Positions 1-64,000 of a stretch of DNA of 64,000 bases are shown here, one piece after another. Under the pieces are notes generated by a model. The model did not search any database, was not told the DNA's origin, and saw nothing but the letters and a program-made list of their open reading frames with translations. Source of the DNA: an uncultured Gammaproteobacteria bacterium. Lineage in GTDB: Bacteria > Patescibacteriota > Microgenomatia > Daviesbacterales > UBA10151. The position numbers and the translations under genes are program-made. Within the stretch, counting starts at the first letter, position 1, and each line of letters begins with the position of its first letter. The stretch lies in NCBI GenBank assembly GCA_964551605.1, contig CAZKCV010000006.1, positions 70 to 64,069 on the forward strand, written 5' to 3'.

Positions 1-5
1 CCCCT

Positions 6-236
6 ATGGATGAAAAGGAACACAAAAAAGCCCAATTTAATAAAATTTACGCTAACATCCCATTGGGTCTAAGAGATGAAATTGTGGTTGTATTGGAAAA
101 CAACGAACCATTATCCTGGAATGCTGCCAAAATAGAGATTGATAATGATACAGATAAGGTAGATGAAATCTTAGACAAACTTAATCGGCTAGGTTTGTTA
201 AAAGAGCATTCGGAAGACCAACATGGACACGAATAA
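6..236 (+). CDS. hypothetical small acidic protein
   Basis: 76-aa ORF, no recognisable motif; overlaps next ORF by 14 nt. Confidence 0.3.
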   Translation: MDEKEHKKAQFNKIYANIPLGLRDEIVVVLENNEPLSWNAAKIEIDNDTDKVDEILDKLNRLGLLKEHSEDQHGHE

Positions 237-456
237 GGAAGACAAAAAGCTTCAGGAATACATTAAAGAGCTGGTGATAGCCAGAATTAACGCTCTCTCT
301 AAAGATTTGGAGATTTCAGTCGGTGGTGAAAATATTACCAGAGAGCAGATTGTAGAAAGCGTTAAAGAAGGTAATGAACTTGGCCAAGAGATCATTGAAA
401 TGCAGTTAAAATTCCTAAGAGATATTGCTAGAGGTAAAATCTACCAGAGTGAATAA
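223..456 (+). CDS. hypothetical protein
   Basis: 77-aa ORF, charged/helical, no motif. Confidence 0.3.
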   Translation: MDTNKEDKKLQEYIKELVIARINALSKDLEISVGGENITREQIVESVKEGNELGQEIIEMQLKFLRDIARGKIYQSE

Positions 457-1102
457 TTCCATCCTCATCACCAGACCTAATCATGATTTCCCTACCACTT
501 ACCTCTACTTCTGGAGTGAGTTGGTAATAGATGAGGCAAAAAACAAAGGGATCACAGTATTGGATTTAGAGGGTAAGAAAGCCAGCAAGCAAAAATTTGT
601 TAGTTATATCAGCAGAAACAATCCTCACCTAATTTTTCTAAATGGTCATGGATCAAAAGACTCTGTGGCAGGATATGATAATGAGGTATTGCTTGATGAG
701 GATAACTGCGAAGCGCTGCTTAGAGAAAAAATAATTTATGCTAGGAGTTGTGAGGCAGGGGCAAAATTAGGTCCATTTAGCATAGAAAAAGGCGCAGCTG
801 CTTTTATTGGTTACAATAAAGACTTCTGGTTAATCCGCTCAAAAGAACGGGGTACTAAACCATTAACTGATCCAATTGCTAAACTCTTTTTAGAGCCATC
901 AAATCTGGTACCTATTACCTTAATCAAGGGAAATAGTACCCAGGAGGCATATCAAAAATCCCAAGAGAATATGAGAAGAAACTTTAGTTACATGATTTCC
1001 AGTAAATCTTCCCTAGAAGAACGAGATGCTGCCTTTTTTCTTTTTTCCAATTATACTTGCCAAGTGATATTGGGAGATAAGCAAGCTTGTTTAAATAAAT
1101 AA
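425..1102 (+). CDS. caspase-fold (clan CD-like) cysteine peptidase-like protein
   Basis: Candidate His/Cys dyad: 'LNGHGSKDS' ... 'ARSCEAG' about 35 aa apart, as in gingipain/clostripain/caspase-type peptidases. The true start may be the in-frame GTG at 449. Confidence 0.35.
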   Translation: MLEVKSTRVNNSILITRPNHDFPTTYLYFWSELVIDEAKNKGITVLDLEGKKASKQKFVSYISRNNPHLIFLNGHGSKDSVAGYDNEVLLDEDNCEALLREKIIYARSCEAGAKLGPFSIEKGAAAFIGYNKDFWLIRSKERGTKPLTDPIAKLFLEPSNLVPITLIKGNSTQEAYQKSQENMRRNFSYMISSKSSLEERDAAFFLFSNYTCQVILGDKQACLNK

Positions 1103-1131
1103 ACCCCATGTAACTAGTGAGACATTTTGAT

Positions 1132-1677
1132 TTACGCTACTTGTTGCCTGCTAAGTTTTTCTTTATTATGCAGTAACAAACTTTGTTTGTATTTGGCTGT
1201 TAAGGTCTCAAGCTGCATAAGAAGCTCCTCGTTGCTCACTCCCTCATACCGGTCCTTTACAGTGACTTCATGACTCCCGATCTCTGTTGGTAAGCCTAGC
1301 TCTATCCTTTGAATTTCCCAGGCTTTCTCAAAATCAGCCATAGTAATCTCACCCTGGGGGTTTTCCCTTAGCTGCTGTCCAAACTTAATCATGATTGCCC
1401 GGGTGATTGTTAAAATTTCCATCTTGGATATTGCCAACTGTTCGATAGCTTTTTTGACTGCCTCTTCTTTTGCCGCCTGATGGATTGCCTGGGATCTTTC
1501 AACCCACTGGTATTTTGCAGACCAGCTTTTTAACGTTTTAAACGATGGCTTTTTGAATTTTAGCCCATATTCGGCCCATGTTTGGTGCAATTTTTGGATG
1601 GAAGGAGCAGGCATGCTGCTGTATGCCAAAAGTGCCTGATGCTGCATTATATTTTCTCTAGCCGGTTTATCGCTCAT
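1132..1677 (-). CDS. hypothetical protein
   Basis: 181-aa ORF, helical, no clear motif. Confidence 0.4.
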   Translation of the reverse strand: MSDKPARENIMQHQALLAYSSMPAPSIQKLHQTWAEYGLKFKKPSFKTLKSWSAKYQWVERSQAIHQAAKEEAVKKAIEQLAISKMEILTITRAIMIKFGQQLRENPQGEITMADFEKAWEIQRIELGLPTEIGSHEVTVKDRYEGVSNEELLMQLETLTAKYKQSLLLHNKEKLSRQQVA

Positions 1678-1785
1678 ACTGCTACTAGTCCTGGTTGCAA
1701 AATTTGTTGCATATACTTGTAGCTATAATCAAGTGGCTGATATGGTATAGTCCACTCATAGGTTCTGAATGTATTAAGCAAAGCC

Positions 1786-1875
1786 AACCGACCAAAGGGA
1801 GGTTAAAGGGCCAAACTTGTTTAGCCCGGCAACCGACCAAAGGGAGGTTAAAGGGCCAAACTTGTTTAGCCCGGC
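1786..1875. repeat. perfect 45-bp tandem direct repeat x2 (AACCGACCAAAGGGAGGTTAAAGGGCCAAACTTGTTTAGCCCGGC)
   Basis: Read directly: 1786-1830 equals 1831-1875. Intergenic between the glycoside hydrolase 3' end and the 181-aa gene start. Confidence 0.85.
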
Positions 1876-1908
1876 AACACGAGTAAAATTTTCCTAAAAA
1901 GAGTAGGT

Positions 1909-1929
1909 GCCAAGCTAGTCCACCTGGAA
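1909..1929 (-). terminator. REP-like hairpin immediately downstream of the glycoside hydrolase gene (terminator-like)
   Basis: CCACC-TGGAA-GGTGG inverted repeat 8 nt after the stop codon (minus strand). The T-run is weak. Confidence 0.3.
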
Positions 1930-1936
1930 GGTGGGC

Positions 1937-3127
1937 TTAATTCATATCAAGTACCAGTCCACCCCAGGTAAAATTTTGTGCCCCCAGACCCTCCCCTGTT
2001 TGCGGATTGAAATATTCCCGAAACCCTGATTTTTGAATTAAATTAATGGAGGTTTCCTTAATTTGTGCCGCAATATCACCAAAATCATAATTTAATAATC
2101 CTTTGTAGATAAGCCAATTAACTGCTATCCAGGTTGGCCCCCGCCAAAACCCTTTTGGGTTAAATGCAGGTTCGTCTATTGAAACAGTGGGGACCGGAAA
2201 TTTTGTCCAGAACTCTTTTTTGTTTAATAAGTGTTCAACTATTAATTTCTTTGCTTCTTCTTGGTTTAAGATTTCGGCAAATAAGGGCGTAAAGATAGCC
2301 CAGGTTTTTACTTTTATTTTTTGGTAGCCATTCCCGTAAGTTGAATAAAAAATGTCATCTTCCAGCATAAATTTCCTCATGGCTATGGAGATATTTCCTG
2401 CTTGTTTCATAAAGTAGACGGCATCTTCCTTATTCCCCAACCGTTCGGCAATTTGGGCAAGCAACTTTAGATTCGCTACCATAATGGCATTAAACGGTAC
2501 ATCTTTAACCCAGAAAAAATTCCTCATGCAGAAAGGTGCGTCAAATTTGCATTTAATATTTTGATTAACAAGCTCAAGACGTCTCTTAAGATTCTGATCT
2601 AATGTTTGTTTAGGAGGTAAGTCCAGAGGTGGATCAAAACGGGGTGAGTTATCTTCCCCTGACTCATCGGGATTCATAATTCCTATCAAATGTTTTTCGT
2701 GGGGATCCCTTTCATTGAGTAAATATTTGTAGAAGTGGTAAAGGGGGGCATAGGTTTGCATAAGGAAGTTGATATCCTTATCTTTTTTAAAAATCTGCCA
2801 CACTGCATAGGCCAGCATGGGTGGTTGGGTAATGGTGCTTGTTTTGTCTTTTCCCCATTTAATGGTAGGAAAAGCTACTTTCTTATTATTCTCCCAATAA
2901 ATCATGTGCGGAATCATGCCGTTTTGGAACTGTTTTGACAGCAGGGCCAAAATTTCCTTTTTTGCGTCTTCTGCTTTGAAATGGGATAGGATGATGGCAT
3001 GAAAACAGGAATCCCAAAGCCATTGGTAAGGGTAGGTATCAGGGGAAGGGACCGTATATTGCAGACCTGATGCCCGGCGGCGGTTTTGTTTCATCAGCTG
3101 GAGGCAGGTACTTGCGGTGCTGGCCAT
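1937..3127 (-). CDS. (alpha/alpha)6-barrel glycoside hydrolase (GH63/GH15/GDE_C-like; possible trehalase/alpha-glucosidase)
   Basis: 'YPYQWLWDSCFHA' N-terminal motif typical of the MGH/GDE_C-type toroid hydrolases. Overlaps otsB by 4 nt, so likely the same operon. Confidence 0.55.
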   Translation of the reverse strand: MASTASTCLQLMKQNRRRASGLQYTVPSPDTYPYQWLWDSCFHAIILSHFKAEDAKKEILALLSKQFQNGMIPHMIYWENNKKVAFPTIKWGKDKTSTITQPPMLAYAVWQIFKKDKDINFLMQTYAPLYHFYKYLLNERDPHEKHLIGIMNPDESGEDNSPRFDPPLDLPPKQTLDQNLKRRLELVNQNIKCKFDAPFCMRNFFWVKDVPFNAIMVANLKLLAQIAERLGNKEDAVYFMKQAGNISIAMRKFMLEDDIFYSTYGNGYQKIKVKTWAIFTPLFAEILNQEEAKKLIVEHLLNKKEFWTKFPVPTVSIDEPAFNPKGFWRGPTWIAVNWLIYKGLLNYDFGDIAAQIKETSINLIQKSGFREYFNPQTGEGLGAQNFTWGGLVLDMN

Positions 3128-3134
3128 AAATATA

Positions 3135-3923
3135 CTATACCAAAACTTTAAGTTTATTTAAGAAGAAAATGACATCTTCCGGATCTTTTAAGTAATACTT
3201 TGCTTTTGATTGGCGCTTCCTGCCTACGGTTATGGTAATTTCTTTATTCAATTTTTGAAAAGTATCCTCGTCAGTCTTGTCGTCGCCGATAACAATAGCC
3301 ACAGGTTTTTTCTTGGTCAGGGCGGCAATTTTCTTCATAACCATATCTGCAAAATAGCCCTTATTCCAAGCAGCTTTGGGAAGTATCTCCAGCACTTTTT
3401 TTCCTAAAATTGTAGAAACTAACCCCTGTTTTTTAATATTCTTTAATATTTTTTTAAGTGATAGTTTAAGTTGCGGGATTCGCTGTTTGTCTACTGCCCT
3501 AAAGTGAAATGCCAGCATTATTTTTTTATCTTCAATAAATGCCCCGTTAAATTGGTCAGTCACTTCCTGCAGTTGTTCCTTTATCTTTCTGATGGCTATT
3601 AAGCCGCTCTTTTTTACAGGAAAAATATATTGTTTATGCTGGATTTCTCCTTTGAAGCCGTGTTTACTGGCATAGATTATATCCGGTATCCCGACCCTTT
3701 GTTCCAGATCATTCAACTGCCTGCCGCTTACGACCGCTACATAAAAGTTGGGTTTTTGACAAAGGCTTTGTAATAATCTTTGGGTTCCTTTTGAAATGTT
3801 TGCCAGTTTTGGTGATTTGACGATGGGTGTGAGTGTGCCGTCAAAATCAAGGAACAAAACTTTCGGACAATCCTTCTTCAGCAAGAGGGTGATTTCATCA
3901 AGATCCTGCCATAAGTATTTCAT
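3135..3923 (-). CDS. otsB: trehalose-6-phosphate phosphatase (HAD-IIB)
   Basis: 'FLDFDGTLTPIV' HAD motif I, 'VVSGR' motif II and a C-terminal 'IGDDKTDED' motif. Confidence 0.75.
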   Translation of the reverse strand: MKYLWQDLDEITLLLKKDCPKVLFLDFDGTLTPIVKSPKLANISKGTQRLLQSLCQKPNFYVAVVSGRQLNDLEQRVGIPDIIYASKHGFKGEIQHKQYIFPVKKSGLIAIRKIKEQLQEVTDQFNGAFIEDKKIMLAFHFRAVDKQRIPQLKLSLKKILKNIKKQGLVSTILGKKVLEILPKAAWNKGYFADMVMKKIAALTKKKPVAIVIGDDKTDEDTFQKLNKEITITVGRKRQSKAKYYLKDPEDVIFFLNKLKVLV

Positions 3924-6160
3924 CCCAGTCCCACCATTGTTTTTAGAAGTTCCGCTGACCAGCGGTAAACATTATTATTTTTGATTATTTCCCGCATATC
4001 CTGCATTCTCTTTGCTTGTTCCTTGGGTGGCATTTCCAGGGCTTCCCTGATTGCATCAGCAGTCTGTTCGCCGTTGTATGGGTTGACAATAAGGGCATCT
4101 TTAAGTTCTCTTGAGGCACCGGTATACTGGCTGAGTATTAAGACACCTTTATAGTCATCTCTTGCTGCTACATACTCCTTTGCCACTAAGTTCATCCCGT
4201 CATGCAATGATGTGATTAGACAAAAATCAGCTACCCGATAGAACTTTTGAAGTTCGGTGTGGTTATGGTGTTTTTTAAGAAATATAATCGGCTTCCACTT
4301 ACCCTTCTTAAACTGTGAGTTAATGCGTTCAACTTCTTTTTCAACTGCTTCAGCAAACTCGCTCATTTTCTTAATTTTACTTCTTGAGGGAGGAGCAATC
4401 TGGATAAAGGTAAAATTTGATTGATATTGGGGGTTTTCAGTCAGGAAAATTTCAATGGCCTTTAACCGTTCCAGAATGCCTTTAATGTAATCAAGCCTGT
4501 CAACTCCCAGCCCGATATATTTTGTTTTTATCCCCAGATTCTTAACCAGTGCATGGGATTCTTTTCTGTTATTTTCTATGGTTTGTTTATCCAGGCCATT
4601 ACCATTTGAAAAAGCAATACTGATGGGAAAAGGTTTAACAAACGATTTATGGTTATTTCTGGTAATGGCAAATTGCTCAAAATCTATTAATGACTCCAAT
4701 TCCCTGCCTACTGTTTCAATGAAATTATTGCAGTAAAGTTGAGTATGGAAACCGACTAAGTCGGCACCTAATATTCCTTCCAGGACTTCTCTTTTCCATG
4801 GACAAATACTAAAGGATTCCGGATTAGGCCAGGGAATATGCCAAAAAAGCCCGATAACCGCACTGGGCTTTTGCATTTTTACCATCCTTGGGACCAGGGC
4901 AAGTTGGTAATCCTGGATTAAAACAATTGGCCTTTCCTGTTTCCTGATCTCCGCCAGGATTGTTTTTGCAAATTTTTCATTTACTTTATAATACTGTTCC
5001 CAATCTTCTTTTCTAAAAGTCGGGCGGTTATGGGCATTATGGCAAAGCGGCCACAACCCCTCGTTAGAGAATCCAAAATAATATCCTGCCTCTTCTTCTT
5101 CGGTCAACCAAATCCGTTTGAGGGTGTATTTTGGTTCGTCAGGCGGAACTTTTAGCCTATTGTTTTTATCCACTACTAACTTATCCGCATCCCCGCTCCC
5201 GTTAGCTATCCACATGCCTCCGCATGCCTGCATTACAGGTTCGATTGCTGTGACAGGCCCGCTTGCCGGCATATAATAAGTGATCTTACCGTTGCTTTTT
5301 GTATGGATATAAGGTTCCCTGTTTGAAACCATAAAGATAGTCCTGCCCTTTAAAATGTCTTTGATAAATTCCTTCAGTCTTTCTGCTGTCCATGGAGAGT
5401 TAACTTCTTCAAGCCGGAGCCTGGCTTCTTCACTGGCTGTTGATCGTGCTTCCTGTAAGCTCCTTCTGATATTGGTAATTTCATTTACCAGAGGGCGGAA
5501 AAACAATGAATTAACGGGTCTTCTGGAATCCGGTTCCCGTTCTCCTGATCTTGCTACCTTAAGTGATTCAACGAGGCTTTTTATTGGTGTATAGATAAGC
5601 CATTTTATTAAAAGAAGGGTGGCCAGGGATAATAAAGAGGCCTGGATAAAGAGTCTGAATAAGTTGTTTTTCCAGATGTCTTCTATTCTGGTATTAATAT
5701 ATTCGGCATTTTGAGCAATCATTAATGCCCCAACTACACTTTCTTTGTCATGAAGAGGGGTTGCCAGCAAATATATTTTATTATTATTAAGCTCAATAAA
5801 ATCACCTGTAGCCTGGTCCAGGTCCATGGCGTCCGCGGCGGTTTGTTTTGCCTTAGGAATTTCTGAAGTCAGACTTGAAGAAGTAGCAACCGGGTTTGCC
5901 TTATTATCATAAATGTTCATCCCCACCAGTCTTTCTTTGTTTTCGAATCTATTTACCATAGATTGCAGTTGCTGGTCTGATTTATTGATAAAATTTGGTT
6001 CAACAGCCTCTTTTAAGCTTTCGGCCAGCAGGGTGGAACGAAATTCCAGATCACTCTTGAGCCTTTGTTCTTCCCGATAAACCTGGGAGGCAGTGAAAGC
6101 GACTACAATAAGAGTTATAATTACTACAATTACAGAGACCGCAATCAATAACTGTTTCAT
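3920..6160 (-). CDS. otsA: membrane-anchored sensor domain fused to trehalose-6-phosphate synthase (GT20)
   Basis: The N-terminus has TM1, a roughly 150-aa extracytoplasmic domain, TM2 and a linker. The GT20 core follows, with 'LFWHIPWPNPE' and 'HDGMNLVAKEY' signatures. Confidence 0.75.
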   Translation of the reverse strand: MKQLLIAVSVIVVIITLIVVAFTASQVYREEQRLKSDLEFRSTLLAESLKEAVEPNFINKSDQQLQSMVNRFENKERLVGMNIYDNKANPVATSSSLTSEIPKAKQTAADAMDLDQATGDFIELNNNKIYLLATPLHDKESVVGALMIAQNAEYINTRIEDIWKNNLFRLFIQASLLSLATLLLIKWLIYTPIKSLVESLKVARSGEREPDSRRPVNSLFFRPLVNEITNIRRSLQEARSTASEEARLRLEEVNSPWTAERLKEFIKDILKGRTIFMVSNREPYIHTKSNGKITYYMPASGPVTAIEPVMQACGGMWIANGSGDADKLVVDKNNRLKVPPDEPKYTLKRIWLTEEEEAGYYFGFSNEGLWPLCHNAHNRPTFRKEDWEQYYKVNEKFAKTILAEIRKQERPIVLIQDYQLALVPRMVKMQKPSAVIGLFWHIPWPNPESFSICPWKREVLEGILGADLVGFHTQLYCNNFIETVGRELESLIDFEQFAITRNNHKSFVKPFPISIAFSNGNGLDKQTIENNRKESHALVKNLGIKTKYIGLGVDRLDYIKGILERLKAIEIFLTENPQYQSNFTFIQIAPPSRSKIKKMSEFAEAVEKEVERINSQFKKGKWKPIIFLKKHHNHTELQKFYRVADFCLITSLHDGMNLVAKEYVAARDDYKGVLILSQYTGASRELKDALIVNPYNGEQTADAIREALEMPPKEQAKRMQDMREIIKNNNVYRWSAELLKTMVGLG

Positions 6161-6201
6161 TCAATGTATTATACAGGAAAAAGATAAGACTGTAATCCGT
6201 G

Positions 6202-6786
6202 CTAGTTTGACTGATGCTTCGGAGGGTTTTGTAATGAATCTTTTTTGTTCTCTTTTGCTTCTTCTTTATTTTGTGCAGCCGGATTATCAGGAATCTGATT
6301 TTGGTTTTCCTTTTGCTTGCTGACTGATTCAATTGCCTGCTCTAAGCCTTTTATTGCCTGTTCAGGGGCTTTTTCTATGACCTTTTGTAAAACATTAATT
6401 GCTTTTGTTTTATCTTTTTGTAATCTTTCCTGCTCATTTTGTCTCCGTTTTTTAATTTCCGAGTTAATATAGATTTTTAGTTCAGGAGGTGTAATAGTTA
6501 AAACTGCTTCTTCACTTGCAGTTTTAATTTGATATAGCGGGTCTCCGGGTAAACTGTATTGAGCGGCATAAACTACCCCGATGCCCGGTAAGACAAGAAA
6601 TAAAAGCATTAAAAAGGCAAACCGATATAGAAATGGATGGTTTTCTTGTATTTTGGGACCGGAAATTTTGTTAAGAAGGCGCATCCTGGCGTTTTTTCTA
6701 AAAACCGGGTCAGGATTTATACTTTCTAAGTTTCTTAATTCCCTTAAAAATCGTTTTATATTATTATCTTTCATTTTTTTAATCAT
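6202..6786 (-). CDS. single-pass membrane protein, putative anti-sigma factor (DUF5667-like)
   Basis: Directly downstream of, and overlapping, the ECF sigma gene. It has one TM helix and a charged coiled C-terminus, paralogous in architecture to 30542..31177. Confidence 0.45.
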   Translation of the reverse strand: MIKKMKDNNIKRFLRELRNLESINPDPVFRKNARMRLLNKISGPKIQENHPFLYRFAFLMLLFLVLPGIGVVYAAQYSLPGDPLYQIKTASEEAVLTITPPELKIYINSEIKKRRQNEQERLQKDKTKAINVLQKVIEKAPEQAIKGLEQAIESVSKQKENQNQIPDNPAAQNKEEAKENKKDSLQNPPKHQSN

Positions 6787-7195
6787 TTTCTAATAACCGC
6801 CTTAATTTTTTTAGTGCCCTGTTTTGTAAAACCCTGACATGGCTAACCGGCTTTTGTAGGATGGTACTGACTTCTTCATTAGTTTTTTCCTCTACAAATT
6901 TCAGGATGATAATTTCCTTATAGGCATCAGATAGTTTTTCCAGCGCCCTTAAAGCAGCTTCGTAAGTTAACTTAAGTTCAGTATAGTCCAGCGGAGATAA
7001 ATTGTTATCTTCTAACTCCGTTATGGCTTCAAGTTGAACATATTTTTTTTGAGTCCGATAATAGTCTATTACCGAATTTCGGGCTATGCGGAATAGCCAT
7101 GCTTCAAAGGGTGCTCCTTCATCCTGAAATCCATTCAGCCCTTCCCAGGCCTTTAAGAATATATTTTCCGTTAAATCTTCCGCCTCCTCCTTCAT
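6779..7195 (-). CDS. ECF-type sigma-70 factor (ATG-defined ORF; homology continues to 7321)
   Basis: Region 2 'FEAWLFRIARNSVIDYYR' and region 4 'VRVLQNRALKKLRRLL'. The upstream in-frame codons encode a sigma region 2.1-like sequence. Confidence 0.7.
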   Translation of the reverse strand: MKEEAEDLTENIFLKAWEGLNGFQDEGAPFEAWLFRIARNSVIDYYRTQKKYVQLEAITELEDNNLSPLDYTELKLTYEAALRALEKLSDAYKEIIILKFVEEKTNEEVSTILQKPVSHVRVLQNRALKKLRRLLEND

Positions 7196-7394
7196 ACCTA
7201 CTCTAAAATAAACAAAACGGTAGATTTTCCCCAGTAATAAGTCATAAATTTTTCCATATGCTTCCCCGCTCCCTTCCCGAGCTTTCCTGACCAGTAATTT
7301 TAGGCTTTCTTTCGTAGTGTATTAATTATAACGAAAGATTGGAAAATGTGTAACATGTTATGTTCTTAAGTTATTTTCGTTTTACTTATTAGAG

Positions 7395-7586
7395 ATGGAT
7401 ATGCAAAGAAGTGCAAATAATTTACAAGTCAGTAATGCTATCGAATTTTGGGGATTATTTTGTTTCGTTTGTGACAAAGATTTTATCCTAAAAAGGAAGC
7501 TTTTTCAGGGCAAGCGGGATATGAAATGCCCCCGGTGCCACACAAAAGAGGCTGTGATTACCAATGTTTCAGATCAGGTCAGGTAG
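7395..7586 (+). CDS. possible small zinc-ribbon protein
   Basis: CxxC...CxxC ('FCFVCDKDF...KCPRCH'); weak RBS. Confidence 0.25.
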   Translation: MDMQRSANNLQVSNAIEFWGLFCFVCDKDFILKRKLFQGKRDMKCPRCHTKEAVITNVSDQVR

Positions 7587-7783
7587 ATTATGAAGTTACA
7601 CAACTTAAGATCGAGGTCTTGACAAAGTTTTCAAAAGTGCATATCGTAGGAATTGTCCGGCCGATGCATAGGTTTGGGGCTTAATGCCAGAAAGCCAGGT
7701 TTCTAGAGACCGGCCCAATGACAGGATAAAAGTTAGTTGTGTGTGGTTCTAAGAAGTGCAGATGGAAACATTAGTGCTTCGAC

Positions 7784-7815
7784 AAAAAAATCTGTCCACA
7801 AGGCAGATTTTTTTG
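7784..7815 (+). terminator. intrinsic terminator (A7-hairpin-T7, bidirectional)
   Basis: ATCTG-TCCACAAGG-CAGAT stem flanked by an A-run and a T-run, 6 nt upstream of the SGNH hydrolase ATG. Confidence 0.45.
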
Positions 7816-7820
7816 ATTAT

Positions 7821-8645
7821 ATGAAAAGATTTCTGATATTACTTGGTTTAATTTTAATTATTATTGTTCCCTTTTTCATTCTGACTAATCTGATACTTAA
7901 AAATCTGGAAAGGAAAGCTGAGCAGAAGGTTGAAAAGAAGCCTCTGGTTAATATCCGGGAAGATAACAGGACTAAAGTTAAATACCCTGATGATTTTACT
8001 ATTGTGCTGGTTGGTGATTCAATGACTGAACGCTTAGGCAATTCGGATGAGATACGGGCCAACTTAAAAAAATATTATCCGGGGAAATCAATTGAGGTAC
8101 TAAACTATGGTTTTGGTTCCACTAATATTTTATCAGTAGAAAAAAGACTGACGGAAAAGTCTTTTTATACCCGGGAATTCCGGCCGATTTTAGATATTGC
8201 TTTTGATGTATTAATCCTGGAATCTTTTGGTAATAATCCCCTTTCGCAGTTTCCTTTGGAGGACGGCTTAAAAAAGCAAACTCAAGCTTTGGACCGGATT
8301 GTGGATTTGATCAGAAAGGGAAATCCCGGCTCAAAATTAGTTTTTCTGGCCACCATTGCCCCTGATAAATTTAACTTTGGCAAGGGGGTGCTGGATTTAT
8401 CGGATAAGGAACGGGAAAAATGGGCTTTAGAAAGAACGGAATATATTAAAAATCATATAAATTATGCCAAATCCCACAATATCCCGCTGATTAATGCTTA
8501 TGAAAATTCCTTGACAAAAGACGGCAGCGGCCGGGCAGATTTTCTTTCCAAAGACGATTATATCCATCCTTCCCCGAAAGGGGTGATCTTTATTTCGGAA
8601 CAGATAGCAACCTCGCTTTATGAATTTAGGATATTAGAGCAATAG
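7821..8645 (+). CDS. SGNH/GDSL-family hydrolase
   Basis: 'IVLVGDSMTERLG' GDS(L) block after an N-terminal TM anchor. Start moved to the ATG at 7821 (MKRFLILLG...). Confidence 0.65.
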   Translation: MKRFLILLGLILIIIVPFFILTNLILKNLERKAEQKVEKKPLVNIREDNRTKVKYPDDFTIVLVGDSMTERLGNSDEIRANLKKYYPGKSIEVLNYGFGSTNILSVEKRLTEKSFYTREFRPILDIAFDVLILESFGNNPLSQFPLEDGLKKQTQALDRIVDLIRKGNPGSKLVFLATIAPDKFNFGKGVLDLSDKEREKWALERTEYIKNHINYAKSHNIPLINAYENSLTKDGSGRADFLSKDDYIHPSPKGVIFISEQIATSLYEFRILEQ

Positions 8646-8646
8646 A

Positions 8647-9087
8647 CTATTTACTTTTTCTTGTTTTTTGGGCCAGGCTGATGTTGTGCATATAAGCCCT
8701 TTGTTGTTCTTCGGTTGGCTTTTTTCTTTCAGGGATACCGGGCCGATCCGTTGCCTCGAAGATATCGCCTTTGATATGAGTTGGGACAGAGCCCAGGTTT
8801 TCTATTACCTCCCTGGCATCATCCGTATCAGGCACCAGTTCATCTTCTTCTATATGGGCTGATTTTTTGTTGATCATCCAGGTTTGGGTATCCCAGTTGC
8901 CATTTTTGCGTATGCCGGCCAGCCGTATTACATCTCCGCCTTTTTCGCCAACATCATGATACCTGAAGGCAATAAATTCTTCCTTGGGGTGGACCACAAT
9001 CCGGTACCACTCCCCTTCCCCGACTGCTCCGGGTTTTTCCCTAATATTTTTTTTAGCACCGCTTGCCATATCTGTATTTCCTAACAA
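8647..9087 (-). CDS. hypothetical protein
   Basis: 146-aa ORF, no motif recognised. Confidence 0.35.
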   Translation of the reverse strand: MLGNTDMASGAKKNIREKPGAVGEGEWYRIVVHPKEEFIAFRYHDVGEKGGDVIRLAGIRKNGNWDTQTWMINKKSAHIEEDELVPDTDDAREVIENLGSVPTHIKGDIFEATDRPGIPERKKPTEEQQRAYMHNISLAQKTRKSK

Positions 9088-9154
9088 TAAAGAGATTAGA
9101 CCTTTAAGATGAAAGTTTGATTAATGAAGTTGAAGAAGTCTGTAAGAGAAATAT

Positions 9155-10123
9155 TTGCCGGAATATGGTATATATGCAAATATGTCAAAAGAAGCGCTGC
9201 TTTTTCCGGGTCAGGGGATTGCCACTAAGTGGATTTTAGAATATTATAAAAAAATTGCTGTCGAGGCTCCTGAACTGACTCATTCTTATATCTCCCTAGT
9301 TCAGGATGCTTTAAATAAAATTCACGGCTCAAGAGCATATAATATCCAGTCTGCTCTGGTTGGCGAATCTCCGGAGCTTTTTGAAAGAACCGAATTTTAT
9401 CAGCCCGTTGTTAGTGCCTTAAGTTTGGTCGGTAATGCATTTAGTTATGCGGGTTTAAATGCAGAATATATAGCCGGTCATAGCCTGGGAGAATGTACCG
9501 GCGTAATTGCGGCAGCCGGGATGTCAGAAGAAGAAGGTTTAAATTTCATCGGCTGGCGGGGATTATTCATGCAGCAAGCTGCAGATAGAACCCCCAGTGG
9601 TTTAATAAATGTGACAGGTTTAAATCCTGAAAAAATAGCAACATTGTGCCGGGGTATGAATGGCAAACCGCGGGCTGCCGTGGCTTTAAAAAATGCCCCC
9701 CCGGCAGTAGTGTTGGGATGTTCTAAAGAATATATTCCTGACTTGGTTCAGCAAGCTACCGAAGCCGGAGCCATAGCAGTAACCGTTTTAAGTGTAGCTG
9801 CTGCTTTTCATACGCCTTTTATGGAAGAGGCAGCAGAAAATTTAGCAGAAAAGTTACCGGAATATAATTTTCAAAGATTAGAAGTCGCCGTAATAGCCAA
9901 TTTAAACGGTGAGTCCGTGAAGAAAGGAAATATCTATCCCCGGGAAAATCTCGTTAACAGTCTGACCAAACCCGTTGAATGGATGGCCACTATGGAATTT
10001 CTCAAAAACAAAGGGGTTGAAACATACAGAATAGAAGGACCCGGGAGCACCTTAAAACAGCTATGCACTTTCAATGGTATTCCCAAATCTCAAATCCGGG
10101 GAACATTTGGAAAGTTTATTTGA
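9155..10123 (+). CDS. fabD: ACP S-malonyltransferase-like acyltransferase
   Basis: 'FPGQG' and active-site 'GHSLGE' motifs. Confidence 0.7.
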   Translation: MPEYGIYANMSKEALLFPGQGIATKWILEYYKKIAVEAPELTHSYISLVQDALNKIHGSRAYNIQSALVGESPELFERTEFYQPVVSALSLVGNAFSYAGLNAEYIAGHSLGECTGVIAAAGMSEEEGLNFIGWRGLFMQQAADRTPSGLINVTGLNPEKIATLCRGMNGKPRAAVALKNAPPAVVLGCSKEYIPDLVQQATEAGAIAVTVLSVAAAFHTPFMEEAAENLAEKLPEYNFQRLEVAVIANLNGESVKKGNIYPRENLVNSLTKPVEWMATMEFLKNKGVETYRIEGPGSTLKQLCTFNGIPKSQIRGTFGKFI

Positions 10124-10131
10124 TAGCTAAT

Positions 10132-11148
10132 TTAACGGGCTCTATCAATTCTTCCCCAATTAGAGAGCCATTCCCGGGGTTGGTCTGGTCTTTTAATACA
10201 GAAAATGACCGGATAGGAGTAGCTAAAATCAGTTAATGATTGTCTCTGTAAGTTATCGATCAATCCCTTTTTAGTAATCCATTCTGGTACCGAAAAAATC
10301 CACGTTTCGCCGCTTTCTGTATTTTTCCTGGAAAACCTTAGCCGGCCACTTCCCCACTGCCGTCGGTCGCGGGAATGGGATATTTTTGCAACAAAATGGG
10401 AATCTGGAACCTCAGTCCAACCTGAATTATTTATTTTGGTGGCATTCGCATAAGACCTAAGAAAAGTATTAGTACTATCAGCCGGTTCTTTAAATCTTGT
10501 AGCGCCTACTTTTGCCCCTACCAAGTTTTCCCACTGAAAATAAGTTGTCAGGTAGGTGGGCTCTGTATCAAAACGCCCTTTCCTCGTTTCATACGTACCT
10601 GCTTTGGCATCTTCTAAATCTGCCAATGGAAACTCAGCATATAAAGGGATTTGAGAGTTAGTCTCGTATTCCATTGAAGCCAGCCTCGGTACACGGGATA
10701 CAGGATTGTTAGTTGTTACACTGATTCCAGCCCGCATACTCTGCATATCAGCCAGTTGGTCTTTAACGCAAAGAGGATGTAATAACATGGGGGCAAAATA
10801 ACCTGCCCCGATGCAAATTTGTAACCCGTCAGAGTTATAAGTTACTTCCCCATAAATCAAAGTATTTCCAAGTTGATGTAAGGTTCGCCGGAGTTTTAGC
10901 CCATATGTTTGATTATAGTCCACTTGAACCCTGGTGCCTGAATCCCTATCTTCTGCCTCAAATACAGCTTTTACGTCGCCATAGTCGCTATCTTTTCCGA
11001 GTTTGATTAATTTATAAGGAATTTCCTTTTTTCCGGTTTCAGGATGCTTCCAGGTGAGAGAATTAGTTAATTCAGGTGCGGATTCACCATTAAAAGCAGC
11101 CTGGAATTTTGCAATATTGGCTTCCCGCTCAGCTAATGCTTTAGACAT
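10132..11148 (-). CDS. hypothetical protein (338 aa)
   Basis: Long ORF with coding-like composition; no motif recognised. Confidence 0.4.
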   Translation of the reverse strand: MSKALAEREANIAKFQAAFNGESAPELTNSLTWKHPETGKKEIPYKLIKLGKDSDYGDVKAVFEAEDRDSGTRVQVDYNQTYGLKLRRTLHQLGNTLIYGEVTYNSDGLQICIGAGYFAPMLLHPLCVKDQLADMQSMRAGISVTTNNPVSRVPRLASMEYETNSQIPLYAEFPLADLEDAKAGTYETRKGRFDTEPTYLTTYFQWENLVGAKVGATRFKEPADSTNTFLRSYANATKINNSGWTEVPDSHFVAKISHSRDRRQWGSGRLRFSRKNTESGETWIFSVPEWITKKGLIDNLQRQSLTDFSYSYPVIFCIKRPDQPREWLSNWGRIDRAR

Positions 11149-11251
11149 AATTGGCCGATCTTACTATAAGGTCGTATATAATGTCAAGAACTATTGAAAT
11201 TCGGTTTATGTTCGGTATATAGTGAAGTAGTTGGTATTAAAATCCTAAAAT

Positions 11252-11857
11252 ATGCTGCCCAATCGAGTCTATTGTTATGTTGATGAAACCGGCCAGGATA
11301 CTGAGGGAAAGGTGTTTGTTGTATCAGTAGTTATCCCAAAAAATAGAGATGAAGTTTTAGAGTATGTAGAAGATGTTGAAGTAAAATCGGGTAAAGGTAA
11401 GTTTAAATGGGGCAGGGCTAAGCCAGAAAATAGGGAGAAATATTTAAAAACTATTCTCAGCCAAAGAAAGTTTCCTCTCAAAATCTATTACTCTTATTAT
11501 AAGGATACTAAAGAGTATAAAACTCAAACAATATTAACAATAGCTAAAGCTGTTTTTGCCATCAAAGATTATAAAGAACACAGATTTATTTTTTTAGTAG
11601 ATGCATTAGGTAAGAAGGATCAAAAATATTACGGATCAGAGCTTAGGAAATTGGGTGTTCCCTCAAGGGAAGTTAAGGGAGTAACAAGGGACCAAAGCGA
11701 TGCTTTAATAAGGCTCGCAGACAGCATTGTTGGATTTGTTAGAGACATACTTGAAGGCGGTAACACAGAGAAGCAGATCTTGCGATCTAATGACCTTAAA
11801 AGGCTTAAGATTTTATATAAAGAAGCAGTGGAGGAAGAAGTGCTGGTTGAGGTTTAG
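11252..11857 (+). CDS. DUF3800-family protein
   Basis: N-terminal 'YCYVDETG' matches the DUF3800 'IYIDESG' signature. Confidence 0.45.
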   Translation: MLPNRVYCYVDETGQDTEGKVFVVSVVIPKNRDEVLEYVEDVEVKSGKGKFKWGRAKPENREKYLKTILSQRKFPLKIYYSYYKDTKEYKTQTILTIAKAVFAIKDYKEHRFIFLVDALGKKDQKYYGSELRKLGVPSREVKGVTRDQSDALIRLADSIVGFVRDILEGGNTEKQILRSNDLKRLKILYKEAVEEEVLVEV

Positions 11858-11861
11858 CCAG

Positions 11862-11885
11862 AAAAAACCCCCTATTGCTAGGGGG
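11862..11885 (-). terminator. intrinsic terminator for the minus-strand envelope operon
   Basis: CCCCCTA-TTGC-TAGGGGG hairpin; on the minus strand it is followed by a T6 run. Confidence 0.5.
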
Positions 11886-12001
11886 AGCAGCCTAGGTCGA
11901 GGTTTCGACCAGCTCACCTATACGATTAGTCTTCGGCTGAACTTTAACTGAATACTATCACAAAACCCTATCTTTGTCAAAATTCGAGTTGTTAATTAAC
12001 T

Positions 12002-12952
12002 TTACTCCGTAAAATAATCATAAACTGCTTTGGAGATAATGGCTATTTTTTCCTGGGCTCCGGCCGGAGAGTTGCTTTCCGACATGACTACTATTATGTA
12101 GTCTCCTTTTTCAGAAAAAATTATTCCTGAATCATGTTTAAACCAGCCTACCTCTCCGGTTTTATTGGCTATCTTAGCTTCAGCAGGCAGTTTTTTAGGT
12201 AAACCGTCAGTAAGCTTTTGGTTTTTTAAAAGATCAAACATTTCCTGAGTAGACTGTGTATCTCCCAGTTCCCCTTTGTATAGTTTTTCATAAAAACGGG
12301 CAATATCCCGCGGGGTAGAAACCGGAGAGCTGTGGCCTTCAGTGCGTACTAATGAATCATTAAAGCCCTGTTGTTTTAGCCACTCCTTAACCCGCGAAAC
12401 CTTTACTTTTTCAGTCAGCATTAAGGCAGCATAATTGTGGGAGATGGTAATCATCTGATTTAAGGCGCTTTCTATAGTAAAAGACATGGTGCCGTTTTTA
12501 AGTTCTGCCGATTCAGAGGCAATTTCAAATTTTCTGTTTAAGACAGCTATATCCCCGGTGATGGATTCATCAGCTGAAAGCTTGCCCGCCTCTATATCCT
12601 GGTAGACCATGGCCATGATCCAAAGTTTGTAGAGGCTCCCGATTTCAAAGCTTCTGGTTTCATTTACAGAAAAATCTTCCCCGGTTTTTAAATTGATGAT
12701 CACAATGCCGTAAGTTCCTTTTGTCTCCTTTAAAGCTTCATCTATGACAATTTTTAAGGGTTCAACTTTTGTCTGGACTGACAGGATATTTTTATCCCAC
12801 TTAAATTTCATTGGTATGTTTTTAAAGATCTGATAGATTCCCAGAATTAAACCTAAAACTATCAAGCTTAAAAACAAAAACCTGGTTAACTTTTTCCTGC
12901 GGCGGTTTCTTTTAAGCCGGGCAATATAAGAAGGAATCTGGCTGTCACTCAT
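12002..12952 (-). CDS. class A beta-lactamase-family serine hydrolase, membrane anchored
   Basis: SxxK ('GSLYK'), 'SHN' and 'KTG' motifs in the order expected for class A / PBP-like enzymes; N-terminal TM. Confidence 0.6.
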   Translation of the reverse strand: MSDSQIPSYIARLKRNRRRKKLTRFLFLSLIVLGLILGIYQIFKNIPMKFKWDKNILSVQTKVEPLKIVIDEALKETKGTYGIVIINLKTGEDFSVNETRSFEIGSLYKLWIMAMVYQDIEAGKLSADESITGDIAVLNRKFEIASESAELKNGTMSFTIESALNQMITISHNYAALMLTEKVKVSRVKEWLKQQGFNDSLVRTEGHSSPVSTPRDIARFYEKLYKGELGDTQSTQEMFDLLKNQKLTDGLPKKLPAEAKIANKTGEVGWFKHDSGIIFSEKGDYIIVVMSESNSPAGAQEKIAIISKAVYDYFTE

Positions 12953-14495
12953 ATTTTAGTTTTTCTGTTACATCTATGAATTTATAGTAATTTTCTTTAT
13001 CTTCGAAAGCATAATTTTTATCAGGCAGCAGCGGGTATTTGGCATTAAAATAAGTATTAAAGATGATCCGGAAAGTATTTACCGGGGTGATGTTCGGATA
13101 AATTGGGTTTTCTTTCAGATCAGGCAAGAAGTAAGCATTTAATATGGGGAATTTTTCCCTGATGGTGTCATCGCTGGCCCGGCTCCAGGCCAGGTCAAAA
13201 GGCACCGGGTATTTCATCGGCATGGGACCCTCATCAGCCTGGATGATTATGATGGGGATGACCGGTGAGTTTTTTAAGATCAATTCAACGGCTTCCTTAA
13301 CCTTAATATTCGTGCACTGCAACTGGTTTAAGTAGTTTTCAATCCAGCCTCTTTTAGCTTCTGTCCTTTCGTTCATTGGTTCACAATCCCTGCCCAATAC
13401 ATAAGGGTCATGGGGCAGTAAGATATGGGCAAAGACGAACTTAGGTCCCGGTATCCTAGAAATTTCATCAAACACCTCGAATTCATACAAGGCTCTGCTG
13501 CGGTGGTCATTATTCTTGGGGTTTTGGGAAACAGCGGCAGGATCGGGAAATATCTTCTTAAGGAGCGGCGAAGCCAAAGTGGTCTGCAGGAAACCGCTCA
13601 TGAACTCATCCTTAAACAAGTACCTGCCTCCGGACATAATGAAGTTTCGGTCGGCATTTTTATTGGACCTGGTGGGGTCCCAGCCGGAGCCGACATGGAT
13701 ATATGAATAGCCCTTTTGCTTGAGGAATTTAATGACTTTGTTGTTTTGGACTAAAGGAGTGACATATGACTCATCAGAAGAGCCCCTGCCCTTGGTTTTT
13801 TCAGTCAGGTAATTTAGATAATCCATACTTAAAGTCGAACCTAAGGATAAAAAGGTCTTGGGGTAATTTGAAGTTGAGTCCCCGGCAATGTAAAAACCCT
13901 TGGCCTCAAGAAAATTGTAAAACCTGCTGTTGTCAAATCCGTACTGCGTCAGAGTTTTTTCACCGGCATACCGGTCCAGCACAAAATAATAAATATCAGG
14001 GGTCTGTTTCAAAGATTCGGCCGCTTCCAGGGTACTGCCTTCATTCCCCAGGTTTACAAAAACCCGGCCGGATTTTATTTCAAAAAAGGCAATATTAAAA
14101 ACTGCAACTCCAAAAAGGATTAAGGATAAAAAGGTAGCAGCCTTGTTTAAGTTATTAAGGTATTTTTCATACTTAAAGAGAAAATAAATAAAAGTAAAGG
14201 CGGCCAAGGCGATGATTAACGACAAAAACCGGTCCGGTTGATCAAGATCTTTCAGGAATTCCTTGCCCCGGCTGTAGGAAAAAAATATCAGCAGGAAAAA
14301 AGAGCAAAACAGGGCGGCAAATCCCTTTTTCCTGAATATAATAAAGCTGATTAGGTAAATTGTTCCGGATAAACCTAAAGTCAGCAGCAAGGGGATGATC
14401 AGGATTTCTTCCCGGAAGTGGTTAATGTTTTGGGAATACAAAAATAGAGGCGCATAAAGACTGATTAAAAACGGATGCAGGTAAAATTTATTCAT
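12945..14495 (-). CDS. LtaS/sulfatase-like (alkaline phosphatase superfamily) polytopic membrane protein
   Basis: Multi-TM N-terminus plus a sulfatase-type domain ('YYFVLDRYAG', 'HILLPHDPY'). Confidence 0.55.
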   Translation of the reverse strand: MNKFYLHPFLISLYAPLFLYSQNINHFREEILIIPLLLTLGLSGTIYLISFIIFRKKGFAALFCSFFLLIFFSYSRGKEFLKDLDQPDRFLSLIIALAAFTFIYFLFKYEKYLNNLNKAATFLSLILFGVAVFNIAFFEIKSGRVFVNLGNEGSTLEAAESLKQTPDIYYFVLDRYAGEKTLTQYGFDNSRFYNFLEAKGFYIAGDSTSNYPKTFLSLGSTLSMDYLNYLTEKTKGRGSSDESYVTPLVQNNKVIKFLKQKGYSYIHVGSGWDPTRSNKNADRNFIMSGGRYLFKDEFMSGFLQTTLASPLLKKIFPDPAAVSQNPKNNDHRSRALYEFEVFDEISRIPGPKFVFAHILLPHDPYVLGRDCEPMNERTEAKRGWIENYLNQLQCTNIKVKEAVELILKNSPVIPIIIIQADEGPMPMKYPVPFDLAWSRASDDTIREKFPILNAYFLPDLKENPIYPNITPVNTFRIIFNTYFNAKYPLLPDKNYAFEDKENYYKFIDVTEKLKYE

Positions 14496-15859
14496 ATCTT
14501 CTCCATCAGGTAAACGATTCTTTTGCTTCGGGATAAAGGTAAAGCCTTCCTGATCCGGAAGAATTCCTTAAATACCTTCTCAAAGCCTTCCCTATTATAA
14601 TCCCTGAAGATATCCTCCCGGTTTAGCAATAATTTTTGCACCTTAGAATCCTCTTTTGGCACGAATTCAATAATCAGGCTATGGGAAATTCGGGCAAACA
14701 AGGAAGCTATAAAGTGTAAGGGGATATTTTTGGAGATGGCCAGGTGGTGTATTAAGGCTAAAGCTAAAATAAGGTCAGCCGGTCCCCGTTTAAGGATTGA
14801 AAGCCTTTCCTCGTTTGCCCAACCGACGGATGAAGTCGGGCTTGTCAGGTCTAAAAACAGGGGCAGAATATTTTTTTCTTTTTTTGAAACCACTTCCAGG
14901 TAATTTTTCTCCAAAGCTCCGTAATCAAAATCAAAGGCAAGTACGAAGGCACCTTCTTCTGCCGCAATCCTGCTGAAGCGGCCGGTATTGGCACCTAAAT
15001 CCCAAACGGTTTTCGGTTTAGCCATTTTAATAAATCTGCTGACAACCCTTGTTTTATGCTGCAATGCCTGATCTTCATAATTATGAAAGCCCGGCTTAGT
15101 ATAATCCGTCCATTCGGTTCCCTTTGGTTTCCAGGATAAACCCTTCAGGGTACTTTCCAAATTATCCAGCAGCCCCAAAAAGGCTTGCCCGGAAAAACTT
15201 TTCAGTTGCTGGCCGGTAATCTTTTTGTCGGAGAATTTTTTTTGGCCTCCGGCATGGGCATGGATGTGAAGCAGTAAAGAAGGTTTTAATTTAGAGCGGA
15301 AAGGCAGCAGTTTTGAAGTTAAGTCCAACGGAACTCCGTCAATGAATAACGCACTCAGCCGATTAAGCCTGGCATCTGTCATGGACATGAGCGTAAGAGG
15401 TGCCAGGAAATGCTCAGTGAACTGTTTGTAAGCTACCCAGGGTTTTCCCTCTTGGTATTTTTCAAAGGATAAAGTATCAATTAAAATAGGTTTCCCTTCT
15501 AAAAATTGGATATTAAAGGCACTGGCATCTTTTAAGCTCATACCGTATTCCATGGCAATTTTTTGGATGGCCAGGGTCAGTAAACCGGCATCTTTTAACA
15601 TGCTGAAGCACCACTCATAAGGATATGAAATAAACGGGATCTTTTTTGGTTCGATGATTTTGTATACGCCGGGTGATCTGCCTGTCGGTTTTTCAATATG
15701 CTTGACCAGGTATCCTAAAGAGGATAGTTTTTCATATAAGCCCGACTTCATTAACAGCTCATAATTTTCTTTATAGCTTTGGTTGATCTGGCGGAATACG
15801 GATTCTCCCCTGGTGAAAACATATCCGCTGGGGTCACGGAAAGAAGCAGCCCTGGTCAA
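14492..15859 (-). CDS. class I SAM-dependent methyltransferase domain protein
   Basis: 'VWDLGANTGRFS' glycine-rich SAM-binding motif in the C-terminal half. Confidence 0.5.
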   Translation of the reverse strand: MTRAASFRDPSGYVFTRGESVFRQINQSYKENYELLMKSGLYEKLSSLGYLVKHIEKPTGRSPGVYKIIEPKKIPFISYPYEWCFSMLKDAGLLTLAIQKIAMEYGMSLKDASAFNIQFLEGKPILIDTLSFEKYQEGKPWVAYKQFTEHFLAPLTLMSMTDARLNRLSALFIDGVPLDLTSKLLPFRSKLKPSLLLHIHAHAGGQKKFSDKKITGQQLKSFSGQAFLGLLDNLESTLKGLSWKPKGTEWTDYTKPGFHNYEDQALQHKTRVVSRFIKMAKPKTVWDLGANTGRFSRIAAEEGAFVLAFDFDYGALEKNYLEVVSKKEKNILPLFLDLTSPTSSVGWANEERLSILKRGPADLILALALIHHLAISKNIPLHFIASLFARISHSLIIEFVPKEDSKVQKLLLNREDIFRDYNREGFEKVFKEFFRIRKALPLSRSKRIVYLMEKI

Positions 15860-16056
15860 GAGTCTTCACCTTTCCTGAAGATTTTCCGGATAAAATCAAT
15901 AACCCTTCTCCACCAGGTTTTAAGAAAAAAAAGACTTGCCAATATCCCGGCTGCTAAAATCTGCAGCAGGTAACTGCCGGTGCCGGGATCTAAATAGGCA
16001 TAAGCTTCCTTCGGAAAAATCAGACTCAGAATCCCTAAAAACAAGATAACTTTCAT
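15856..16056 (-). CDS. small secreted/membrane protein
   Basis: Signal peptide plus one TM; overlaps the upstream gene by 4 nt. Confidence 0.3.
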   Translation of the reverse strand: MKVILFLGILSLIFPKEAYAYLDPGTGSYLLQILAAGILASLFFLKTWWRRVIDFIRKIFRKGEDS

Positions 16057-16076
16057 GCATCATAAGTTACCACAGA

Positions 16077-16703
16077 CTATCTCTTTTTTCCAGCCCTTTT
16101 AGGCTTTATTTCACTCATGTATGCCGGACCGTATTTCCGGGAAGGCTCATGTCCGGTAATTTCTTCCGAAGTCCTGACAACTCTTAAGTTATCAGCTTCA
16201 AAATCACTCATAATCCTGCTTGCGGTATCTTCTCCTTCTTCTTCCTGTGTAGGGACAGCCACCAGGATGCCTCCTTCATTTATTCTTCTTTCATAAACCC
16301 CGGCTTCCTCATCAGTTAAGCCAAAGGTAGAGCCAATTGCTCCTAAAATACCTCCTGCTAAAGCTCCGGTAGCTGCGCCGGATGCAGTGGTAGCTGCTAC
16401 TCCGGTTAAGCCCAAAGCAGCGGCAATTGGTCCGCCGATAAATAACACTCCCAAACCAGGGATAGCAAAAGCAGCTACCAAGCCGGCAATTCCGCCGATG
16501 ACTGCCCCGGTGGTGGCGCCGCCTAAGGTGGCTCCGATGACTTCTCCGCCGCTATCTTCTAAGCGGCGGGATGCCCCGGCACCCCTCATTATAATGGACA
16601 TTTCTTTGGGATTAAAGCCATGTGATTCCAGCTCGGCAATGGCATCCTCCGCCTTATCCTTCTCGGAGAAAACTCCTAATACAACGCTTGCCATCTTTTT
16701 CAC
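16077..16703 (-). CDS. general-stress-like protein (YflT/DUF1269-like N-domain plus glycine-zipper membrane segment)
   Basis: 'VVLGVFSEKDKAEDAIAELESHGF' N-domain followed by long GxxxG/A-rich hydrophobic stretches. Confidence 0.4.
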   Translation of the reverse strand: MKKMASVVLGVFSEKDKAEDAIAELESHGFNPKEMSIIMRGAGASRRLEDSGGEVIGATLGGATTGAVIGGIAGLVAAFAIPGLGVLFIGGPIAAALGLTGVAATTASGAATGALAGGILGAIGSTFGLTDEEAGVYERRINEGGILVAVPTQEEEGEDTASRIMSDFEADNLRVVRTSEEITGHEPSRKYGPAYMSEIKPKRAGKKR

Positions 16704-16734
16704 CTCCTCGTAGAAATCATAACGCAGCTGCGCC

Positions 16735-16986
16735 CTAGCTTGTCCTTCCGGACGCTGCGCGCCGTATCTTTTTTACTCTCCGCTGGGCAGCCTGCAGAGT
16801 TTCTGACACTTTTTCTCTGGCCATATCTACCGTGTGAAAGACTGCGTCCCGGGTCTTTTTATTGGATAAAATGGCAGTAGCTGCAGCAGCAACTCCTGCT
16901 CCCACTGCAGCACCGGCTAAACCGGCCATAATCGGATTCATGCCTTTTTTTACATTACCGGAAGTATTCTCTTCCCCGTCGTTCAT
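16735..16986 (-). CDS. YtxH-like small membrane protein (paralog of 54909..55157)
   Basis: Gly/Ala-zipper TM ('MAGLAGAAVGAGVAAAATAIL') plus a basic coiled C-terminus. Confidence 0.45.
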   Translation of the reverse strand: MNDGEENTSGNVKKGMNPIMAGLAGAAVGAGVAAAATAILSNKKTRDAVFHTVDMAREKVSETLQAAQRRVKKIRRAASGRTS

Positions 16987-17068
16987 CTTTTCTCACCCCC
17001 TTTCGTAAATATTAACAGCGGTTTATTAAAGATTAATCAAATTAAGGTAAGAAATAGATATGACCCCT

Positions 17069-17320
17069 TCAAGGAAATGTGGGAGCGGTTGATGAAGGGA
17101 TTGGTGCAATATCAGGTGAAAAAGAAGGGAATCCCGGGCCTCCGCCTACCCCGGGCTGGACTCCGCCCGGAGTCTGGTTATTAAGCTGCGCAGCATATAA
17201 GAATAATCCAACGATCGCCAGTACCGATACGGCTGACAAAAGCGAGAACCAAAAGGTCCTACTATCAGCCTGTTCCGTTGATTCACTTTTTCCGTATCTA
17301 TCCGCATACTTATCTTCCAT
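17069..17320 (-). CDS. small membrane protein, Pro/Gly-rich tail
   Basis: One TM; no motif recognised. Confidence 0.3.
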   Translation of the reverse strand: MEDKYADRYGKSESTEQADSRTFWFSLLSAVSVLAIVGLFLYAAQLNNQTPGGVQPGVGGGPGFPSFSPDIAPIPSSTAPTFP

Positions 17321-17385
17321 ATACCTGCCATTATAGGAACAAAAGTTTATAAACCATTCAAAAATCCGCTAGAAAACTGTAAGAG

Positions 17386-18060
17386 TTAGCTGAAGAATCT
17401 GTAGTGCAGATGTTGCTTCCTGGCCAGGAGCGGAATAGCAGAAAACCAGCCGAATAAAAAGCCTCCGACATGGGACAAAAAAGCTATTCCACCTTCATTC
17501 GGGCTCATCGGGAATGAGGCTAAACCGCTAAAAAACTGGGTGATAAACCAGAAAAAAAGTAAAAAGTAAGCCGGGATATCTACAATGGTGACAAAAAAGA
17601 AGATAAAAATTAAAGTTTTAATCCTGCTTCTGGGGAAAAGGGCAAAATAGGCTCCCAATACTCCGGCTACAGCGCCGGAGGCACCCAGCATGGGGATGGA
17701 AGCTGTGGGTGTGGCCAGGTATTGGGCCAGGCCGGCTACCACTCCGGAGGCCAGATAAAAAACCGGAAACAGGAAAAAGCCTAAACTGACTTCCACATTA
17801 TTGCCGAATACCCACAAAAACAGCATGTTGGAGATGATGTGGATAAAGCCGCCGTGCAAGAATTGACTGCTGATTAAGGGTAAGGCGGTCCGAAAATCTG
17901 CCAGGTCCAGTAGGACCGGAATAAAGGCATACTGGAGAATAAAACCTTCCGGGCTGGCAGCAGTCAGCTCCAGGTAAAAAATGTAAATATTGACTAATAT
18001 GATGGCCACTACCCAAAAAGGAAACCTGGATAATGCATTGGTATCTTTTAAAGGAATCAT
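17386..18060 (-). CDS. rhomboid-family intramembrane serine protease
   Basis: 'GASGAVAGVLGAYF' (GxSG) and 'HGGFIHIISNMLFLWVFG' rhomboid motifs. Confidence 0.75.
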   Translation of the reverse strand: MIPLKDTNALSRFPFWVVAIILVNIYIFYLELTAASPEGFILQYAFIPVLLDLADFRTALPLISSQFLHGGFIHIISNMLFLWVFGNNVEVSLGFFLFPVFYLASGVVAGLAQYLATPTASIPMLGASGAVAGVLGAYFALFPRSRIKTLIFIFFFVTIVDIPAYFLLFFWFITQFFSGLASFPMSPNEGGIAFLSHVGGFLFGWFSAIPLLARKQHLHYRFFS

Positions 18061-18182
18061 GTAGCAAAATTATATGAAGACAGGATCAAGGTATGATAAG
18101 AGCCCGGTAAGAGTAGTGTATAGTTTCATCCTTGCCCTATAGTTATTGATTTAGCACTAGCTTAATGGTATAATTATAGGCT

Positions 18183-18671
18183 ATGATAGATACACTTGAA
18201 TGTGCATATTTAGCAGTACCGAAACCTGAGAAGATGGTAAAACTTAAGGTACAAACATTAGAGGCTCTTCTCCAGCCATTTGTAACCTGGAGTAGCGAAG
18301 ATCCCGGTGTGATAGTCAATACCGGTCCTTTTAAGGTCAGGCGAACTTACTTTACAGTATTGGCTTCAAATTTCCACCTGATCCAGATGTTTCGTATGAT
18401 TGGTGGTCTCCAGCTTAATAGGGATGTTGATGCATTTATTGATCAATATTCCCAAAAACAGTTTGGGGGGGTTTTGACAACCCGGACAGATATTCAAAAG
18501 GCAGATGATTTGACGTTCAGAGTACTGAGCCAGGTAGATAAGGACTTATTACTCAGGGCTGCAAAAAGATGCAGAATATCTGATGAAAGAATGTATGAAA
18601 TTTTCTATAGTCAGGCAGAAAGAATTTCTGAGATTGGGATTTCCGGATTTGCCTCTGTAGTTGCTGCCTAA
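18183..18671 (+). CDS. hypothetical protein
   Basis: 162-aa ORF. Confidence 0.35.
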   Translation: MIDTLECAYLAVPKPEKMVKLKVQTLEALLQPFVTWSSEDPGVIVNTGPFKVRRTYFTVLASNFHLIQMFRMIGGLQLNRDVDAFIDQYSQKQFGGVLTTRTDIQKADDLTFRVLSQVDKDLLLRAAKRCRISDERMYEIFYSQAERISEIGISGFASVVAA

Positions 18672-18672
18672 C

Positions 18673-19477
18673 TTTAGCTTTACACAGCTTTACACCCTCC
18701 GGGTGTTTTAGGTTGACACCCTTTCTCTATTATGTGTAAGATATGTTTATGGCCACACTTAGAAAGTTGGTGTTTCGTGAGGGTGAAGTCTATCATGTTT
18801 TTAACAGAGGGATAGAGCGAAGAACTACCTTTAGTGAGAAAAGAGAACTCGCAAGGATGCAGAAGCTGGTCAAATTTTATAGGCACAAAGATACTCCGGT
18901 CAGGTTTTCCCAGGTTATACAGAAACCTGAAGAGACCAGAGAGAAGTTACTGGCTGCTCTTTATAAGAGTGAAAGGGCAGTAGATATCCTAAGTTACTGC
19001 CTGATGCCCAATCATTTTCATTTTTTGCTTAAACAAAACACAGACAAAGGGATTTCCTCTTTTATATCTAATATCACAAATGGCTATACTAAATATTTTA
19101 ATACAAGATATGAAAGGATGGGTCCCCTATTTGAAGGTGTTTTTAAGGCAGTTCATATTGAAAGCGATGAGCAGTTGGTTCATGTCTCCAGGTACATCCA
19201 CCTAAACCCAGTGGTTTCCGGTGTGATACCGGATAATGAGCTTGAAAGTTACCCTTGGTCATCCTATCCGGAATATTTATCTTTATCCAACTTGGAAATA
19301 TCGCAGACAGATTTAATTTTAAGCATGTTCAAAACGATAAAAGCCTACCAGGAATTTGTTAACAATCAAATAGATTACGGTAAACAGCTGGAAGTTATCA
19401 AACATCTTACTTTAGAATGATATTCTAATTGAAGAATAGGTGTAAAGCTATATCACCCTCCGGGTGTAGCCTTAGTT
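18673..19477 (+). mobile_element. IS200/IS605-like minimal element (Y1 transposase flanked by subterminal hairpins)
   Basis: The left end carries the 48-bp block TTTAGCTTTACACAGCTTTACACCCTCCGGGTG..TTAGGTTGACACC. The right end carries GTGTAAAGCTA plus the same CACCCTCCGGGTG hairpin, then CCTTAGTT. Confidence 0.55.
18743..19420 (+). CDS. tnpA: Y1 HUH transposase (IS200/IS605 TnpA / RAYT-like)
   Basis: 'CLMPNHFHFLL' HUH motif and 'VSRYIHLNP' catalytic Tyr motif. Confidence 0.7.
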   Translation: MFMATLRKLVFREGEVYHVFNRGIERRTTFSEKRELARMQKLVKFYRHKDTPVRFSQVIQKPEETREKLLAALYKSERAVDILSYCLMPNHFHFLLKQNTDKGISSFISNITNGYTKYFNTRYERMGPLFEGVFKAVHIESDEQLVHVSRYIHLNPVVSGVIPDNELESYPWSSYPEYLSLSNLEISQTDLILSMFKTIKAYQEFVNNQIDYGKQLEVIKHLTLE

Positions 19478-19535
19478 TCTGAAAATAGTCTTAGTTTTAT
19501 CTTCAATTCGTTGTAAGAATGGGATAAGAATTCTT

Positions 19536-21197
19536 CTATAATTCCGGTTCGACTTTGGTGGCTGTAACTACCAGATTCGGTAGGGTATCAAAGCCCCGGA
19601 TCAGGCTGTAATTTTCCAAAAATTGCTGTTCTTTTTCAGAGCCGATATACAAAACTGAACCCGGTAAATCTTTTATAAACTGCATCACCCGGGTATTGGG
19701 CAGTGAGCCGATATAGACATTATCATACTTAAAGAACTTAAATTCCCCTAATGTAGCCGGGTTTTGATTTTGCCTGATGACCAGAATCGGGTCCAATTTT
19801 GCATAAGCCGGATAAGCAAACTCCATGTTATCGATGTCATTGGAGAGCAGGATATAATCAAATTTCTGCTGGTTTTTCAAGGCTAAAGTAACTGCTTCCT
19901 TGGCTGGTAGGGACCAAAAGCGGGCGTGTTTTTGCGGAGCCACAAAGTAGAAGCGGTCTAAAAAGTAAGCAAACTGAACTGAAAATAAAACAGCCAATAA
20001 AATGATTAATGGGGTGAACCTGGATTTATGGATAAATAACCTCCACAAGCCAATGCCTACCAGGATGAGTAACGGTGGTAAAAGCAATGAGCTCCTCAAG
20101 GCATGGGGACCGCCAACCAAACTGGTGGCAGTAGGGGCAATCAGGATCCAGCCGGTCAATAAAGCCAGGAGTTTCTTGTCTGATTTAAATAAGTAAATGA
20201 GCCCTATTATTAATAAAATAATATCTATCCAGAAAAAGCCGCCCATTTCCGCCGGGTTATGCCGAACCTGCCCGTCTCCGTGCAGGAATAAAAAGTCCGG
20301 AGAGAAATTCTGTATGTAATTTTCAGCTAATATCCCGGCCAGCTCCAAGTGCGGGGTATGCAAAGGATTGGCCAGAGGCGCGGGTAAGGCATCCAGGGCC
20401 CTTTCGTTCCTTATTTTTTGAGAGATAGTTGTCCGGACATCCTGGTTTTTGAATATGTTAATCATGCCGAAGCGGTCTTCGCTGCCGCGGCTGATTGTCA
20501 GATAAATGCTCAGGATGGTAGAAAGGACAATAATCGCTAAAGACAAAAGCAGGGCCGTTTTTTTTAGATAGCCTCGCAAGGCCTCCCCCGGGAGCCTAAT
20601 ACTATTGGTAGTTGCCCAGGCAAGAAGCAAAACTGAAAGCATTGGTATGGTGAGCCTAAAGGTTGAATATGTCTGGGAGGCCAGGCCAAAGGATAGCCCA
20701 AAGAGGAGAAACCATAAATTGTTCTTTAGTCCCCTTAGAAAGGCATATACTCCCAGCAAAGTTAAAAAGAGGGCAAAGTGGCTTTCAAAGGGACCCCGGC
20801 TTAAGCTTAAACTCCAGGGATTTAAGGCTGCTGCTGCAGCGATAGCCAGGCCTGCTTTTTCAGAATGGAATTTTTTTCCCAGCAAATAAAGCAGTATTAC
20901 GATTCCTATTCCGGATAATACGGAAACGGACCGGGAGGCCAGTGCATTAGGACCAAACAAAGCCACAAAAGGCACGGTGGCATAAATATAGCCGCCCGGC
21001 CTGCCCCCGCCTAAGGGGAAAACCAGTGGAAAAAAATTTCCCTTTTGGTCATGGCCGGTTTTAAGTATGGAATAAGCGTCATACACTCCGGTTAAACTGT
21101 CGCCGTACATGGCCCGGGGATTTTTATCTGTCTGGTAAAAACGGAGGATGACGGAGATTAAAATAATTATCCCGAGGATAAGTGTGGTCTTTCTCAC
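19536..21197 (-). CDS. GT-C-fold polytopic glycosyltransferase-like protein (ArnT/PMT-like)
   Basis: Many TM helices, an N-terminal loop typical of GT39-like proteins and a soluble C-terminal domain. Confidence 0.45.
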   Translation of the reverse strand: MRKTTLILGIIILISVILRFYQTDKNPRAMYGDSLTGVYDAYSILKTGHDQKGNFFPLVFPLGGGRPGGYIYATVPFVALFGPNALASRSVSVLSGIGIVILLYLLGKKFHSEKAGLAIAAAAALNPWSLSLSRGPFESHFALFLTLLGVYAFLRGLKNNLWFLLFGLSFGLASQTYSTFRLTIPMLSVLLLAWATTNSIRLPGEALRGYLKKTALLLSLAIIVLSTILSIYLTISRGSEDRFGMINIFKNQDVRTTISQKIRNERALDALPAPLANPLHTPHLELAGILAENYIQNFSPDFLFLHGDGQVRHNPAEMGGFFWIDIILLIIGLIYLFKSDKKLLALLTGWILIAPTATSLVGGPHALRSSLLLPPLLILVGIGLWRLFIHKSRFTPLIILLAVLFSVQFAYFLDRFYFVAPQKHARFWSLPAKEAVTLALKNQQKFDYILLSNDIDNMEFAYPAYAKLDPILVIRQNQNPATLGEFKFFKYDNVYIGSLPNTRVMQFIKDLPGSVLYIGSEKEQQFLENYSLIRGFDTLPNLVVTATKVEPEL

Positions 21198-21234
21198 AGA
21201 ATTAATATACTACGAAAAATTATAATTAGCTATT

Positions 21235-21777
21235 ATGGAAATTACGACCCTGGCAGGCGGATGTTTTTGGTGTACGGAGGCTGTTTTTAGGCGGCTGAAG
21301 GGAGTGATGCAAGTTACTTCAGGCTATGCCGGAGGGAGGCTGGAAAACCCCTCCTATAACGAAGTGTCTATGGGTAATACCGGCCATGCCGAAGCTATCC
21401 AAATTGAATTTGATCCTAAGGTTTTAAACTTTAATAAATTATTGGAAATTTTCTGGGCGATCCATGATCCGACTACCCCAAACCGTCAGGGTTCAGATGT
21501 GGGCATCCAATACCGGTCAGCTATTTTTTACCACAGCCAAATTCAAAAAAGAACGGCTGAACTGTCGAAAAAGCGGGCAGAAAAATCCGGGGAAATTAAC
21601 GGTAAGATTGTGACGGAGATTAAACCTTTTACCAAATTTTACCCGGCTGAAGATTATCACCAGAACTATTATGAGAGAAATAAGAATTTCAACAGATACT
21701 GTTTGTTAGTCATAGATCCTAAAATAGGAAAGTTATTGGAGAAATTTAATAAGGAGGTCAAGCCGGAGTTTAAATGA
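21235..21777 (+). CDS. msrA: peptide methionine sulfoxide reductase A
   Basis: '[11 protein letters not shown]' active-site motif. Confidence 0.85.
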
Positions 21778-22160
21778 AAAACTTAAGTGATATCAGGAAA
21801 AAATTAACACCGGAGCAGTACAATGTTTGTTTCTTAAAAGGGACCGAGCCGCCTTTTTCCGGAAAATATACCAAAAATTTTAAGCCGGGAATGTATAATT
21901 GCGTAGTCTGCGGTACTCCTTTGTTTTCTTCAGAGGCTAAGTTTGATTCCCCTACCGGCTGGCCTTCTTTTGATAAACCAGCTGTCAATAAAAATATAGC
22001 TTTTGAAGATGATTATTCAATGGGGGTTCACAGGATTGAAGTAATATGTAAAAATTGCGGCTCCCACCTGGGACATGTCTTTGATGACGGCCCAACCAAA
22101 ATCGGAAAACGCTTTTGTATCAACTCATTAGCCTTAGATTTTGTTCCCGGAAAAATTTAA
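21774..22160 (+). CDS. msrB: peptide methionine sulfoxide reductase B
   Basis: Two CxxC pairs and '[13 protein letters not shown]'; overlaps msrA by 4 nt. Confidence 0.85.
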
Positions 22161-22350
22161 CAGAGTTATTACACTACCATTATATAAAACTTATACTTAA
22201 GGTTTATTATGATAATCAAACTCAGGTTGGGGGTAGGAAAAACTAAAGTAACGTAAAGTTATTGAGTTTTTCAAGAAACGGCGGGAGAATGATAAAATTT
22301 TTAACGATCCTTTAAGTTTCTTGATCCTACCCTACAACTGAGCTTTTTCA

Positions 22351-23391
22351 TTATTTGAGGTATTTATTAAAAAACTCCACTGAACGGTTTAAGGCAACAT
22401 TAAGATTCCCGGAAATATTATGGTCATCTCCTTCATAAGTAAAAAACTCCACCTCGTTTCCGGCCTCTTTCATGGCTTCGTTTAACCTTTCACTAAAAAG
22501 TACCGGGACTTCTTCATCTCCGGTACCGTGATGCAGCTGCAACGGCCCGGAAATATCTTTTACAAAAGCTATCGGTGAAATCGATTTCCAAAACCCGGGG
22601 TTTTGATCCGGATCCCCGTACTTATCAATCAAAGCCTGACGGCCCGGCCTTCTGAATGCCTGTTCTCTTTCTGAAAGCATAAACGGCCTGGACCTGCCCC
22701 AGTTTTTTATCATGTCTTCATAAGAAGCTACCACCCCGGCCCAGATTATTCCGGCTTTAATATCTTTTGAAACTACCATTGAACGAAGTGTTAAGCTGCC
22801 GCCCATTGAGTGTCCCCACATGCCGATTCGATTTGTGTCAACCACAAATCGTCCTGAGCCTGTCGAAGGATCTCGTAATTTTTTGATTGAAGAAACGGCA
22901 TTCAAAACATCCACAGTATAAGCTGTGGAATAATAGCCCCCTTCGGGGTTTCCTTCTGACGTGCCATGGCCCCGGTAATCGGGTTTTAGGACTACATATC
23001 CGTTGCCGGAAAAAGCATCCGTGTAAGTCACATAACGGCCGGTGGTTGTGTACTGGGCCGGTGGAATATAACCATGGTTAAAGATAATTGCCGGCCACCC
23101 GCCAACCGGCGGGTGGCCTTCAGGAACAGTTAATGAAGCATTAATTTTTAAGCCCCCGGATTGATATGAAGCCAAATATTGCCGGTAATTGCTGCCCGGT
23201 TCCAGTTCTTCTTCAATGGTAATTTCACTGCCTGGGTAGCTTTTCTTTCTCATCTCTGTGATTTGTAAAGGATGCGGATCGCCGAGGGTACTTACTTTTT
23301 CAGATTGCGTGGGTGGATCCTGGTTTTTCTGAAAAAATATCCCCGTTCCCAAAAGGCTCAGTATCCCAAAAAGGAAAATGATTTTCTTCAT
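22351..23391 (-). CDS. secreted alpha/beta-hydrolase (S9/DLH-like esterase/peptidase)
   Basis: Signal peptide; 'GMWGHSMGG' nucleophile elbow. Confidence 0.6.
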   Translation of the reverse strand: MKKIIFLFGILSLLGTGIFFQKNQDPPTQSEKVSTLGDPHPLQITEMRKKSYPGSEITIEEELEPGSNYRQYLASYQSGGLKINASLTVPEGHPPVGGWPAIIFNHGYIPPAQYTTTGRYVTYTDAFSGNGYVVLKPDYRGHGTSEGNPEGGYYSTAYTVDVLNAVSSIKKLRDPSTGSGRFVVDTNRIGMWGHSMGGSLTLRSMVVSKDIKAGIIWAGVVASYEDMIKNWGRSRPFMLSEREQAFRRPGRQALIDKYGDPDQNPGFWKSISPIAFVKDISGPLQLHHGTGDEEVPVLFSERLNEAMKEAGNEVEFFTYEGDDHNISGNLNVALNRSVEFFNKYLK

Positions 23392-24533
23392 AACTGCCGG
23401 GGGTCAATTCTAATGATCTTGTCATCTCCGGCTTTAACAAGTCCCCTACCATCCCGGTTGCTGGTAGTAATATAAAGGTAATTATCCGGCCCTAAGATTA
23501 CTTCCCTGATTCTGCCGAATTCATTTTTGAAATGCTCTTTTAACTGGTTATCTGATGCCTTTTCAAAAAGGGCGGAGCCGCGTAGTCCCCCGAAAAATAC
23601 CGAGCCTTGGTAGAAAGCTGCCCCTGCGGGAGCCCAGGTATCGGAGCCGGAATTTAGTATCGGGCTTTCCATGCCTTCTCTTTTTTCATCGCCCTCAATT
23701 TCCGGCCAGCCGTAATTTTTACCGATCTCTATCAGGTTAACCTCATCCTTGGTAGAGGGGCCGTGTTCAGTAGCCCAAAGTTTGTTGCCGTCCCAGGCTA
23801 AGCCTTGAGGATTTCTGTGGCCAAATGAATATACTTCTGCTTTTCCCTTATCAGTTACTCTTAGAATCTTTCCGGCCAAGGAGTTTTTATCCTGGGCCTG
23901 GGAAGGGTTTTGGGCATCTCCGGTGGTAATATAAAGCATATTATCCGGGCCGAACTTTATCCTGCCTCCGTTATGATTTGAGGCTCCCGGAATGTTGTTG
24001 ACAATAATTTGCTCGTTAATTAATTGGTCATTTTCCAGTCTAAATCTTACTACCCGGTTTAGGGTGTTATCACCGTTTCCTGAATAGGTATAGTAAAGAT
24101 AGACAAAGCCATTTCTATCAAAATCAGGATGCAGGGCGATACCTAACAGTCCGCCTTCACCTATATGCTTGACAGCCGGAATGGCGGCTACTAATTTCAG
24201 GTTACCGTTTTTCTCTACTAATCTGACTCTGCCGGGTCTTTCTGTGACCAGAAGTCTTCCGTCTGAAAGAAAAGCCAAAGCCCAGGGAATTTCCAGGTTT
24301 TCCGCCACTACGGAAAAGCGGGCAGAATTATTTTCCCCGGGACACTCGGCAAATCTACAATCCGGCGGCATCCTGCCTACATATGAACCATCCGGGCAGA
24401 TTTGTACATCCTGCGTACAAACTCCGCCGTTTTTTGGAGAATTATTTTGGGAACTAAACCTTCCGGAAAGGGCAAATGCCACTCCGGCTAAAACAAGTAT
24501 TCCTAAAGTTATTGCAGCTACCTTTGGAAACAT
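23388..24533 (-). CDS. PQQ-type soluble sugar (glucose/sorbosone) dehydrogenase-like beta-propeller, N-terminal TM plus Cys-rich segment
   Basis: 'HNGGRIKFGPDNMLYITTGD' SGDH signature. Confidence 0.6.
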   Translation of the reverse strand: MFPKVAAITLGILVLAGVAFALSGRFSSQNNSPKNGGVCTQDVQICPDGSYVGRMPPDCRFAECPGENNSARFSVVAENLEIPWALAFLSDGRLLVTERPGRVRLVEKNGNLKLVAAIPAVKHIGEGGLLGIALHPDFDRNGFVYLYYTYSGNGDNTLNRVVRFRLENDQLINEQIIVNNIPGASNHNGGRIKFGPDNMLYITTGDAQNPSQAQDKNSLAGKILRVTDKGKAEVYSFGHRNPQGLAWDGNKLWATEHGPSTKDEVNLIEIGKNYGWPEIEGDEKREGMESPILNSGSDTWAPAGAAFYQGSVFFGGLRGSALFEKASDNQLKEHFKNEFGRIREVILGPDNYLYITTSNRDGRGLVKAGDDKIIRIDPRQL

Positions 24534-24679
24534 AGGGGCTAATTATAACCCTTTTAATACGTCATTGCGACCCCGATGACAATCGGGGGAAGCAATCTTG
24601 GTCGGGTTAAATTCAATCTCTGGATTGCTTCGTCCCCGGCAGTTGCCGGGTCCTCGCAATGACGGCAAGGAAATGTTCT

Positions 24680-25963
24680 TTACAGAACAGATTTCACGGC
24701 CTCTACCAGGGTAGGGTTATTAAAATAAAGCAGCAGCTGGCTGGGCCAATTGGGGTCGGTAATTTTTACATCAGGATCCACTCCCCGGCCTTCAATGGGC
24801 AGGTTATCATCCCGCAGCGTGATGGAATGTACCAAAAACATGGAGTATTTTTCCTTTTTATTGAACTGGTTATCCAGCGGGAAAACCCGCTCCACTGTCC
24901 CCCAGCCCTTGGTGGGGATCCCTACCACTACTCCAGTATGATATTTTTTTAATGAGGCAGCCATCATTTCCGCTGAGGATTGGGTTTGGTTGTCGACCAG
25001 GATAACGATTTGTCTGAACCTGGTTAAACCCGGAAGTTTATCAGTCGAAGTCTTGAACGGCAGGTATTCTCCTTTATGGTAAAAATCATAGGCATAAGCG
25101 CCTTTGCCGATGAAATGTCCCAAAAAGTAAGGGGTGGCATCGATGGCTCCGCCGATATTGCCCCGTAAATCAAAGATCAGAGCATTCAGGGTACTGTCAT
25201 CCTTATACTTTTCAAAGATCTTAATGAACTCATCATATGAGGTGGGTGAGAATTTTTTGAACTGGAAATATAAACTATTGCCCACGGTTTTAGTGAACAT
25301 GGTCGGTTCCACCCGGTTTGTATCATACCTTTGCTTGGTATCTTTCTGGGTTAAAGTATCTTTGGCATAAGTGATTTGCTTGAGTTTTTCCTTCGCATCC
25401 GGTGACGTATCTTTGCTTAGTTCGGCTGCTTTTTTCTCAAAAGCCTGTATAACTGCTGCTTCTGAAGCCCCTTTGGGTAGACTTAAGTCCTTATATAAAT
25501 CTTTCTCCGGGTTTATATTGGAAACGGTATTTTTCAATTGCTGTTCCTGCTTTTCCGTATACAACCCGGAGCGGCCCGGCGGGTTCAAGGAGCCTAAAAC
25601 TCCACCTGTCACTGTGGCATAAAAAGTATTCTTCTTGTCTTCATCCATGCCGGCAGTGGCCTTGGCAAAAGCTTCCAGCAGTTTATCCTTGTTTTCAAAC
25701 TTAGCCACTGTGGTGTTGCCGCCGTTTCGGTCCATTGAGAGCTTAAACAGGTCAAGCAGCTGGGCATCGGAAATATTATCCCAGTAGTTTTCCCTGATTT
25801 TGTCATAAACCTCGGAAACAAAGGCTTTGGGGGTATTTTTTTGAGCATTAATGGCAGGCTTTGGGGAGATATTAGCTACATACTTATAGCCAATGCCTAC
25901 TCCCAGGGCAAAGATAGCCAGGATTAAAAATAGATTTTTTAAGGCAGGGATCCTAAATTTCAC
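24680..25963 (-). CDS. S41 family C-terminal processing peptidase
   Basis: 'FDLRGNIGG' and 'TQSSAEMMAASLK' S41 motifs; N-terminal TM. Confidence 0.7.
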   Translation of the reverse strand: MKFRIPALKNLFLILAIFALGVGIGYKYVANISPKPAINAQKNTPKAFVSEVYDKIRENYWDNISDAQLLDLFKLSMDRNGGNTTVAKFENKDKLLEAFAKATAGMDEDKKNTFYATVTGGVLGSLNPPGRSGLYTEKQEQQLKNTVSNINPEKDLYKDLSLPKGASEAAVIQAFEKKAAELSKDTSPDAKEKLKQITYAKDTLTQKDTKQRYDTNRVEPTMFTKTVGNSLYFQFKKFSPTSYDEFIKIFEKYKDDSTLNALIFDLRGNIGGAIDATPYFLGHFIGKGAYAYDFYHKGEYLPFKTSTDKLPGLTRFRQIVILVDNQTQSSAEMMAASLKKYHTGVVVGIPTKGWGTVERVFPLDNQFNKKEKYSMFLVHSITLRDDNLPIEGRGVDPDVKITDPNWPSQLLLYFNNPTLVEAVKSVL

Positions 25964-25986
25964 TTAAGTAGTATATAATATTTTCA

Positions 25987-26925
25987 ATGGATATTGTAAC
26001 CATTATTTTAGTAGTCGGAGGGCTGGTTTTATTCGAAACAGTTTCTTCCATTGATAACGCAGTTATTAATGCCGAGGTTCTTTCCACCATGAGCAGGAAA
26101 GCCAGAAGATGGTTTCTGCTCTGGGGACTGCTGATTGCAGTTTTTCTGCTTCGGGGAGCTTTGCCCTGGGCTATTGTCTGGGCTGTTAATCCGGGTTTGG
26201 GTCCGATTGGATCATTTACTGCTGCTTTAAGTTCTGACCCGGCGGTGGCAGAGGCCATTGAGGGCTCCAAGCACATCCTGCTTTCGGGTGGAGGCATATT
26301 TTTAGTTTTTTTGTTTTTCCATTGGCTGTTCCTGGAATCGAAAAACTTCGGCCTGCGGGGTGAGCGGTTTTTCCAGCGGCAGGGTGTCTGGTTTTATGCA
26401 GTAGTGTCTCTGATTTTGGCAGGAGTAGTCTGGTTTTCCATAAATAAGGATCCGTTCATGGCTTTCGGAGCAGTCTTAGGTTCAACTGCTTTTTTTATTA
26501 CCCACGGGTTTAAGGAGAATGCCAGACAGGCTGAAGAACAGATGCTTCACAACAAAGATACCGGATTGTCTGACATGAGCAAGATTTTTTACCTGGAAGT
26601 GATAGATGCGACTTTTTCCATTGATGGTGTGGTAGGAGCCTTTGCTTTTACCCTGTCCGTGCCCTTAATTTTGCTGGGAAACGGCATTGGGGCTTTGGTA
26701 GTCAGGCAACTGACGGTTTCCAATATAGACAGGATCAAGAAATATATTTACCTAAAAAACGGTGCTATGTACTCTATCTTTTTCTTAGGATCAATTATGC
26801 TGGCAGACAGCTTTGGACTGCATATCCCAGCCTGGTTGTCTCCGGTGGTGACTGCGGTGGTAATTGCTTATTTCTTCCTAAAATCAAAACGATCGCTGGT
26901 TGACACCTTGAAGGTGTCAACCTAA
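25987..26925 (+). CDS. TerC/DUF475-like integral membrane protein
   Basis: 'ETVSSIDNAVINA' resembles the TerC 'E..LSVDNA' motif; multi-TM. The last 8 codons lie inside a REP-like hairpin. Confidence 0.4.
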   Translation: MDIVTIILVVGGLVLFETVSSIDNAVINAEVLSTMSRKARRWFLLWGLLIAVFLLRGALPWAIVWAVNPGLGPIGSFTAALSSDPAVAEAIEGSKHILLSGGGIFLVFLFFHWLFLESKNFGLRGERFFQRQGVWFYAVVSLILAGVVWFSINKDPFMAFGAVLGSTAFFITHGFKENARQAEEQMLHNKDTGLSDMSKIFYLEVIDATFSIDGVVGAFAFTLSVPLILLGNGIGALVVRQLTVSNIDRIKKYIYLKNGAMYSIFFLGSIMLADSFGLHIPAWLSPVVTAVVIAYFFLKSKRSLVDTLKVST

Positions 26926-26960
26926 CCCACCCCCGGGGTGGGATACGCACACACCGTAGG
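26898..26960. repeat. REP-like composite: GGTTGACACC-TTGAA-GGTGTCAACC hairpin plus CCCACCCCCGGGGTGGG hairpin
   Basis: Read directly. It provides the C-terminal codons and stop of the preceding gene. Confidence 0.6.
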
Positions 26961-26965
26961 GGATA

Positions 26966-28660
26966 TCACCAGAAGTAATTATTTCTGACTTCAATTCCGA
27001 ACAGGGCATTTCCCAGCGGGCTTTGCGGGAAAAGGGCTAACCCGGCCCTGGCGAATTTTTCAGCAGCTTCCGTATTTCCTGTCTGTCCCAGGAAAAGTGA
27101 TAGCCTAAGATATGAAAGATAAGAAGATCTTGCCCCTCCGGGGTAAAAATCAAATTGATAGTTAGCCGGATCTAATTTTGATAAGTCAATAGACTCCAAG
27201 GTGTCCCCTTGAAAGGCCAGAGCATCATTTTTTACCAGAACTATCATAAAATCATCCAAATAAACTGTTTTCCAATCCGGGTTTTTGATAATGGAAACTA
27301 AAAAGGCTTTACCCCAGGGGGTTTGGTCAGTATGGGAAAAGATAATAGTCCTAAAGCCGATTTTTTCGTCAAGCTGCTTAAACTTTTCAGGTTCATATTG
27401 GGCTGGGATATAAACTTGCTGGAAAAATTCCTTCGGGTATTCCCCTGGTCTTCCATCCACAAAGATCCGGTATTTTGGCCAGCCACGGTAGGTAATGTAG
27501 CTTCCGATATCAAAATTATTAAAAACAGGCTGCGATAAATTATTTTTTAGGGCAAAATCAAGGGCGCCTTTACCATTTTCTTCGAATTGAAGCAGCGGCC
27601 TGGTGCTGCTGCCGGTATATTTATAATAATCCCCGTTTAGGTAAAAAAAACTTTCCAGAAGCAGCAACGGTACCGTCACCCAGACCAGCATTTTAAGAGG
27701 GCGGGCTGGACGGAAAGCTCCAAAATTTTCCAGCACTGCCGGGAGTGAGATTAAAGCCAAATAAGGAAAGCTCCTGACATTCATCAAAGCCAGTACCATG
27801 CCTAGACCGGCCAGGCCCAGATTCTTTATTGTTAATCCTTTCTTGAATAGGGCTACACAAACTGAAAGTACAATAATGGCTATGGCAATCTTGACAAACA
27901 GGAAATTAGGATCCCGGAAGTTAATACTTTCGAGAAGAAACATGGTTTGGTTTTCCACAATGGTATAGCCGTAGTTTTGGTTAAAGGTTAAAGGATTCAG
28001 GAATCCTTTGAGGCCGCTGGGATTAATTAAGCTGGCCCCAACCGATAGTCCAAAAATTATCCCCAGTATTTTTAGCTTTACACCCTTGGGGTGTAATCGA
28101 AAGTATTGGTACCCCAGGTGAATCAGGTAAATAGCCTGGAGAAATAAACCTAACATAAAATAGATATGGCTATTGACCCAGATTAGCTGGACAACCGGCA
28201 GGGCAAAAATTAGCTTGGTTTTTGTCTTCTCAAATTTACTCAGGATATAAAGAGTAAGTCCGGTAAAAAGAAAGCTTAATATTTCCGGGCGGAAGTCCGG
28301 CCGCTCCCGTAAAGTATGTAAGAAAAGAAAACCAATAGGTAAAAGCAGATATTGGTTTTTAGGTGTGGTTTTTAAGACAAACCAGACAGCCAGCAGGATA
28401 ATGACCACTTTTAAAATAAGTAATGCCTGCAGGCCGATTGTCTGCTGGCCCAAAAAGACTAGAACCTCAAACAGCCAGTGGCTATTAATAAAGGGAAAAT
28501 CAGGATAAGTGTAGGAAAACAGGTTGGTTAAAGGTACGGTTTTGGTTTGTAAGATAATTTCCCCTAATTTTAAGTGCCGGCCTAAGTCCTGGTTAAAGGA
28601 ATCATCGGTTCGGAAAAGGAAAGAAAAAACGAAAAATAACAGGAGAATTTTAATCCACAT
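26966..28660 (-). CDS. polytopic membrane protein (GT-C-like; possible C-terminal TPR)
   Basis: 564 aa, more than 10 TM helices and a soluble C-terminus. Confidence 0.4.
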   Translation of the reverse strand: MWIKILLLFFVFSFLFRTDDSFNQDLGRHLKLGEIILQTKTVPLTNLFSYTYPDFPFINSHWLFEVLVFLGQQTIGLQALLILKVVIILLAVWFVLKTTPKNQYLLLPIGFLFLHTLRERPDFRPEILSFLFTGLTLYILSKFEKTKTKLIFALPVVQLIWVNSHIYFMLGLFLQAIYLIHLGYQYFRLHPKGVKLKILGIIFGLSVGASLINPSGLKGFLNPLTFNQNYGYTIVENQTMFLLESINFRDPNFLFVKIAIAIIVLSVCVALFKKGLTIKNLGLAGLGMVLALMNVRSFPYLALISLPAVLENFGAFRPARPLKMLVWVTVPLLLLESFFYLNGDYYKYTGSSTRPLLQFEENGKGALDFALKNNLSQPVFNNFDIGSYITYRGWPKYRIFVDGRPGEYPKEFFQQVYIPAQYEPEKFKQLDEKIGFRTIIFSHTDQTPWGKAFLVSIIKNPDWKTVYLDDFMIVLVKNDALAFQGDTLESIDLSKLDPANYQFDFYPGGARSSYLSYLRLSLFLGQTGNTEAAEKFARAGLALFPQSPLGNALFGIEVRNNYFW

Positions 28661-28683
28661 TAAAAAATTGTATCACAGACCAT

Positions 28684-28716
28684 TACGCGATTTAATGCGC
28701 GATTATTGCGCGATTT
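28684..28716 (+). promoter_or_regulatory. three direct (T)TGCGCGAT repeats plus an extended -10 (TGGTATAAT) upstream of Fic gene 1
   Basis: ACGCGAT / TGCGCGAT / TGCGCGAT read directly; TGGTATAAT at 28718-28726. Confidence 0.45.
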
Positions 28717-28734
28717 TGTGGTATAATTTAAGTT

Positions 28735-29793
28735 ATGTTTGAACCGCGATACAACATTACCACTCTGACCCTTTCCCGGATTGCTGAAATTGCCGAGATA
28801 AAAGCGGCCGTTGAAAGGTCCCGCGTTTTGCCCTTAAATGAAGCTCAACTGAGGCGCCAGGCAATTCTGCGGATGGCCCATACCTCCACGTCAATTGAGG
28901 GAAATAAATTAGCTGAATTTGAAGTGGGGAAAGTCCTGGAAGGAAAGTCTGTCCGGGCGACCCAAAAGGATATTGTAGAGGTGGAAAACTACTACCAGGC
29001 CCTAAAGCTGATTGAGAAAATGGCCAGGGAAAAAGGCAATATAACGGTGGCGGAAATATTAAAATTACACAAGGCGGTGGTTGAAGGACTGGTGGAAAAT
29101 GAGAAAGTCGGGAGTTTCAGACCGGCTGATGTTTATGTATTGGATGATTTGGGAGACGGCCGGGAAATGTTAAGGTTTAAGGCCCCCCCTGCTTCCGGGG
29201 TTGAAAAAATGATAGAGGATTTAATGGCCTGGCTTAGATCATCAAAAAAAACAGGTATCCACCCGATTATCCGGGCCGGTATTTTGCACCTGCAGTTTGT
29301 CACCATCCACCCTTTTACAGACGGCAACGGCCGGGTGGCCAGACTCTTGACCCAGCTTCAGCTTTACCGGGACGGCTGGGATTTTCGGAAAATTTTGGTG
29401 CTGGAGGACTATTATAACCAGGACCGGATGTCTTATTATAATGCGGAAAACCGGGCCCAGGGAAAAACTTACCAGGAGGACATGGATTTTACCAACTGGC
29501 TGGAATACTTTACCACCGGGTTTTTGGTGGAAGCCAGAAAGGTTTTGGAACAAATCCAGTCAATAGGGTTTGGTAAAGTCAGCAGGAAGAGCGAGCAGAT
29601 CTTTTTAGACCGGGATGAGATTCAGGTAATGGATTTTTTGACTACTACAGGCAGGATTACCTCAGATGATGTGGCAGATATCTTAAAAGTAGCCAAAAGG
29701 ACTGCCCAGCTTAAGCTTAAGAATTTATCGGATAAGGGTCTGCTTAAATTAAAAGGCAAAGGCCCCAGCTCTTATTATATCCTTGCGCGATAG
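28735..29793 (+). CDS. Fic family protein (class II, N-terminal inhibitory helix; C-terminal wHTH)
   Basis: 'HPFTDGNGRVAR' Fic motif and 'STSIEGN' inhibitory motif. Confidence 0.8.
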   Translation: MFEPRYNITTLTLSRIAEIAEIKAAVERSRVLPLNEAQLRRQAILRMAHTSTSIEGNKLAEFEVGKVLEGKSVRATQKDIVEVENYYQALKLIEKMAREKGNITVAEILKLHKAVVEGLVENEKVGSFRPADVYVLDDLGDGREMLRFKAPPASGVEKMIEDLMAWLRSSKKTGIHPIIRAGILHLQFVTIHPFTDGNGRVARLLTQLQLYRDGWDFRKILVLEDYYNQDRMSYYNAENRAQGKTYQEDMDFTNWLEYFTTGFLVEARKVLEQIQSIGFGKVSRKSEQIFLDRDEIQVMDFLTTTGRITSDDVADILKVAKRTAQLKLKNLSDKGLLKLKGKGPSSYYILAR

Positions 29794-29890
29794 GTTGCGC
29801 GATTATTGCGCGATAGCCACCACTTGCTATTTACAAAAAAATATGAAACAATTAGTTTGTGAGTAGAGTGTATTTAGTGTTTATACAGTA

Positions 29891-29928
29891 ATTCACCTCC
29901 ACAGAAATCTAGAAAAAAGGAGGTGAAT
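29891..29928 (+). promoter_or_regulatory. 5'-UTR hairpin sequestering the Shine-Dalgarno of the RRM gene
   Basis: Perfect 10-bp inverted repeat ATTCACCTCC ... GGAGGTGAAT with an 18-nt loop. The right arm is the SD (GGAGGTG), 7 nt before the TTG start. Confidence 0.45.
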
Positions 29929-29932
29929 TTTT

Positions 29933-30193
29933 TTGAATAACAGAAAATTGTTCGTAGGTTCTTTACCTTGGGCTATTGACGATGCAGGACTTGCTCAGCT
30001 TTTTGCTCAGGCAGGTACAGTTGTTAGCGCACAGGTGGTTAAAGACCGTGAAACAGGCAGATCCAGAGGATTTGGTTTTGTTGAGATGTCTTCTGATGAA
30101 GAAGCTCAAAACGCAGTCAAAAACTTAAACGGAACAGATGTTGAAGGTCGTAAGATCGTTGTTAACATTGCCCGTCCCCGGGAAGACCGTTAA
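29933..30193 (+). CDS. RRM-type RNA-binding protein
   Basis: RNP-2 'LFVGSL' and RNP-1 'RGFGFVEM'; TTG start. Confidence 0.75.
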   Translation: MNNRKLFVGSLPWAIDDAGLAQLFAQAGTVVSAQVVKDRETGRSRGFGFVEMSSDEEAQNAVKNLNGTDVEGRKIVVNIARPREDR

Positions 30194-30288
30194 TTTAAGC
30201 AAAATTTCCCTGCAGAAAAGGTAAGTTTTTATATCCTTAGTCAATAAGGCTTAAGTTTTTGTGACTTTTTTGTTACAATAACTGCTAA

Positions 30289-30370
30289 GCTGGTGTGGTG
30301 GAATGGCATACACGCTCGCCTTAAGAGCGAGTGCCCATAAGGCATAAGGGTTCGACTCCCTTCACCAGCA
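30289..30370 (+). tRNA. tRNA-Leu (anticodon TAA), long variable arm
   Basis: Hand-folded cloverleaf: acceptor GCTGGTG/CACCAGC, anticodon stem CTCGC/GCGAG with loop CTTAAGA, T-loop TTCGACT. Confidence 0.75.
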
Positions 30371-30377
30371 CTTTTTG

Positions 30378-30449
30378 CGGGGACTAGTTCATCGGTAGAA
30401 CGCTCGCTTTGGGAGCGAGAAGCACAGGGTTCAATTCCCTGGTCCCCGA
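30378..30449 (+). tRNA. tRNA-Pro (anticodon TGG), C1:G72
   Basis: Acceptor CGGGGAC/GTCCCCG, D-arm GTTC-ATCGGTA-GAAC, anticodon loop TTTGGGA, T-arm CAGGG-TTCAATT-CCCTG. Confidence 0.75.
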
Positions 30450-30523
30450 CTGAGTCATCGAAGGAGGAGGAACAGGGATAAAGAAGGAAGCGCCATTGAA
30501 CTTGTTCAAGGCGACCCTATCTT

Positions 30524-30540
30524 ATTCCCTGGTCCCCGAC
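30524..30540 (+). repeat. 17-bp direct duplicate of the tRNA-Pro 3' end (ATTCCCTGGTCCCCGAC)
   Basis: Identical to 30433-30449, 74 bp downstream of the tRNA. Confidence 0.6.
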
Positions 30541-30541
30541 A

Positions 30542-31177
30542 TTATTTTTCACCGGAATTTGATCCAGATCGATCCTCATCATCTTTTTCTTCTTCAATTT
30601 TATCCTCTTCATCTTGCCTATTCTCATCCCGCCCGGACCTGCTGATTTCTATTGCCTCATTAATTTCTTCATCCTCCGGTCCGCTTCTTATTTCTTCAAA
30701 TTCCTTCTCCTGGTCTTCTAACTTCTTCTCAATTTCCTCTGCATACTTACCTGAGCGGCTTGCCTCATTAACCGCTGCATTATACTCTTCCACTGCTTTT
30801 CGGACGCTTTCCTGACTTCTTCCTTTTTTACTTAGCCCTACAATATCCTTAGCCCTGCCTTCTACCCTGATTAGGGTATTACCGGAAACTTTTGATACAG
30901 CATCCTCAGATAATCTCCTGACTGCATAAAGTGTTTCCCCGGGCAATGAGTTTTGCGCAGCCCCGACTACTCCGCCTAACCCGCCCAGCAGAATAAATAT
31001 TATTAAGGTAGTTACGGCAAAAGCCCGGAAGTTAAAAAATCCGCTTTTTGCCTGAATAAGTTCCAGTTGTCTTTTCTTTTCCTGAAGTTCCTGCCAGCCG
31101 TCTTTAATAAACTTCTCTGACGGTTCAGTTTCAAGATATGCTCTTTTGAATTTTTTTAATCTCTTTTCAATATCCAT
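30542..31177 (-). CDS. single-pass membrane protein, putative anti-sigma factor (DUF5667-like)
   Basis: Overlaps the upstream ECF sigma gene by 11 nt; one TM; acidic C-terminal tail. Confidence 0.45.
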   Translation of the reverse strand: MDIEKRLKKFKRAYLETEPSEKFIKDGWQELQEKKRQLELIQAKSGFFNFRAFAVTTLIIFILLGGLGGVVGAAQNSLPGETLYAVRRLSEDAVSKVSGNTLIRVEGRAKDIVGLSKKGRSQESVRKAVEEYNAAVNEASRSGKYAEEIEKKLEDQEKEFEEIRSGPEDEEINEAIEISRSGRDENRQDEEDKIEEEKDDEDRSGSNSGEK

Positions 31178-31703
31178 TTTTCTTTATCCTCCCTTTAAGT
31201 TTTTGTAAAATCCGGTGTAGCCTGACCCTGATTGCACCCTCTTTTTTATGTAAGATACCGGCAATTTCACCAAAGTGTAACTCTTCAAAGTAACGAAAAA
31301 TTACCAGTTGTTTTTCTTCCCCGTCCAGTCCGGCCAGCAACTTGTGGACTATTTTTACATTATCCTCCTTAATCAATTTATCTTCAAAGTCAGCAGTATA
31401 GGCAGGCTCAGCTATGTTTTCCAAGGAGACCTCCTTTCTGCGCCTTTTGTAGTCAATAACCAGATTCCTGGCAATTGAAAAAAGATAGGCCTGCAGTGTC
31501 CCCTTCCGGGATGAAAAATTAGGTATCGCCACCCAGGCTTTGAGAAAAGTAAGCTGGGTAAGGTCCTCTCCCAGATCCCTGTCATAAGTAAGGTAATAAA
31601 TATAACGGAAAATCCGTTTCCGAAACTCTTCATAAAGCTTTCCAAAGGCATCTTTATCCCCTCCTTTTGCTTTCTTTATTACTCGTTCTAAATTGTCGGA
31701 CAC
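31167..31703 (-). CDS. ECF-type sigma-70 factor
   Basis: 'FLKAW', 'YLFSIARNLVIDYKRRR' (region 2) and 'AIRVRLHRILQKLK' (region 4). Confidence 0.75.
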   Translation of the reverse strand: MSDNLERVIKKAKGGDKDAFGKLYEEFRKRIFRYIYYLTYDRDLGEDLTQLTFLKAWVAIPNFSSRKGTLQAYLFSIARNLVIDYKRRRKEVSLENIAEPAYTADFEDKLIKEDNVKIVHKLLAGLDGEEKQLVIFRYFEELHFGEIAGILHKKEGAIRVRLHRILQKLKGRIKKNGY

Positions 31704-31814
31704 ACCACATATTATAACTCCTCAATACATAATACGTTCTGAGAAAGGATTTGTAACAATTTTTGCCCTCTTCCGTTATATATTTTAACGAAAAAAGAAA
31801 GGGGGTGAGAATCG

Positions 31815-32240
31815 ATGAGTAAATTCAAAAGATTTTTAGTCTTTGCTGTATTTTTGGCTCTGGCTTTTCCCTTTACAGTTTCTGCGGGAGATGAACCAAG
31901 CTTTGAGGCCAGTGAAGATAAGGTAGAAATCAGAGACGGGGACTTTAGGTTTGAGGCAGAAGGTGATGAATTTGAAATCAGAGACGGAGATTTCAGGTTC
32001 GAATCAGACGGGGAGGAATTCAAGACTGAAGGCACGGTAACAGCGGTTGAGGGCGATTCCTTTATGGTAGACGGGACAACCGTTATGTTTGATCCTGCTA
32101 CAGTTGAGATGGAAGGTGACCTGGTGGTAGGGGCTGAAGTTAAAGCTGAGGGCATGGTGGATGACGGATTCATCTTTACGGCTGAAGAAGTCAAAGCTGA
32201 TGAGGCTGAAGATGTAGATGAGGATGAGGACGAAGACTAG
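31815..32240 (+). CDS. secreted acidic repeat protein (DUF5666-like)
   Basis: Signal peptide; two 16-aa repeats 'EIRDGDFRFE(A/S)(E/D)G(D/E)EF' encoded by a 48-bp tandem duplication (31927-32022); poly-D/E tail. Confidence 0.45.
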   Translation: MSKFKRFLVFAVFLALAFPFTVSAGDEPSFEASEDKVEIRDGDFRFEAEGDEFEIRDGDFRFESDGEEFKTEGTVTAVEGDSFMVDGTTVMFDPATVEMEGDLVVGAEVKAEGMVDDGFIFTAEEVKADEAEDVDEDEDED

Positions 32241-33063
32241 GGATAAACCCAACCTTAAGTCAAGTACAACCGGGTTAAAAGCCTGGTTGTACTTTTTAGA
32301 GGATAACTATACAATTAACAATATGCGGACAATTGCCTCAGTAGCTGCTCCAATACTTATTTTCTTCATTTTATTGTTTGCTTATACAAAAATAGCAGGG
32401 CCGATACCCTTTTCTGTAACCAGTGTTACCACTACTAAATCCGATACTTTTAATGTGACAGGAGAAGGAATGGTAGCAGCTAAGCCGGATATAGCCACCC
32501 TGAGTGTAGGTATTTTAGCTCAGGCTTCTACAGTCAAGGCAGCCCAGGATCAGATAAACTCAAATATTAATAGAGTTTCAGAAGCCGTTAAAAAGCTGGG
32601 GGTGGAACAGAAGGATATCCAAACCCAAAATTACCAAATCAACCCCACTTATGATTTCCAGGGCTCCACCCAACGTATCTCCGGCTACTCTGCTTCCACA
32701 AACCTTTCCATAAAGGTCAGGAAAATCGACCAGATAAACCAGGTTATAGATGAGGCAACAGCTAATGGGGCAAACCAGGTGGGAAATATTAGCTTTGACG
32801 TGGATGAAAAAGCTAAACTTCAAAATGAAGCCAGAGAAAAAGCAGTGGCAGAGGCCAGGAAAAAGGCGGAAAGCGCGGCCAAAATTGCCGGATTCAGGCT
32901 AGGCAGAATGGTTAATTATTCAGAAAGCTTTGACGGCGGGCCCGGGCCAATACAGCTTAGGACTTTAGCGGTTCCCGGAGGCGGTGAAAAAGTAAATACT
33001 ACAATAGAGCCGGGATCCTCTGAAATTAAAGTTGTAGTCACCTTAAGCTACGAAATTTTGTAG
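32218..33063 (+). CDS. SIMPL/DUF541 domain protein
   Basis: 'AAKPDIATLSVGI...' and a C-terminal 'IKVVVTLSYEIL', typical of SIMPL periplasmic proteins. Confidence 0.65.
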   Translation: MRMRTKTRDKPNLKSSTTGLKAWLYFLEDNYTINNMRTIASVAAPILIFFILLFAYTKIAGPIPFSVTSVTTTKSDTFNVTGEGMVAAKPDIATLSVGILAQASTVKAAQDQINSNINRVSEAVKKLGVEQKDIQTQNYQINPTYDFQGSTQRISGYSASTNLSIKVRKIDQINQVIDEATANGANQVGNISFDVDEKAKLQNEAREKAVAEARKKAESAAKIAGFRLGRMVNYSESFDGGPGPIQLRTLAVPGGGEKVNTTIEPGSSEIKVVVTLSYEIL

Positions 33064-33144
33064 TCTTCTCCTTTCTTGAAATCAGTTATCCTTTTCGGAT
33101 AAAATAGACTAGCTTCGGGAAGTTTACTTCGAGCGAAGAGAGAA

Positions 33145-33218
33145 GCGGGTGTAATTCACCGGTAGAATGTCACTTTTCCAAAGTGAACGTAAGGGGTCCG
33201 ACTCCCCTCACCCGCTCC
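33145..33218 (+). tRNA. tRNA-Gly (anticodon TCC), CCA encoded
   Basis: Acceptor GCGGGTG/CACCCGC, anticodon loop TTTCCAA, T-arm AGGGG-TCCGACT-CCCCT, discriminator T plus CCA. Confidence 0.75.
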
Positions 33219-33250
33219 AGACGAATTTTATCGAACTGACAAATTTTAGC

Positions 33251-33279
33251 TTCAAAAAATTGCTGAATTTTGCTATAAT
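33251..33279 (+). promoter_or_regulatory. consensus-like sigma70 promoter (TTCAAA-17-TGcTATAAT)
   Basis: Read directly; it fires rightwards, antisense to the small ORF 33331..33495. Confidence 0.5.
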
Positions 33280-33330
33280 CTAGGCTTATAACGTATTACC
33301 TTAACAGGAATCGAACTAGCCTTAATTTTA

Positions 33331-33495
33331 TTATTTCTCATCTTGCTCAACTTCTTCAAAATCTCCCATCCACTTTGACCCATAGACATGTTGCATAACA
33401 GCACAAGCTAACAAATATACAACTTCCTGTATGTCTTTTAGCTCTTCTTCCGAAGCATTAGGGTAATATTTTTTAATTACTTCCAAAGGTAACAT
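33331..33495 (-). CDS. 54-aa acidic protein (paralog of 35201..35365); not in the supplied ORF track
   Basis: Translates to MLPLEVIKKYYPNASEEELKDIQEVVYLLACAVMQHVYGSKWMGDFEEVEQDEK. Strong SD (AAGGAGG) 8 nt upstream; about 75% identical to copy 2. Confidence 0.45.
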   Translation of the reverse strand: MLPLEVIKKYYPNASEEELKDIQEVVYLLACAVMQHVYGSKWMGDFEEVEQDEK

Positions 33496-33557
33496 AATAA
33501 ATTATCAGCTCCTCCTTTTTTGACTTTTAAGCCTACAGAGACTATAATTCAGCCAAG

Positions 33558-34391
33558 ATGAGTTTTCTTGAGAGATTGTTGCATGGTATACAGGCAAGAG
33601 AAGAAATAGAGCGGAAAGCACAGATCTCAACAGCCGAGAAAGCTGAACTTGAAGCTAAAGCGGTTATTGAGACAAAAGAAAGTGATGTAAGAGATGAAAA
33701 TGCCAGACAATCAGTAATAAAGCAGGAAATAAAAGACGCTCTAGAAAGATATTCTGTAAAAGAGAGACTAGAGGCAATACGTGATGGTGTTTGGAAAGTG
33801 GGAGAGGTTAAGCCAAACGATAGAACCAATGACGGTCTCTACTTAATACATACATACCCAGCAGCAGTTCCAATTATGGTGAGAGGTACATGGACTGTGC
33901 CAACTCACGAGTCGCCCGCCTCTGGTAGTGGAGGCCCTAAAGAATGGACTTATAGCGGGTGGACGCACAATGGTTTTTTCAAAGAAGGAAGAAGGTTTGA
34001 CGCTGTAGTTATTAGAGCTCGAGCTACAGCCCACAAATCACCAGGCTCATCAAAGTTTACTGCAACCTCATCAAATCTTGTTTTTGATGCTGGTGGTGGA
34101 TGGTATGGATTAGAGCCAAAAGATAATTTTGATTGGCATTATGTACCGATGGAATATAGAGGTAGTTTTACGGAAAATTATAGGCACTTTCATGGATACG
34201 GGGAAATTGGCATTAATTCTCCTTCATATTTAGAAATGGTGATAACTGATTACTGCCACGATATAATTACAAACAAAAGAATTTCAACAGCCTATTACAA
34301 AATAACTGAACATAGCAGACTACCTCTACAAGCGGAGGCTGAAGAACAAAATAATTTAATAGGATTAAGACAAGCTGGGAAAATAAGATAA
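33558..34391 (+). CDS. hypothetical protein (coiled-coil N-terminus plus Gly/Trp/Tyr-rich globular domain)
   Basis: 277-aa ORF; N-terminus paralogous to the next gene. Confidence 0.45.
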   Translation: MSFLERLLHGIQAREEIERKAQISTAEKAELEAKAVIETKESDVRDENARQSVIKQEIKDALERYSVKERLEAIRDGVWKVGEVKPNDRTNDGLYLIHTYPAAVPIMVRGTWTVPTHESPASGSGGPKEWTYSGWTHNGFFKEGRRFDAVVIRARATAHKSPGSSKFTATSSNLVFDAGGGWYGLEPKDNFDWHYVPMEYRGSFTENYRHFHGYGEIGINSPSYLEMVITDYCHDIITNKRISTAYYKITEHSRLPLQAEAEEQNNLIGLRQAGKIR

Positions 34392-34422
34392 TAGCAGCTT
34401 TGAACACATTAAATTAAACCAT

Positions 34423-34956
34423 ATGGGATTTATAGAAAAATTAAAACAAGAAAAAGAAGCAATAGAGCAAGGGAAGGCAATCCAGCAGGCTAAATTAACT
34501 GAGGCAGAAGCACTTCATCAACAAAGAAGAGAGCAGGCCGCTACCTTTCGCACGGAAAGTGGAATCGGGGATCTAGCATTAACAGCTGCTGATCTTCTCA
34601 AAAAAGTAAGGTTTCCAGATGCTTCATATAGTAACGGCCAAGCTATTCAAAATCAATCAATTACAGAAGTTGATAGCGTTTTTGATAGTATCAGATGGGG
34701 TAAATTATCAAGAACTAGTTATATGAGATCTCCTCGCAAGGGCAATTATTATGTTAGTATTGCAACAAGACCTAATGGACAAATCGTTTTTTATGCGCAG
34801 AAAGAAATTTTAATACCAGAAACCGACTGGCGAAAGGACAAGGATCTTCTGGAACGCACTTTAGAACAAGCTTTGAATTTGCCAGGCGAAGCGTATGAGC
34901 CCGAAAAGGAAATTAACTATGGACCTTATATACCGCCTCTAAAGCCGAATTTTTAG
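34423..34956 (+). CDS. hypothetical protein (N-terminus paralogous to 33558..34391)
   Basis: 'MGFIEKLKQEKEAIEQ' versus 'MSFLERLLHGIQAREEIE'. Confidence 0.45.
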   Translation: MGFIEKLKQEKEAIEQGKAIQQAKLTEAEALHQQRREQAATFRTESGIGDLALTAADLLKKVRFPDASYSNGQAIQNQSITEVDSVFDSIRWGKLSRTSYMRSPRKGNYYVSIATRPNGQIVFYAQKEILIPETDWRKDKDLLERTLEQALNLPGEAYEPEKEINYGPYIPPLKPNF

Positions 34957-34967
34957 TGAATGAATTT

Positions 34968-35093
34968 CTGATATGCATACTTATACAGTTTTTAGTTCTA
35001 AGGCGTAGACTAAATCTGGTAACAGACCGTCAGATAGGAATAATCTGATGAATTCTGGCAGTCTGGCTAAGATCACGTCAGGAGCTCCATACG
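34968..35093. repeat. noncoding segment X, duplicated at 36570-36707 (about 85% identity)
   Basis: Shared strings include GAATTTCTGATATGCATA..., GACCGTCAGATAGGAA and GAATTCTGGCAGTCTGGCTAAGA..GTCAGGAGCTCCATACG. Confidence 0.6.
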
Positions 35094-35215
35094 AATTTTA
35101 TTGAAATAACAAACTTTAGCTTCAAAAAATTGCTAAAATTTGTCGAAATTTAATCCTATAACATAGGACCACAACGGGAATCGAACTAGCCTTAAGCTTG
35201 TTATTTCTCTTCTAG
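35094..35215. repeat. noncoding segment Y, duplicate of 33219-33345 (follows tRNA-Gly in copy 1)
   Basis: ACGAATTTTAT..TTAGCTTCAAAAAATTGCT...GGAATCGAACTAGCCTTAA conserved in both copies. Confidence 0.6.
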
Positions 35216-35365
35216 GACGGGTTCATCAAAATCTCCCATCCATTTCGACCCATAAAATTCTTGCATAACAGCACATGCCAATAAATAAACAACCTCTTGG
35301 ATATCTTTTAGCTCTTCTTCTGAAACATCGGGATAGTATTTTCTTATTTCTTCCATAGGTAGCAT
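35201..35365 (-). CDS. 54-aa acidic protein (paralog of 33331..33495)
   Basis: The track ORF 35201..35401 is trimmed to the Met preceded by AAGGTGGTGA. Sequence MLPMEEIRKYYPDVSEEELKDIQEVVYLLACAVMQEFYGSKWMGDFDEPVLEEK. Confidence 0.45.
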   Translation of the reverse strand: MLPMEEIRKYYPDVSEEELKDIQEVVYLLACAVMQEFYGSKWMGDFDEPVLEEK

Positions 35366-35463
35366 CAACAAATCACCACCTTTTCTCCAATTACTAATCA
35401 CTTATTTTCTTCAACTATAGCTAATTATCGAAAGCTTCTAAAATTTGCTATACTGGATTCAGT

Positions 35464-36381
35464 ATGGAAAACAGTCCGGAAATGCCAGTTCAATCTTCTA
35501 CTATGCAAGGTCAGGCTGATATATCTACTCTGTTACCACCACAACAACAGCAAACACAACCGCTTTATTTCAAACACAGTGGCTTTATCGTAAGACTTTT
35601 TGCCCTTATTGTTGATGTAGTTATTATTTTATTAATTACACTTCTGTTAAACCTTATTCTTCAGTTAGCCACTGGACAGTCATTAAATTACAGTAAAGGT
35701 TCCCTATTTCAATTTCTGGTAACACTTATTTCCCTCATATATTCAATCACTTTTGTTGCGCTATATGGTGCTACTCCAGGCAAAATGCTCCTTCGTCTTA
35801 GGATTGTAAATACAAATTATCAGAAAGTTAGCTTCTTTCAAGTATTGAAGCGTGAAACAGGAGGCAAGATACTTTCAGGATTAGTTTTTAATCTCGGTTA
35901 TTTATGGGCTGCCATTGATAACAAAAAACAGGCTTGGCATGATAAAATTGCTAAAACCTACGTTATCCATATAGAACCCATTAGCTATCAGGAATATTTA
36001 AAGCAACAGGAAAAAGGCAAAATAGGTTCACTTCCTTATGTTTTAATCTTCGCAGGAGCAGCAGAAGTAATCTTTATATCATTCTTTGCATTTTCAGTTG
36101 TGAGACAGCTAACAACACTTTACGAAACCATGGAAACAGGTGGGTATAATCCTTTAATTACATACTTAATGTTAGGAATAATAGGATTGAGTTGTTTTGC
36201 TCAAATTATATGGGGCAGTATATTATGGTCTAAGAAAAAGGCACCAGAAACCATAAGTCAGAGTTCTATCAAAACTGCTAAAGTTCTACTAATACTCGGA
36301 GCAACTTTATTTTTCTTACTAATTCCATTCCTTGTTTTGTCTGTTATTCTTCCAATTTACAAATTAACAACTTCGTTTTAA
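35464..36381 (+). CDS. RDD-family membrane protein with C-terminal extra TM domain
   Basis: 'WHDKIAKTYVI' RDD-domain C-terminal motif; TM helices on both sides. Confidence 0.5.
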   Translation: MENSPEMPVQSSTMQGQADISTLLPPQQQQTQPLYFKHSGFIVRLFALIVDVVIILLITLLLNLILQLATGQSLNYSKGSLFQFLVTLISLIYSITFVALYGATPGKMLLRLRIVNTNYQKVSFFQVLKRETGGKILSGLVFNLGYLWAAIDNKKQAWHDKIAKTYVIHIEPISYQEYLKQQEKGKIGSLPYVLIFAGAAEVIFISFFAFSVVRQLTTLYETMETGGYNPLITYLMLGIIGLSCFAQIIWGSILWSKKKAPETISQSSIKTAKVLLILGATLFFLLIPFLVLSVILPIYKLTTSF

Positions 36382-36569
36382 CTAACTTAAGAATACACAA
36401 GATTTTTAGCATCACCAGATATTCAAAAACTGAAAATGTGTCGTACAAGTTTGAGTATATTAATGTATAATTATTTTTACCGAATGATCCTTGTGGTGAA
36501 AGTACCTTACTATTAGGGAGCTAATGTTGACATCATAATCGATGATTCATCTTGGCCACGAGGATCGAA

Positions 36570-36707
36570 TTTCTGATATGCATATTTATGCATTTTTTAG
36601 ACCTAAGGCATAGACGAAGTCAGGTAGTAGACCGTCAGATAGGAACATTTTGAAGAATTCTGGCAGTCTGGCTAAGACCTCGTCAGGAGCTCCATACGGA
36701 ATACCCT
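36570..36707. repeat. noncoding segment X, copy 2
   Basis: See 34968-35093. Confidence 0.6.
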
Positions 36708-36840
36708 GTGTATCAAGTCCCGAATATATTGATACAACGGGCTAATCGTCAATGTTTCATAAATCAAGTTGTTTTCTGATTTAAGTATTTTTTAATTTTT
36801 AGCCTCATTTTGGTTCGAATCCCGTCTCTTTACCAAAGAC

Positions 36841-36893
36841 TTGTCAATTATATTGACAAATAACTTGACAATTAAAATTGTCCTTTATATAAT
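36841..36893 (+). promoter_or_regulatory. 19-bp perfect palindrome (TTGTCAATTATATTGACAA) plus consensus sigma70 promoter TTGACA-17-TATAAT upstream of Fic gene 2
   Basis: Palindrome 36841-36859, -35 at 36865-36870, -10 at 36888-36893, GGAG then ATG at 36900. Confidence 0.55.
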
Positions 36894-36899
36894 TGGAGT

Positions 36900-37910
36900 A
36901 TGTTTAAACCAAAATATACTTTAACTCCCGAAATCCTCAATAATATTAATGAGATAGAAAGGCTTTATGGACGACTTGAGGGTTTGACTATTCCCCGACA
37001 TCTTTTATTAAATCTTGAACGGGACAATTTAATTCAATCTGCATATATTTCAAATAGCATTGAGGGTAATCCTCTCTCTCAAGCAGAAGTAACAAATCTA
37101 TTGTTAAATGATAGGATACCGGTTAATCGGGATGAAAAAGAAGTGGTCAATTACTTTAAAATTTTAAAAACTCTTCATAAAAGAATTGGACAACCCTTTG
37201 ACCTTAATATTATTCTTGATATTCATACGGAATTAATGGAAGCGGTTAGTGATAAAATCAAAGGTAAAATTCGAAATAAGCAAATAGTAATAGGCAATTA
37301 TGGTGAAGACAATAAAATTATTATTAAACATAATCCTCCGTTTCACACATATTTAGAAATAGAGCAGTCTCTAAAAAAACTTCTGAATTGGATTCAAGAT
37401 AGCGCTGAACCATCTATTTTAAAAGCGGGATTGTTTCATCATCAATTTGTTTTTATTCATCCGTTTGAGGATGGCAATGGAAGAGTGTGCAGGTTATCAA
37501 CGGCGCTATTTTTATTAAAAAATAACTATCTTATTAATAAGTACTTTGTTCTGGATGATTATTATGATATTGATAGACAGCAATATTCGGATAAATTACA
37601 TACTGCTGATTTTGGGGACAAGACAGAATGGTTAAAGTATTTTACAGATGGAGTGAAATATTCATTACAAAGCGCATTAGGAAAGGTTGAATCAGGACTC
37701 ACCAATCTTACGTTTGATATTCGTCCAACTCCTAAGGAACAGGTAGCTTTAGCAATAATACAAAAGTATAGAGAAATTAATTCCGCTGATTTAGTAAAAG
37801 AGCTCAATATAACAAGACAACAGGCGTTCAATCTTCTAAGAGCTCTTACAAAAAAGGGTTATCTTGAAAAAAAGGGCATCACTAAAAGTAGTTTTTATAT
37901 CTTAAAATAG
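36900..37910 (+). CDS. Fic family protein (class II; C-terminal wHTH)
   Basis: 'HPFEDGNGRVCR' and 'SNSIEGN'. Confidence 0.8.
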   Translation: MFKPKYTLTPEILNNINEIERLYGRLEGLTIPRHLLLNLERDNLIQSAYISNSIEGNPLSQAEVTNLLLNDRIPVNRDEKEVVNYFKILKTLHKRIGQPFDLNIILDIHTELMEAVSDKIKGKIRNKQIVIGNYGEDNKIIIKHNPPFHTYLEIEQSLKKLLNWIQDSAEPSILKAGLFHHQFVFIHPFEDGNGRVCRLSTALFLLKNNYLINKYFVLDDYYDIDRQQYSDKLHTADFGDKTEWLKYFTDGVKYSLQSALGKVESGLTNLTFDIRPTPKEQVALAIIQKYREINSADLVKELNITRQQAFNLLRALTKKGYLEKKGITKSSFYILK

Positions 37911-38045
37911 CACATTCTACTGTTTATAGTATACATCCTAGTTAAAAATTGTTATTGCGCTTTATAGAGATCGCCGTTTGCCATTTCCAAAGGATAGCAT
38001 ATTTTGCCTGTACAATTAAAATGAATTGATGTTACAATACTTTCT

Positions 38046-38645
38046 ATGGGAAATTTTAACCGCGGCAGATCAGGCGGACCTGCCCGCTATGCTTCGCGAA
38101 GCGATGCAGGCGGGGGAAGAGGCTTTGAAAGAAGAGGTTTTAATGACAGAGGCAGAAGGGGGTCTGCAGAGATGCACCAGGCTGTTTGTGACAATTGCCG
38201 AAAAAACTGTGAAGTGCCTTTCCGTCCTACCAGCGGCAAGCCGATTTTTTGCAGTGATTGTTTTCAAAATAACCGTGGTTCTGATTCGGGGAGATTTGAT
38301 GATCGGAATACTGGTAGATCCGCTGGCTCGGATGAGAGAAGAATGTTTGAGGCTACCTGTGATGAGTGCAGAAACAGCTGCAAGGTTCCTTTTCAGCCAA
38401 GCGGCGGAAAGCCAATTTACTGCAGTGACTGTTTTGGGGAGAAAAAAGGCGCCGGAGATAAAAACAGGGATCATTTTGAAGAGCTGCATAACAAACTCGA
38501 TAAAATTTTACTACTATTAGAGCAGAATGCTTTTGCAAAGACAGCTCCGGCAGTTCAGGAAGAGATAATAGCAGAAGTTCAACAGATTAAAGCTGTTGAT
38601 GCCCCGGAGAAAGTTACCAGGAAAAAAACCTCAAAAAAGAAATAA
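38046..38645 (+). CDS. RGG-rich protein with two CxxC-x17-CxxC zinc ribbons
   Basis: 'CDNCRKNCEVPFRPTSGKPIFCSDCF' repeated as 'CDECRNSCKVPFQPSGGKPIYCSDCF'; preferred over overlapping ORFs in other frames. Confidence 0.45.
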   Translation: MGNFNRGRSGGPARYASRSDAGGGRGFERRGFNDRGRRGSAEMHQAVCDNCRKNCEVPFRPTSGKPIFCSDCFQNNRGSDSGRFDDRNTGRSAGSDERRMFEATCDECRNSCKVPFQPSGGKPIYCSDCFGEKKGAGDKNRDHFEELHNKLDKILLLLEQNAFAKTAPAVQEEIIAEVQQIKAVDAPEKVTRKKTSKKK

Positions 38646-38815
38646 TTCCTTTTCGGAAAGATGTAAGTACGGGTAGAATAAAAACTTCTGTATTGTGATA
38701 ATTCTCACTGAATCTTTTTATCTCTTTTTGTATGCTTATTTCTAAATTAAGTAAATAATTTTTTGTAGCAGACGGAAACGATGAGGACGAAGACTAACCA
38801 TGGGGTTAGTTAGAT

Positions 38816-38852
38816 AGGGCAGCAAATCCACTCGGTGCAAGCCGGGTGGATT
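38816..38852 (+). terminator. intrinsic terminator (AAATCCAC..GTGGATTT followed by GTTTTT)
   Basis: Read directly. Confidence 0.4.
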
Positions 38853-38864
38853 TGTTTTTAGGGG

Positions 38865-39224
38865 TTAAAGCTGTTCCAAATCCTGGTCTAAAGTGGCAAA
38901 TTCATCATCGACACCGCTCTCCACATCGATACTTTCCAGATCAGCCTCCAGGTTCTCCTCAGGCGCGGCAGGAGGCGGCTGTACGGTGTTAACCTGGGTT
39001 GCGGCCGGGATAGCTTTCGATTGCTGGCTACTGAGGAAAAAGTATAACCCTCCGACTATTGCCGCTATTACCACCAATCCAATTACCAACCAAAGAACCA
39101 TTTTCTTGGATTCGCCCCCGCCGGAAACCGCTACCTCAGGCGCTGCAGGAGGCATAGCAGTCTCCGCAGGTGCCTGTGCTGCCTGGACAGGGGGGTTAGG
39201 AGCCGGCGCCTGATTATTGTCCAC
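38865..39224 (-). CDS. Pro/Ala-rich single-pass membrane protein
   Basis: One TM; acidic C-terminus. Confidence 0.35.
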   Translation of the reverse strand: MDNNQAPAPNPPVQAAQAPAETAMPPAAPEVAVSGGGESKKMVLWLVIGLVVIAAIVGGLYFFLSSQQSKAIPAATQVNTVQPPPAAPEENLEADLESIDVESGVDDEFATLDQDLEQL

Positions 39225-39972
39225 TTACTGATGCCTCCTTTGCTTTATCAGCTGACGATACTGACCCGGATTTTGCTATTCTGATGGCATCTGATACTGA
39301 CTTCTTAGCCTCCCGGACTGTTTTTCTGGTGGACTCAAGATCCTTATGCAGGGCATCCCGCTGGCTTTTGGCATCCAGGCCGATTCTGCCTTCAGATGTA
39401 ACAGTGATGGTGTAATCTTTGAGTGATTGGGCCGAAACTGCTTCAACGGCAGCTGTGATATCGGCCCTTGCAGCATCAATTGCAGTCTGGGTGCTGGTCT
39501 GATCCTTAATATCCGGCTTGCCGCTATTGACCCGGGCTTCCAGTTTATTCAAAATTAATGACATGCTGTCTAGGTGCCTTTGCATCTGGCTGGTTTGTTT
39601 TTGGTTGACATTATTCAAATTGGTATTTAACCTGTCGGCTATTTCTGCTTTTTTCTGATCCCTGAAAGACTGAAGCCTTGTCTTTAAGGCTGCTGCTTTG
39701 GAGGCTATCCTCTCCTTGGTGGCTGCTACTTTAGCCTGAATATTCTCTTTCTTTGCTTCAATTCTTTGTTGTGCAACCTGTTGCCTTTCCTTTACTGCCT
39801 GGATTCGATCCTTTTTAACCGGCGCGGTGGCTGCTGAAGTAGCTGTATCCTGGGCATAAGCCGGCAAAGCCAAAACTACCCATACGGCAATCGCAGCCAA
39901 AATAACGGAAAAGGGGATGTAAGCAGCTCTGGACATTATTACTAATTTATCAGAATAATCCCCATCTGTCAA
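39214..39972 (-). CDS. secreted coiled-coil protein
   Basis: Signal peptide after the internal Met (likely start near 39936); repetitive K/A/Q-rich helices. Confidence 0.4.
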   Translation of the reverse strand: MTDGDYSDKLVIMSRAAYIPFSVILAAIAVWVVLALPAYAQDTATSAATAPVKKDRIQAVKERQQVAQQRIEAKKENIQAKVAATKERIASKAAALKTRLQSFRDQKKAEIADRLNTNLNNVNQKQTSQMQRHLDSMSLILNKLEARVNSGKPDIKDQTSTQTAIDAARADITAAVEAVSAQSLKDYTITVTSEGRIGLDAKSQRDALHKDLESTRKTVREAKKSVSDAIRIAKSGSVSSADKAKEASVSGQ

Positions 39973-40194
39973 TATGACTGCCCGGGTGGGGGCAGGTTTT
40001 TTAAGAATCTTAAGGTAGATCAGTTATACAAGTGTTCTTCAAATCTCCAGGATACTTAATTTACTGCCAACACTCCTGCCCCAACCCAAGCCTGTTATTT
40101 ATATCCTTTCTGCTTACTGATTTCAGTAATTTTTCTTACAAGCGAGTTTACGAGCTTGCAAGATTTTCTTACAAACATGTTATACTTGAGCCTT

Positions 40195-41883
40195 ATGTTA
40201 TCTGACTTACAAATTGCCCAGGCAGCTAAATTAAAACCTGTTACTGAAATTGCTTCCGAAATTGATTTGCTGCCCGGCGAAATTGAAGTTTACGGAAATT
40301 ATAAAGCCAAAGTTTCCCTGGACGTCCTGAAAAGGTTAAAGGCTAAAAAAAACGGCAAATATATTGATGTCACAGCCATTACCCCTACCCCGCTTGGGGA
40401 AGGTAAAACCACTACCACTGTTGGTTTAGGCCAGGCTCTAAATAAAATCGGTAAAAAAGCAATTATCTGTATCCGGCAGCCTTCTTTAGGGCCGGTTTTC
40501 GGTATCAAGGGAGGTGCAGCAGGTGGAGGTTACTCGCAGATCATCCCGATGGAAGATTTTAATTTACATTTAACCGGAGACATTCACGCTATCGGTCTGG
40601 CCCACAACCTATTGGCGGCTTTTATTGATAACCATATTTTTCACGGCAATAAATTAAATATTGATCCCCAGGCAATCACCTTCCGCCGGGTGGTGGATGT
40701 CAGCGACCGGATCCTTCGCCACATCATTATCGGCTTAAATAAGGAAGGAGTGGTCAGGGAAACCGGTTATGACATTACAGTCGCTTCTGAAGTAATGGCA
40801 ATTCTGGCTTTAACCACCGGCCTGAAGGATTTGCGGGAGCGTTTAGGAAAAATCGTTATCGGCACTACCAAAGACGGCAAGCCTGTCACAGCCGAGGATT
40901 TAAAGGTGGCCGGGGCCATGACCGTACTTTTGAAAGATGCCATCAAGCCTAACCTGATGCAGACTTTGGAAAATACCCCGGCATTTGTCCACTGCGGCCC
41001 GTTTGCTAATATTGCTCACGGCAACAGTTCCATTTTGGCTGATGAGATTGCGCTTAAATTATCTGATTATGTAGTGACGGAAAGCGGCTTTGGAGCAGAT
41101 TTGGGAGCTGAAAAATTCATGAACATTAAGTGCCGGGTTTCCGGTTTAACACCCGATGCAGTAGTAATAGTGGCTACTATTCGGGCATTAAAAATGCACA
41201 GCGGCAGATTCAAAGTTATTGCCGGTAAACCTCTCGATCCCGGGTTAACCGAAGAAAACCTGGAGGCCGTCAGAAAGGGTTCTGAAAATCTGGAAAAACA
41301 AATTGAAAACATGCGCTATTTCGGAGTACCGGTGGTGGTGGCGGTTAATAAATTCAGTACGGATACAAAAGCGGAAATAGAACTGGTTAAAAAGGTTTCC
41401 CTAAAAGCCGGAGCCCTGGAGGCTTGTACCAGTGATGTCCATGCCAGGGGAGGAGCAGGCGGTATAGAAATGGCAGAAGCAGTGTTGAGGGCTTGTGAGA
41501 AGCCGAAAAAGTTTAAGTTCTTGTATCCTTTGAAAGCTCCGATTAAGAAAAAGGTAGAAACCATTGCCAAAAAGATTTATGGTGCGGACGGCGTTTCTTA
41601 TTTACCGGCGGCAGAGAAAGCCATTGCCATGTTTACGGAAATGGGCTATGCTGGCCTGCCGATTTGCATGGCTAAAACCCATGAATCGCTGTCGCATGAG
41701 AAAACTTTAAAGGGAAGACCAAAAGGCTTTACAGTTACCATCCGGGATGTAAGGCTCTCAGCCGGTGCCGGTTTCCTCTATCCCCTTTTGGGTGAGATGC
41801 GGACCATGCCTGGTTTACCTTCAGTCCCGGCCGGAGAAAAAATAGATATTGACTCAGAGAGAAAAATTGTCGGGCTCTTTTAA
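40195..41883 (+). CDS. fhs: formate--tetrahydrofolate ligase
   Basis: '[16 protein letters not shown]' FTHFS signature; start set to the ATG giving '[15 protein letters not shown]'. Confidence 0.85.
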
Positions 41884-41994
41884 TAAACTAGCGGTCACGC
41901 TTAATGTAGTATTCATCCTCTAAGTCAAATAGTCCGCCTCTGGCAGCTCTCGATGTAATTTTTCTTAGGGCGAATGCTGCATTACATGTAGAAC

Positions 41995-43059
41995 TCAGGG
42001 TTTTGGTTTTGGCTTTAAGCGTCTCTTCAAGTTAATGTAAAGTAATTCACGAAAAGAAGGTGGCTCGGTAAAAGGAAAAGCAATCCTCTGATCCGGCGGA
42101 GACCTCTTTATATACTCTCTAAATGCATTTATAGAGTTGGGTGTTATGAGGTTCTCTAAAATCCTGCCAAGCGGCAGATAGTATTCATGTACCCACTGTT
42201 CCAATGTACTGTCATCAAGCTGCGAAGCTATATCCGGAGGCAGTGGTGCAATTCTTGCTGTCCGGTAAAATTCTTCGCTATTTAGTCTGTGTTTAAGCCT
42301 GTTCACCCCCAAAGCTTTCCGGCACTCCAGTATATGTAATGCCTCCAGTGCTTTATCTGCCTTCTCAGGGTCTTTCCTGAAACCTTTCAGGTCCTGCGAT
42401 AATTCTCCCTTTTTTATCAACTCATCAATCAAATCCATTTCATCCAGGTATGCTTTTTCAGTGACATCCGCAGAAGCTGTGTTCCGGCTATACAACCGGT
42501 TCTGGTCCCTTTTCTTTCTCCCTGTCAAAATTTGTTCCAGCAGGTCTTGACTAGGTCTTACCGGAATAATCCGATGAATCTGCCCTGCTTGGTCGCGCGT
42601 ATCGGATATTGCCTGATGCAGTGTATTCCTCCCGTTGTCCCGGCGATGGGGAATCACCGGTAGGTCGATAACTATAGTATTAGGCTTGCCGGAAGACTCT
42701 CTTATCCACCATAAAGAAGTCAGCACTGAGAATGAGGCTAATGGCAATAATAATCCTGCATGTTCAGGGTTTCTTCTGGACCAACCTGTTGCTTCCTCTA
42801 TAAATGTCAAATGCCGGTCAAAATCCACCAACCAGACATTTGACTTTTCTCTTTTTATTTCTGTATCATCTTTTAATCTATCAGCCAGGGCCAGGGCTAT
42901 CGTAGTTTTGGTAGAACCCGGCCTTCCGATGATCCATATATATGTATCATCGGTGTAGGGTACTAAAGATGTAATCCTTGGGTAATAATCTACCAACTCC
43001 GGTACATTATTAAAAACCGCGGAAAGCAATCTTGAACGTGAAGATTCTTTTTCAACCAT
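41995..43059 (-). CDS. P-loop NTPase/kinase-like protein with C-terminal helical domain
   Basis: Walker A 'IGRPGSTKTTIALALA' and Walker B-like 'TIVIDLP'; overlaps the upstream HK gene by 8 nt. Confidence 0.45.
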   Translation of the reverse strand: MVEKESSRSRLLSAVFNNVPELVDYYPRITSLVPYTDDTYIWIIGRPGSTKTTIALALADRLKDDTEIKREKSNVWLVDFDRHLTFIEEATGWSRRNPEHAGLLLPLASFSVLTSLWWIRESSGKPNTIVIDLPVIPHRRDNGRNTLHQAISDTRDQAGQIHRIIPVRPSQDLLEQILTGRKKRDQNRLYSRNTASADVTEKAYLDEMDLIDELIKKGELSQDLKGFRKDPEKADKALEALHILECRKALGVNRLKHRLNSEEFYRTARIAPLPPDIASQLDDSTLEQWVHEYYLPLGRILENLITPNSINAFREYIKRSPPDQRIAFPFTEPPSFRELLYINLKRRLKPKPKP

Positions 43060-44227
43060 ACTTTGCCTTTGGTAATTTCACCTCTACAGTGGTTCCCTTG
43101 CCCATTCTTGAGTGGATCCTGATAAAACCTCTGTGAGCCTCCACGATATTTTTGGTCAGGAATAAGCCCAGTCCCGCTCCTCCTCTTTCCGCCTGATTAT
43201 TTCGGAAAAACGGCTCAAATATCCGTAATTTATCTTTATTGGAAATACCTATCCCGAAATCCCTGACTGCTAATAAAAGATAGGGTGACTTAAAACTTAA
43301 AGTGATTAAAATATCTTTATGGGGATCTGAGAACTTTGCGGCGTTTTCTATCAGATTATTAACTGCCTGAAGTATTCTTTCAAAATCACAGATTATTTTG
43401 TCCTCCATTTTGTTTAATTTATTATGGAAAATTAGTTTATGTTTAGGCCGTTCGAACCCGAATTCAGAAATTGCTTTTTCAATAATTTCCGTTAAATTAT
43501 GTTCACGGAATGTATAACCAAATTTACCCCTCTGGATTCTGCTGACCTCCAGAAAATCATTAACTAAAGAAGTTAACCTGCTAACTTCCCAGTATAGTTC
43601 TTTTACCCACCTGGATTGAGAACTTTGCGGGGGAAGTTTGTTTATCAAAAGCTGTGAATATCCGGCAATGGTGGTTAATGGGGTCCTGAATTCATGGGCA
43701 GCCATGGCTACAAAAAGGTCGCGGGTTTTCAGGGCATTAAGTGTTTCATCATAGAGTTGGGCTTTCCTGATTGCAATACTGGCCATAGAACTGAATGGTT
43801 GCAGGATCAGAGGTTTCTCCTGAGTAAAATGACCGCGTTTATGAGAACGGACTATCAATACCCCAATAGGCTTATTTTTATATCCTAAAGGTATATAGGC
43901 GTTAGACTTTACCCCGGCTGCAATCAGTTTAGGGCGTGATTTAGCAAGTTCGTTTGTGTGAACCAGAAGGGTTTTGTTCTCACGAAAGGCCTTGTTCGTA
44001 AATCCGCCCTTTCTCATTCTCAAATTAGGGAAATTCTTGGGAGCTTCCTTATAAACTCTTTGCAATTTACCATTTTTCTCCAACACTATCATCCCGCTTT
44101 CGCCACCCACTAGCTTCATTGCTTCATGGACAATGTTTCTGTAGGTTTCCTCAGGGGTTAAAGGCACCAGGAATTTTAGGCTGGCCTCATAGATTTTTTG
44201 GAGATAATCAACTGCTTTTTTGGCCAT
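43052..44227 (-). CDS. cytoplasmic GAF-like sensor histidine kinase
   Basis: H-box 'AAHEFRTPL'; HATPase 'GGAGLGLFLTKNIV' G-boxes; no TM. Confidence 0.7.
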   Translation of the reverse strand: MAKKAVDYLQKIYEASLKFLVPLTPEETYRNIVHEAMKLVGGESGMIVLEKNGKLQRVYKEAPKNFPNLRMRKGGFTNKAFRENKTLLVHTNELAKSRPKLIAAGVKSNAYIPLGYKNKPIGVLIVRSHKRGHFTQEKPLILQPFSSMASIAIRKAQLYDETLNALKTRDLFVAMAAHEFRTPLTTIAGYSQLLINKLPPQSSQSRWVKELYWEVSRLTSLVNDFLEVSRIQRGKFGYTFREHNLTEIIEKAISEFGFERPKHKLIFHNKLNKMEDKIICDFERILQAVNNLIENAAKFSDPHKDILITLSFKSPYLLLAVRDFGIGISNKDKLRIFEPFFRNNQAERGGAGLGLFLTKNIVEAHRGFIRIHSRMGKGTTVEVKLPKAKYG

Positions 44228-44300
44228 CTGATGAAAGGTAAATTTACAGCCGGATTATAGCGGAAAAGGGTTAATAAAGCAATTCTCAGGTACTTCACTA

Positions 44301-44348
44301 TTTAGCTTTACACAGCTTTACACCCTCCGGGTGGTTTAGGTTTACACC
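44301..44348. repeat. 48-bp copy (46/48) of the left-end block of the 18673 element
   Basis: TTTAGCTTTACACAGCTTTACACCCTCCGGGTGGTTTAGGTTTACACC, 20 bp downstream of the tRNA-Arg 3' end. Confidence 0.7.
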
Positions 44349-44368
44349 TATTCTTTATTTAAGATTTG

Positions 44369-44441
44369 CGCCCCTGGAGGGATTCGAACCCCCAATCTAA
44401 CGCTTAGAACGCGCTCGCTTCATCCATTAAGCTACAGGGGC
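44369..44441 (-). tRNA. tRNA-Arg (anticodon TCT)
   Basis: Reverse complement folds: acceptor GCCCCTG/CAGGGGC, D-arm GCTT-AATGGATG-AAGC, anticodon loop GTTCTAA, T-loop TTCGAAT. Confidence 0.7.
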
Positions 44442-44575
44442 AAGGTCGCACTGACTATTTTAACAATTTAGGGCTAATTAAGCAAAGCTGATACAATTCA
44501 CCTCAAGAATATCCCACCTGGGGGGTGGATTTCTACGTTCGCCAGTTGGCGAAGGAAAGCTTTGCTTATTGACAC

Positions 44576-45526
44576 CTAAGGTTTCTGGAGATTCTGGATA
44601 TGGACAATTAATTTCTTAAGGCCCTCTTCTAATTCAACCTTCGGTTCCCAGCCTAATCTTCTGGCTTTGGTAATGTCCGGGCAGCGTCTGACCGGGTCAT
44701 CCTCCGGCAGGCTTTCTACAGATTCAACTTCAGAAGAGGCGTTGGTGATTTTTTTAACAATTTCCGCCAGTTCCAGAATAGTGAATTCATTTGGGTTTCC
44801 CAGGTTATAAACTTCACCTTTTTCTCCCCTATCCATGACTGTGATCATCCCGTCTATTAAATCCGACACATAGCAGAAGGATCTGGTCTGCTTACCGTCG
44901 CCAAAAACCGGAAAAGGTTTATTCTGCAAAGCAGCCATCACAAATTCAATCACCACCCGGCCGTCCCGGGCCATTCTGGGGCCATAAGTATTAAAGATCC
45001 TGATGATCCTGCCGTCCAGCTTTTGCAGGCGCACAAAAGCAGAAGTAATAGTCTCACCAAACCTTTTGGACTCATCATAAACAGACCTGGGCCCGGTAGT
45101 GGAAACATTCCCCCGGTAGCTTTCTTTCTGGGGATGCTCCAGAGGATCTCCGTAAATCTCGGAAGTGGAAGCAAATAAAAACTTGGCTCCCCGTTTCAGC
45201 GCCTCTTCGCATAAGCTCCAGGTGCCGAAGGAATTAACCTGCATGGTTTCAAAAGGCAGGGTAATATAGCTTTGGGGGTTGTTTTTATTAGGGGAGGCCG
45301 GAGAGGCCAGATGATAGATTTGGTCAAAATCCAGATCTTCCGGAAACGGTTCCGAGGCTTCAGCTTCTATAAATTGAAAATCCGGGCTGTTTTGCAGATG
45401 GGCAATGTTATCTAAAGAACCGGTTAAGAGGTTATCTACACAAATTACCTGGTCACCTCTTTCAATTAATCTGTCACATAGGTGTGATCCTAAAAATCCG
45501 GCTCCGCCTGTTACAATAACTTTCAT
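44576..45526 (-). CDS. UDP-glucuronate decarboxylase (UDP-xylose synthase)-like SDR
   Basis: 'VTGGAGFLGSHL' Rossmann motif and 'YDESKRFGE' YxxxK. Confidence 0.7.
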   Translation of the reverse strand: MKVIVTGGAGFLGSHLCDRLIERGDQVICVDNLLTGSLDNIAHLQNSPDFQFIEAEASEPFPEDLDFDQIYHLASPASPNKNNPQSYITLPFETMQVNSFGTWSLCEEALKRGAKFLFASTSEIYGDPLEHPQKESYRGNVSTTGPRSVYDESKRFGETITSAFVRLQKLDGRIIRIFNTYGPRMARDGRVVIEFVMAALQNKPFPVFGDGKQTRSFCYVSDLIDGMITVMDRGEKGEVYNLGNPNEFTILELAEIVKKITNASSEVESVESLPEDDPVRRCPDITKARRLGWEPKVELEEGLKKLIVHIQNLQKP

Positions 45527-45561
45527 GCTTTAATTGTACATTGTAAATTCTAAATTGTACA

Positions 45562-46860
45562 TTAAAGCTTAAACCTCCTATCAGCCAGAAAGGGATTAGG
45601 CTTGCGGCGGATTCCTGGTGAGGTTAGCAGGATGCCGCGCTGCAGGGTAAATTCTCCGTATTTGTCATTAATTTTATCCAAAGCCCGGGTGATAATTTCC
45701 TTTCTTTTAACTTCCGGCAAAAAGCTTAAATTCTGGGGAGTTTGTGGTCTAAGGTTGGAAACAGACAGACCTATCATCCTGATCTTTTCACCAGTCCAGA
45801 TTTGGTGAAAAATTTTCCAGGCTGCCTGAAAGATTTCCAGGCCGTCATTGGTAAAATGAATGGTGGTTTGCATGCTGTCACCGGAGAATACGTTCTCACG
45901 GTGTGCGGCTATCCCACCCCTGGGGTGGGATAGGTTGACACCGTATAGATCTAAAGCCTTTCTGTACCAGCAGTGGATGGTTTTACCGACCAGTCTTTTA
46001 GCCCTCAGTCTTCTGGCTACCATTTCTGAAAGTTTCAGTATGATTTGTTTAATCTCGGCCGGATTGTTTGTATCATGGCTAATGGTATGCCGGTGCCCGA
46101 TACTTTTTACCTCTCCTTTTTCGTAGAAAGGAATAATCGGTGAATGGTCAATACCCCTGGCCATGTTATACAGAATTTGGCCGTAACTTTTAAAGGAAGC
46201 CAGTAAGCTTGCTAAAGGTGCTTGCCTGAGCTGGTAAAAATTAGATATCCCTAAGTTATTAAGCCTTTTTTTAATCCGGGAGCCGATGCCGCAGATTTCA
46301 TCCAGCTCAATCCGGTCCAGAATTTTAATGGCCTCTTCCTGATTAGGAATGATTACTAAACCATCAGGTTTTTGTAGGGATCCGGCCAGCTTGGCCATTA
46401 ATTTGTTATAAGAGATGCCGATGGAACAAGTTATCACTTCACCAATTTCACTTCGAATTCTTCTTTTAATATCTAAAGCCATCGGTATAACATTGTGAGA
46501 AGATGTTTCTAAAAAACACTCATCTATAGAAAACACCTCTAGTTTTGAGCTGTAGTCTTTTAAGATATTTATAAATCTTTTGGTAGTTTCCAGATACTTA
46601 TCAGAATCCCCCGGTACCAAAATAATTTGCGGACAAAGCTTGCGGGCTTCCCAAATCTGCATCCCGGTTTTAACCCCATATTTCTTGGCCTCTACGGAAG
46701 CTGCACCTAAGACTGTTCTTTTCATTCTATCCCCTCCGGTTACTCCAATAGGTTTTCCCCGCAGCCTGGGGTTTGCCTGCTGTTCCACTGAAGCAAAATA
46801 AGAATTGAAGTCAATGTGTAATATAGCTTTCATAAGCTTGCCCTTGTCAAAAATTGTCAT
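45562..46860 (-). CDS. dinB: Y-family DNA polymerase (DinB/Pol IV-like) with an extra insert
   Basis: 'ILHIDFNSYFASVE' and 'SIDECFLE' catalytic motifs. At 432 aa it is longer than typical Pol IV. Confidence 0.75.
   Translation of the reverse strand: MTIFDKGKLMKAILHIDFNSYFASVEQQANPRLRGKPIGVTGGDRMKRTVLGAASVEAKKYGVKTGMQIWEARKLCPQIILVPGDSDKYLETTKRFINILKDYSSKLEVFSIDECFLETSSHNVIPMALDIKRRIRSEIGEVITCSIGISYNKLMAKLAGSLQKPDGLVIIPNQEEAIKILDRIELDEICGIGSRIKKRLNNLGISNFYQLRQAPLASLLASFKSYGQILYNMARGIDHSPIIPFYEKGEVKSIGHRHTISHDTNNPAEIKQIILKLSEMVARRLRAKRLVGKTIHCWYRKALDLYGVNLSHPRGGIAAHRENVFSGDSMQTTIHFTNDGLEIFQAAWKIFHQIWTGEKIRMIGLSVSNLRPQTPQNLSFLPEVKRKEIITRALDKINDKYGEFTLQRGILLTSPGIRRKPNPFLADRRFKL
45911..45946. repeat. 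REP-like element (TCCCACCCCTGGGGTGGGA hairpin plus TAGGTTGACACCGTA) inside the dinB coding sequence
   Basis: Read directly; in frame it encodes 'YGVNLSHPRGGIA'. Confidence 0.6.
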
Positions 46861-47170
46861 TTAGACAATTTTTGCAAGCGATCTCCTTTGATCAAAACAA
46901 TTTCTTTAAGATTTTAATTGTTTTGATCTTCAGTCCGATTCCACTGCCTCCAGTAGCCATCTCATTTCTTTGGTATCAAATTTTAATCTGTAAAAGTTCC
47001 CGCCTGAGCTGACGGAAAAATGGTAAAATAGCGAAACACCTTCTTTGGAAGTGTGGATCAGGTTGATTTTATCTATTTTGATTTCTCTGTCATGCCAGAA
47101 AAATGAATGAGGTTGTATGCAGTTTTGTTTAAAAAAGACCCAAACATTAATAGGTTCCTCTATTTCTAAC

Positions 47171-48949
47171 ATGATCTCTATTATTACCCGAAACAAACCC
47201 AAAGATCAATATGTAAGTTTACTGCTTTTAACTTTAGCCTTTTTACTGTTGCCTTCTTCTGCCTATGCCATTGTTGATCCTTTATCAGTACCCAACAATA
47301 AGTTTGGTATTCATATTATTCAGGCAACTCCTGATGAGTCCTCCCCGGCTGCCTCGCTTGTTAATACCAACGGCGACTGGGGCTATGTTACTGTTTTAGT
47401 TGAAAGCAAAGACAGAAACCATGAAAAATGGCAGGAATTTTTTAATGACCTGCGGCGCCGGCACTTAATTCCCCTGGTCAGATTAGCCACCCAGCCGCAA
47501 AACGGCGGTTTCTGGATAAGGCCCTATGAAGGGGAAGAAATAGCCTGGGCCGACTTTCTGGACCGGTTAATTTGGCCTACCAAAAATCGTTATGTGATTG
47601 TCTATAATGAGCCGAATCATGCTCAGGAATGGGGAAATTATGTTGACGCTAAAGATTATGCAAAAGTGCTGGATCGGACTATTGCAGCGCTAAAACTTAA
47701 AAATAGTGACTTTTTTGTACTCAACGGCGGCTTTGATGCCTCTGCCCCCCCGCGGGCGCCAAAATATGAAGACCAGCTGACCTTTATGCAGCAGATGAAT
47801 GAAGCTGTACCCGGGATATTTGAGAGGCTGGATGGCTGGACATCGCACTCTTATCCTAATCCGGAATTTGCCGGTTCCCCTGATGATAATGGCCGGGGTA
47901 CAATCAGGACCTATCTTTGGGAAATGGGGCAGCTTAAAAGCTTAGGGGTTAAAAAGGAATTGCCTATTTTTATTACAGAGACCGGCTGGAGGCATGCGGA
48001 AGGCATTAATCATGATGCCCGGTTACCGGATGCAGAAACCGTGGCCGGTTATTATAAAAAAGCCTTTGAAAATGCCTGGAGTTCAAATCGGATTGTGGCT
48101 ATCACTCCCTTTTTATTAAGCTACCAGGAAGCTCCTTTTGACCATTTTTCATTTAAGAAATTGACCGGTGAAAAACAACAGGAAAAACTTCCCGATACTA
48201 AAGTCCTGGGTGTTCAGTACCCGGAATATTACTCCATGTACCAAACGCTGATGGATCTGCCAAAGGTCAGTGGTAAACCCTTGCAGGAAACAAAAGCTAA
48301 ACTGACAAAAGGGGAGGTTTACAGCTCCATTGTTTCCGGTGAAACTTATTCTATCTCCCTGACTTTTAAGAATACCGGTCAATACATCTGGAATGACGGG
48401 GAAGCAGTAAGGCTGGTTCCCTTAAACGGCAGCCGGGAATTAGGTATTGACAGTGTAAACTTGCCGGAAGATAAGAGGATTGAACCAGGAGAGGAATATA
48501 CCTTTAAGTTAAACTTAAAAGCTCCGGAGAGCGGAACATATGACGTGGCTTTCAATTTATTTATGGGAAACAACCAGTTTGAATCCAAGCCTGTCCGGTT
48601 CACTACGCAGGTTAAATCGCCGGTTATCCTAAAAATTATCAGTGCCTTAGGATGGAAGAAGGATTTTGCAGGTACTTACATATTAAAGGTTAAGGGTGTA
48701 AGCGGGGAAAGTGCTCAAAGCGTAAACCTTAATAAAAAAGGCGTCTCCCCGGAAATAGAAGCCAGGTTTTTACTGCCTGATTACTTATTTGAATTTTCTT
48801 TGGAAAAACCGTATTACAAACCAAGGGTTATTAACCAGAAACTATCTGCCGGGGTTAATACCATAGACTTTGGTACCCTGCAGCCTGATATATTATCTGC
48901 CATCCTCCATCCCACTGAATTCTGGAACCTGTTGCCATTTTCTCAATAA
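47171..48949 (+). CDS. secreted GH5-like glycoside hydrolase with C-terminal beta-sandwich domains
   Basis: Signal peptide; 'VIVYNEPNH' (acid/base Glu) and 'IFITETGW' (nucleophile Glu) in GH5 order. Start trimmed to the signal-peptide Met. Confidence 0.5.
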   Translation: MISIITRNKPKDQYVSLLLLTLAFLLLPSSAYAIVDPLSVPNNKFGIHIIQATPDESSPAASLVNTNGDWGYVTVLVESKDRNHEKWQEFFNDLRRRHLIPLVRLATQPQNGGFWIRPYEGEEIAWADFLDRLIWPTKNRYVIVYNEPNHAQEWGNYVDAKDYAKVLDRTIAALKLKNSDFFVLNGGFDASAPPRAPKYEDQLTFMQQMNEAVPGIFERLDGWTSHSYPNPEFAGSPDDNGRGTIRTYLWEMGQLKSLGVKKELPIFITETGWRHAEGINHDARLPDAETVAGYYKKAFENAWSSNRIVAITPFLLSYQEAPFDHFSFKKLTGEKQQEKLPDTKVLGVQYPEYYSMYQTLMDLPKVSGKPLQETKAKLTKGEVYSSIVSGETYSISLTFKNTGQYIWNDGEAVRLVPLNGSRELGIDSVNLPEDKRIEPGEEYTFKLNLKAPESGTYDVAFNLFMGNNQFESKPVRFTTQVKSPVILKIISALGWKKDFAGTYILKVKGVSGESAQSVNLNKKGVSPEIEARFLLPDYLFEFSLEKPYYKPRVINQKLSAGVNTIDFGTLQPDILSAILHPTEFWNLLPFSQ

Positions 48950-49138
48950 GAGGGCAATACTTCCGGGGTGGGCTTTGACTCCCCGGAGGTGGAGTGAAGT
49001 TGCTATATTTTGACCTATTTCGTCATAGTTGACGGATGTGTAATTTAGATGTAAAGTGATTAGACCTGTTAAAAACTTTGAGTCGCAAGACAATTAGTTT
49101 TTTATCAGTCGTAAGACAGATATTAACAGGTTCTCTAA

Positions 49139-49164
49139 GGAAGCTCCGCAAGGAGCTTTTTTAG
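49139..49164 (+). terminator. intrinsic terminator (AAGCTCC-GCAA-GGAGCTT followed by TTTTT)
   Basis: Read directly. Confidence 0.5.
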
Positions 49165-49251
49165 TGGCGTAGCCGCGAAATTTATTTCAGTGCGTAGCGC
49201 CACCTGTGGAGAATTAAAGAATAAACTGTTAAAATAGGTATAGGTAGAAAT

Positions 49252-49324
49252 GGTGGTCGTAGCTCAATGGTAGAGCATCAGATTGTGGATCTGACGGTTT
49301 GCGGGTTCAAATCCCGTCGACCAC
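49252..49324 (+). tRNA. tRNA-His (anticodon GTG) with G-1
   Basis: G-1 paired to discriminator C, acceptor GTGGTCG/CGACCAC, anticodon loop TTGTGGA. Confidence 0.75.
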
Positions 49325-49340
49325 CCATTTTAAGTAGAAG

Positions 49341-49919
49341 TTATACAACCAGTCTGATCATTTCTTCCAAAAGATCCAGGGTCCCTTGTTTTTTTGCCCA
49401 TTTTTTTAGATAGTCATAATCGAGCTTATTTTTTATTATTGCCATTACCGAATGGATATCTTCTAGTTGTCTGGTTGATTTGGATTCACCAAACCAAAGT
49501 AGCTTTCTTAAGATTAAATCTTCCGGTGAACTAAATTTAACCGGTAGCCCTGAGATATTTCTTACTACAACTCTTTTTAATCTTGTTTGATCAAATTCTG
49601 AGGACTGTAGAATCCAAAAATCAACTTTCATACTGCTGCTATCATCAATAAAATTAAATTCACTTTTAGACTTTAGTGCCTCATTAATAGCATCCTCATC
49701 AATGTATCCTTCTTTTGCAAGGGTTGCTACTAATTTATTAACTTTTTCCTTCTTAAGCTCTATGACTATATCTATATCGGCTGTATAACGAGGTCTTCCC
49801 CAAACTACTATTGCCACTCCACCAGTAACCAAATAGGGAATATTTAATTTATGTAGAATTTTAGCGACTTTTTTTAATGTATTCTCTAATTCCATCTGTG
49901 TTATGGTAAATTTTATCAA
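49341..49919 (-). CDS. minimal nucleotidyltransferase (AbiEii/DUF1814-like motif)
   Basis: 'GGVAIVVWGRPRYTADIDIVI' equals GG..x9..R..[ST].D[IL]D. Confidence 0.4.
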   Translation of the reverse strand: MIKFTITQMELENTLKKVAKILHKLNIPYLVTGGVAIVVWGRPRYTADIDIVIELKKEKVNKLVATLAKEGYIDEDAINEALKSKSEFNFIDDSSSMKVDFWILQSSEFDQTRLKRVVVRNISGLPVKFSSPEDLILRKLLWFGESKSTRQLEDIHSVMAIIKNKLDYDYLKKWAKKQGTLDLLEEMIRLVV

Positions 49920-50214
49920 CTCCAGAGATCATTTTAGCAGAGTGCCAGAATGATGAAATCAGTTTAATCTTCTTTTCAGCAGACATCTTTCGAAAGATAT
50001 TATCCTGAATTTGCCGGGCTGTTTTTCTCATCAAATTGATTATACCATCACCCACACCAGGGAATTATTTGAATCTAATTATTAAAGCTAAGGGGGACAT
50101 AGCCTCTCTGGCCCGGGAAAGGTTTTTTCATTTCATAATTTATAAAAGCCTTTTTCTCTCATTAAAATAATCATCTTACAACCTCCGGCTAAATGCAACT
50201 ATATCAAAGTTTGT

Positions 50215-50490
50215 TTACAGCATCCTAACTGCAAAATTTTCCAATAAAATACTGTAAACCATTAGTCTTTCTGCGCAGTTCTGATCTAAATTTTGATCAG
50301 GTCTTACCTTATCTAAAACCTGCCTTATATATGTAGGTACAACTGTAGGCTTTATTTCTTTTTTTCTTTCCAGAGCCTCCTGAAAAAATCTTTCTGCCAT
50401 TTTTGATGAACCGCGATTTATTCCTATGGCCGCTCTATTTAAGTCAAGAGCCATAGAACCTAAACTGATTTTTAGTTGATTCATAAACAA
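50215..50490 (-). CDS. hypothetical protein
   Basis: 91 aa. Confidence 0.3.
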   Translation of the reverse strand: MFMNQLKISLGSMALDLNRAAIGINRGSSKMAERFFQEALERKKEIKPTVVPTYIRQVLDKVRPDQNLDQNCAERLMVYSILLENFAVRML

Positions 50491-50505
50491 TTTTTCAAGC
50501 TTTGT

Positions 50506-50844
50506 TTATAATACTTCCTTGAAAAAGAATTTTGTTAATTCCTCATAAACTTTTCTAATTTCAGGATTCTGGATTTGATTACTTGTATTATTATCATTCG
50601 GCCGGATATTAATAAATGAATTAAAATCTATAACCTCAGTTTCTGCATCAATTCCCCCGCCCCAGATATCAGATTGCTTTGATCCCTGTTCCATAAGGAT
50701 ACTTTCTCCTTCAAAATGCTTATCCATTCCGGCCGAACAAATTTTCTTTTCTACATCAATTACTGTTTTTATGTAGCTATCAAAAACTTCCTTTAGGTTC
50801 TCAATTTCTTCTTTAGTAAAAGGCTGGGATTTAGTAATAATCAC
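50506..50844 (-). CDS. hypothetical protein
   Basis: 112 aa. Confidence 0.3.
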   Translation of the reverse strand: MIITKSQPFTKEEIENLKEVFDSYIKTVIDVEKKICSAGMDKHFEGESILMEQGSKQSDIWGGGIDAETEVIDFNSFINIRPNDNNTSNQIQNPEIRKVYEELTKFFFKEVL

Positions 50845-50904
50845 AAAAAGTATTTTAGCACAGTGTACGAAATTTTCTTCAATGTAAGGTTTCGGAAAAG
50901 GATT

Positions 50905-51354
50905 CTATTTTTTGGCTTCGTTATCCCGCATTTTGGCACTAATTACCCTCTCGCCTACTATTACATCCTGTTTGGAATGAAGGGCAAATGGTAACTTTGC
51001 TATCTCATGAAAATCCACCCAGGAGCAGGTATCATCTTTGATATCACTTAGGATTTGAGGGTTTTTGACTTCGGCATAAAAAACAAAATTAATTTTTTCC
51101 TGTGCATCATGAAAATAATCATAAACCGGATAAATATCCTTAGATTTAAGTTCTAAATTAAGGGATTCGTTTATGATCCGCTGAAAAGTTGTTTGTGCTT
51201 CTTCCCCTGTACTGCTTTCCCCGCCGAATGTAGACCATAAAGAGTCAGTACTATCTTTTTCCCGGGGCGCTACTAAAAGGATCTGGTGGGTTTTCCGGCT
51301 GTAAAGGAATCCGCTGGCATAAAAGGAGGTTTGCACAAAGCCACTATAACACAA
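50905..51354 (-). CDS. NUDIX-like hydrolase domain protein (degenerate Nudix box)
   Basis: 'GGESSTGEEAQTTFQRIINESL' approximates Gx5Ex7REUxEE. Confidence 0.35.
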   Translation of the reverse strand: MCYSGFVQTSFYASGFLYSRKTHQILLVAPREKDSTDSLWSTFGGESSTGEEAQTTFQRIINESLNLELKSKDIYPVYDYFHDAQEKINFVFYAEVKNPQILSDIKDDTCSWVDFHEIAKLPFALHSKQDVIVGERVISAKMRDNEAKK

Positions 51355-51362
51355 ATGAAAAG

Positions 51363-52610
51363 TTAATGCTCGACAAAGGTCAGGGCAAAACCTGTTTTTC
51401 CGGCCCGGCCTGTCCTGCCGATTCTGTGAATATAATCATCATATGTTTGCGGCAGGTCATAATTTATGACATGGGTGACATTATCAATATCCAAGCCCCG
51501 GGAAGCTACATCCGTAGCCAGAAGAATTTGTATTTCGTTTTGCTTAAAACTTTGGAGGACTCTTTGCCTTTGACTTTGCCTTTTATTGCCATGAATGGCT
51601 CCTACTTTAAAACCGCGGAATTCCAGCTCCTTATTTAGTTTTTCAATCCCGTGCTTGGTCCTGCCGAATATCATTACTTTATCAAAGCCATCCTTAATTA
51701 AAAGGTCATGTAACCGGTCTATCTTTTTATCCATGCTGTCAATTTTAACTACATCCTGCATGACATTTTCAGAAGTATCCTGCTTTTTAACGGAAACTGT
51801 AACCGGATCGTTGACAAAAGAGTGCAGGATATCCTGTATTTTAGAAGGAATGGTAGCGGAGAAGAAAAGGGATTGCCTTGCCTTCGGCATTTGGGAGATA
51901 AAATATTTCACATCATTAATAAAGCCGATATCTACCATCAAATCCACTTCATCCAGGACAATATGGGAATAATCCTCTAAATATATGGCCCTTCGCTCAA
52001 TTAAGTCCTTTAAACGGCCGGGTGTGGCAATTACTAAGTGGGGATTTCTTCGAAGATCCTGGATTTGCCGGTGCATATTGGTGCCGCCGATTAAAAAGGC
52101 GGAAAAAAGTTTCATATTCCGGCTTAAAGCCCTGAATTCTTCGTTAATCTGTATAGCCAGTTCCCTGGTAGGAACAATAATTAAAGCCTTTTGGTCTCTA
52201 TTAAGATAAATTTTATTGATAAGGGGAATTAAAAAAGCGGCGGTTTTACCGGTACCGGTAGAGGCTAATCCGATGACATCCCGGCCTTCTAAGATAGGTT
52301 CGATGGCTCTGGCCTGAACAGGGGTTGGTTTTGTATAGCCTAATAGGGAGATGTTTTGTTTGATGGCCGGATGCAGGTTGAAGCCTTCAAAATTTTGTGT
52401 CTCCTCCTGAAGCTCTTCCTGGATAATTGGGGCGGCCTTTCGGATAAACATGTTAATATCTGCACCTTCCAACCGGCTTCTTCTTTGATTGCCGCCTCTT
52501 CTGTTTGAAAAAGTTCTTTGGTTATTAAACCCGCCTCTTTGAGGGGGCCTGGAGAATGAACCACTATGGCGGATTGATGTCCTTTTTCGGTATCTGTTGC
52601 TGTTATACAT
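51363..52610 (-). CDS. DEAD-box (DEVD) ATP-dependent RNA helicase with Arg-rich N-terminus
   Basis: Q-motif, 'ASTGTGKT', 'DEVD', 'SAT', 'HRIGRTGRAG'. Confidence 0.85.
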   Translation of the reverse strand: MYNSNRYRKRTSIRHSGSFSRPPQRGGFNNQRTFSNRRGGNQRRSRLEGADINMFIRKAAPIIQEELQEETQNFEGFNLHPAIKQNISLLGYTKPTPVQARAIEPILEGRDVIGLASTGTGKTAAFLIPLINKIYLNRDQKALIIVPTRELAIQINEEFRALSRNMKLFSAFLIGGTNMHRQIQDLRRNPHLVIATPGRLKDLIERRAIYLEDYSHIVLDEVDLMVDIGFINDVKYFISQMPKARQSLFFSATIPSKIQDILHSFVNDPVTVSVKKQDTSENVMQDVVKIDSMDKKIDRLHDLLIKDGFDKVMIFGRTKHGIEKLNKELEFRGFKVGAIHGNKRQSQRQRVLQSFKQNEIQILLATDVASRGLDIDNVTHVINYDLPQTYDDYIHRIGRTGRAGKTGFALTFVEH

Positions 52611-52834
52611 ATTGTTTAAAAATTGGATTCTTCTTCTCCCAACTTAAAAGAAGAGAGACAGAAGAATATTAAAATAATTGAAGAAGAAAAAACTAATATT
52701 TGAAAATTAGTAGGGAGCTACTTTAAGAAGATCTAATCAATGAAGAAAAAATATCTGCTAGCTCAAATTCTAAATCAACTTTTATAAGTCTAGCATACTT
52801 CTTATCTAAAAGCAAATTTTGCTATACTTAGCTC

Positions 52835-53347
52835 ATGAAATTGGTTTTACCATCAGTTAAATATCAAAAATCATATTTGGAGGCTCTGGAGGAGGCTAAG
52901 GATGAAACAGGAGTTACGGTGTTAACTAAGCCCGAGGCAAACCAAACCTTTGGGCAATTTGTTAAAAGGAAGGTCGAAGTGGCAAAAGGTTTAAATTTAC
53001 CTGAAGGCTGGGTCCCGGCTACTGAACTGTGGCTAATAGATAAAGATGAATTTATCGGCCGTGTTTCCATTCGCCACCGGTTAACAGAGAACCTGTTAAA
53101 GCTCGGCGGCCATATTGGTTATTATATCCGGCCTTCCAAAAGAAAAATGGGATATGGAAAAATGATCCTGAAACTGGCCTTAAAGGAAGCAAAAAAATTA
53201 GGGATTTTTAAGGCTTTGGTAACTTGTGATGATACTAATTTAGGCTCAGCTAAAATTATTGAAGCAAATGGCGGGATATTAGAAAATATGGTTGAAAATG
53301 GCCAGGATAATCCCTTAAAGAGGCGTTACTGGATAAAAGTAAGATAA
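52835..53347 (+). CDS. GNAT-family N-acetyltransferase
   Basis: Motif A 'KRKMGYGKMILKLAL'. Confidence 0.55.
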   Translation: MKLVLPSVKYQKSYLEALEEAKDETGVTVLTKPEANQTFGQFVKRKVEVAKGLNLPEGWVPATELWLIDKDEFIGRVSIRHRLTENLLKLGGHIGYYIRPSKRKMGYGKMILKLALKEAKKLGIFKALVTCDDTNLGSAKIIEANGGILENMVENGQDNPLKRRYWIKVR

Positions 53348-53376
53348 TTCCACTATAGGTTGTATTTAATATCTTT

Positions 53377-53865
53377 TTGTTATATAATTTCCGGAGAATG
53401 CAAGAACTTAACTTTGTATATACCATCAATGCCCAAATAGAAGAAACGCATGATGAGGAATCAGTTGGGCTTATAGATTATTCCTTACCAGGAGAAGAAA
53501 CCGGCTTTGTAAAATTAGAAAGAGTGAAAGTAGACATCGGTTATCGGCGAAGAGGTATTGGTAAAGAACTAGTATCAAGATTTGTAAAAGCAGTGGGTTC
53601 CGGACGTAGGGTTATTACCACTCCTATTATTAATGAGGAAAGTTTAAAAGCATTAGAAGATCTGGAACCCCAGCGTAAAGCTGATGAAGCCGTAACTGTT
53701 GTTTTCAAAGAGCCTGAAATATTAAGAACTATTCCACTTGTAAGGCTATTGGAATCAGGTAATCTTAGTGTTGCATCAGTAACTGTTGAGTATAATCCTA
53801 GAAATGGTTTGCAAAATCCTCATTTTCTAATTCGCGAAGCGAAAATACGTGGCGTCACCGGGTGA
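53377..53865 (+). CDS. GNAT-like acetyltransferase (weak)
   Basis: 'YRRRGIGKELV'. Confidence 0.35.
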   Translation: MLYNFRRMQELNFVYTINAQIEETHDEESVGLIDYSLPGEETGFVKLERVKVDIGYRRRGIGKELVSRFVKAVGSGRRVITTPIINEESLKALEDLEPQRKADEAVTVVFKEPEILRTIPLVRLLESGNLSVASVTVEYNPRNGLQNPHFLIREAKIRGVTG

Positions 53866-53908
53866 TATAGAATCAGGCTTGAATCGCTATACGATATAAT
53901 CTAGCATT

Positions 53909-54877
53909 ATGAATTTCTGGCAAAAGCTCAAAAAGCCTTTTTTTATTTTAGCCCCTATGGATGGGGTAACTGATACGGTTTTCCGGCAGATTGTAGCCTC
54001 TGTGGGTAAACCGGACGTGTTTTTAACCGAATTTGTACCGGTTGATGCCTTAATGTCGAAGCACTCTGAGAGGGCTTTGGAAACCCTAAAATTTACAGAA
54101 TCTGAAAGGCCGATGGTAGCCCAAATCTGGGGGTCTGAACCGGAGAAGTTTTACAAAGTAGCCCAAATGCTTGCCCAAATGAAATTTGATGGCATAGATA
54201 TCAATATGGGCTGTCCGGATAAAGCTGCGGTAAGAAAAGGCGGCTGTTCTGCTTTAATTAAAAATCCCCAACTGGCTGTAGAGATTATTGAGGCCACCAT
54301 CAAAGGAGCCGGTGGTTTGCCTGTCAGTGTGAAAACCAGGATCGGTTTTAGCAGCATTGATACTGAAAACTGGGTTACCTCCCTGCTGCAAACCCCTATT
54401 TCAGCTTTAATTCTGCACCTTCGGACAGTCAGGGAAATGTCCAAACCTCCGGCTCATTGGGATGAAATCAGTAAAGCCGTTCTGGTCAGAAATAAAATCA
54501 AATCCAAAGCCCTCATTATTGGCAATGGGGATATAAAAAGCCTTAAAGAGGCCAGAGATAAGTGTCTGGAATACGGAATAGACGGAGTAATGATAGGCCG
54601 GGGTATTTTTGAAAATCCCTGGGTTTTCAATGAAAAAATAGATATAGAGAAAGTTTCCCGGGAAGATAAAATAGCTTTGTTTGTCAGACACCTGGAACTA
54701 TATAAAACAGTCTGGGGGCAAAAGAAAAACTTTGCCAACATGAAAAAATTTGTTAAAACCTATGTCAAAGGCTTCAGGGAAGCCACCGAAGTCCGGGAAG
54801 ATTTAATGCGGACTAAAAGCATTGATGAATTAATCCAAAAATCCCAACTAACCCACCCCCGGGGTGGGTTAGGTTGA
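53909..54877 (+). CDS. dus: tRNA-dihydrouridine synthase
   Basis: 'ILAPMDGVTD' plus a TIM-barrel FMN-site Cys. The C-terminus 'LTHPRGGLG*' is encoded by a REP-like element. Confidence 0.8.
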   Translation: MNFWQKLKKPFFILAPMDGVTDTVFRQIVASVGKPDVFLTEFVPVDALMSKHSERALETLKFTESERPMVAQIWGSEPEKFYKVAQMLAQMKFDGIDINMGCPDKAAVRKGGCSALIKNPQLAVEIIEATIKGAGGLPVSVKTRIGFSSIDTENWVTSLLQTPISALILHLRTVREMSKPPAHWDEISKAVLVRNKIKSKALIIGNGDIKSLKEARDKCLEYGIDGVMIGRGIFENPWVFNEKIDIEKVSREDKIALFVRHLELYKTVWGQKKNFANMKKFVKTYVKGFREATEVREDLMRTKSIDELIQKSQLTHPRGGLG

Positions 54878-54885
54878 CACCGTAC
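54849..54885. repeat. REP-like element (CCCACCCCCGGGGTGGG plus TTAGGTTGACACCGTA) overlapping the dus stop
   Basis: Read directly. Confidence 0.6.
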
Positions 54886-54908
54886 TTAAGACATTGGCCG
54901 GATAGGGT

Positions 54909-55157
54909 TCATTTCACTTTACTTTTGAGCTGTTTGGTAGCAGTTTTTCTGACAGCATCTTTCAATTGGAATGCCCTCTGGGTAATTTCTTTTAAGACTT
55001 TATTGCCTTCTTTTTGCAGGCTTTCTAAGGTTTTCTCCACCTTTTTTCTGTTTTTTTCATCAGATAAAGCTATAGCAGCTGCGGCAGCGGCCGCACCAAT
55101 TACAGCTCCTGCAACACCTGTTGCTAAAGGATTTAACCCCTTTTTTTCATTTGCCAT
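54909..55157 (-). CDS. YtxH-like small membrane protein (paralog of 16735..16986)
   Basis: 'LATGVAGAVIGAAAAAAAIAL' Gly/Ala zipper plus a basic coiled tail. Confidence 0.45.
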   Translation of the reverse strand: MANEKKGLNPLATGVAGAVIGAAAAAAAIALSDEKNRKKVEKTLESLQKEGNKVLKEITQRAFQLKDAVRKTATKQLKSKVK

Positions 55158-55252
55158 GATTAGTTATGAGTTCAGAGTTCATAGTTCGTAGTATTTTCTA
55201 TAAACTAATAACTAAAGTTCGGCAAAGCCGAACGTACTCTGAACTTATTTTC

Positions 55253-55489
55253 TCACCTCCCTCTTTTTAAGATTTTCCCAAGAATACCTAAAACAATAGC
55301 CGGCAGCGCAGCCAGAAATCTCATCTGGATTTTTTCCCTGATACTTTGGCTGGTATCCTGCAGGGAATCTGCTAATCTTATAATAGCTCTTAAGGCCTTT
55401 ATTAAAAAGAAAGTGATAATAACTGCACAAGCGGAAATAACCAAAAGTCCTACAACCAATAAAATATTAATTACTTCCTGCACAGACAT
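55253..55489 (-). CDS. DUF948-like small membrane protein
   Basis: N-terminal TM plus coiled coil, adjacent to the YtxH-like gene as in the Firmicutes ytx loci. Confidence 0.4.
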   Translation of the reverse strand: MSVQEVINILLVVGLLVISACAVIITFFLIKALRAIIRLADSLQDTSQSIREKIQMRFLAALPAIVLGILGKILKRGR

Positions 55490-55577
55490 AGGTTATATTA
55501 TATCACTCTAAGCCGGCACCATCCAGCGGATTTGCATTTAGTGGTTAGTTCTAATAGAATAAATTAAGAACCTATTT

Positions 55578-55949
55578 ATGGAATATCTTTCGCTCATCCC
55601 GGCTACGGCCCTGGGCTATTTAACTCTCAGGGTGACTACCCATCCGACTGCCCGCATCAGGAAGAAACTGCCTAATATCAAAACCGGAAGGGTCCAGGTT
55701 TTCCCGGTGCTGCGGTTTAGAATTTTTAACCGGGTGATCCATTTGCACCATTGGTTTTCATTTTCCATCATTCTGGTATTGTCATTTTTCATTTCCATGG
55801 GCATAGTCGACTACATTGTCACCAAAGGCCTGCTCTTAGGCGGGATTATCCATGGTTTAACCGTGCCTAGGTCCCACCGCAGGATCATTTATAAAAACTA
55901 CTCAATGGAAAAAATGATTGCCTTGGATAAAAATATCACCCGTGAGTAA
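55578..55949 (+). CDS. hypothetical membrane protein
   Basis: 123 aa, 2 TM. Confidence 0.3.
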   Translation: MEYLSLIPATALGYLTLRVTTHPTARIRKKLPNIKTGRVQVFPVLRFRIFNRVIHLHHWFSFSIILVLSFFISMGIVDYIVTKGLLLGGIIHGLTVPRSHRRIIYKNYSMEKMIALDKNITRE

Positions 55950-56493
55950 TCTCCTGGTTATTTTAACCGGTAAAACAGCAGCAGGCAAAGATACTGCTAT
56001 TTCAAAACTTTTATCAAGGCTACCGGATTTTAGGAAGATTTTAACCACCACCAGCCGGGCCCCCAGGAATGGGGAAAGAAATGGGGTGGATTATCATTTC
56101 ATCTCCCGGGAAGAATTTCAGCAGAAAATTGCAAATGGTGATTTTATTGAGTTCGTAGAATACGGCGGCAATTTGTACGGCACTGAAAAAAGCTTATTCC
56201 GCAGTCACAATGGCCTAATCTGGAAGATAGACCCTTCCCGGGCCGGTAAAGTAAGAGAACTGATTAGTGAACCCCTTACGGTTATTTATCTGACTGTATC
56301 TGATGATGTGGTTTTGGAAAGGCTCCGGAGAAGAGGGCTAAACAAAGAGGAAATTGAAAAAAGAATGGCTGATGATAAAAAAATGTGGGAAGAAAATAAG
56401 GCTAACTATGACTATATAGTAGAAAATACCCCAAATGAGCTGGCAAAAACAGTTGACAAAATTATTGAAATAATAGAGAATCAGCACTCTTAA
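55918..56493 (+). CDS. gmk: guanylate kinase-like protein
   Basis: 'TTTSRAPRNGERNGVDYHFIS' and 'EFVEYGGNLYGT'; atypical P-loop 'TGKTAAGKDT'. The true start may be the GTG at 55942. Confidence 0.6.
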   Translation: MPWIKISPVSNLLVILTGKTAAGKDTAISKLLSRLPDFRKILTTTSRAPRNGERNGVDYHFISREEFQQKIANGDFIEFVEYGGNLYGTEKSLFRSHNGLIWKIDPSRAGKVRELISEPLTVIYLTVSDDVVLERLRRRGLNKEEIEKRMADDKKMWEENKANYDYIVENTPNELAKTVDKIIEIIENQHS

Positions 56494-56504
56494 ATTACTC
56501 TGCC

Positions 56505-57479
56505 ATGAAGCTGATAGGCCAAAAAGGGCTCATCCCTATCATCATTATCCTTGCGGTTTCCATAGTTTCTGCTGCTTTGTTGATCGCGTCTAACCAAACC
56601 ACAAAACCTACCCAAATGGCTAAAGCAGCTGCAGTGGTTACACCCGGCCCCACACCCTTACCTTCCCCTGAACTTCCCCCAACTCCTAGTCCTATAGCTG
56701 TAGCCTCGCAAGGCGTCACCCCCACACCAACCCCTTCGATTGTTCCATCAGTGGCTTCCCAGCCGGTAATTAATAATGCCCTGCCCGGCAGCGGCTTTTC
56801 TAATCAAAATGTCAGTGTTGACGGCTATACCTACCCGGTAGCTATTATTGCTGCTGACTTAAATTCTACCAGAGTGATCGTGGATACGGCTTCCGAATCT
56901 GATTGCGGCAACAGCTGTCCGGTTTTATCCCTGGCAGATTATGCATCCCGAAATGGTGCCTATGCCGGCATCAACGGCTCATATTTTTGCCCGGCAGATT
57001 ATGCAAGCTGTGCCGGAAAAACCAATTCCTTTGATACCCTTTTAATGAATAAGGGTAAACGCTATTTTAATTCAGATAATAATGTCTATTCCACTGTTCC
57101 GGCTGCCATTTTTTCAGCCGGCTCAGCCAGGTTTGTAGGCCAATCCCTGGAATGGGGCCGGGATACCGGACCGGACAGTGTTATTGCTAATTACCCCTTA
57201 CTTATTGCAGGCGCCAATATTAACTTCACAGAGGTTCCCAATGAGCCTAAATTCGGCAATAAAGCTCCGAGAACATTCATAGCAGCCAAGGGTAATATGG
57301 TCTACATCGGAATTGTCTATAAAGCCACCATGGGTGAATCAGCCAAGGTCTTAAAAGCCTTGGGTATGGATGGAGCGTTAAACCTGGACCAGGGCGGCTC
57401 CACAGCCCTCTGGTCCGGAGGCTACAAGGCCGGCCCCGGCCGCAGCATTCCAAATGCAATACTTTTTGTTAATCGTTAA
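56505..57479 (+). CDS. secreted phosphodiester glycosidase (NAGPA-like) domain protein
   Basis: Signal peptide, Pro/Thr linker, 'ALNLDQGGSTALW'. Confidence 0.5.
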   Translation: MKLIGQKGLIPIIIILAVSIVSAALLIASNQTTKPTQMAKAAAVVTPGPTPLPSPELPPTPSPIAVASQGVTPTPTPSIVPSVASQPVINNALPGSGFSNQNVSVDGYTYPVAIIAADLNSTRVIVDTASESDCGNSCPVLSLADYASRNGAYAGINGSYFCPADYASCAGKTNSFDTLLMNKGKRYFNSDNNVYSTVPAAIFSAGSARFVGQSLEWGRDTGPDSVIANYPLLIAGANINFTEVPNEPKFGNKAPRTFIAAKGNMVYIGIVYKATMGESAKVLKALGMDGALNLDQGGSTALWSGGYKAGPGRSIPNAILFVNR

Positions 57480-57489
57480 GTTTTAATCC

Positions 57490-58273
57490 AACCCCCGGTG
57501 TTAGATAGCTTCAAACCTAAGGATTATTCCAGGGTTAGATGTTTTATCCTATTAAGTTGTCTTTGGTAATCTGCTTGGTCTAATACAAACTGATAATATC
57601 TCTCTGAGCTTTTGCAGAAATTCAGTATGTCTCTTGTTTGTATAAATGGGTATATCGCACCTGCATTTAGGTAGGTTCCGAAGGAAGACCACTTATATTC
57701 TAATAATTTTTCAGGTTCAACTATATAATCGGTAGCAGGGTTTAGGTGTATATACCTGGAGACATGCAACAACTGTTCATCCGTCACAATCCTGACCGCC
57801 TTAAACATAGATTGAAATAATGGGCCAACCCGTTCATTTTTAATATTTAAGTATTTGGCATAACCGTTTTGTAAATTAGACAGGAAAACAGAAATCCCTT
57901 TTTCTGTTAATTGTTTCAATAAAAAATGAAAATGATTGGGCATTAGACAAAAAGCTAGTATTTCTACATGAGTCTTATTTTCTTTCTTTAATCCCTCTAA
58001 AATTTTCTCTCTGAGATCTCTCGGCATCTTCTTGAATTGAGAAAAACTGGTAGGTGTATCAACAAAACGGTAATAGTCAACTAATTCCAGGAACCTTTGA
58101 TAATCGCTATTAGAATAAAATATTGGTAAAGCTGCTACTCCTCTATTATAGACATGGTAAATCTGATCCTGAGCCAGGATGACTTTTCTATATGGCATAT
58201 CCCCATATTATCAGAGTTGTTAACTTTTTCAAGAGTTAATCCTTAGGTTGGAACGTAACTAACACCCGGTGTT
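57490..58273 (-). mobile_element. IS200/IS605-like minimal element 2 (hairpin-IR ... IR-hairpin)
   Basis: AACCCCCGGTGTT (57490-57502) plus AACCTAAGG (57514-57522) on the left. CCTTAGGTT (58241-58249) plus AACACCCGGTGTT (58261-58273) on the right. Confidence 0.55.
57524..58198 (-). CDS. tnpA: Y1 HUH transposase (paralog of 18743..19420)
   Basis: 'CLMPNHFHFLL', 'VSRYIHLNP', shared C-terminal 'IKHLTLE'. Confidence 0.7.
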   Translation of the reverse strand: MPYRKVILAQDQIYHVYNRGVAALPIFYSNSDYQRFLELVDYYRFVDTPTSFSQFKKMPRDLREKILEGLKKENKTHVEILAFCLMPNHFHFLLKQLTEKGISVFLSNLQNGYAKYLNIKNERVGPLFQSMFKAVRIVTDEQLLHVSRYIHLNPATDYIVEPEKLLEYKWSSFGTYLNAGAIYPFIQTRDILNFCKSSERYYQFVLDQADYQRQLNRIKHLTLE

Positions 58274-58360
58274 GGAGATTTGTTGCTGGAGGTTTTAGGC
58301 CTTACTTTTTTGTTACCCAATATTGATATAAACCTTATCCTTATCCTGTAGCATTTCTTT

Positions 58361-59182
58361 ATGCCTGAGACTGATGATAGAAACGAAGATGCAGGATATA
58401 CCCGCCGGGAGTTCACCAGAGAATCAGCAATGATCCTTTTAAGGGGGCTAGGAGTGGGTATGATGGGTGGGTTCTATTTGAGTATTATTTTAGCTCTTCG
58501 AAAAGCAGGGTATGTACCGGAAAACAATTTGTATCCCAAATCCAGAAATCTACCACCCTTTTTATATCTTGACCCTCCGGTAGAACCCCGGCCTTCACCT
58601 ATCAGGGATTGTTTGCCCGGGGAAGGAACAGGTACCCCCTCTCTCTCCGAAAGGGCTGAAGAGATAGGAATTGGAAGACTTAAATTTCTTAAAGAAATCA
58701 TCCCGCAATATATAAATCTAAATGGTTCACTTAAGGATTATAATCCCGGGGAAGATGCCGGAGTTTTAAGACTTGATTTAGATTCCAAACTTAAGGCAAA
58801 AACGGCTTATGACTTGTTTTACCATGCTTCGCCCCACCAGCCTGTTTCAAGATACACTTTAGCCTTTGACGACCCAAAACCCACAAATGCCCACCAGTAC
58901 TTTTCACTGGATGTCCATTACCCACGGTGTACAGAACCTGAAACAGTTGTTATTAAAGGAATCCTTTCAAATTTCCCATACAGTACTATCTTAAGAAGAA
59001 GGCTCCAACCCATTGCGGAGAGCTATTTTAATTTCTCAAAGCAGACACAGTGGCTTAATGGCAGAAGAAAGTTCAGCGGCACTGCAGAAGAAAATGCCGT
59101 AAAAGCTATTGATCCGCTCCGACGCGTAGATTTTTTACTGGAAGAAAGTAAAAAATTCATGCTGGTAGCCAACATTCATTGA
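58361..59182 (+). CDS. hypothetical membrane-anchored protein
   Basis: 273 aa, one TM. Confidence 0.35.
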   Translation: MPETDDRNEDAGYTRREFTRESAMILLRGLGVGMMGGFYLSIILALRKAGYVPENNLYPKSRNLPPFLYLDPPVEPRPSPIRDCLPGEGTGTPSLSERAEEIGIGRLKFLKEIIPQYINLNGSLKDYNPGEDAGVLRLDLDSKLKAKTAYDLFYHASPHQPVSRYTLAFDDPKPTNAHQYFSLDVHYPRCTEPETVVIKGILSNFPYSTILRRRLQPIAESYFNFSKQTQWLNGRRKFSGTAEENAVKAIDPLRRVDFLLEESKKFMLVANIH

Positions 59183-59231
59183 AACCTAAAACCTTTCTTT
59201 TTCCAGCCTGAAGTATTAGAATACGCAGACT

Positions 59232-60287
59232 ATGGGTGTTTCAAAGTTTCTGAAGCTGTCTAAGAAAAAACTGATTATTTTGGCAGTCATAATTATTATT
59301 GCTTCAGCAGGCTTTTATTTCTACAGCCGGCCAAAGCAGGATTCCCTGCAATTTGTTGAAGTCAGAAGACAGGAGATAAAATCCATAGTTTCTTCTTCCG
59401 GAAATCTGACCGGTAAAAACAGCGCAGATCTAAAATTTATGTTACCCGGAAAATTGACCTTTATTAATGTAAAAACCGGAGACAATGTCTTTGCAGGCCA
59501 GGTGCTGGCCGGCTTGGATACCCAGCAGCTTGCTATTGAACTGCAGCAGGCCCAAAATAACCTCCGGGATAAACAGGCTACCACGGATAGAGTTATAGAT
59601 GACATTCACCTTTTTCAATACGGTAACGGCGGATTCGCTAACGTGGGAACTGAAAATGAAACCATGACCCAAAGGCAGCTTCGGACAACTGCTGAAGCAG
59701 CCCGGGATAATGCCTTTGATGCCATAAAATTAGTGCAGCGGGGCTTCCAGGATACCGTAATTATTTCTCCCCTGAGCGGTCTGGTTACTCAGGCTGCTGA
59801 GCTGCCTAATCAGGTAGTAACGGCTGTTGATCTAATTGTCCAGGTAGTAGATACCACGGCTATTTATTTTGATACTGATATTGATGAAGCTGATATCAGT
59901 AAAATTCAGACAGGACAACCGGCTGAAGTTATCCTGGATGCTTATCCGGAAGATACTTTTAATGGTACCGTCGAGCAGATTCTGCCCCAGACTAAAACCA
60001 CTTCCCAAGGAGCTAAAGTAGTAACTATCAGGATCAGGCTGGATAATCCACCGGCAACTTTTATCAATGGCTTAACCGGCCAGGCTGATATCATTATTGA
60101 ATCCGTAAAAGGCTCTTTAACTATTCCGATAGAAGCGCTTCGTGATGATAATACGGTCCTGGTCCGGGAAGAAAAAGACCTGGTTCCCCGTAAAGTTACC
60201 CCTGGGATTATTTCTGAAACTGATGTGGAAATTAAATCCGGATTAAAGACAGGTGAAAAAGTGCAGCTTAATCCGCCCTCACCATGA
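59232..60287 (+). CDS. efflux adaptor (HlyD/MacA-like membrane fusion protein)
   Basis: N-terminal TM, biotinyl-like 'VKTGDNVFAGQVLAGLD', coiled coil, beta-barrel tail. Confidence 0.7.
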   Translation: MGVSKFLKLSKKKLIILAVIIIIASAGFYFYSRPKQDSLQFVEVRRQEIKSIVSSSGNLTGKNSADLKFMLPGKLTFINVKTGDNVFAGQVLAGLDTQQLAIELQQAQNNLRDKQATTDRVIDDIHLFQYGNGGFANVGTENETMTQRQLRTTAEAARDNAFDAIKLVQRGFQDTVIISPLSGLVTQAAELPNQVVTAVDLIVQVVDTTAIYFDTDIDEADISKIQTGQPAEVILDAYPEDTFNGTVEQILPQTKTTSQGAKVVTIRIRLDNPPATFINGLTGQADIIIESVKGSLTIPIEALRDDNTVLVREEKDLVPRKVTPGIISETDVEIKSGLKTGEKVQLNPPSP

Positions 60288-60952
60288 ACAGCTTAGTTAA
60301 AATTATAAAGGTAAATAAAATCTATCAAAGCGGTGAGGTTTCCTTTCAGGCTCTAAAAAATATCAGCCTGATTGTTAAAAAAAAGGAATTTGTGGCTATT
60401 ATCGGCGCTTCCGGTTCCGGTAAGTCAACTTTGATGAATATCATCGGTTTACTGGATAAACCTACTACCGGTATCTATGAACTGGAAGGGATAAATACTT
60501 CAAAGCTGGAAGAAAATGAGCTGGCCGGCATCCGCAATAAAAGAGTCGGTTTTGTTTTTCAGTCATTTAATTTATTGCCCAGGACCACCGCTTTGGATAA
60601 TGTGGCTATGCCGTTAATCTACGGCGAGGTAGCTAAGGAAGAAAGATTGCAAAGAGCAGAGTTAGCCCTAAAACAGGTGGGATTGGAAGATAAACTCAGC
60701 TCACATCCTAACCAGCTTTCAGGGGGGCAACAGCAGCGGGTGGCAATTGCCAGGGCTTTGGTTAATAACCCGGAAATTATTCTGGCAGATGAGCCGACCG
60801 GTAATTTAGATACCAAAAGCGGCAGGGAAATTATGGATATCTTTAAAAGGCTTAACAGAGAAGGTAAGACTATTATCATGATTACCCATGAAAAAGATAT
60901 TGCCAAAAATGCCAAAAGAGTGATCCGGATAAAAGACGGAGAGATAAAATAA
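60284..60952 (+). CDS. ABC transporter ATP-binding protein (MacB/LolD-type)
   Basis: 'GASGSGKST', '[15 protein letters not shown]', '[11 protein letters not shown]'. Confidence 0.85.
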
Positions 60953-62142
60953 TGGATATTTTTGAAACCACCAGATTAGCCTTAAATGCTATTTTAGCCA
61001 ATAGAATGCGCTCTTTTTTAACTATGCTTGGCATAGTGATTGGTGTCACTTCGGTGATTTTACTGATTGCCGTGGTCTCCGGATTACAAACTTTTATCAC
61101 CGGCCAGATCCAGGGATTGGGATCCAATTTAATGTTTGTCATGCCGGGCCGGATTGGAGGTGCCAGATCTCCCGGAGGGATACAAGCGAACCGTTTGGTT
61201 TATACAGATGCCGTTACTTTAAGAAACAGATTAAAAACTGAAGCAGAGGTATCTGCTGCCATTCAGAGAAATGCCACCCTAAAATTCGGCAATAAACTGG
61301 ATAAAGATGTTTCCGTTTTCGGAGTAGAAACCAATTACCCAAAAATTATCACCCTGGAAATTACCAAAGGCAGGTTTTTCCGGGAATCTGAGCAAAGAGC
61401 CACCAGAAGGGTGGCAGTTATCGGCCGGACAGTAGAGACTAACCTGTTTGATGAAAGAGAAATGCTGGGCAAAACCATTGATGTGGCCGGATTAAAATAT
61501 ATAGTGATTGGGACCTTATCTCAAAGAGGTTCCATATTCGGAGTAGACCTGGATAATTCCATCTATGTGCCATTTTCCACTGCTGAAAGACAGTTTGGGC
61601 TGGACCGGCTGAATACTATTTATATTACTGCCAACAGGTCAGATGATGTAAAAACCGTCCAAAAAAAGGCTACTGATATCCTAAAGAAAAGATTATCAGA
61701 AGATGAATTTTCCGTCCAAACCCAGGAACAAACTTTGTCTACCATCTCCCAAATTACCGGGGTATTAACAGCTGCTTTAGGCGGTATTGCAGCCATCTCC
61801 TTAATTGTCGGCGGCATCGGCATTATGAATATCATGCTGGTTTCAGTAACTGAACGAACCAGGGAGATCGGGCTGCGGAAAGCTGTCGGAGCCAGACCTG
61901 CTGATATCAGAAACCAGTTTCTGATTGAGGCAGTAATTCTTTCGGGACTGGGAGGAATTATCGGTATTATCTTAGGAGTTGGTTTTGCTTTGATCATCGG
62001 CAGGTTTTTTACTACCACTATCCCCTGGTGGTCAATAATGCTGTCTTTTGGTTTTTCCATGCTGGTAGGAGTCATTTTTGGGGTTGCCCCGGCCATCAGA
62101 GCTGCGAAACTAAACCCCATCCAGGCTCTAAGGTATGAATAA
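60952..62142 (+). CDS. ABC transporter permease (MacB periplasmic core plus FtsX domain)
   Basis: 4 TM, large periplasmic loop, FtsX-like C-terminal helices. Confidence 0.8.
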
Positions 62143-63183
62143 TTACTTCGCCAATTGTTCCTTAAAGTACTCCACCCAGGGAATCAAGCTGGGATCTAAG
62201 CCGTAAGAAAATGCGAGGTACAAACTTACATAGCCCCCGAATGATAATACATTCAGCATCTGGGATAGTTTAGAACTACCCTGGGGTTTGTATTCATCAA
62301 AGATAACTTCATTTTTTCCCACCACATCCTTAGTAAGTTCCACTCTCTTTTTTAGCTTATCAGAATAAAAATCTGAGGTGACGAATAAAACAAAAAGTTT
62401 CTTACCTGCCGGATTTTTCAGACCTTCCAGCAGATGATGATTTAATTCCGGCAGCAGGGAAAAGGTAGAAAAGCTTTTGGAGGTTTCATTAAACTGGTTT
62501 CTCATAATATGAGCATTACCTGATAAAAACTCAGCTGCCATTAGCACCTGCATAAAATCCTTCATCTTCTCCGCAAGAGCTTTGGCTTTTGATTTGATAT
62601 CTTCGCTATTTGCCTCCAGTTCTGAAATTGCCTGATCAACTTCTGCATCAGAGACAGATAAAATTCCCAGTCTATTCAAGATAGCCATAGTCCCAATCAC
62701 CATGTAACCTGTTCCTAATCTGGGCTGGCCTGAAGGATTAAATTTCGGATCAAATACCAAACCGGGGAAATTTTTAAATAGCTCCATTAATTTACCGCCT
62801 CCGGTAATACCGGTTATTTTCAGATTTTTTTCTTGAGCCGCGGCAGCACACGATAAAACTTCTTCTGTTGATCCGGAGTAACTGGAGAGAAAAATCAGGC
62901 TTTTTTCACTAACAAAACCGGGTAATTGGTAATCATTATCGGAAATAATCGGAGCTTTTAAGGAGTCTTTAAAAAGCGAAGAAATGATGTAGCCGCCATA
63001 AGCAGATCCACCCATGCCACAAAGAAGAACATTTTGGAAATCCTGGTAATCCGGCGGAAATTCTATTTTTTTAGCCTCTGTCCAGATTTGTTTGCATTGA
63101 TCCGCCAGCATACCTGTTGAACCAAGTACATCCTTAGGATCCAAACTATTCATGCTAATCATACTACCATAGACTAAAGACAA
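62143..63183 (-). CDS. bifunctional phosphoglucose/phosphomannose isomerase-type SIS domain protein
   Basis: Two SIS-like halves, 'LLCGMGGSAYGGYI'. Confidence 0.55.
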   Translation of the reverse strand: MSLVYGSMISMNSLDPKDVLGSTGMLADQCKQIWTEAKKIEFPPDYQDFQNVLLCGMGGSAYGGYIISSLFKDSLKAPIISDNDYQLPGFVSEKSLIFLSSYSGSTEEVLSCAAAAQEKNLKITGITGGGKLMELFKNFPGLVFDPKFNPSGQPRLGTGYMVIGTMAILNRLGILSVSDAEVDQAISELEANSEDIKSKAKALAEKMKDFMQVLMAAEFLSGNAHIMRNQFNETSKSFSTFSLLPELNHHLLEGLKNPAGKKLFVLFVTSDFYSDKLKKRVELTKDVVGKNEVIFDEYKPQGSSKLSQMLNVLSFGGYVSLYLAFSYGLDPSLIPWVEYFKEQLAK

Positions 63184-63214
63184 AAAAAATGGTATTTTGT
63201 AACCGCCTCAAACT

Positions 63215-63940
63215 ATGAAAATTTATTTTCTGGGAACAAATGGCTGGTATACAACTCCCACCGGCAATACTCCCTGTATTCTGATAGACAGTCAGGAAGG
63301 TTATGTACTTTTTGATGCCGGAAATGGCTTTTATAAAATTGATGAATATATCAAGGATGATAAGCCTATTTCCCTTTTCCTTTCCCACTTTCACTTAGAT
63401 CATGTTTCAGGCCTGCATATGCTGTCAAAATTTAACTTCAGCCAACCAATCAATATTTACCTGGCCAAAGGCAGAAAAAAGGATTTTGAAACACTTTTTA
63501 ATGCTCCGTACACAGATCCTAATGTTAATATTAAAGTCCACGAGCTTGAGGAGGGCAAAAATGAAGTCGGCTTTCCGGTCGAAATGTTCCGGATGAAACA
63601 TACATATGAAGATCATAGTTTCAGAATGAGTCTGGAAGGGAAAATAATTGCTTATTCCGGAGATACCGGAATCTGTGACAATTCAAAACTGCTTGCACAT
63701 AATGCTGATATATTGATTCATGAATGCTCGTATATAAAAATCACAGACAACTGGGGACATGTTGATCCGGAACTGGCTGCAACCTTAGCAAAAGAAGCGG
63801 ATGCTAAAAAGTTAATCCTGACTCATTTTGATGCTTCCCGCTATACTGACCTGGAAAAAAGGAAATGGGCAGAGGAAGAAGCCAAAAAAATATTTCCCAA
63901 TACAATAGCAGCAGATGATAACCTAGTTATTGAGCTTTAA
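63215..63940 (+). CDS. MBL-fold metallo-hydrolase (RNase Z/BN-like)
   Basis: 'SHFHLDHVSGL' HxHxDH motif. Confidence 0.65.
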   Translation: MKIYFLGTNGWYTTPTGNTPCILIDSQEGYVLFDAGNGFYKIDEYIKDDKPISLFLSHFHLDHVSGLHMLSKFNFSQPINIYLAKGRKKDFETLFNAPYTDPNVNIKVHELEEGKNEVGFPVEMFRMKHTYEDHSFRMSLEGKIIAYSGDTGICDNSKLLAHNADILIHECSYIKITDNWGHVDPELAATLAKEADAKKLILTHFDASRYTDLEKRKWAEEEAKKIFPNTIAADDNLVIEL

Positions 63941-64000
63941 TCAGGCTATTCCAGTCAGAGGCAAAGCGGTCAATACCGGCATCAGTCATCTCATGGGTAA

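Follow-up and report, generated by a model that had tools for sequence, protein, structure and literature searches.

A palindromic repeat lies in frame within dinB

The window analyzed here, by which we mean the whole stretch of 64,000 nucleotides, belongs to a genome of Candidatus Daviesbacteria. On its minus strand it carries dinB (positions 45562-46860), a 432-amino-acid open reading frame (ORF) for a Y-family DNA polymerase IV with 120 Daviesbacteria orthologues. The catalytic core, the HhH thumb, and the little-finger domain are all present (Pfam IMS, IMS_HHH, and IMS_C; PF00817, 1.4e-40; PF11799, 1.8e-22; PF21999, 6.6e-10), with IMS_C, the little finger, occupying residues 252-379, and the best solved relatives are Pol IV and Dbh. 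The start codon is probably Met10 at position 46833, which gives a protein of 423 amino acids and matches both the deposited sequence (P0001) and the orthologue consensus.

Within the region encoding the little finger lies a 23-nt palindrome, TATCCCACCCC-T-GGGGTGGGATA (45910-45932, reading TATCCCACCCCTGGGGTGGGATA), in which an 11-bp stem surrounds one central base; a perfect 12-bp stem with a 1-nt loop spans 45909-45933. The ORF translation at the palindrome includes LDLYGVNLSHPRGGIAAHRENVF. This core is the part noted in a preliminary description of the locus, which correctly placed a repeat element inside the minus-strand dinB ORF and had it translated within the little finger. The size given there, 36 bp or 12 amino acids, was an underestimate. 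DNA alignment with orthologues delimits an insert of 63 nt, or 21 in-frame codons (45892-45954, minus strand), corresponding to residues 303-323 (LDLYGVNLSHPRGGIAAHREN), and an alignment of eight family copies delimits a shared unit of about 47 nt (45898-45944, minus strand) composed of ACGGTGTCAACC, the core palindrome, and GCCGCACACCGT, with one arm reading GGTGTCAACC and the other CACACCGT. The 21-residue insert peptide is rich in Gly, Pro, His, and Arg, and no stop codon interrupts the insert in the frame that dinB uses.

When folded, the 63-nt insert forms a single extended imperfect hairpin. As RNA its predicted energy is -33.7 kcal/mol (z = -5.6, with none of 200 shuffles as stable), and as DNA it is -17.9 kcal/mol (z = -5.0). 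A 23-nt core within a 63-nt hairpin fits the description of a REP as a short imperfect palindrome, of about 20-40 bp, with stem-loop capacity. Covariation in the eight-copy alignment gave no support, with the inner stem invariant and 373 of 500 shuffles reaching the observed score; the evidence for the hairpin is thus its thermodynamic stability and sequence identity. Because no T-run lies 3' of the hairpin of the dinB copy on either strand, it is not an intrinsic terminator. A promoter role was rejected together with a terminator role, as a properly spaced -10 hexamer is also missing. Scanning the window with Rfam at the gathering threshold returned five tRNAs only, with no RNA family at the element.

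Orthologues resolve the insertion and reveal two hotspots in DinB

In the two closest orthologues, P0002 and P0008 (82% and 79% identical), this position reads CWYREA-GFQGFG-MQTT and the 21 residues are missing. The compact turn is also seen in DinB proteins of other phyla. At the DNA level, 45892-45954 is missing from P0002, P0008, and every outgroup, whereas P0031 has a counterpart. Because palindrome-free orthologues and outgroups lack its residues, the stretch is an in-frame insertion, of a length divisible by three, of a dispersed palindromic repeat, as the preliminary description had proposed; the similarity would have been a coincidence had REP-free orthologues contained the same residues, and they do not. 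The empty dinB site reads TGGTATCGGGAAGCC joined directly to GGCTTTCAG. Comparison of filled and empty dinB sites revealed no clear target-site duplication. Measured against a MITE, which has terminal inverted repeats and a target-site duplication, the element consists of a single long inverted repeat, with no duplication definable from these sites. The inserts share a left boundary, GCN-TTY/TTA, which may be part of the repeat itself.

Between the window gene and P0031, nucleotide identity is 90.5% in the insert and 72.5% in the rest of the gene (dS of about 2). Only 6 of 313 windows along the gene match the identity of the insert, and the insert shows few synonymous changes. This pattern suggests that the insert is either young or constrained. 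The excess length of the ORF, 432 residues against roughly 350 for a typical Pol IV, had also been remarked upon and is real, but the insert accounts for only part of it, supplying 21 of about 80 extra residues; the others come from a C-terminal extension and from nine residues added by the upstream start codon. Because of this extension, insert-free orthologues already measure 397-409 amino acids.

Inserts are found in about three-quarters of the orthologues; they belong to several unrelated palindrome families, and all are in frame. The remaining quarter or so, including the two closest relatives of the window gene, have none. Two loops of DinB are insertion hotspots across Daviesbacteria, one following the catalytic IDE motif and the other at the β2-β3 tip of the little finger, and these permissive loops accept 5-50 extra residues. 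The little-finger site alone holds unrelated VIPAKAGIH-type, NPGL-type, PTSEVG-type, HxxG two-arm, and GVN-type inserts. Despite their differing sequences, nearly all orthologue inserts form strong hairpins, and their states grade from perfect palindromes to decayed remnants (for example, L005, L011, and L034). Strong hairpins occur at 0.35 per kb in dinB compared with 0.06 per kb in 666 kb of flanking DNA, and stems of at least 13 bp number 11 in dinB and 0 in the flanks. Neutral tolerance alone fails to explain this richness of dinB in palindromes. An argument for a single origin from one shared orientation of the GVN-type inserts was dropped: in L085 the opposite strand is the one translated, giving NGVSLTHPWGGLDRH, and both orientations encode a near-identical peptide, since the element is so symmetric that its orientation is uninformative.

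To place the insert in the protein, we used an AlphaFold2 model of DinB (pLDDT of 80.5), which matches DinB/Dpo4-DNA complexes in Foldseek with TM scores of 0.82-0.85. Strands 290-301 and 330-337 of the little finger flank the insert, and pLDDT drops below 50 at residues 308-327. The insert sits at the β2-β3 hairpin tip and is modeled as a disordered loop. All 35 insert-bearing alleles among the genome loci remain in frame through the downstream MQTTI..DG motif, a retained frame from which we predict that the insert is read through as peptide. At 63 nt, stop-free in frame, and located at a hairpin tip, it would add a loop to the protein.

Copies of the repeat are dispersed in the window and in related genomes

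The core palindrome, allowing up to three mismatches, also occurs at 26923-26945 and 54849-54871, giving three copies in 64 kb where 100 dinucleotide-preserving shuffles gave an expectation of 0.00. The family (here family 1) is thus repeated and dispersed, as REPs are, and two further related families are also present in the window. One of the additional copies (26898-26958, plus strand) consists of a GGTTGACACC-TTGAA-GGTGTCAACC palindrome with its core at 26923-26945 and a CACACCGTAG arm. Situated between convergent genes, it provides the final eight or so codons and the stop of a DUF475/TerC ORF (25987-26925); its syntenic orthologue is on metagenome contig L086, where the DUF475/TerC ORF stops earlier. 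The other (54849-54883, minus strand) encodes the tail of dus (ORF 53909-54877), (L)THPRGGLG, together with the TGA stop, which lies within GGTTGACACC. The preliminary description had likewise attributed the dus C-terminus to the same element, and the orthologue agrees: Dus in L089 ends in NLLWKS, whereas Dus in the window ends in QLTHPRGGLG. A degenerate hairpin resembling family 1, TATCCCACCTGGGGGGTGGAT (44510-44530), lies 45 nt downstream of the epimerase gene adjoining dinB.

Family copies were also found on eight metagenome contigs with 29-45% GC, among them the syntenic copy just mentioned and in-frame copies in a glycosyltransferase gene and a Mur-ligase-like gene. Across the related loci and the window, 24 of the 28 copies outside dinB are located outside ORFs, mostly about 4-60 nt from a gene end and more often the 3' end. 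With the DUF475/TerC and dus copies, this conforms to the mostly extragenic distribution of REPs near gene 3' ends or between convergent genes. At the tag position, the dinB family of the window has ATAG, TTAG, or ATAC and not the classical GTAG. GTAG follows the stem in one REP beside a transposase gene (19464-19469; see below) and in two dinB inserts, those of L018 and L004. The L004 insert has a 58-nt copy, 95% identical, elsewhere in the same locus.

Two other palindromes were considered as insertions and rejected. The palindrome at 23093-23118, with an 11-bp stem in a hydrolase ORF, encodes a native GHPPVGGWP motif whose length is constant in 120 orthologues, and it serves as a negative control, as Pro/Gly motifs become palindromic through codon complementarity. 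The REP-like CACCTCCGAGGTG in the epimerase gene of L003 encodes a native ASTSEVYG motif.

RAYT-like transposase genes are flanked by related repeats

The window contains two genes for RAYT-like Y1 (HUH) transposases. RAYT-1 (18743-19420, plus strand; PF01797, E = 3.7e-10) is a candidate for the mobilizing enzyme, and RAYT-2 (57527-58198, minus strand; PF01797, E = 1.7e-7) is 49% identical to it by tblastn. The top NCBIfam match of RAYT-1, with 50.8 bits against an equivalog cutoff of 80, is "REP-associated tyrosine transposase." Its HUH motif (H91 and H93) and Y151 are invariant among the orthologues, which are 223 amino acids long, with most protein clusters found on one to a few contigs.

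Upstream of RAYT-1 is a REP with the structure TTTAGCTTTACACAGCTTTA-CACCCTCCGGGTG-TTTT-AGGTTGACACC (18673-18720, plus strand), whose TTGACA may double as a -35 hexamer for RAYT transcription. The downstream REP (19454-19469, plus strand) has the GTAG tag because TAG follows CACCCTCCGGGTG. A third REP of this type, near-identical to 18673-18720, is intergenic and adjoins tRNA-Arg (44301-44348, plus strand). RAYT-2 is bordered on its 3' side by TCCAACCCCCGGTGTTAGA (57487-57505) and on its 5' side by CTAACACCCGGTGTTGGAG (58259-58277), which is inverted relative to the former. Both PF01797 genes are therefore flanked by inverted palindromes and have intact HUH and Tyr motifs, as in a REPtron, with a RAYT score below the NCBIfam cutoff.

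RAYT orthologues in L002, L006, L093, and L094 likewise have flanking repeats built like the dinB element; in L093 and L094 these read GGTGTCAA-hairpin-TTGACACC and CCCACC..GGTGGG-TTAGCTTGACACC. A 20-nt stretch of the REP adjoining RAYT-1 recurs without change in the L018 dinB insert, and the L030 dinB insert matches the REPs that flank the RAYT gene of L002. Same-genome sequence matches between RAYT-flanking REPs and the dinB inserts of L004 and L023 were rejected, as these have only the architecture in common. Within the window, no RAYT gene has family 1 repeats as flanks, so the link between family 1 and RAYT derives from the common architecture and from sister genomes.

Origin and consequences of the insertion

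We consider it likely, with a probability of roughly 80%, that a RAYT-associated, REP-type palindrome inserted in frame into dinB and gave rise to a read-through loop on an intact, maintained Pol IV. In outline, the element belongs to a repeat family tied, here and in related genomes, to RAYT-like Y1/HUH transposases. The family ordinarily lies just past gene ends, and where it overlaps a gene it donates a short C-terminal tail and a stop, as for dus and the DUF475 gene. The element would move as a single-stranded hairpin processed by the RAYT-like enzyme. One copy would have entered the dinB coding sequence at the β2-β3 tip of the little finger, adding a 21-residue, probably disordered loop that is presumably neutral in function.

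A bolder proposal, which we regard as possible though doubtful, is that the two dinB loops are preferred, perhaps site-specific, landing sites for RAYT palindromes across Daviesbacteria, beyond mere tolerance. Mobilization of REPs might be coupled mechanistically to dinB being expressed or single-stranded, or loop insertions that retune a mutagenic polymerase might be selected repeatedly. If true, either route would offer a testable handle on why intragenic REPs cluster in DNA-repair genes.

Could the hairpin instead be retained for a role in cis, with the peptide as a by-product? As a strong stem-loop in mRNA or DNA, it might throttle translation, mark the mRNA for RNase, or sense single-strandedness, in each case restraining a mutagenic polymerase. 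The high stability of the hairpin, the conservation of the insert relative to the gene with its few synonymous changes, the strong hairpins formed by nearly all of the differing orthologue inserts, and the enrichment of such hairpins in dinB over its flanks would all suit such a role. We nevertheless judge it unlikely, given that about one-quarter of the orthologues are insert-free, that the inserts form a continuum down to decayed remnants, that neither covariation nor a T-run is present, and that copies elsewhere sit at gene ends like ordinary REPs.

We think it quite improbable that one ancestral insertion diversified in place by arm-preserving template switching and was spread or erased by homologous recombination between alleles. 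The inserts do occupy one codon interval with a common left boundary, several of the two-arm types (CACC-N5-GGTG, twice) resemble variants of one theme, and over the 60 nt on the left of the insert the window gene and P0031 are 82% identical, somewhat above the gene average. However, the palindrome families at the site are unrelated, near-identical copies of some inserts recur in the genome that carries them (two others within the window, as well as the 58-nt copy in L004), and inserts match REPs that flank RAYT genes. The compact ancestral turn of the outgroups and of the nearest relatives also speaks against this scenario.

The preliminary description further raised the idea that dinB is a pseudogene in disguise. 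On this view, the insertion would be a symptom of relaxed selection. Many bacteria can do without DinB, the gene here harbors foreign DNA, and its orthologues vary from 397 to 485 amino acids. Against these points, dN/dS is 0.057-0.102 in comparison with three orthologues, about 90 alignment columns are invariant, including catalytic D113 and E114, and D17 is nearly so. The ORF is intact up to its conserved C-terminus, the model shows a full Pol IV fold, and every insert-bearing allele is in frame. Decay is thus highly improbable: dinB is under purifying selection and has the appearance of a functional gene.

Finally, we dismiss as barely credible the idea that HPRGG is a native loop palindromic by coincidence. 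With CCN/GGN and CAC/GTG as complementary codon pairs, palindromic DNA naturally specifies peptides rich in Pro, Gly, and His, as the hydrolase gene of the window exemplifies, but dinB orthologues without the palindrome also lack the residues, and the 47 nt common to non-coding copies extend beyond the Pro/Gly core.

Comparison with known systems

The insertion of a RAYT-associated REP-type palindrome, our preferred reading, has precedents. In-frame "protein-coding palindromes" and REP/RAYT-type systems have been described chiefly in Proteobacteria and Rickettsia. Our searches for literature on REP or RAYT in CPR/Patescibacteria gave no relevant description, and the present case extends both phenomena to the ultra-small bacteria of the Candidate Phyla Radiation. 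The preliminary description called an in-frame REP that leaves its gene open unusual, which holds only in a relative sense, as in-frame REPs and RPEs are documented and a bias toward repair genes has been noted (PMC3733652, PMC10969869). In-frame REPs in repair genes are already known from the RPEs of Rickettsia and from Di Nocera 2013; what dinB adds is a hotspot.

Di Nocera, De Gregorio, and Rocco (2013) described GTAG/CGTC-tagged REPs that are mostly extragenic, lie near gene 3' ends, sometimes provide stop codons, and are tied to RAYT genes flanked by repeats (PMC3733652). A minority are wholly within ORFs, in frame, and encode 20-30 amino acids; their hosts are often repair or replication genes (uvrABCD, recBCD, polA, and the error-prone dnaE2) and genes for tRNA-modifying enzymes (PMC3733652). 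Our repeats are alike in location, in donation of stops, in their in-frame minority, in repair and tRNA-modifying hosts, and in RAYT association. They differ in that the organism belongs to the CPR/Patescibacteria (Daviesbacteria), that the host gene is dinB, unmentioned in PMC3733652, that the tag is ATAG or TTAG and not strictly GTAG, and that one codon interval is reused by many unrelated families throughout the lineage. The hotspot sharpens the 2013 puzzle of why intragenic REPs favor repair genes and provides a tractable system for REP targeting.

RPEs are selfish palindromes of about 100-150 bp found in frame in unrelated protein-coding genes and specific to Rickettsia (Ogata et al. 2000, 2002, as reviewed in PMC10969869). 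The dinB element resembles them in inserting in frame and leaving the ORF open, in being read through, and in occupying a position that the fold tolerates. At 63 nt and in a Daviesbacteria host, it is RPE-like in action only, and here a candidate RAYT-like transposase adjoins related repeats. Taken together, the orthologues serve as an insertion scan performed by nature, which maps the permissive loops of Pol IV. By altering protein termini (dus and DUF475) and lengths, such repeats account for puzzling variation in CPR protein length, which bears on annotation.

Yeast mitochondria offer a parallel in the var1 gene, where mobile palindromic clusters of high GC content form in-frame insertions, polymorphic between strains, within an otherwise AT-rich genome. 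The dinB element shares these traits; the yeast clusters belong to an organelle, have another mobilization mechanism, and involve no repair gene.

REP/REPIN-RAYT systems have a conserved, apparently low-copy Y1/HUH transposase gene between inverted copies of the repeat that it presumably mobilizes. Those of Proteobacteria are reportedly the subject of work by Nunvar (2010), Bertels and Rainey (2011), Bertels (2017), and Corneloup (2021). The Daviesbacteria repeats share with them the repeat-flanked Y1/HUH gene and the paralogues with differing repeat types, and many orthologue inserts are inverted-palindrome doublets, as in REPINs. In contrast, copy number here seems much lower, with a few copies in 64 kb and even fewer in sister genomes, the proteins score below the NCBIfam RAYT equivalog cutoff, and the repeats carry a TTGACA hexamer that is also the apparent -35 of the RAYT gene.

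An in-frame palindromic repeat in dinB

The minus-strand ORF 45562..46860 (432 aa), whose translation includes ...CWYRKALDLYGVNLSHPRGGIAAHRENVFSGDSMQTT..., contains a core palindrome at 45910-45932, TATCCCACCCCTGGGGTGGGATA, with an 11-bp stem and one central base. The same core occurs at 26923-26945 (copy A) and 54849-54871 (copy C, at the end of dus), compared with 0.00 matches expected in shuffled sequence; the palindrome reported for dinB and dus in the preliminary description is therefore real and not a product of chance. Its reported size of 36 bp was too small. The copies are alike over a unit of about 47 nt, consisting of ACGGTGTCAACC, the 23-nt palindrome, and (G)C(C)GCACACCGT. Moreover, DNA alignment with the nearest orthologues, P0002 (82% identity) and P0008 (79%), and with P0031 revealed exactly 63 nt (21 codons) in the query (the window's dinB) and P0031 that are missing from P0002 and P0008. 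This insert, at 45892-45954, encodes residues 303-323. The 63 nt form one extended hairpin, with an outer stem (TCT.ACGGTGT/ACACCGT.AGA), an internal loop, and the 11-bp inner stem; folding yields -33.7 kcal/mol for RNA (z -5.6) and -17.9 kcal/mol for DNA (z -5.0).

In the P0008 genome (L089), a ClpB-like AAA gene (11220-12665) separates dinB from the epimerase gene. The window lacks this gene; gene order around dinB is thus not fixed. Elsewhere in the window are two Fic/DOC-domain ORFs (28735-29793 and 36900-37910). GC content is markedly lower at 34-38 kb (34000-38000; 0.33-0.36 vs ~0.42), a stretch that may be acquired DNA.

RAYT-like genes and their flanking repeats

Two window genes encode Y1/HUH transposases resembling REP-associated tyrosine transposases (RAYTs): RAYT-1 (18743..19420, plus strand; PF01797, E 3.7e-10) and RAYT-2 (57527..58198, minus strand; PF01797, E 1.7e-7), which share 49% identity. 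RAYT-1 best matches the NCBIfam model "REP-associated tyrosine transposase," scoring 50.8 bits, short of the cutoff of 80. Homologues from Daviesbacteria and Levybacteria are uniformly ~223 aa long, with invariant HUH (MPNHFHF) and catalytic-Tyr (SRYIHLNP) motifs, and most of their protein clusters are found on one to a few contigs. Inverted palindromes, a separate set for each gene, lie on both sides of RAYT-1 (18673-18720 and 19454-19469; CACCCTCCGGGTG, then TAG at 19454-19469) and of RAYT-2 (57487-57505 and 58259-58277). This is the REPtron arrangement, a RAYT gene flanked by REPs, which is the defining feature of REP/RAYT systems (PMC3733652).

The RAYT-1-type REP has a third copy at 44301-44348. 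This second family reads ..AGCTTTACACCCTCCGGGTG..AGGTTGACACC, and its two long copies have ~50-70 nt in common. Its TTGACA hexamer, together with TAAGAT ~17 nt downstream, looks like the RAYT-1 promoter and could possibly yield a leaderless mRNA.

The dinB family and the RAYT-flanking repeats have a common architecture, a hairpin followed by T-TAGGTTGACACC. The repeats flanking RAYT orthologues in two sister genomes read GGTGTCAAT-hairpin-GTTGACACC and CCCACCCTCCAGGTGGGTTAGCTTGACACC; the second of these is almost identical to the window's CCCACCCCCGGGGTGGGTTAGGTTGACACC. Over 20 nt, the RAYT-1-adjacent REP and the dinB insert of one related locus (L018) share 100% identity, and the insert of another (L030) matches the REPs flanking the L002 RAYT gene. 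In addition, non-dinB copies in related loci are nearly all extragenic, mostly 4-60 nt from a gene end and more commonly 3'. On the basis of this architecture, the insert matches, and the gene-end placement, we class the dinB element with the REP-type repeats, as part of a RAYT-like system that would have mobilized it. One caveat is that the end tag of the dinB family is ATAG/TTAG, not strict GTAG.

On the related locus L023, GACACCCTCCGGGTGTATTAGC occurs twice (3020-3040 and 3686-3701), on either side of a 181-aa ORF (3089..3634). This ORF had no match in the RAYT tblastn and may be another REP-flanked gene.

Copies in and at the ends of other genes

Scanning metagenomes with the 23-nt core identified eight contigs (29-45% GC), one of them the syntenic orthologue of copy A. 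In-frame copies lie within a glycosyltransferase (GVSILTHPRGGLE) on four related contigs (L082, L083, L084, and L088) and within a Mur-ligase-like ORF (NGVSLTHPWGGLDRH) on one (L085), all in organisms with 29-39% GC. Copy A forms the final ~8 codons (VDTLKVST) and stop of a DUF475/TerC membrane protein (25987-26925, plus strand), a tail coded by the attached palindrome GGTTGACACC-TTGAA-GGTGTCAACC; the orthologue on L086 stops earlier. As previously proposed, copy C at 54.8 kb codes for the final residues and stop of Dus (...QLTHPRGGLG*). It displaces the native tail, which is NLLWKS* in L089. The HPRGG frame is open in the forward orientation, whereas the reverse meets TGA within GGTTGACACC, which explains why translation can pass through the element in dinB but stops within it in dus.

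A peptide of REP type (EINSEILRRFTPRDD) seems to be encoded in frame within the dinB-adjacent epimerase gene of L041 (12785-12804), directly before the conserved QIYHLASPA motif. CCACCTCCGAGGTGTA on L003 (11817-11834), which codes for the conserved ASTSEVYG of the epimerase, is identical to a REP core present in dinB inserts, probably through a coincidence of codon complementarity.

Insertion hotspots in Daviesbacteria DinB

By the names of its homologues, the organism belongs to Candidatus Daviesbacteria, within the CPR/Microgenomates. Alignment of 120 Daviesbacteria DinBs showed that the interval from CWYR.A to F.G.G-MQTTI is hypervariable. About 30 of the 120 have a compact 8-residue turn, as do DinBs of all other phyla sampled, including other CPR groups; the others carry inserts of 5-45 aa. 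Several unrelated families occupy this interval: HPRGV...HPGGV and HLRGE...HLGGV (two inverted palindromes, REPIN-like), PTSEVG, MHNPGL..QTGI, VIPAKAGIH, and the query's type, GVN.SHPRGG.ASH. A second hotspot, empty in the query, directly follows the catalytic IDE.FL motif (~query residue 122, window ~46495). Inserts there reach ~50 aa and include the typical REP-derived peptides SVIPAKAGIQ.., SVIARSE.TKQS..LAMT, and HLRGV..TSEV; in L008, one palindrome pair is present in both hotspots. Perfect GC-rich stems of at least 9 bp, counted across 44 genome loci, occur at 0.35/kb in dinB vs 0.06/kb in 666 kb of flanks, and stems of at least 13 bp number 11 in dinB vs 0 in the flanks.

In a control gene, an S9/α-β hydrolase, the site examined had no interval of comparable variability. 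Its palindrome (23093-23118 in minus-strand ORF 22351..23391; 85% GC, 11-bp stem) was rejected as an insertion, since the encoded GHPPVGGWP is native and of constant length in 120 orthologues.

The host polymerase and the origin of the inserts

The dinB product is a Y-family polymerase (Pfam IMS, IMS_HHH, and IMS_C) with a little finger at residues 252-379; translation likely starts at Met10, giving 423 aa. In an AlphaFold model (pLDDT 80.5), the insert lies between little-finger strands 290-301 and 330-337. It is predicted to be a floppy loop at the tip of a β-hairpin because pLDDT is <50 at residues 308-327. The remainder superposes on DinB/Dpo4-DNA complexes (target TM 0.82-0.85), and the alignment with 7yll, the closest solved Pol IV, is gapped at the insert position. 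The element explains only 21 residues of the extra length; insert-free orthologues are already 397-409 aa.

We consider it about 80% probable that a RAYT-type REP, presumably mobilized by a Y1 enzyme, inserted into a permissive DinB loop, where translation through it gives 21 disordered loop residues, and that the dinB carrying it is functional. The DNA of DinB inserts almost always forms strong hairpins. A cis-acting regulatory role for the hairpin is an improbable alternative. The frame is kept in 35/35 insert-bearing alleles, which argues that inserts are translated rather than removed. Slightly less probable than a regulatory role is diversification in place combined with recombination. 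Insert types are scattered on a neighbor-joining tree, the query's sisters have none, and the query and P0031 inserts share 90.5% nucleotide identity vs 72.5% for the genes (dS ~2). Together, these comparisons favor recurrent insertion out of a mobile pool, and recurrent loss, over a single ancient insertion, although allele transfer by recombination may also have contributed.

The reading of dinB as a pseudogene, an option raised earlier, is rejected as very improbable given the invariant D113 and E114 (120 orthologues), dN/dS of 0.057-0.102 against three orthologues, and the DinB-like fold of the model. A merely coincidental palindrome resemblance is the least credible reading of all.

Relation to known systems

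Rickettsia provides the classical case of in-frame palindromic repeats, the RPEs (PMC10969869). Di Nocera et al. described intragenic REPs in many bacteria and stressed how often they lie in replication/repair genes (uvrABCD, recBCD, polA, and error-prone dnaE2) and in genes for tRNA pseudouridine synthases; REPs in these genes are sometimes the sole intragenic REPs of a genome (PMC3733652). The in-frame palindromic repeat in dinB is thus of a kind already known, although its host differs, as dinB is absent from that paper (PMC3733652). Our literature searches found no report of such repeats in CPR. What extends beyond the literature is a lineage-wide, two-site insertion hotspot in a translesion polymerase.

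Follow-up and report, generated by a model that had tools for sequence, protein, structure and literature searches.

REP-like hairpin-and-tail repeats and their probable association with RAYT-like Y1/HUH nuclease genes in Patescibacteria

The REP/RAYT association and the REPtron arrangement (Nunvar 2010, PMC2817692; Bertels & Rainey 2011, PMC3116915; Messing 2012, PMC3479197) are known chiefly from Proteobacteria, Cyanobacteria and Bacteroidetes, and Y1 genes that do not belong to IS were reported to favour large genomes (PMC6006769). A related set of Y1 genes is known as TnpAY1 subclass 2.1, group 1 RAYT or TIRYT (Quentin 2018, PMC6006769; Di Nocera 2013, PMC3733652; Bertels 2017, PMC5581495), and Quentin et al. 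found no REP-like structures beside subclass 2.1 genes (PMC6006769). Here we analyzed a stretch of 64,000 nt of Candidatus Daviesbacteria (Patescibacteria/CPR), hereafter named the window, which holds two Y1/HUH genes and a family of hairpin repeats. We consider it probable, at about three chances in four, that these are REP-like repeats belonging to RAYT-like Y1/HUH nucleases, a family widespread among Patescibacteria. The type of system, REP/RAYT, is a known one, met here in a bacterial group for which the PMC open-access and bioRxiv literature yielded no paper linking it with REP or RAYT.

Each unit of the family is composed of a short GC-rich hairpin, whose sequence varies by lineage and by paralogue, and of a conserved 12-nt tail with the consensus TAG(G/C)TT(G/T)(A/G)CACC. 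The original prediction of a family made of a GC hairpin and the tail TAGGTTGACACC proved to be real, and the letters that it quoted were verified at their positions. With at most 2 mismatches, TAGGTTGACACC occurs 11 times in the window, against 3.0 +/- 1.7 expected, and for the hairpin CCCACCCCNGGGGTGGG 4 copies were counted where 0.2 would be expected. When a degenerate tail was counted together with an adjacent GC hairpin, this pattern count gave 8 units, compared with 0.11 expected from 200 dinucleotide shuffles, among which the maximum was 1. A covariance model, proposed as a check along with the prediction, was built from 40 units, and it detected 9 complete units (hairpin plus 12-nt tail) in the window, with E values from 3e-13 to 4e-8. 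Four of these bracket the two Y1/HUH genes, tails inward, and the other five are orphans. Near-identical repeat copies of 33-59 nt are also present in the window.

The alignment of the 40 units is almost gapless, the axis of the hairpin being placed 10 nt before the tail (2 of the 40 units are offset by one base). Stem cells were paired in 87.5% of cases, as compared with 77% in shuffled and 34-54% in slid alignments, a fraction that is inflated because the units of the covariation test were chosen by a stem of at least 5 bp; cells with a double change numbered 29, against 12.3 expected. The 3' tail is conserved in this alignment and the 5' flanks are variable, with no GT[AG]G foot found 5' of the hairpin. 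An Rfam scan of the window returned tRNAs only. Orphan units are located in intergenic stretches, at the 3' ends of genes, where they provide the stop codon, and occasionally in frame within genes. Their copy number is modest, with 5 orphans in 64 kb of the window and 1-2 for every 21 kb of the sister genome.

The first Y1/HUH gene (18749-19420, + strand; Pfam Y1_Tnp) encodes a RAYT-like protein of 223 aa with the motifs NHFH and RYIHLNP; its start codon is probably the one at 18749, and an exact look-up of the window Y1 protein returned no record. Upstream of it lies a unit of type B (18673-18723, + strand, 43.5 bits with the model), in which the left arm is reiterated (AGCTTTACAC twice) and is followed by the hairpin ACACCC-TCC-GGGTGT and the tail TAGGTTGACACC. 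The downstream unit (19436-19472, - strand, 36.3 bits) has its tail directed into the gene, and consists of the hairpin CACCC-GGA-GGGTG and the tail TAGCTTTACACC. The second gene (57524-58198, - strand, 224 aa) is a paralogue 50% identical to the first. Its upstream unit (58243-58279, - strand, 34.2 bits) reads CCAACACC-G-GGTGTTAG followed by the tail TACGTTCCAACC, and its downstream unit (57484-57520, + strand, 38.6 bits) is an imperfect hairpin followed by the tail TAGCTTCAAACC; the hairpins at both flanks of this gene are weak as ssDNA. This second gene and its flanks, as well as the units at 19436-19472 and 1903-1939, had been missed by the original prediction. The satellite-transposase relationship of REP/RAYT type that it put forward agrees with the finding that both Y1 genes of the window are bracketed by inward-pointing hairpin and tail units. 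Its description of the gene flanks as IS ends had to be abandoned, the two genes being diverged paralogues, the first of which is syntenic in a sister species.

At the protein level, the Pfam Y1_Tnp match had an E value of 3.7e-10, and the NHFH and YIHLNP motifs were conserved or near-invariant among 26 aligned homologues. The best and only NCBIfam family was REP_Tyr_transpos (NF047646), with 50.8 and 46.9 bits, below its curated cut-off of 80. For the AlphaFold model (pLDDT 90.6), the top PDB fold match was 4ER8_A (E 7.7e-7, TM 0.65 on the target), which is E. coli TnpA-REP bound to REP, and the next matches were the TnpA proteins of IS608 and ISDra2. A search of the PDB by sequence gave weak matches to ISDra2 only, and it took the fold search to bring out the link to 4ER8. 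Residues 162-222 of the model form a helical C-terminal region; no Pfam match to HTH or DnaA_C was obtained for this part, even at E<=5, and no TnpB domain was found in the neighbouring ORFs. Motifs, best NCBIfam family and predicted fold together support a RAYT-like nature of the window Y1 proteins. The family counts thousands of homologues, and those whose source is named are from Patescibacteria.

Among the orphans, the full type A element is an imperfect palindrome of ~49 nt, with the layout TACGGTGT-GTGCG-TAT-CCCACCCC-N-GGGGTGGG-ATA-GGTTG-ACACCGTA, and it is seen at 45898-45946 and 26898-26958. The type A copies first proposed are present, and the full elements are longer than was then listed. 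The copy at 45898-45946 (+ strand, model hit) is a full-length ‘double foot’ element, with a conserved foot on each side, placed in frame within dinB, which is on the minus strand. It belongs to a 63-nt insert coding for LDLYGVNLSHPRGGIAAHREN, and its ssDNA fold has an energy of -19.8 kcal/mol (z -6.0). The copy at 26898-26958 (- strand, 51.7 bits) is full-length as well and carries an extra hairpin made of tail and anti-tail, GGTTGACACC-TTGAA-GGTGTCAACC. It lies between a TerC-family gene and a gene of 564 aa, which are convergent, and the TAA of its CCTAA is the TerC stop; orthologous copies exist in JACPDA01, JAQUSJ01 and JAQTPP01. A half element of type A, at 54849-54884 (+ strand, 48.9 bits, E 1.9e-12), is organized as TAA-CCCACCCC-C-GGGGTGGG-T-TAGGTTGACACC-GTA and overlaps the 3' end of dus, whose stop codon is the TGA within TTGACACC. 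The type A hairpin is absent from the flanks of either Y1 gene of the window, and the cognate enzyme of type A is therefore not encoded in it.

A type B orphan (44301-44351, + strand, 43.8 bits) directly follows the 3' end of a tRNA-Arg gene. It shares 92% identity with the unit that precedes Y1 gene 1, and has an orthologous copy in L114, at 13933-13969. The block at 44323-44348 had been described as transposase-associated: the tail is indeed shared with the flank of gene 1, but the block has no transposase gene beside it and lies between a histidine-kinase gene and the tRNA-Arg gene. Another orphan (1903-1939, - strand, 41.1 bits), made of the hairpin GCCCACCT-TCC-AGGTGGAC and the tail TAGCTTGGCACC, overlaps the stop codon of a 396-aa ORF (1937-3127, - strand). 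At the 3' end of an epimerase gene, a degenerate unit (44510-44581, - strand) matched the model by its hairpin only (E 0.03): the hairpin ATCCACCCCCCAGGTGGGAT is separated from the foot TTGACACCTAAGG (+ strand) by an insert of ~35 nt with a hairpin of its own. The proposal of a degenerate relative at 44512-44581 was correct, and the orthologous site of L114 holds a contiguous version. No model hit at E<=10 was obtained for the other proposed relative, at 48961-48990; compared with its orthologous site, this stretch is no more than an insertion, and it stays unassigned. A possible in-frame relic of uncertain membership, in the 564-aa ORF (28073-28100, + strand, model E 0.025), reads TAGCTTTACACC-CTTGG-GGTGTAA, codes for RLHPKGVKLK, and is conserved in the JACPDA01 orthologue.

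Outside the window, units and Y1 genes were found together, as the original prediction had suggested should be looked for: of 30 model hits, 29 are at most 150 nt from the ends of Y1 genes, and the 14 non-seed hits are all among these. Inverted similarity of the flanks was seen in most of 59 metagenome Y1 loci. Three further non-seed loci, from named genomes, have inward-pointing model hits on both flanks (6 hits above 30 bits); two lower-scoring hits overlap these six on the other strand, and none occurs elsewhere in the 28.8 kb. In JAHJSD010000044.1, copies of CACACCCCCGGGGTGGGTTAGGTTGACACC stand on either side of a Y1 gene, and this type A flank repeat is dispersed in the JAHJSD01 genome, in at least 13-15 copies. 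No units were found in two other Daviesbacteria loci (42 kb), and the family is therefore not uniformly present in the group. Exact matches to 19 bases in the genome collection came from six Patescibacteria genomes, plus one hairpin-less, chance-like match; by our own arithmetic, ~4 matches are expected by chance for 19 specified bases in 1.2e12 positions. A genome-scan match labelled ‘Gammaproteobacteria’ was rejected as such, being a mislabelled Patescibacteria relative, and the Chloroflexota match was rejected as hairpin-less and of the kind expected by chance. Identical units of 30-49 nt recur at loci unrelated to each other, and are shared by different species in which the DNA around them is no more than 70-80% identical.

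Comparison of orthologous sites gave indications on gain, loss and inheritance. The dus copy (54849-54884) has no counterpart at the 3' end of dus in either L114 or L115, and the 63-nt dinB insert is absent from the orthologues P0122, P0128, P0163 and P0201, so that these copies have been gained or lost. Other hairpin variants occupy the dinB site in other species, with hairpin doublets in L114 and L116 only. Such presence/absence differences suggest that units may be mobilised by the Y1 protein. A mobile unit defined as ‘loop + right arm + tail’, with insertion on the 3' side of a target ACACC, was not supported by the filled and empty sites at dinB and dus, and insertion boundaries are undefinable there because the flanks are too diverged. 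Gene 1 itself is syntenic with a 92%-identical gene of JACPDA01, the two species sharing ~79% nucleotide identity, and judging from these sequences it is vertically inherited. Another Y1 paralogue of JACPDA01, R4, is absent from the syntenic site of the window. The unit upstream of gene 1 showed no population variation, five assemblies of the JACPDA01 population being identical.

The upstream tail of gene 1 overlaps a predicted promoter, TTGACA at 18713-18718 being the -35 box and TAAGAT at 18737-18742 the -10 box. In ~17 of 21 Y1 loci, TTGACA is followed after 16-18 nt by a -10-like hexamer, and 6-10 nt further on by the ATG. From this spacing, the promoter in the upstream tail would probably give a leaderless mRNA, and conservation of the tail upstream of genes could come in part from the promoter role alone. 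On direct reading, no such role for neighbouring genes was found for the orphan tails, which have no -10 boxes and no suitably oriented genes.

Could the Y1 genes and their flanks be autonomous insertion sequences of IS200/IS605 type, the orphans being MITE-like derivatives of IS ends? Such elements would account for the Y1_Tnp domain, the hairpins at both flanks, the presence of R4 in JACPDA01 and its absence from the window, the homologues of 65-74% identity in unrelated gene neighbourhoods, and several loci where the asymmetric loop has the same strand orientation at both flanks, like IS608 ends. We nevertheless hold this to be unlikely. The tyrosine motif is Y-x3-NP (class 2, RAYT type) and not the Y-x3-Q of IS200 (Quentin 2018, PMC6006769, Table 1), the protein has 223 aa versus ~150 aa for IS200 TnpA, and a tnpB partner is absent. 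Near-identical gene copies are absent as well, the window paralogues being 50% identical, gene 1 is syntenic between species of ~79% nucleotide identity, and the flanks are inverted hairpin and tail repeats rather than distinct left and right ends.

Still less likely, in our opinion, is that the units are immobile host expression signals, i.e. terminator hairpins with a -35 box or operator, linked with Y1 genes through the promoter only. The tail TTGACA with a -10 box does form a good promoter upstream of most Y1 genes, some of the GC-rich hairpins are followed by T-rich stretches and are called terminator-like, and most orphans are at gene 3' ends. However, an inverted unit is also found downstream of Y1 genes, where a promoter is unneeded, one orphan is in frame within dinB, and orphan tails lack -10 boxes or properly oriented genes; besides, identical 30-49-nt units recur across unrelated loci and diverged species, and orthologous sites differ in the presence of copies. 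As for a chance or compositional artefact of a genome rich in CCGG and GGTG, short CACC/GGTG words do abound, and the model gives some low-scoring hits that are noise. This explanation is refuted by the unit counts (8 versus 0.11 expected) and by the covariance model, and near-identical copies of 33-59 nt together with 19-base exact matches in six Patescibacteria genomes, with one further chance-like match, leave it practically no credit.

The preferred reading is thus that of REP-like repeats served by a RAYT-like nuclease. The layout is REPtron-like, each Y1 gene lying between two units with tails inward, and gene-less copies being scattered. The mechanism proposed follows the analogy of IS200/IS605 TnpA and of E. 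coli TnpA-REP: the hairpin extruded on single-stranded DNA would be bound by the Y1 protein, which would read the tail, at its fixed offset, as a guide or cleavage motif. It could then cut and rejoin single strands, occasionally copying or removing a unit. The predicted binding site overlaps the enzyme's own promoter, so that autoregulation would be possible. More tentatively, and with odds that we place clearly below even, the system might be a distinct REP-type one of ultra-small genomes. It would be that of a large Y1 family centred on Patescibacteria, with a two-part site in which the hairpin evolves fast and the 12-nt tail, offset by a fixed 10 nt, is invariant. This tail would serve as -35 box of a leaderless promoter, and the enzyme would seed in-frame peptides (with dinB as a hot spot), stop-codon replacements and left-arm reiterations. 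The tail being the -35 box of the enzyme's gene, element recognition and enzyme expression would then be physically coupled.

What makes the case of interest is that a ~1-Mb CPR genome carries several RAYT-like paralogues, which share one tail and have a hairpin each of their own. If confirmed, it would bring Patescibacteria into the REP/RAYT association and provide subclass-2.1-like Y1 proteins with a clear DNA partner, and biochemists would gain a simple bipartite site to work on. It would also mean that repeats alter coding sequences (dinB, dus, the TerC-family gene) even in streamlined genomes.

With IS200/IS605 elements such as IS608 and ISDra2, the system described here shares the Y1/HUH catalytic core. 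Their hairpins are subterminal and recognised as single-stranded DNA, and hairpins are present here by sequence; the short conserved motif, whose distance from the hairpin is fixed, also recalls the guide and cleavage sites of IS608. Unlike these elements, it has an NP-type tyrosine motif, no tnpB and no multi-copy identical elements, its flanks are inverted copies, and gene 1 is vertically inherited. The proteins resemble the second variant of TnpAY1 subclass 2.1 (NH[YF]H, F[EQ] for WQ, Y[IV]HLNP; PMC6006769, Table 1), an assignment made from motifs only and not with the HMMs of those authors. They are also long, at 223 aa for a median of 238, and have a helical extension at the C-terminus, but the C-terminal HTH-like Pfam match of subclass 2.1 (Bac_DnaA_C, HTH_23 or HTH_28) is absent, and clear, dispersed hairpin units are found here, unlike in the subclass 2.1 of Quentin et al. 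As in TIRYT/TIRtron, inverted repeats stand at a roughly constant distance from the gene, and some form small dispersed families. The TIRYT flank motif GGGGWSAS is in contrast unmatched, GGGTGTCA and GGTGTCAA being the nearest strings: this consensus does not fit the Y1 flanks of the window, where the inward strand reads GGGTGTCAAC or GGTGTAAAGC.

Relative to REP/RAYT, the 5' GT[AG]G foot is replaced by a 12-nt tail on the 3' side of the hairpin, at a 10-nt offset, and a single tail is common to paralogues only ~50% identical. Copies amount to a handful per 64 kb, rather than hundreds per genome (classically >100), and window orphans are singlets or ‘double-foot’ palindromes instead of REPIN doublets. 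The host is a ~1-Mb CPR genome, and the window proteins score under the NCBIfam RAYT cut-off. As in REP/RAYT systems, a diverged, single-copy-like Y1/HUH gene of Y-x3-NP type is bracketed by inverted palindromic repeats that are also dispersed, several paralogues per genome each have their own hairpin, copies are mostly extragenic at gene 3' ends and occasionally intragenic in frame, and 4ER8 is the structure nearest to the predicted fold.

All the repeat sequences quoted in the original prediction were found in place by direct reading. The motif TAGGTTGACACC occurs 11 times in the window with ≤2 mismatches, compared to 3.0 ± 1.7 in shuffles, and the GC hairpin 4 times, for 0.2 expected. When the degenerate tail pattern was searched together with an adjoining GC hairpin, 8 occurrences were counted, whereas 200 dinucleotide-preserving shuffles averaged 0.11 and never exceeded 1. 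A covariance model, which the prediction had suggested building, was seeded from 40 units (a unit being a GC-rich hairpin followed by a 12-nt tail). In the window it detected nine full units (E 3e-13 to 4e-8), two weaker “left feet” on the strand opposite to the type A elements (the hairpin class of the repeat at 54849-54884), and matches to the hairpin alone at 28079-28097 and 44513-44531. The latter match falls within 44512-44581, one of two regions proposed as degenerate relatives; the other, 48961-48990, was not matched by the model in the window scan.

An alignment anchored at the tail is gapless for 38 of these units, and the other two are shifted by one base. From the hairpin axis to the start of the tail the distance is 10 nt, irrespective of stem sequence, stem length (5-8 bp) and loop length (1-5 nt). 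Core A-T and C-G pairs (..AC...GT..) are the invariant stem positions, and within the tail, TAG(G/C)TT(G/T)(A/G)CACC, the A, TT and ACC are invariant. Five of the seven stem pairs exhibit changes on both sides, and pairing cells amount to 87.5%; shuffling lowers this to 77%, and sliding the partner to 34-54%; because units were chosen for having a stem, stem diversity and the fixed register are informative, and the percentage paired is not. The full type A element is an imperfect palindrome of ~49 nt, in which a 5x5 internal loop separates the GC stem from an outer stem TACGGTGT/ACACCGTA (ssDNA fold: -19.8 kcal/mol, z -6.0); the copy at 54849-54884 is a half element. Upstream of many units, the left hairpin arm and a few preceding bases are tandemly reiterated in 2-4 copies, as at 18676-18695 of the window, L006 ~506-550, L011 ~4940-4990 and L119 ~2140-2180. 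In the gene 1 upstream unit (18676-18695) AGCTTTACAC is present twice, up to four copies are found in JAHJSD01, and L119 has a 17-nt duplication. An extra left-arm copy lies upstream of 11 of 56 units, versus downstream of 3.

Two Y1 genes, 50% identical to each other, are present: gene 1 at 18749-19420 (+) and gene 2 at 57524-58198 (-). Each is bracketed by two units, with tails directed into the gene. Blocks at 18692-18720 and 44323-44348 had both been described as transposase-associated; this holds for the former, upstream of gene 1, but the latter belongs to an orphan, i.e. a unit adjoining no Y1 gene (44301-44351), which directly follows tRNA-Arg and has a histidine kinase as neighbour, with no transposase beside it. 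Among the other orphans, 1903-1939 overlaps an ORF stop codon, 26898-26958 lies between convergent genes and provides the TAA of a TerC-family gene, 45898-45946 is in frame within dinB, and 54849-54884 provides the TGA of dus. Immediately beside the unit at 1903-1939, a 45-nt sequence is perfectly duplicated in tandem (1785-1874). At 28073-28100, a hairpin TTACACCC-TTGG-GGTGTAA follows a tail-like TAGCTT, in frame inside a 564-aa ORF; it is kept in the orthologue of the sister genome JACPDA01, and is also found in noncoding DNA near tRNA-Arg in L114, a JACPDA01 locus.

Gene 1 has its closest homologue (92% identity) in JACPDA01, a Candidatus Daviesbacteria genome. At E<1e-5 the homologues number more than 7,800; they are mostly of 223-225 aa, the named ones belonging to Daviesbacteria, Levybacteria, Microgenomates or Patescibacteria. 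The sole NCBIfam match of the Y1 protein is REP-associated tyrosine transposase, under its cut-off. Judging from sequence, its HUH (NHFH) and Tyr (RYIHLNP) motifs fit the Y-x3-NP signature of class 2 (RAYT type) and, within it, match the second of the motif variants of subclass 2.1 (Quentin et al. 2018, PMC6006769). For its AlphaFold model (pLDDT 90.6), the nearest fold is that of E. coli TnpA-REP in complex with a REP hairpin (4ER8), followed by the IS608 and ISDra2 transposases. TnpA-REP is a Mn-dependent monomer that recognises a REP hairpin together with its conserved foot (PMC3479197). By analogy with TnpA-REP and IS200/IS605 TnpA, the Y1 protein would likely bind the hairpin on single-stranded DNA, read the tail at a fixed offset, then cut and rejoin single strands. 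The tail might serve as an extension on the 3’ side or, taken on the opposite strand, as a foot on the 5’ side comparable to GTAG. Binding, cleavage, mobilisation and autoregulation by the Y1 protein are all inferred.

Eighty metagenome loci with Y1 homologues (33-60% identity) were fetched, and 59 were examined for flanks. In most of these 59, an inverted, locus-specific hairpin is common to both flanks, and the tail follows it in homologues above about 42% identity. Across 368 kb, 29 of 30 covariance model matches (E<=1e-3) fell within 150 nt of Y1 gene ends; they mostly point inward, and include all 14 non-seed matches. Three non-seed loci of named genomes (JACOXH01 and two JACPKP01 paralogues) have matches on both flanks, and none away from the Y1 flanks across 28.8 kb. 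In JAHJSD010000044.1, the GGGTGGGNTAGGTTGACACC repeat stands on both sides of a Y1 gene. This is the defining REPtron situation, dispersed repeat and flank repeat being identical. When each species was scanned through a single genome, 26 GGGTGGGNTAGGTTGACACC matches were obtained in 25 loci: JAHJSD01 and its relative CAZWLF01 account for 17, four Daviesbacteria species for 8, and a Chloroflexota genome for one, which has no hairpin. CAZWLF01 (L004, L012, L013, L018, L023) is syntenic with JAHJSD01 at 82-88% nucleotide identity, and its bin label “uncultured Gammaproteobacteria” is probably wrong.

The tail probably has a second role. Upstream of gene 1 we read TTGACA-18-TAAGAT, ending six bases ahead of the ATG at 18749. 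The upstream tail contains TTGACA in 21 loci; in about 17 of them it is followed after 16-18 nt by a -10-like hexamer and, 6-10 nt later, by the ATG, a spacing that reads as leaderless mRNA geometry. In the units examined, upstream tails are mostly TTGACA, and downstream tails TTGGCA, TTTACA or TTCAAA; a later locus, L117, has TTGACA in its downstream tail too. A probable promoter therefore accounts for part of the upstream conservation; it cannot account for downstream units, orphans or the in-frame copy.

Comparisons between species point to gain and loss of copies. The dus copy is missing from the orthologous 3’ ends of two other Daviesbacteria, where the protein end differs. The dinB copy lies within a 63-nt in-frame insert missing in four orthologues; at the same site, other species have different hairpins, some of them inverted doublets, translated as HPRGG-like peptides. 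Some copies are old, since those of TerC and tRNA-Arg have orthologous copies in sister species. Gene 1 and its JACPDA01 counterpart are syntenic; JACPDA01 carries two more Y1 paralogues, R3 and R4, of which R4 has no counterpart at the window’s syntenic site. No variation of the gene 1 flank was found among five assemblies of the JACPDA01 population.

Other features were noted along these regions. A second hypervariable insertion site follows FSIDECFLE in dinB orthologues of other Daviesbacteria (alignment columns ~135-180), without counterpart in the window dinB; its peptides (e.g. VIASPEGAWQSS, VIARSETTKQS) look like translated copies of another palindromic repeat family. Directly 5’ of the gene 1 upstream unit, the window has a 2.6-kb block (16098-18691 versus L026 9868-9943) that the sister genome lacks, an indel abutting the repeat; the block contains four small ORFs and a gene for a rhomboid protease. 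In JACPDA01, a ~640-bp insert after tRNA-Arg (L114 13226-13935), with a second copy of the tRNA 3’ end (TCCCTCCGGGGGCGCA) as its boundary, resembles an integrated element for which the tRNA was the attachment site; a type B unit (the class of the gene 1 upstream unit) lies just beyond. Between a 610-aa gene and tRNA-His, a noncoding block of ~170 nt (48998-49170, +), about 88% conserved with JACPDA01 (L114 7872-7695), has two GUCG(C/U)AAGAC hairpins within a long stem and an intrinsic terminator at its end; it is a candidate small RNA, with no Rfam match at E<=1. On either side of a Fic-domain gene (28735-29793), triple T(T/G)GCGCGAT motifs at 28683-28714 and 29783-29814 could be operator-like sites. 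Two pairs of dispersed direct repeats, 33203-33495/35073-35365 (79% identical) and 34962-35093/36567-36698 (87%), start at the tRNA-Gly 3’ end; they may have been left by a duplication or by integrated DNA.

In its working, the system of the window is like a REP/RAYT REPtron. It differs from canonical REP/RAYT in that the GT[AG]G foot is not found and the curated NCBIfam score is not reached. The motifs of the Y1 protein are like those of subclass 2.1 (Bertels group 1, TIRYT). No REPs were found for subclass 2.1 Y1 genes (Quentin et al. 2018, PMC6006769), inverted repeats with a GGGGWSAS motif being the only repeats reported for this group; unlike TIRYT, the units here have no match to that motif. 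Our literature search returned no paper tying REP or RAYT to Patescibacteria. We read it as a system of the REP/RAYT kind, some features of which could mark a distinct variant.

What the first reader, a model, noticed from the sequence alone, without database searches (positions are those of the whole stretch)
57490..58273. Second Y1 transposase element with symmetric hairpin-IR ends
A paralogous 224-aa Y1 transposase on the minus strand has a cleanly symmetric frame. Left: AACCCCCGGTGTT hairpin, then 11 bp, then AACCTAAGG. Right: CCTTAGGTT, then 11 bp, then AACACCCGGTGTT hairpin. Two diverged copies of a tiny, roughly 0.8-kb IS in 64 kb, together with the REP-like family below, suggest an active or recently active single-strand transposition system.
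Basis: seen in the sequence. Interest (0 to 1): 0.55.

Follow-up and report, generated by a model that had tools for sequence, protein, structure and literature searches.

The report
Domesticated-type Y1 transposase flanked by palindromic repeats
This is a REP-associated-type tyrosine transposase gene of a tiny-genome groundwater bacterium (Daviesbacteria), framed by two inverted copies of its own palindromic repeat; it is a new member of a known kind (REPtron/TIRtron), not a jumping insertion sequence.

Summary
A 224-aa HUH/Y1 gene (57524-58198, minus strand) is framed by a 40-nt inverted repeat (57487-57526 / 58237-58276). It matches at 34 of 40 positions; shuffles reach at most 25. Each arm holds a 9-nt foot (CCTTAGGTT), an 11-nt spacer and a short palindromic tip (AACNCCNGGNGTT).

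The "tiny active IS" reading is only partly right. By sequence profile and predicted fold, the closest solved structure is E. coli TnpA-REP (4ER8). Its motifs (NHFH, FQ, YIHLNP, WSS) fit RAYT class 2, subclass 2.1 ("TIRYT").

The same frame flanks homologs down to 42% identity in Daviesbacteria and Levybacteria. In several genomes the gene sits in the same neighbourhood, although synonymous sites are saturated (dN/dS about 0.06). The arms stay 33-38/40 identical, so they are under selection.

A scan of one genome per species found the repeat almost only in Microgenomates-type genomes: 10 loci beside such a gene, 27 as extragenic orphans. Orphans carry genome-specific variants of their own genome's gene flanks. 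Copy number is low, at 1-4 exact matches per genome, and the window has none beyond the two flanks.

The closest relatives lack a 1.7-kb segment containing this gene, so it is gained or lost over time. No near-identical copies were seen. Verdict: new member of a known kind.

The parts
57524..58198 (-). RAYT/TIRYT-type Y1 (HUH) tyrosine transposase gene, 224 aa plus stop. HUH motif is NHFH (H89, H91), the catalytic Tyr lies in RYIHLNP (Y149), and there is a WSS tail motif.
   Evidence: ORF. Pfam Y1_Tnp 31.8 bits. NCBIfam REP_Tyr_transpos 46.9 bits, below its cut-off of 80. Profile versus PDB best hit 4ER8, E=4.7e-4. AF2 model pLDDT 94.7. Foldseek best hit 4ER8, E=7.4e-6, TM 0.68. dN/dS about 0.06.
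58237..58276 (.). Inverted-repeat arm on the 5' side of the gene. Contains foot CCTTAGGTT (58241-58249), the 11-nt spacer GGAACGTAACT ('B-type') and the palindromic tip AACACCCGGTGTT (58261-58273).
   Evidence: Covariance model R1 scores it 55.9 bits, E=1.8e-12. Conserved at homologous loci.
57487..57526 (.). Inverted-repeat arm on the 3' side of the gene. Contains tip AACCCCCGGTGTT (57490-57502), a spacer ('A-type', GAAGCTAT on the gene strand) and foot AACCTAAGG (57514-57522). It includes the stop codon TAA (57524-57526).
   Evidence: R1 scores it 61.9 bits, E=5.2e-14. 38/40 identical to the ortholog in L003 although synonymous sites are saturated.
57470..57489 (.). Degenerate distal half of the 3'-side unit (TAATCGTTAAGTTTTAATCC). 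It overlaps the last codons and the stop of the neighbouring NAGPA-domain gene.
   Evidence: R1 match 57470-57507, 20.8 bits, E=0.0013. Complete two-footed units occupy this position in L004 and L021.
58205..58232 (-). Promoter-like site for the gene (TTGAAA, 16 nt, TG-TAATAT). It starts 4 nt inside the 5' arm.
   Evidence: Consensus scan. The CTTGAAA box is conserved in L003, L004 and L005. Function is inferred.
57479..59204 (.). 1.7-kb variable segment (this gene with both arms, plus the ORFan 58361-59182). It is replaced by 20 nt in the closest relative found.
   Evidence: Window 57330-57478 aligns to L055 5805-5953 (80%) and window 59205-59330 aligns to L055 5974-6099 (90%). L054, L055, L057 and L058 have no such gene between the NAGPA gene and the MFP gene.
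18743..19420 (+). Paralogous Y1 gene ('copy 1'), 225 aa, 49% identical. It is framed by its own repeat type (ACACCCTCCGGGTGT at 18692 and 19453; inverted-repeat arms 18691-18726 / 19433-19468).
44301..44359 (.). Orphan copy of the copy-1 flank, 92% identical to 18673-18731, lying next to tRNA-Arg. It shows that the sister system's flank is dispersed.
   Evidence: A shorter copy lies at 28074-28094.

Best explanation
The locus is a REPtron/TIRtron. It is a single-copy, RAYT-like (TnpA-REP class 2, subclass 2.1/'TIRYT'-like) HUH-Y1 single-strand DNA endonuclease/ligase gene of a Daviesbacteria-type (Microgenomates, CPR) genome, framed by copies of its cognate palindromic repeat.

The repeat unit in its complete form is a 53-nt quasi-palindrome: CCTTAGGTT, 11 nt, AACNCCNGGNGTT, 11 nt, AACCTAAGG. 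This is a REPIN-like long hairpin with two non-complementary spacers. In the window only the gene-proximal half plus the tip survives on each side, which gives the 40-nt 'terminal inverted repeat'.

Shown:
- the gene's family and fold;
- purifying selection on both the gene and the arms;
- conservation of the frame across the clade;
- extragenic orphan copies in the same bacterial group that carry the genome-specific variants of that genome's gene flanks.

Inferred:
- The protein binds the folded unit on single-stranded DNA. It would use the tip hairpin plus the conserved 5' spacer (GAAGCTAT or GAACGTAA) where E. coli TnpA-REP uses hairpin plus GTAG.
- It cuts with Tyr149 and the HUH-bound metal and re-ligates, so it occasionally copies or moves units in trans rather than moving its own gene.
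- Binding to the 5' arm, 4 nt from the -35 box, may also autoregulate the gene.
For: Protein:
- Pfam Y1_Tnp.
- The top NCBIfam model is REP_Tyr_transpos.
- A profile of 43 homologs hits 4ER8 (E. coli TnpA-REP) best, from the HUH motif through the Y motif and beyond, whereas the IS200-type hits cover only the HUH region.
- The AF2 model (pLDDT 94.7) is closest to 4ER8 (E=7.4e-6), ahead of ISDra2 and IS608 TnpA.
- The motifs NHFH / FQ / YIHLNP / SS, the length of 224 aa and two intragenomic copies at 49% identity match Table 1, subclass 2.1, of PMC6006769.

Frame:
- The inverted repeat matches 34/40 against at most 25 in shuffles.
- The same frame (tip, 11 nt, foot, gene, foot, 11 nt, tip) is present in all 14 loci listed, spanning 42-100% identity.

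Selection:
- dN is 0.16-0.20 with dS saturated, and dN/dS is 0.06-0.07 where computable.
- The arms nevertheless remain 33-38/40 identical among orthologs.

Single locus:
- The neighbourhood MacB-ABC-MFP | gene | (NAGPA) guanylate kinase is shared by the window, L003, L005/6 and L007-10.
- Proteins seen on many contigs have one context each.

Repeat family:
- The scan of 185,579 species genomes gave 37 loci, nearly all Microgenomates-type. Ten lie beside a homolog and 27 have none in the 8-kb locus.
- 24 of 29 orphans are extragenic.
- Full units fold strongly (-14.9 kcal/mol, z=-5.8).
- The tip stem shows covariation: 79.5% of cells paired, and 0 of 500 shuffles reach that.
- Cognate link: for 4 of 7 orphan half-units, the nearest of 25 gene-flank units is the one from the same genome. 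For example, L038 and L011 share the otherwise unique GAAGTCATT spacer and GGCGTT tip.
Against: - Copy number is low. There are 1-4 exact matches per genome, including single matches in two complete chromosomes, and no orphan of this type in the 64-kb window. Classical REP/REPIN systems have tens to hundreds of copies.
- The NCBIfam equivalog cut-off is not reached (46.9 versus 80).
- There is no GT[AG]G tag at the hairpin foot.
- The window's isolated arms do not fold better than shuffles.
- The closest relatives by neighbouring genes (L054 and L055; MFP 88-89%) lack the gene cleanly. The locus is therefore not simply fixed. The segment has been gained or lost, which an IS would also explain.
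- No biochemical evidence exists for this clade. Strand, cleavage sites and direction of transfer are all inferred.
Confidence: 0.8

Rival explanations
1. It is an autonomous minimal insertion sequence of the IS200/IS605 superfamily that moves as a unit (gene plus both arms). The orphan units would then be solo ends or footprints.
For: - The layout is compact and IS-like: the arms abut the stop codon and the promoter.
- There is presence/absence polymorphism. The 1.7-kb segment carrying it is replaced by 20 nt in L055 and by unrelated DNA in L054 and L056.
- L004 keeps the 3' neighbour (NAGPA) but has a different 5' neighbour.
- Bertels 2017 notes that Group 1 RAYTs are the most IS-like of the RAYT groups.
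Against: - No second near-identical copy was seen. The two paralogs in the window are 49% identical and have different repeats.
- Clusters seen on 24 or more contigs have a single context.
- The same locus is occupied in lineages whose synonymous sites are saturated.
- The missing segment in L055 is larger than the element and also removes an unrelated ORFan. It is therefore not a clean excision of gene plus arms.
- Orphans outnumber genes 27 to 10 among the scanned loci.
- The Y motif is Y---NP, not Y---Q, and the ends are symmetric.
- Only relatives at 35% identity or less occur on plasmids and phages, and no unit occurs on viral contigs.
Confidence: 0.12
2. The palindromic units are host regulatory elements (terminators, mRNA stabilisers or protein-binding sites) that spread or persist independently of the Y1 protein. 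Their position next to the gene would then be incidental or purely autoregulatory.
For: - Orphans are extragenic and often lie a few to 60 nt from gene ends.
- The window's right tip scores as terminator-like.
- Orthologous orphans persist between genomes: L033/L045 and L013/L039.
- Copy number is low.
Against: - Both sides of the gene carry the unit in all 14 loci, down to 42% identity.
- Orphans carry genome-specific variants of their own genome's gene flank.
- The paralog has its own, different repeat type, also with orphans. This one-gene-one-repeat pattern is the RAYT signature (PMC6006769).
- 26 kb around the empty site in the relatives that lack the gene there (L054, L055) contains no unit.
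Confidence: 0.06

Closest known systems
TIRtron / TIRYT (Di Nocera et al. 2013, PMC3733652), equivalent to TnpA-Y1 subclass 2.1 (Quentin et al. 2018, PMC6006769) and to RAYT Group 1 (Bertels et al. 2017, PMC5581495)
   Same: - RAYT-like Y1 gene flanked by long terminal inverted repeats that lack the GTAG tag and are partly self-complementary.
- The TIRs also occur as moderately or sparsely abundant dispersed families, singly or as dimers.
- Motifs NH[YF]H, FQ, Y[IV]HLNP and an SS tail; length about 230 aa.
- About two diverged copies per genome (about 49% identity), each with its own flank.
- Low flanking-repeat abundance (Group 1: about 12 occurrences).
   Different: - The host is a CPR/Microgenomates bacterium, a group absent from those surveys and from any RAYT paper in the searchable library.
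- The TIR does not carry the GGGGWSAS motif noted for some TIRYTs.
- Quentin et al. found no REP-like structures for subclass 2.1. Here a defined bipartite unit (foot, spacer, tip hairpin) with orphans is demonstrable.
- Subclass membership rests on motif signature only, not on the authors' profiles.
E. coli REPtron: TnpA-REP (RayT/YafM, PDB 4ER8) with REP/BIME (Nunvar 2010, PMC2817692; Messing 2012, PMC3479197)
   Same: - It is the closest solved structure by both profile and fold.
- The gene is flanked by inverted palindromic repeats that reach the stop codon.
- Single copy.
- Repeats are extragenic.
- Complete flanking units are doublets (REPIN-like).
   Different: - About 14% sequence identity.
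- 224 aa versus 165 aa, with an extra helical C-terminal tail.
- W94 is replaced by F, and the GTAG-reading residues E100/H101 are not conserved (alignment).
- No GT[AG]G guide.
- The stem is much shorter.
- Copy number is one to two orders of magnitude lower.
IS200/IS605 insertion sequences (IS200, IS608, ISDra2)
   Same: HUH-Y1 fold and chemistry, and recognition of small DNA hairpins near the ends. The conserved block about 20 nt 5' of the hairpin recalls the IS608 left-end geometry, where the cleavage site lies 19 nt 5' of the hairpin (from my own knowledge of IS608; not tested here).
   Different: - IS200/IS605 ends are asymmetric and not inverted repeats.
- Their Y motif is Y---Q.
- Their proteins are about 150 aa.
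- They have several near-identical copies per genome (Table 1).
- None of these four features holds here.

Membership tests
HUH-Y1 transposase superfamily (Pfam PF01797) | Score above the Pfam gathering threshold; HUH motif and catalytic tyrosine present | tested here: met
   31.8 bits against a cut-off of 23. H89-F-H91 and Y149 are nearly invariant in 43 homologs. The fold matches TnpA structures.
TnpA-REP / RAYT class 2 (Quentin 2018) | Y motif Y---NP rather than Y---Q | tested here: met
   RYIHLNP in this protein and in the family consensus. Definition taken from PMC6006769.
TnpA-REP / RAYT class 2 (Quentin 2018) | Low intragenomic copy number and low identity between copies | tested here: inconclusive
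   Two copies at 49% identity in 64 kb. The exact protein was found on two Logan contigs, one of which is the same locus as the window, and is also listed from an NCBI record with a 64,155-bp contig. Related proteins always have one context. The rest of the source genome could not be read.
RAYT (Nunvar 2010) | Gene flanked by two copies of a palindromic repeat in inverted orientation, close to the stop codon | tested here: met
   40-nt inverted repeat, 34/40, overlapping the stop codon. Present in all 14 homologous loci.
RAYT with canonical REP (subclasses 2.2, 2.4, 2.5, 2.7, 2.8) | REP with a 5' GT[AG]G tetranucleotide at the foot of the hairpin | tested here: not met
   The nucleotides 5' of the tip are GAAGCTATYY or GAACGTAAAY, with no GT[AG]G at the foot. 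The E100/H101 equivalents are not conserved.
RAYT-REPIN system (Bertels and Rainey) | Flanking repeat is highly abundant genome-wide (flanking 16-mers: 57-140 copies for Groups 2 and 3) | tested here: not met
   1-4 exact matches per species genome, and single matches in two complete chromosomes. The window has none beyond the two flanks. This is compatible with Group 1 (about 12). True counts need whole genomes.
RAYT-REPIN system (Bertels and Rainey) | Dispersed copies are cognate to the genome's own RAYT flanks | tested here: met
   For 4 of 7 orphan half-units the nearest of 25 flank units is the one from the same genome; L038 and L011 share unique variants.
NCBIfam NF047646 REP_Tyr_transpos (equivalog) | Score at or above the curated cut-off (80 bits) | tested here: not met
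   46.9 bits. It is the best-matching model, but the protein is not an equivalog.
TIRYT / subclass 2.1 | Motif set NH[YF]H, FQ, Y[IV]HLNP, SS tail; about 238 aa; long TIRs instead of GTAG REPs | tested here: met
   NHFH, GPLFQ, YIHLNP, WSS and 224 aa, compared with Table 1. TIRs confirmed. Not tested with the authors' HMMs or tree.
TIRYT / subclass 2.1 | TIR motif GGGGWSAS (shared by some, not all, TIRYT TIRs) | tested here: not met
   The arms read ...CCGGGGGTTGGA and ...CCGGGTGTTAG, and neither fits GGGGWSAS. The motif is not obligatory.
IS200/IS605 insertion sequence (subclass 1.1) | Asymmetric subterminal hairpins without TIRs; Y---Q; about 150 aa; several near-identical copies | tested here: not met
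   Symmetric inverted repeat, YIHLNP and 224 aa, and no near-identical copy found.

The most novel reading that the evidence does not exclude
This CPR clade may be the missing case in which subclass 2.1 ('REP-less') Y1 enzymes do have a cognate, structurally defined REPIN-like unit. Where both flanks are complete (L004, L021) the two units lie in the same direct A-to-B orientation. The locus then looks like a gene sitting between two copies of one quasi-palindrome, as if a circle (gene plus one unit) had integrated at the apex of another unit. On this reading gene plus units is, or recently was, a self-mobilising element with an apex-cleaving mechanism unlike the IS608 peel-and-paste scheme. 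The clean absence of the segment in the closest relatives would reflect that mobility.
Probability: 0.12. Interest if true: 0.6.

Novelty: new member of a known kind. Interest (0 to 1): 0.33.

Why it matters
RAYT/REPIN systems are discussed as long-lived, vertically inherited replicators inside genomes, but they have been studied almost only in Proteobacteria and Cyanobacteria. The same gene-plus-repeat arrangement is seen here in ultra-small CPR genomes of about 1 Mb, which have little spare DNA. One 64-kb stretch holds two diverged enzymes and three palindrome families. The repeat unit here is short and simply defined, and copy numbers are low enough to trace individual events.

It also gives the large subclass 2.1 (reported without REPs) a concrete candidate DNA substrate for biochemistry. 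For annotation, genes of this clade, some of which public sources name 'transposase', should not be counted as evidence of active IS load.

Tried and rejected
- I first took the equally long ORF 17386-18060 for the paralog. BLASTP shows no similarity; it is an unrelated ORF (rhomboid-like by my own reading of its sequence, not tested). tblastn then located the real paralog at 18743-19420.
- A single-sequence PDB search gave only marginal ISDra2 hits (E=1.3). A profile was needed.
- I tried to define an orphan's insertion boundaries by aligning L003 (orphan at 2345-2401) with the syntenic L005. The intergenic DNA is too diverged.
- I looked for repeat remnants at the empty sites in L054-L058 and found none.
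- Rfam has nothing real in 57300-58500 (one chance-level snoRNA hit).
- Viral contigs contain no unit. Plasmids and phages hold only relatives at 35% identity or less.
- The source genome is not among the species representatives, so genome-wide copy number in this very genome could not be measured.
- The ORFan next to the gene has no homolog in the word-indexed search of 5.8 billion proteins, so it gives no functional clue.
- I considered that orphans are internal-deletion (MITE-like) derivatives of gene plus arms. This is rejected because such a derivative would read tip-foot-foot-tip, whereas the orphans read foot-tip-foot.
Full report
**1. Observation**

The ORF 57524-58198 on the minus strand encodes 224 aa.

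- To its left lie AACCCCCGGTGTT (57490-57502), 11 nt, and AACCTAAGG (57514-57522).
- To its right lie CCTTAGGTT (58241-58249), 11 nt, and AACACCCGGTGTT (58261-58273).

The repeat finder shows that these belong to one 40-nt inverted repeat, 57487-57526 / 58237-58276, 85% complementary. In a shuffle test the best 40-nt window matches 34/40, against a mean of 20.0, sd 1.2 and maximum of 25. The tip pattern AACNCCNGGNGTT occurs nowhere else in the 64 kb, with 0.07 expected. The inner end of the left arm contains the gene's TAA stop codon.

The palindromic tips are short: 5-7 bp around a 3-nt loop, and the one at 57490 has a mismatch. Alone as ssDNA, the window's arms are not more stable than shuffles. 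They are real palindromes but weak hairpins.

**2. The protein**

- It passes Pfam Y1_Tnp (31.8 bits against a cut-off of 23).
- Its best NCBIfam model is REP_Tyr_transpos, but below the equivalog cut-off (46.9 against 80).
- The family is large: 4,759 hits in the word-indexed search, named where named as Daviesbacteria, Levybacteria or Patescibacteria. The closest non-self hit is 76% identical. The exhaustive search gave 373 cluster representatives at E<=1e-30.
- A 43-sequence alignment shows H89, H91 (NHFH), Y149 (RYIHLNP), GPLFQ and WSS as invariant or nearly so.
- That profile hits E. coli TnpA-REP (4ER8) best (E=4.7e-4), from the HUH motif through the Y motif. The IS200-type structures match only around HUH.
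- An AlphaFold model (pLDDT 94.7) is closest to 4ER8 (E=7.4e-6, TM 0.68 on the target), ahead of ISDra2 and IS608 TnpA.
- The motif set, the length and the presence of two copies at 49% identity in one genome fit subclass 2.1 of Quentin et al. 2018 (Table 1). The authors equate this subclass with the 'TIRYT' genes of Di Nocera et al. 2013 and with RAYT Group 1 of Bertels et al. 2017.
- The E. coli residues that read the GTAG guide are not conserved, and the repeats here have no GT[AG]G.

**3. Are the ends conserved elsewhere?**

Yes. I examined 14 loci spanning 42-100% protein identity: the window, L003-L005, L007, L011, L016, L021, L022, L025, L028, L032, L041 and L048. In all of them the gene is preceded by tip, 11 nt, AACCTAAGG and followed by stop, CCTTAGGTT, 11 nt, tip.

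Among orthologs, dN is 0.16-0.20 while dS is saturated; dN/dS is 0.06-0.07 where it can be computed. The gene is under strong purifying selection. The non-coding arms remain 33-38/40 identical, far more than neutral DNA at that divergence could. The arms are therefore functional.

A promoter-like TTGAAA-16-TGnTAATAT lies 4 nt inside the 5' arm, and its -35 box is conserved in orthologs.

**4. What the repeat really is**

In several homologous loci a flank is a complete 53-nt quasi-palindrome: CCTTAGGTT, 11 nt, tip, 11 nt, AACCTAAGG. Examples are the L005 5' side, the L004 3' side and both sides of L021. Such a unit folds strongly as ssDNA (L033: -14.9 kcal/mol, z=-5.8).

The two spacers are conserved in sequence but not complementary to each other. 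The 'A' spacer is GAAGCTAT. The 'B' spacer is GAACGTAA, or CAGATACAAAAC in Levybacteria. A covariance model built from 56 half units finds a degenerate distal half at 57470-57507 in the window, overlapping the stop of the neighbouring NAGPA-domain gene.

The window's '40-nt TIR' is thus the gene-proximal half plus tip of two decayed REPIN-like units. Where both flanks are complete (L004, L021), the two units share the same A-to-B orientation. The inverted-repeat look then comes from the unit's own quasi-palindromy.

The tip stem shows modest covariation: 79.5% of cells paired, and no shuffle of 500 reaches the observed pairing or covariation score. The pairs C-G, T-A and T-G alternate at the stem extension. 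Two orthologous orphans (L013, L039) differ by a compensatory C-G to A-T change.

**5. Dispersed copies**

An exact-pattern scan of one genome for each of 185,579 species returned 37 loci. Nearly all are Daviesbacteria, Levybacteria, Curtissbacteria or 'Patescibacteria'. Some are MAGs labelled Gammaproteobacteria that carry the same CPR-type sequences. Ten loci lie beside a homolog of the gene. The other 27 have no homolog within the 8-kb locus, though a few of those matches lie near a locus edge.

Orphans occur as half units and as complete units, and 24 of 29 are extragenic.

In the four genomes where both gene flanks and orphans were captured, orphans carry that genome's private variants. 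For 4 of 7 orphan half-units, the nearest of 25 flank units is the one from the same genome. For example, L038 and L011 share GAAGTCATT and GGCGTT, which are seen nowhere else. This is the one-enzyme-one-repeat signature of RAYT systems.

Copy number is nevertheless low. There are 1-4 exact matches per genome, one each in two complete chromosomes. The model finds few extra copies in 311 kb of loci and none in the window beyond the two flanks.

**6. Is it a mobile IS?**

Evidence against:
- The exact protein was found on two Logan contigs, one of which (L001) is the same locus, and it is also listed from an NCBI record.
- Related proteins observed on dozens of contigs always have one context: P0013 and P0053.
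- Homologs at 67-76% identity occupy the same neighbourhood as in the window, between the MacB-ABC-MFP operon and guanylate kinase. The 3'-to-3' adjacency to the NAGPA gene, or to its remnants, is kept in L003, L004 and L005.
- Plasmids, phages and viral contigs hold nothing close.

Evidence for some gain/loss dynamics:
- A metagenome scan with the neighbouring MFP protein found two contigs of 1.0-1.15 Mb (L054, L055). Their MFP, ABC and NAGPA genes are 77-91% identical to the window's, yet they lack this gene.
- Window 57479-59204 (1.7 kb: the gene, both arms and an ORFan) corresponds to 20 nt in L055, to about 680 nt of unrelated DNA in L054, and to a different 441-aa ORF in L056.
- No repeat remnant remains there.
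- The missing segment is larger than gene plus arms. It is therefore a variable intergenic slot rather than a clean excision.

I read this as long residence with occasional loss or replacement, as described for RAYTs. IS-like mobility keeps a minority probability.

**7. Mechanism**

Steps marked 'inferred' are untested.

- Shown: a conserved HUH-Y1 enzyme of TnpA-REP type; conserved cognate palindromic units on both sides; cognate extragenic orphans.
- Inferred by analogy with E. coli TnpA-REP (PMC3479197, listed but not read here; its structure 4ER8 matched) and from my own knowledge of IS608 biochemistry:
  - On transiently single-stranded DNA the unit folds.
  - The enzyme recognises the tip hairpin together with the conserved spacer 5' of it.
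  - It cleaves with Tyr149, forming a 5'-phosphotyrosine link, and re-ligates.
  - This occasionally copies or relocates units in trans.
  - Binding at the 5' arm may repress its own promoter.

The conserved foot, 11-20 nt 5' of the tip, is a candidate cleavage or pairing site.

**8. Comparison and novelty**

The arrangement works like, and is best filed with, REPtrons/TIRtrons. It fails the tests for canonical GTAG REPs, for the NCBIfam equivalog and for high repeat abundance. It fails every test for an IS200/IS605 insertion sequence.

No paper in the searchable library links RAYTs or REPs with CPR bacteria. This is therefore a new member of a known kind in an unsurveyed phylum. One modest addition is that a subclass reported as lacking REP-like structures here has a clearly defined unit. 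I score interest at about 0.33.

**9. Context in the window**

- The paralog 18743-19420 has its own frame (ACACCCTCCGGGTGT). It has orphan copies at 44301-44359 (92% identical over 59 nt, next to tRNA-Arg) and at 28074-28094.
- A third palindrome family (CCCACCCCYGGGGTGGG with TTAGGTTGACACCGTA tails) lies at 26913, 45900 and 54839. It resembles the model weakly (E about 0.01).
- The shared AAGCTAT / TTAGGTT elements suggest that the three families are distant relatives.

Noticed in passing
window 58361-59182 (+): The 273-aa ORF between the 5' arm and the MFP gene is an ORFan. The only hit among 5.8 billion proteins is itself, called as 240 aa, and it has no Pfam hit. It is bracketed by a 10-nt inverted repeat, AGGTTTTAGG (58290-58299) / CCTAAAACCT (59185-59194). 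It is absent from all relatives examined.
   Followed up: partly
window 57479-59204; L054 5275-5956; L055 5954-5973; L056 81-1833: The intergenic slot between the NAGPA-domain gene and the MFP-ABC-MacB operon is a variable island. It holds 20 nt in L055, about 680 nt of unrelated DNA in L054, a 441-aa ORF with no Pfam hit in L056, and the Y1 gene plus ORFan in the window.
   Followed up: partly
window 26913-26958, 45900-45945, 54839-54884, also 44514-44529: A third palindromic repeat family (CCCACCCC[C/T]GGGGTGGG with AACCTAA / TTAGGTTGACACCGTA arms) has no cognate Y1 gene in the window. It is weakly similar to the covariance model of the type-2 unit.
   Followed up: partly
window 44301-44359 and 44368-44441: An orphan copy of the copy-1 gene's 5' flank (92% identical over 59 nt) lies 8 nt from the 3' end of tRNA-Arg(TCT).
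   Followed up: partly
window 1785-1874: A perfect tandem duplication of a 45-nt unit (CAACCGACCAAAGGGAGGTTAAAGGGCCAAACTTGTTTAGCCCGG).
   Followed up: no
window 33203-33495 / 35073-35365 and 34962-35093 / 36567-36698: Two pairs of long direct repeats (293 nt at 79%, 132 nt at 87%) lie 1.6-1.9 kb apart, starting next to tRNA-Gly (33145-33219). They may reflect a segmental duplication of a gene cassette.
   Followed up: no
window 28683-28714 and 29783-29814: Reiterated TT[A/G]CGCGAT motifs flank the ORF 28735-29793 on both sides.
   Followed up: no
L044 4220-4252 and 5382-5414 (both minus strand): Two half units in direct orientation bracket a trypsin-like protease gene (Pfam Trypsin, 83 bits), not a Y1 gene.
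   Followed up: partly
L013 7856-7888 and L039 605-637: Orphans at an orthologous site in two genomes (shared flanks AAAGTCCTAAAATTTGC). They differ by a compensatory change in the tip stem (AACCCC..GGGGTT versus AACACC..GGTGTT) and have different spacers.
   Followed up: no
L014-L016, L020, L024, L025, L031, L035-L037, L039, L041, L044, L047: Many MAGs titled 'uncultured Gammaproteobacteria' (and one 'Bacteroidetes', L033) carry the Microgenomates-type unit and Y1 gene. These titles are probably taxonomic mislabels or misbinned contigs.
   Followed up: no
L034 1599-1680; L022 about 6200-6260; L032 about 1420-1500: Some units carry internal partial reiterations: L034 has gattagctttgaacc repeated twice, and the 5' flanks of L022 and L032 have tandem ttgaaggag-type repeats beyond the tip.
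   Followed up: no
L007 3714-3755: In the Daviesbacteria GW2011-type locus the 3' arm of the Y1 gene overlaps the last codons of the convergent guanylate kinase gene. The repeat is therefore partly coding there.
   Followed up: no
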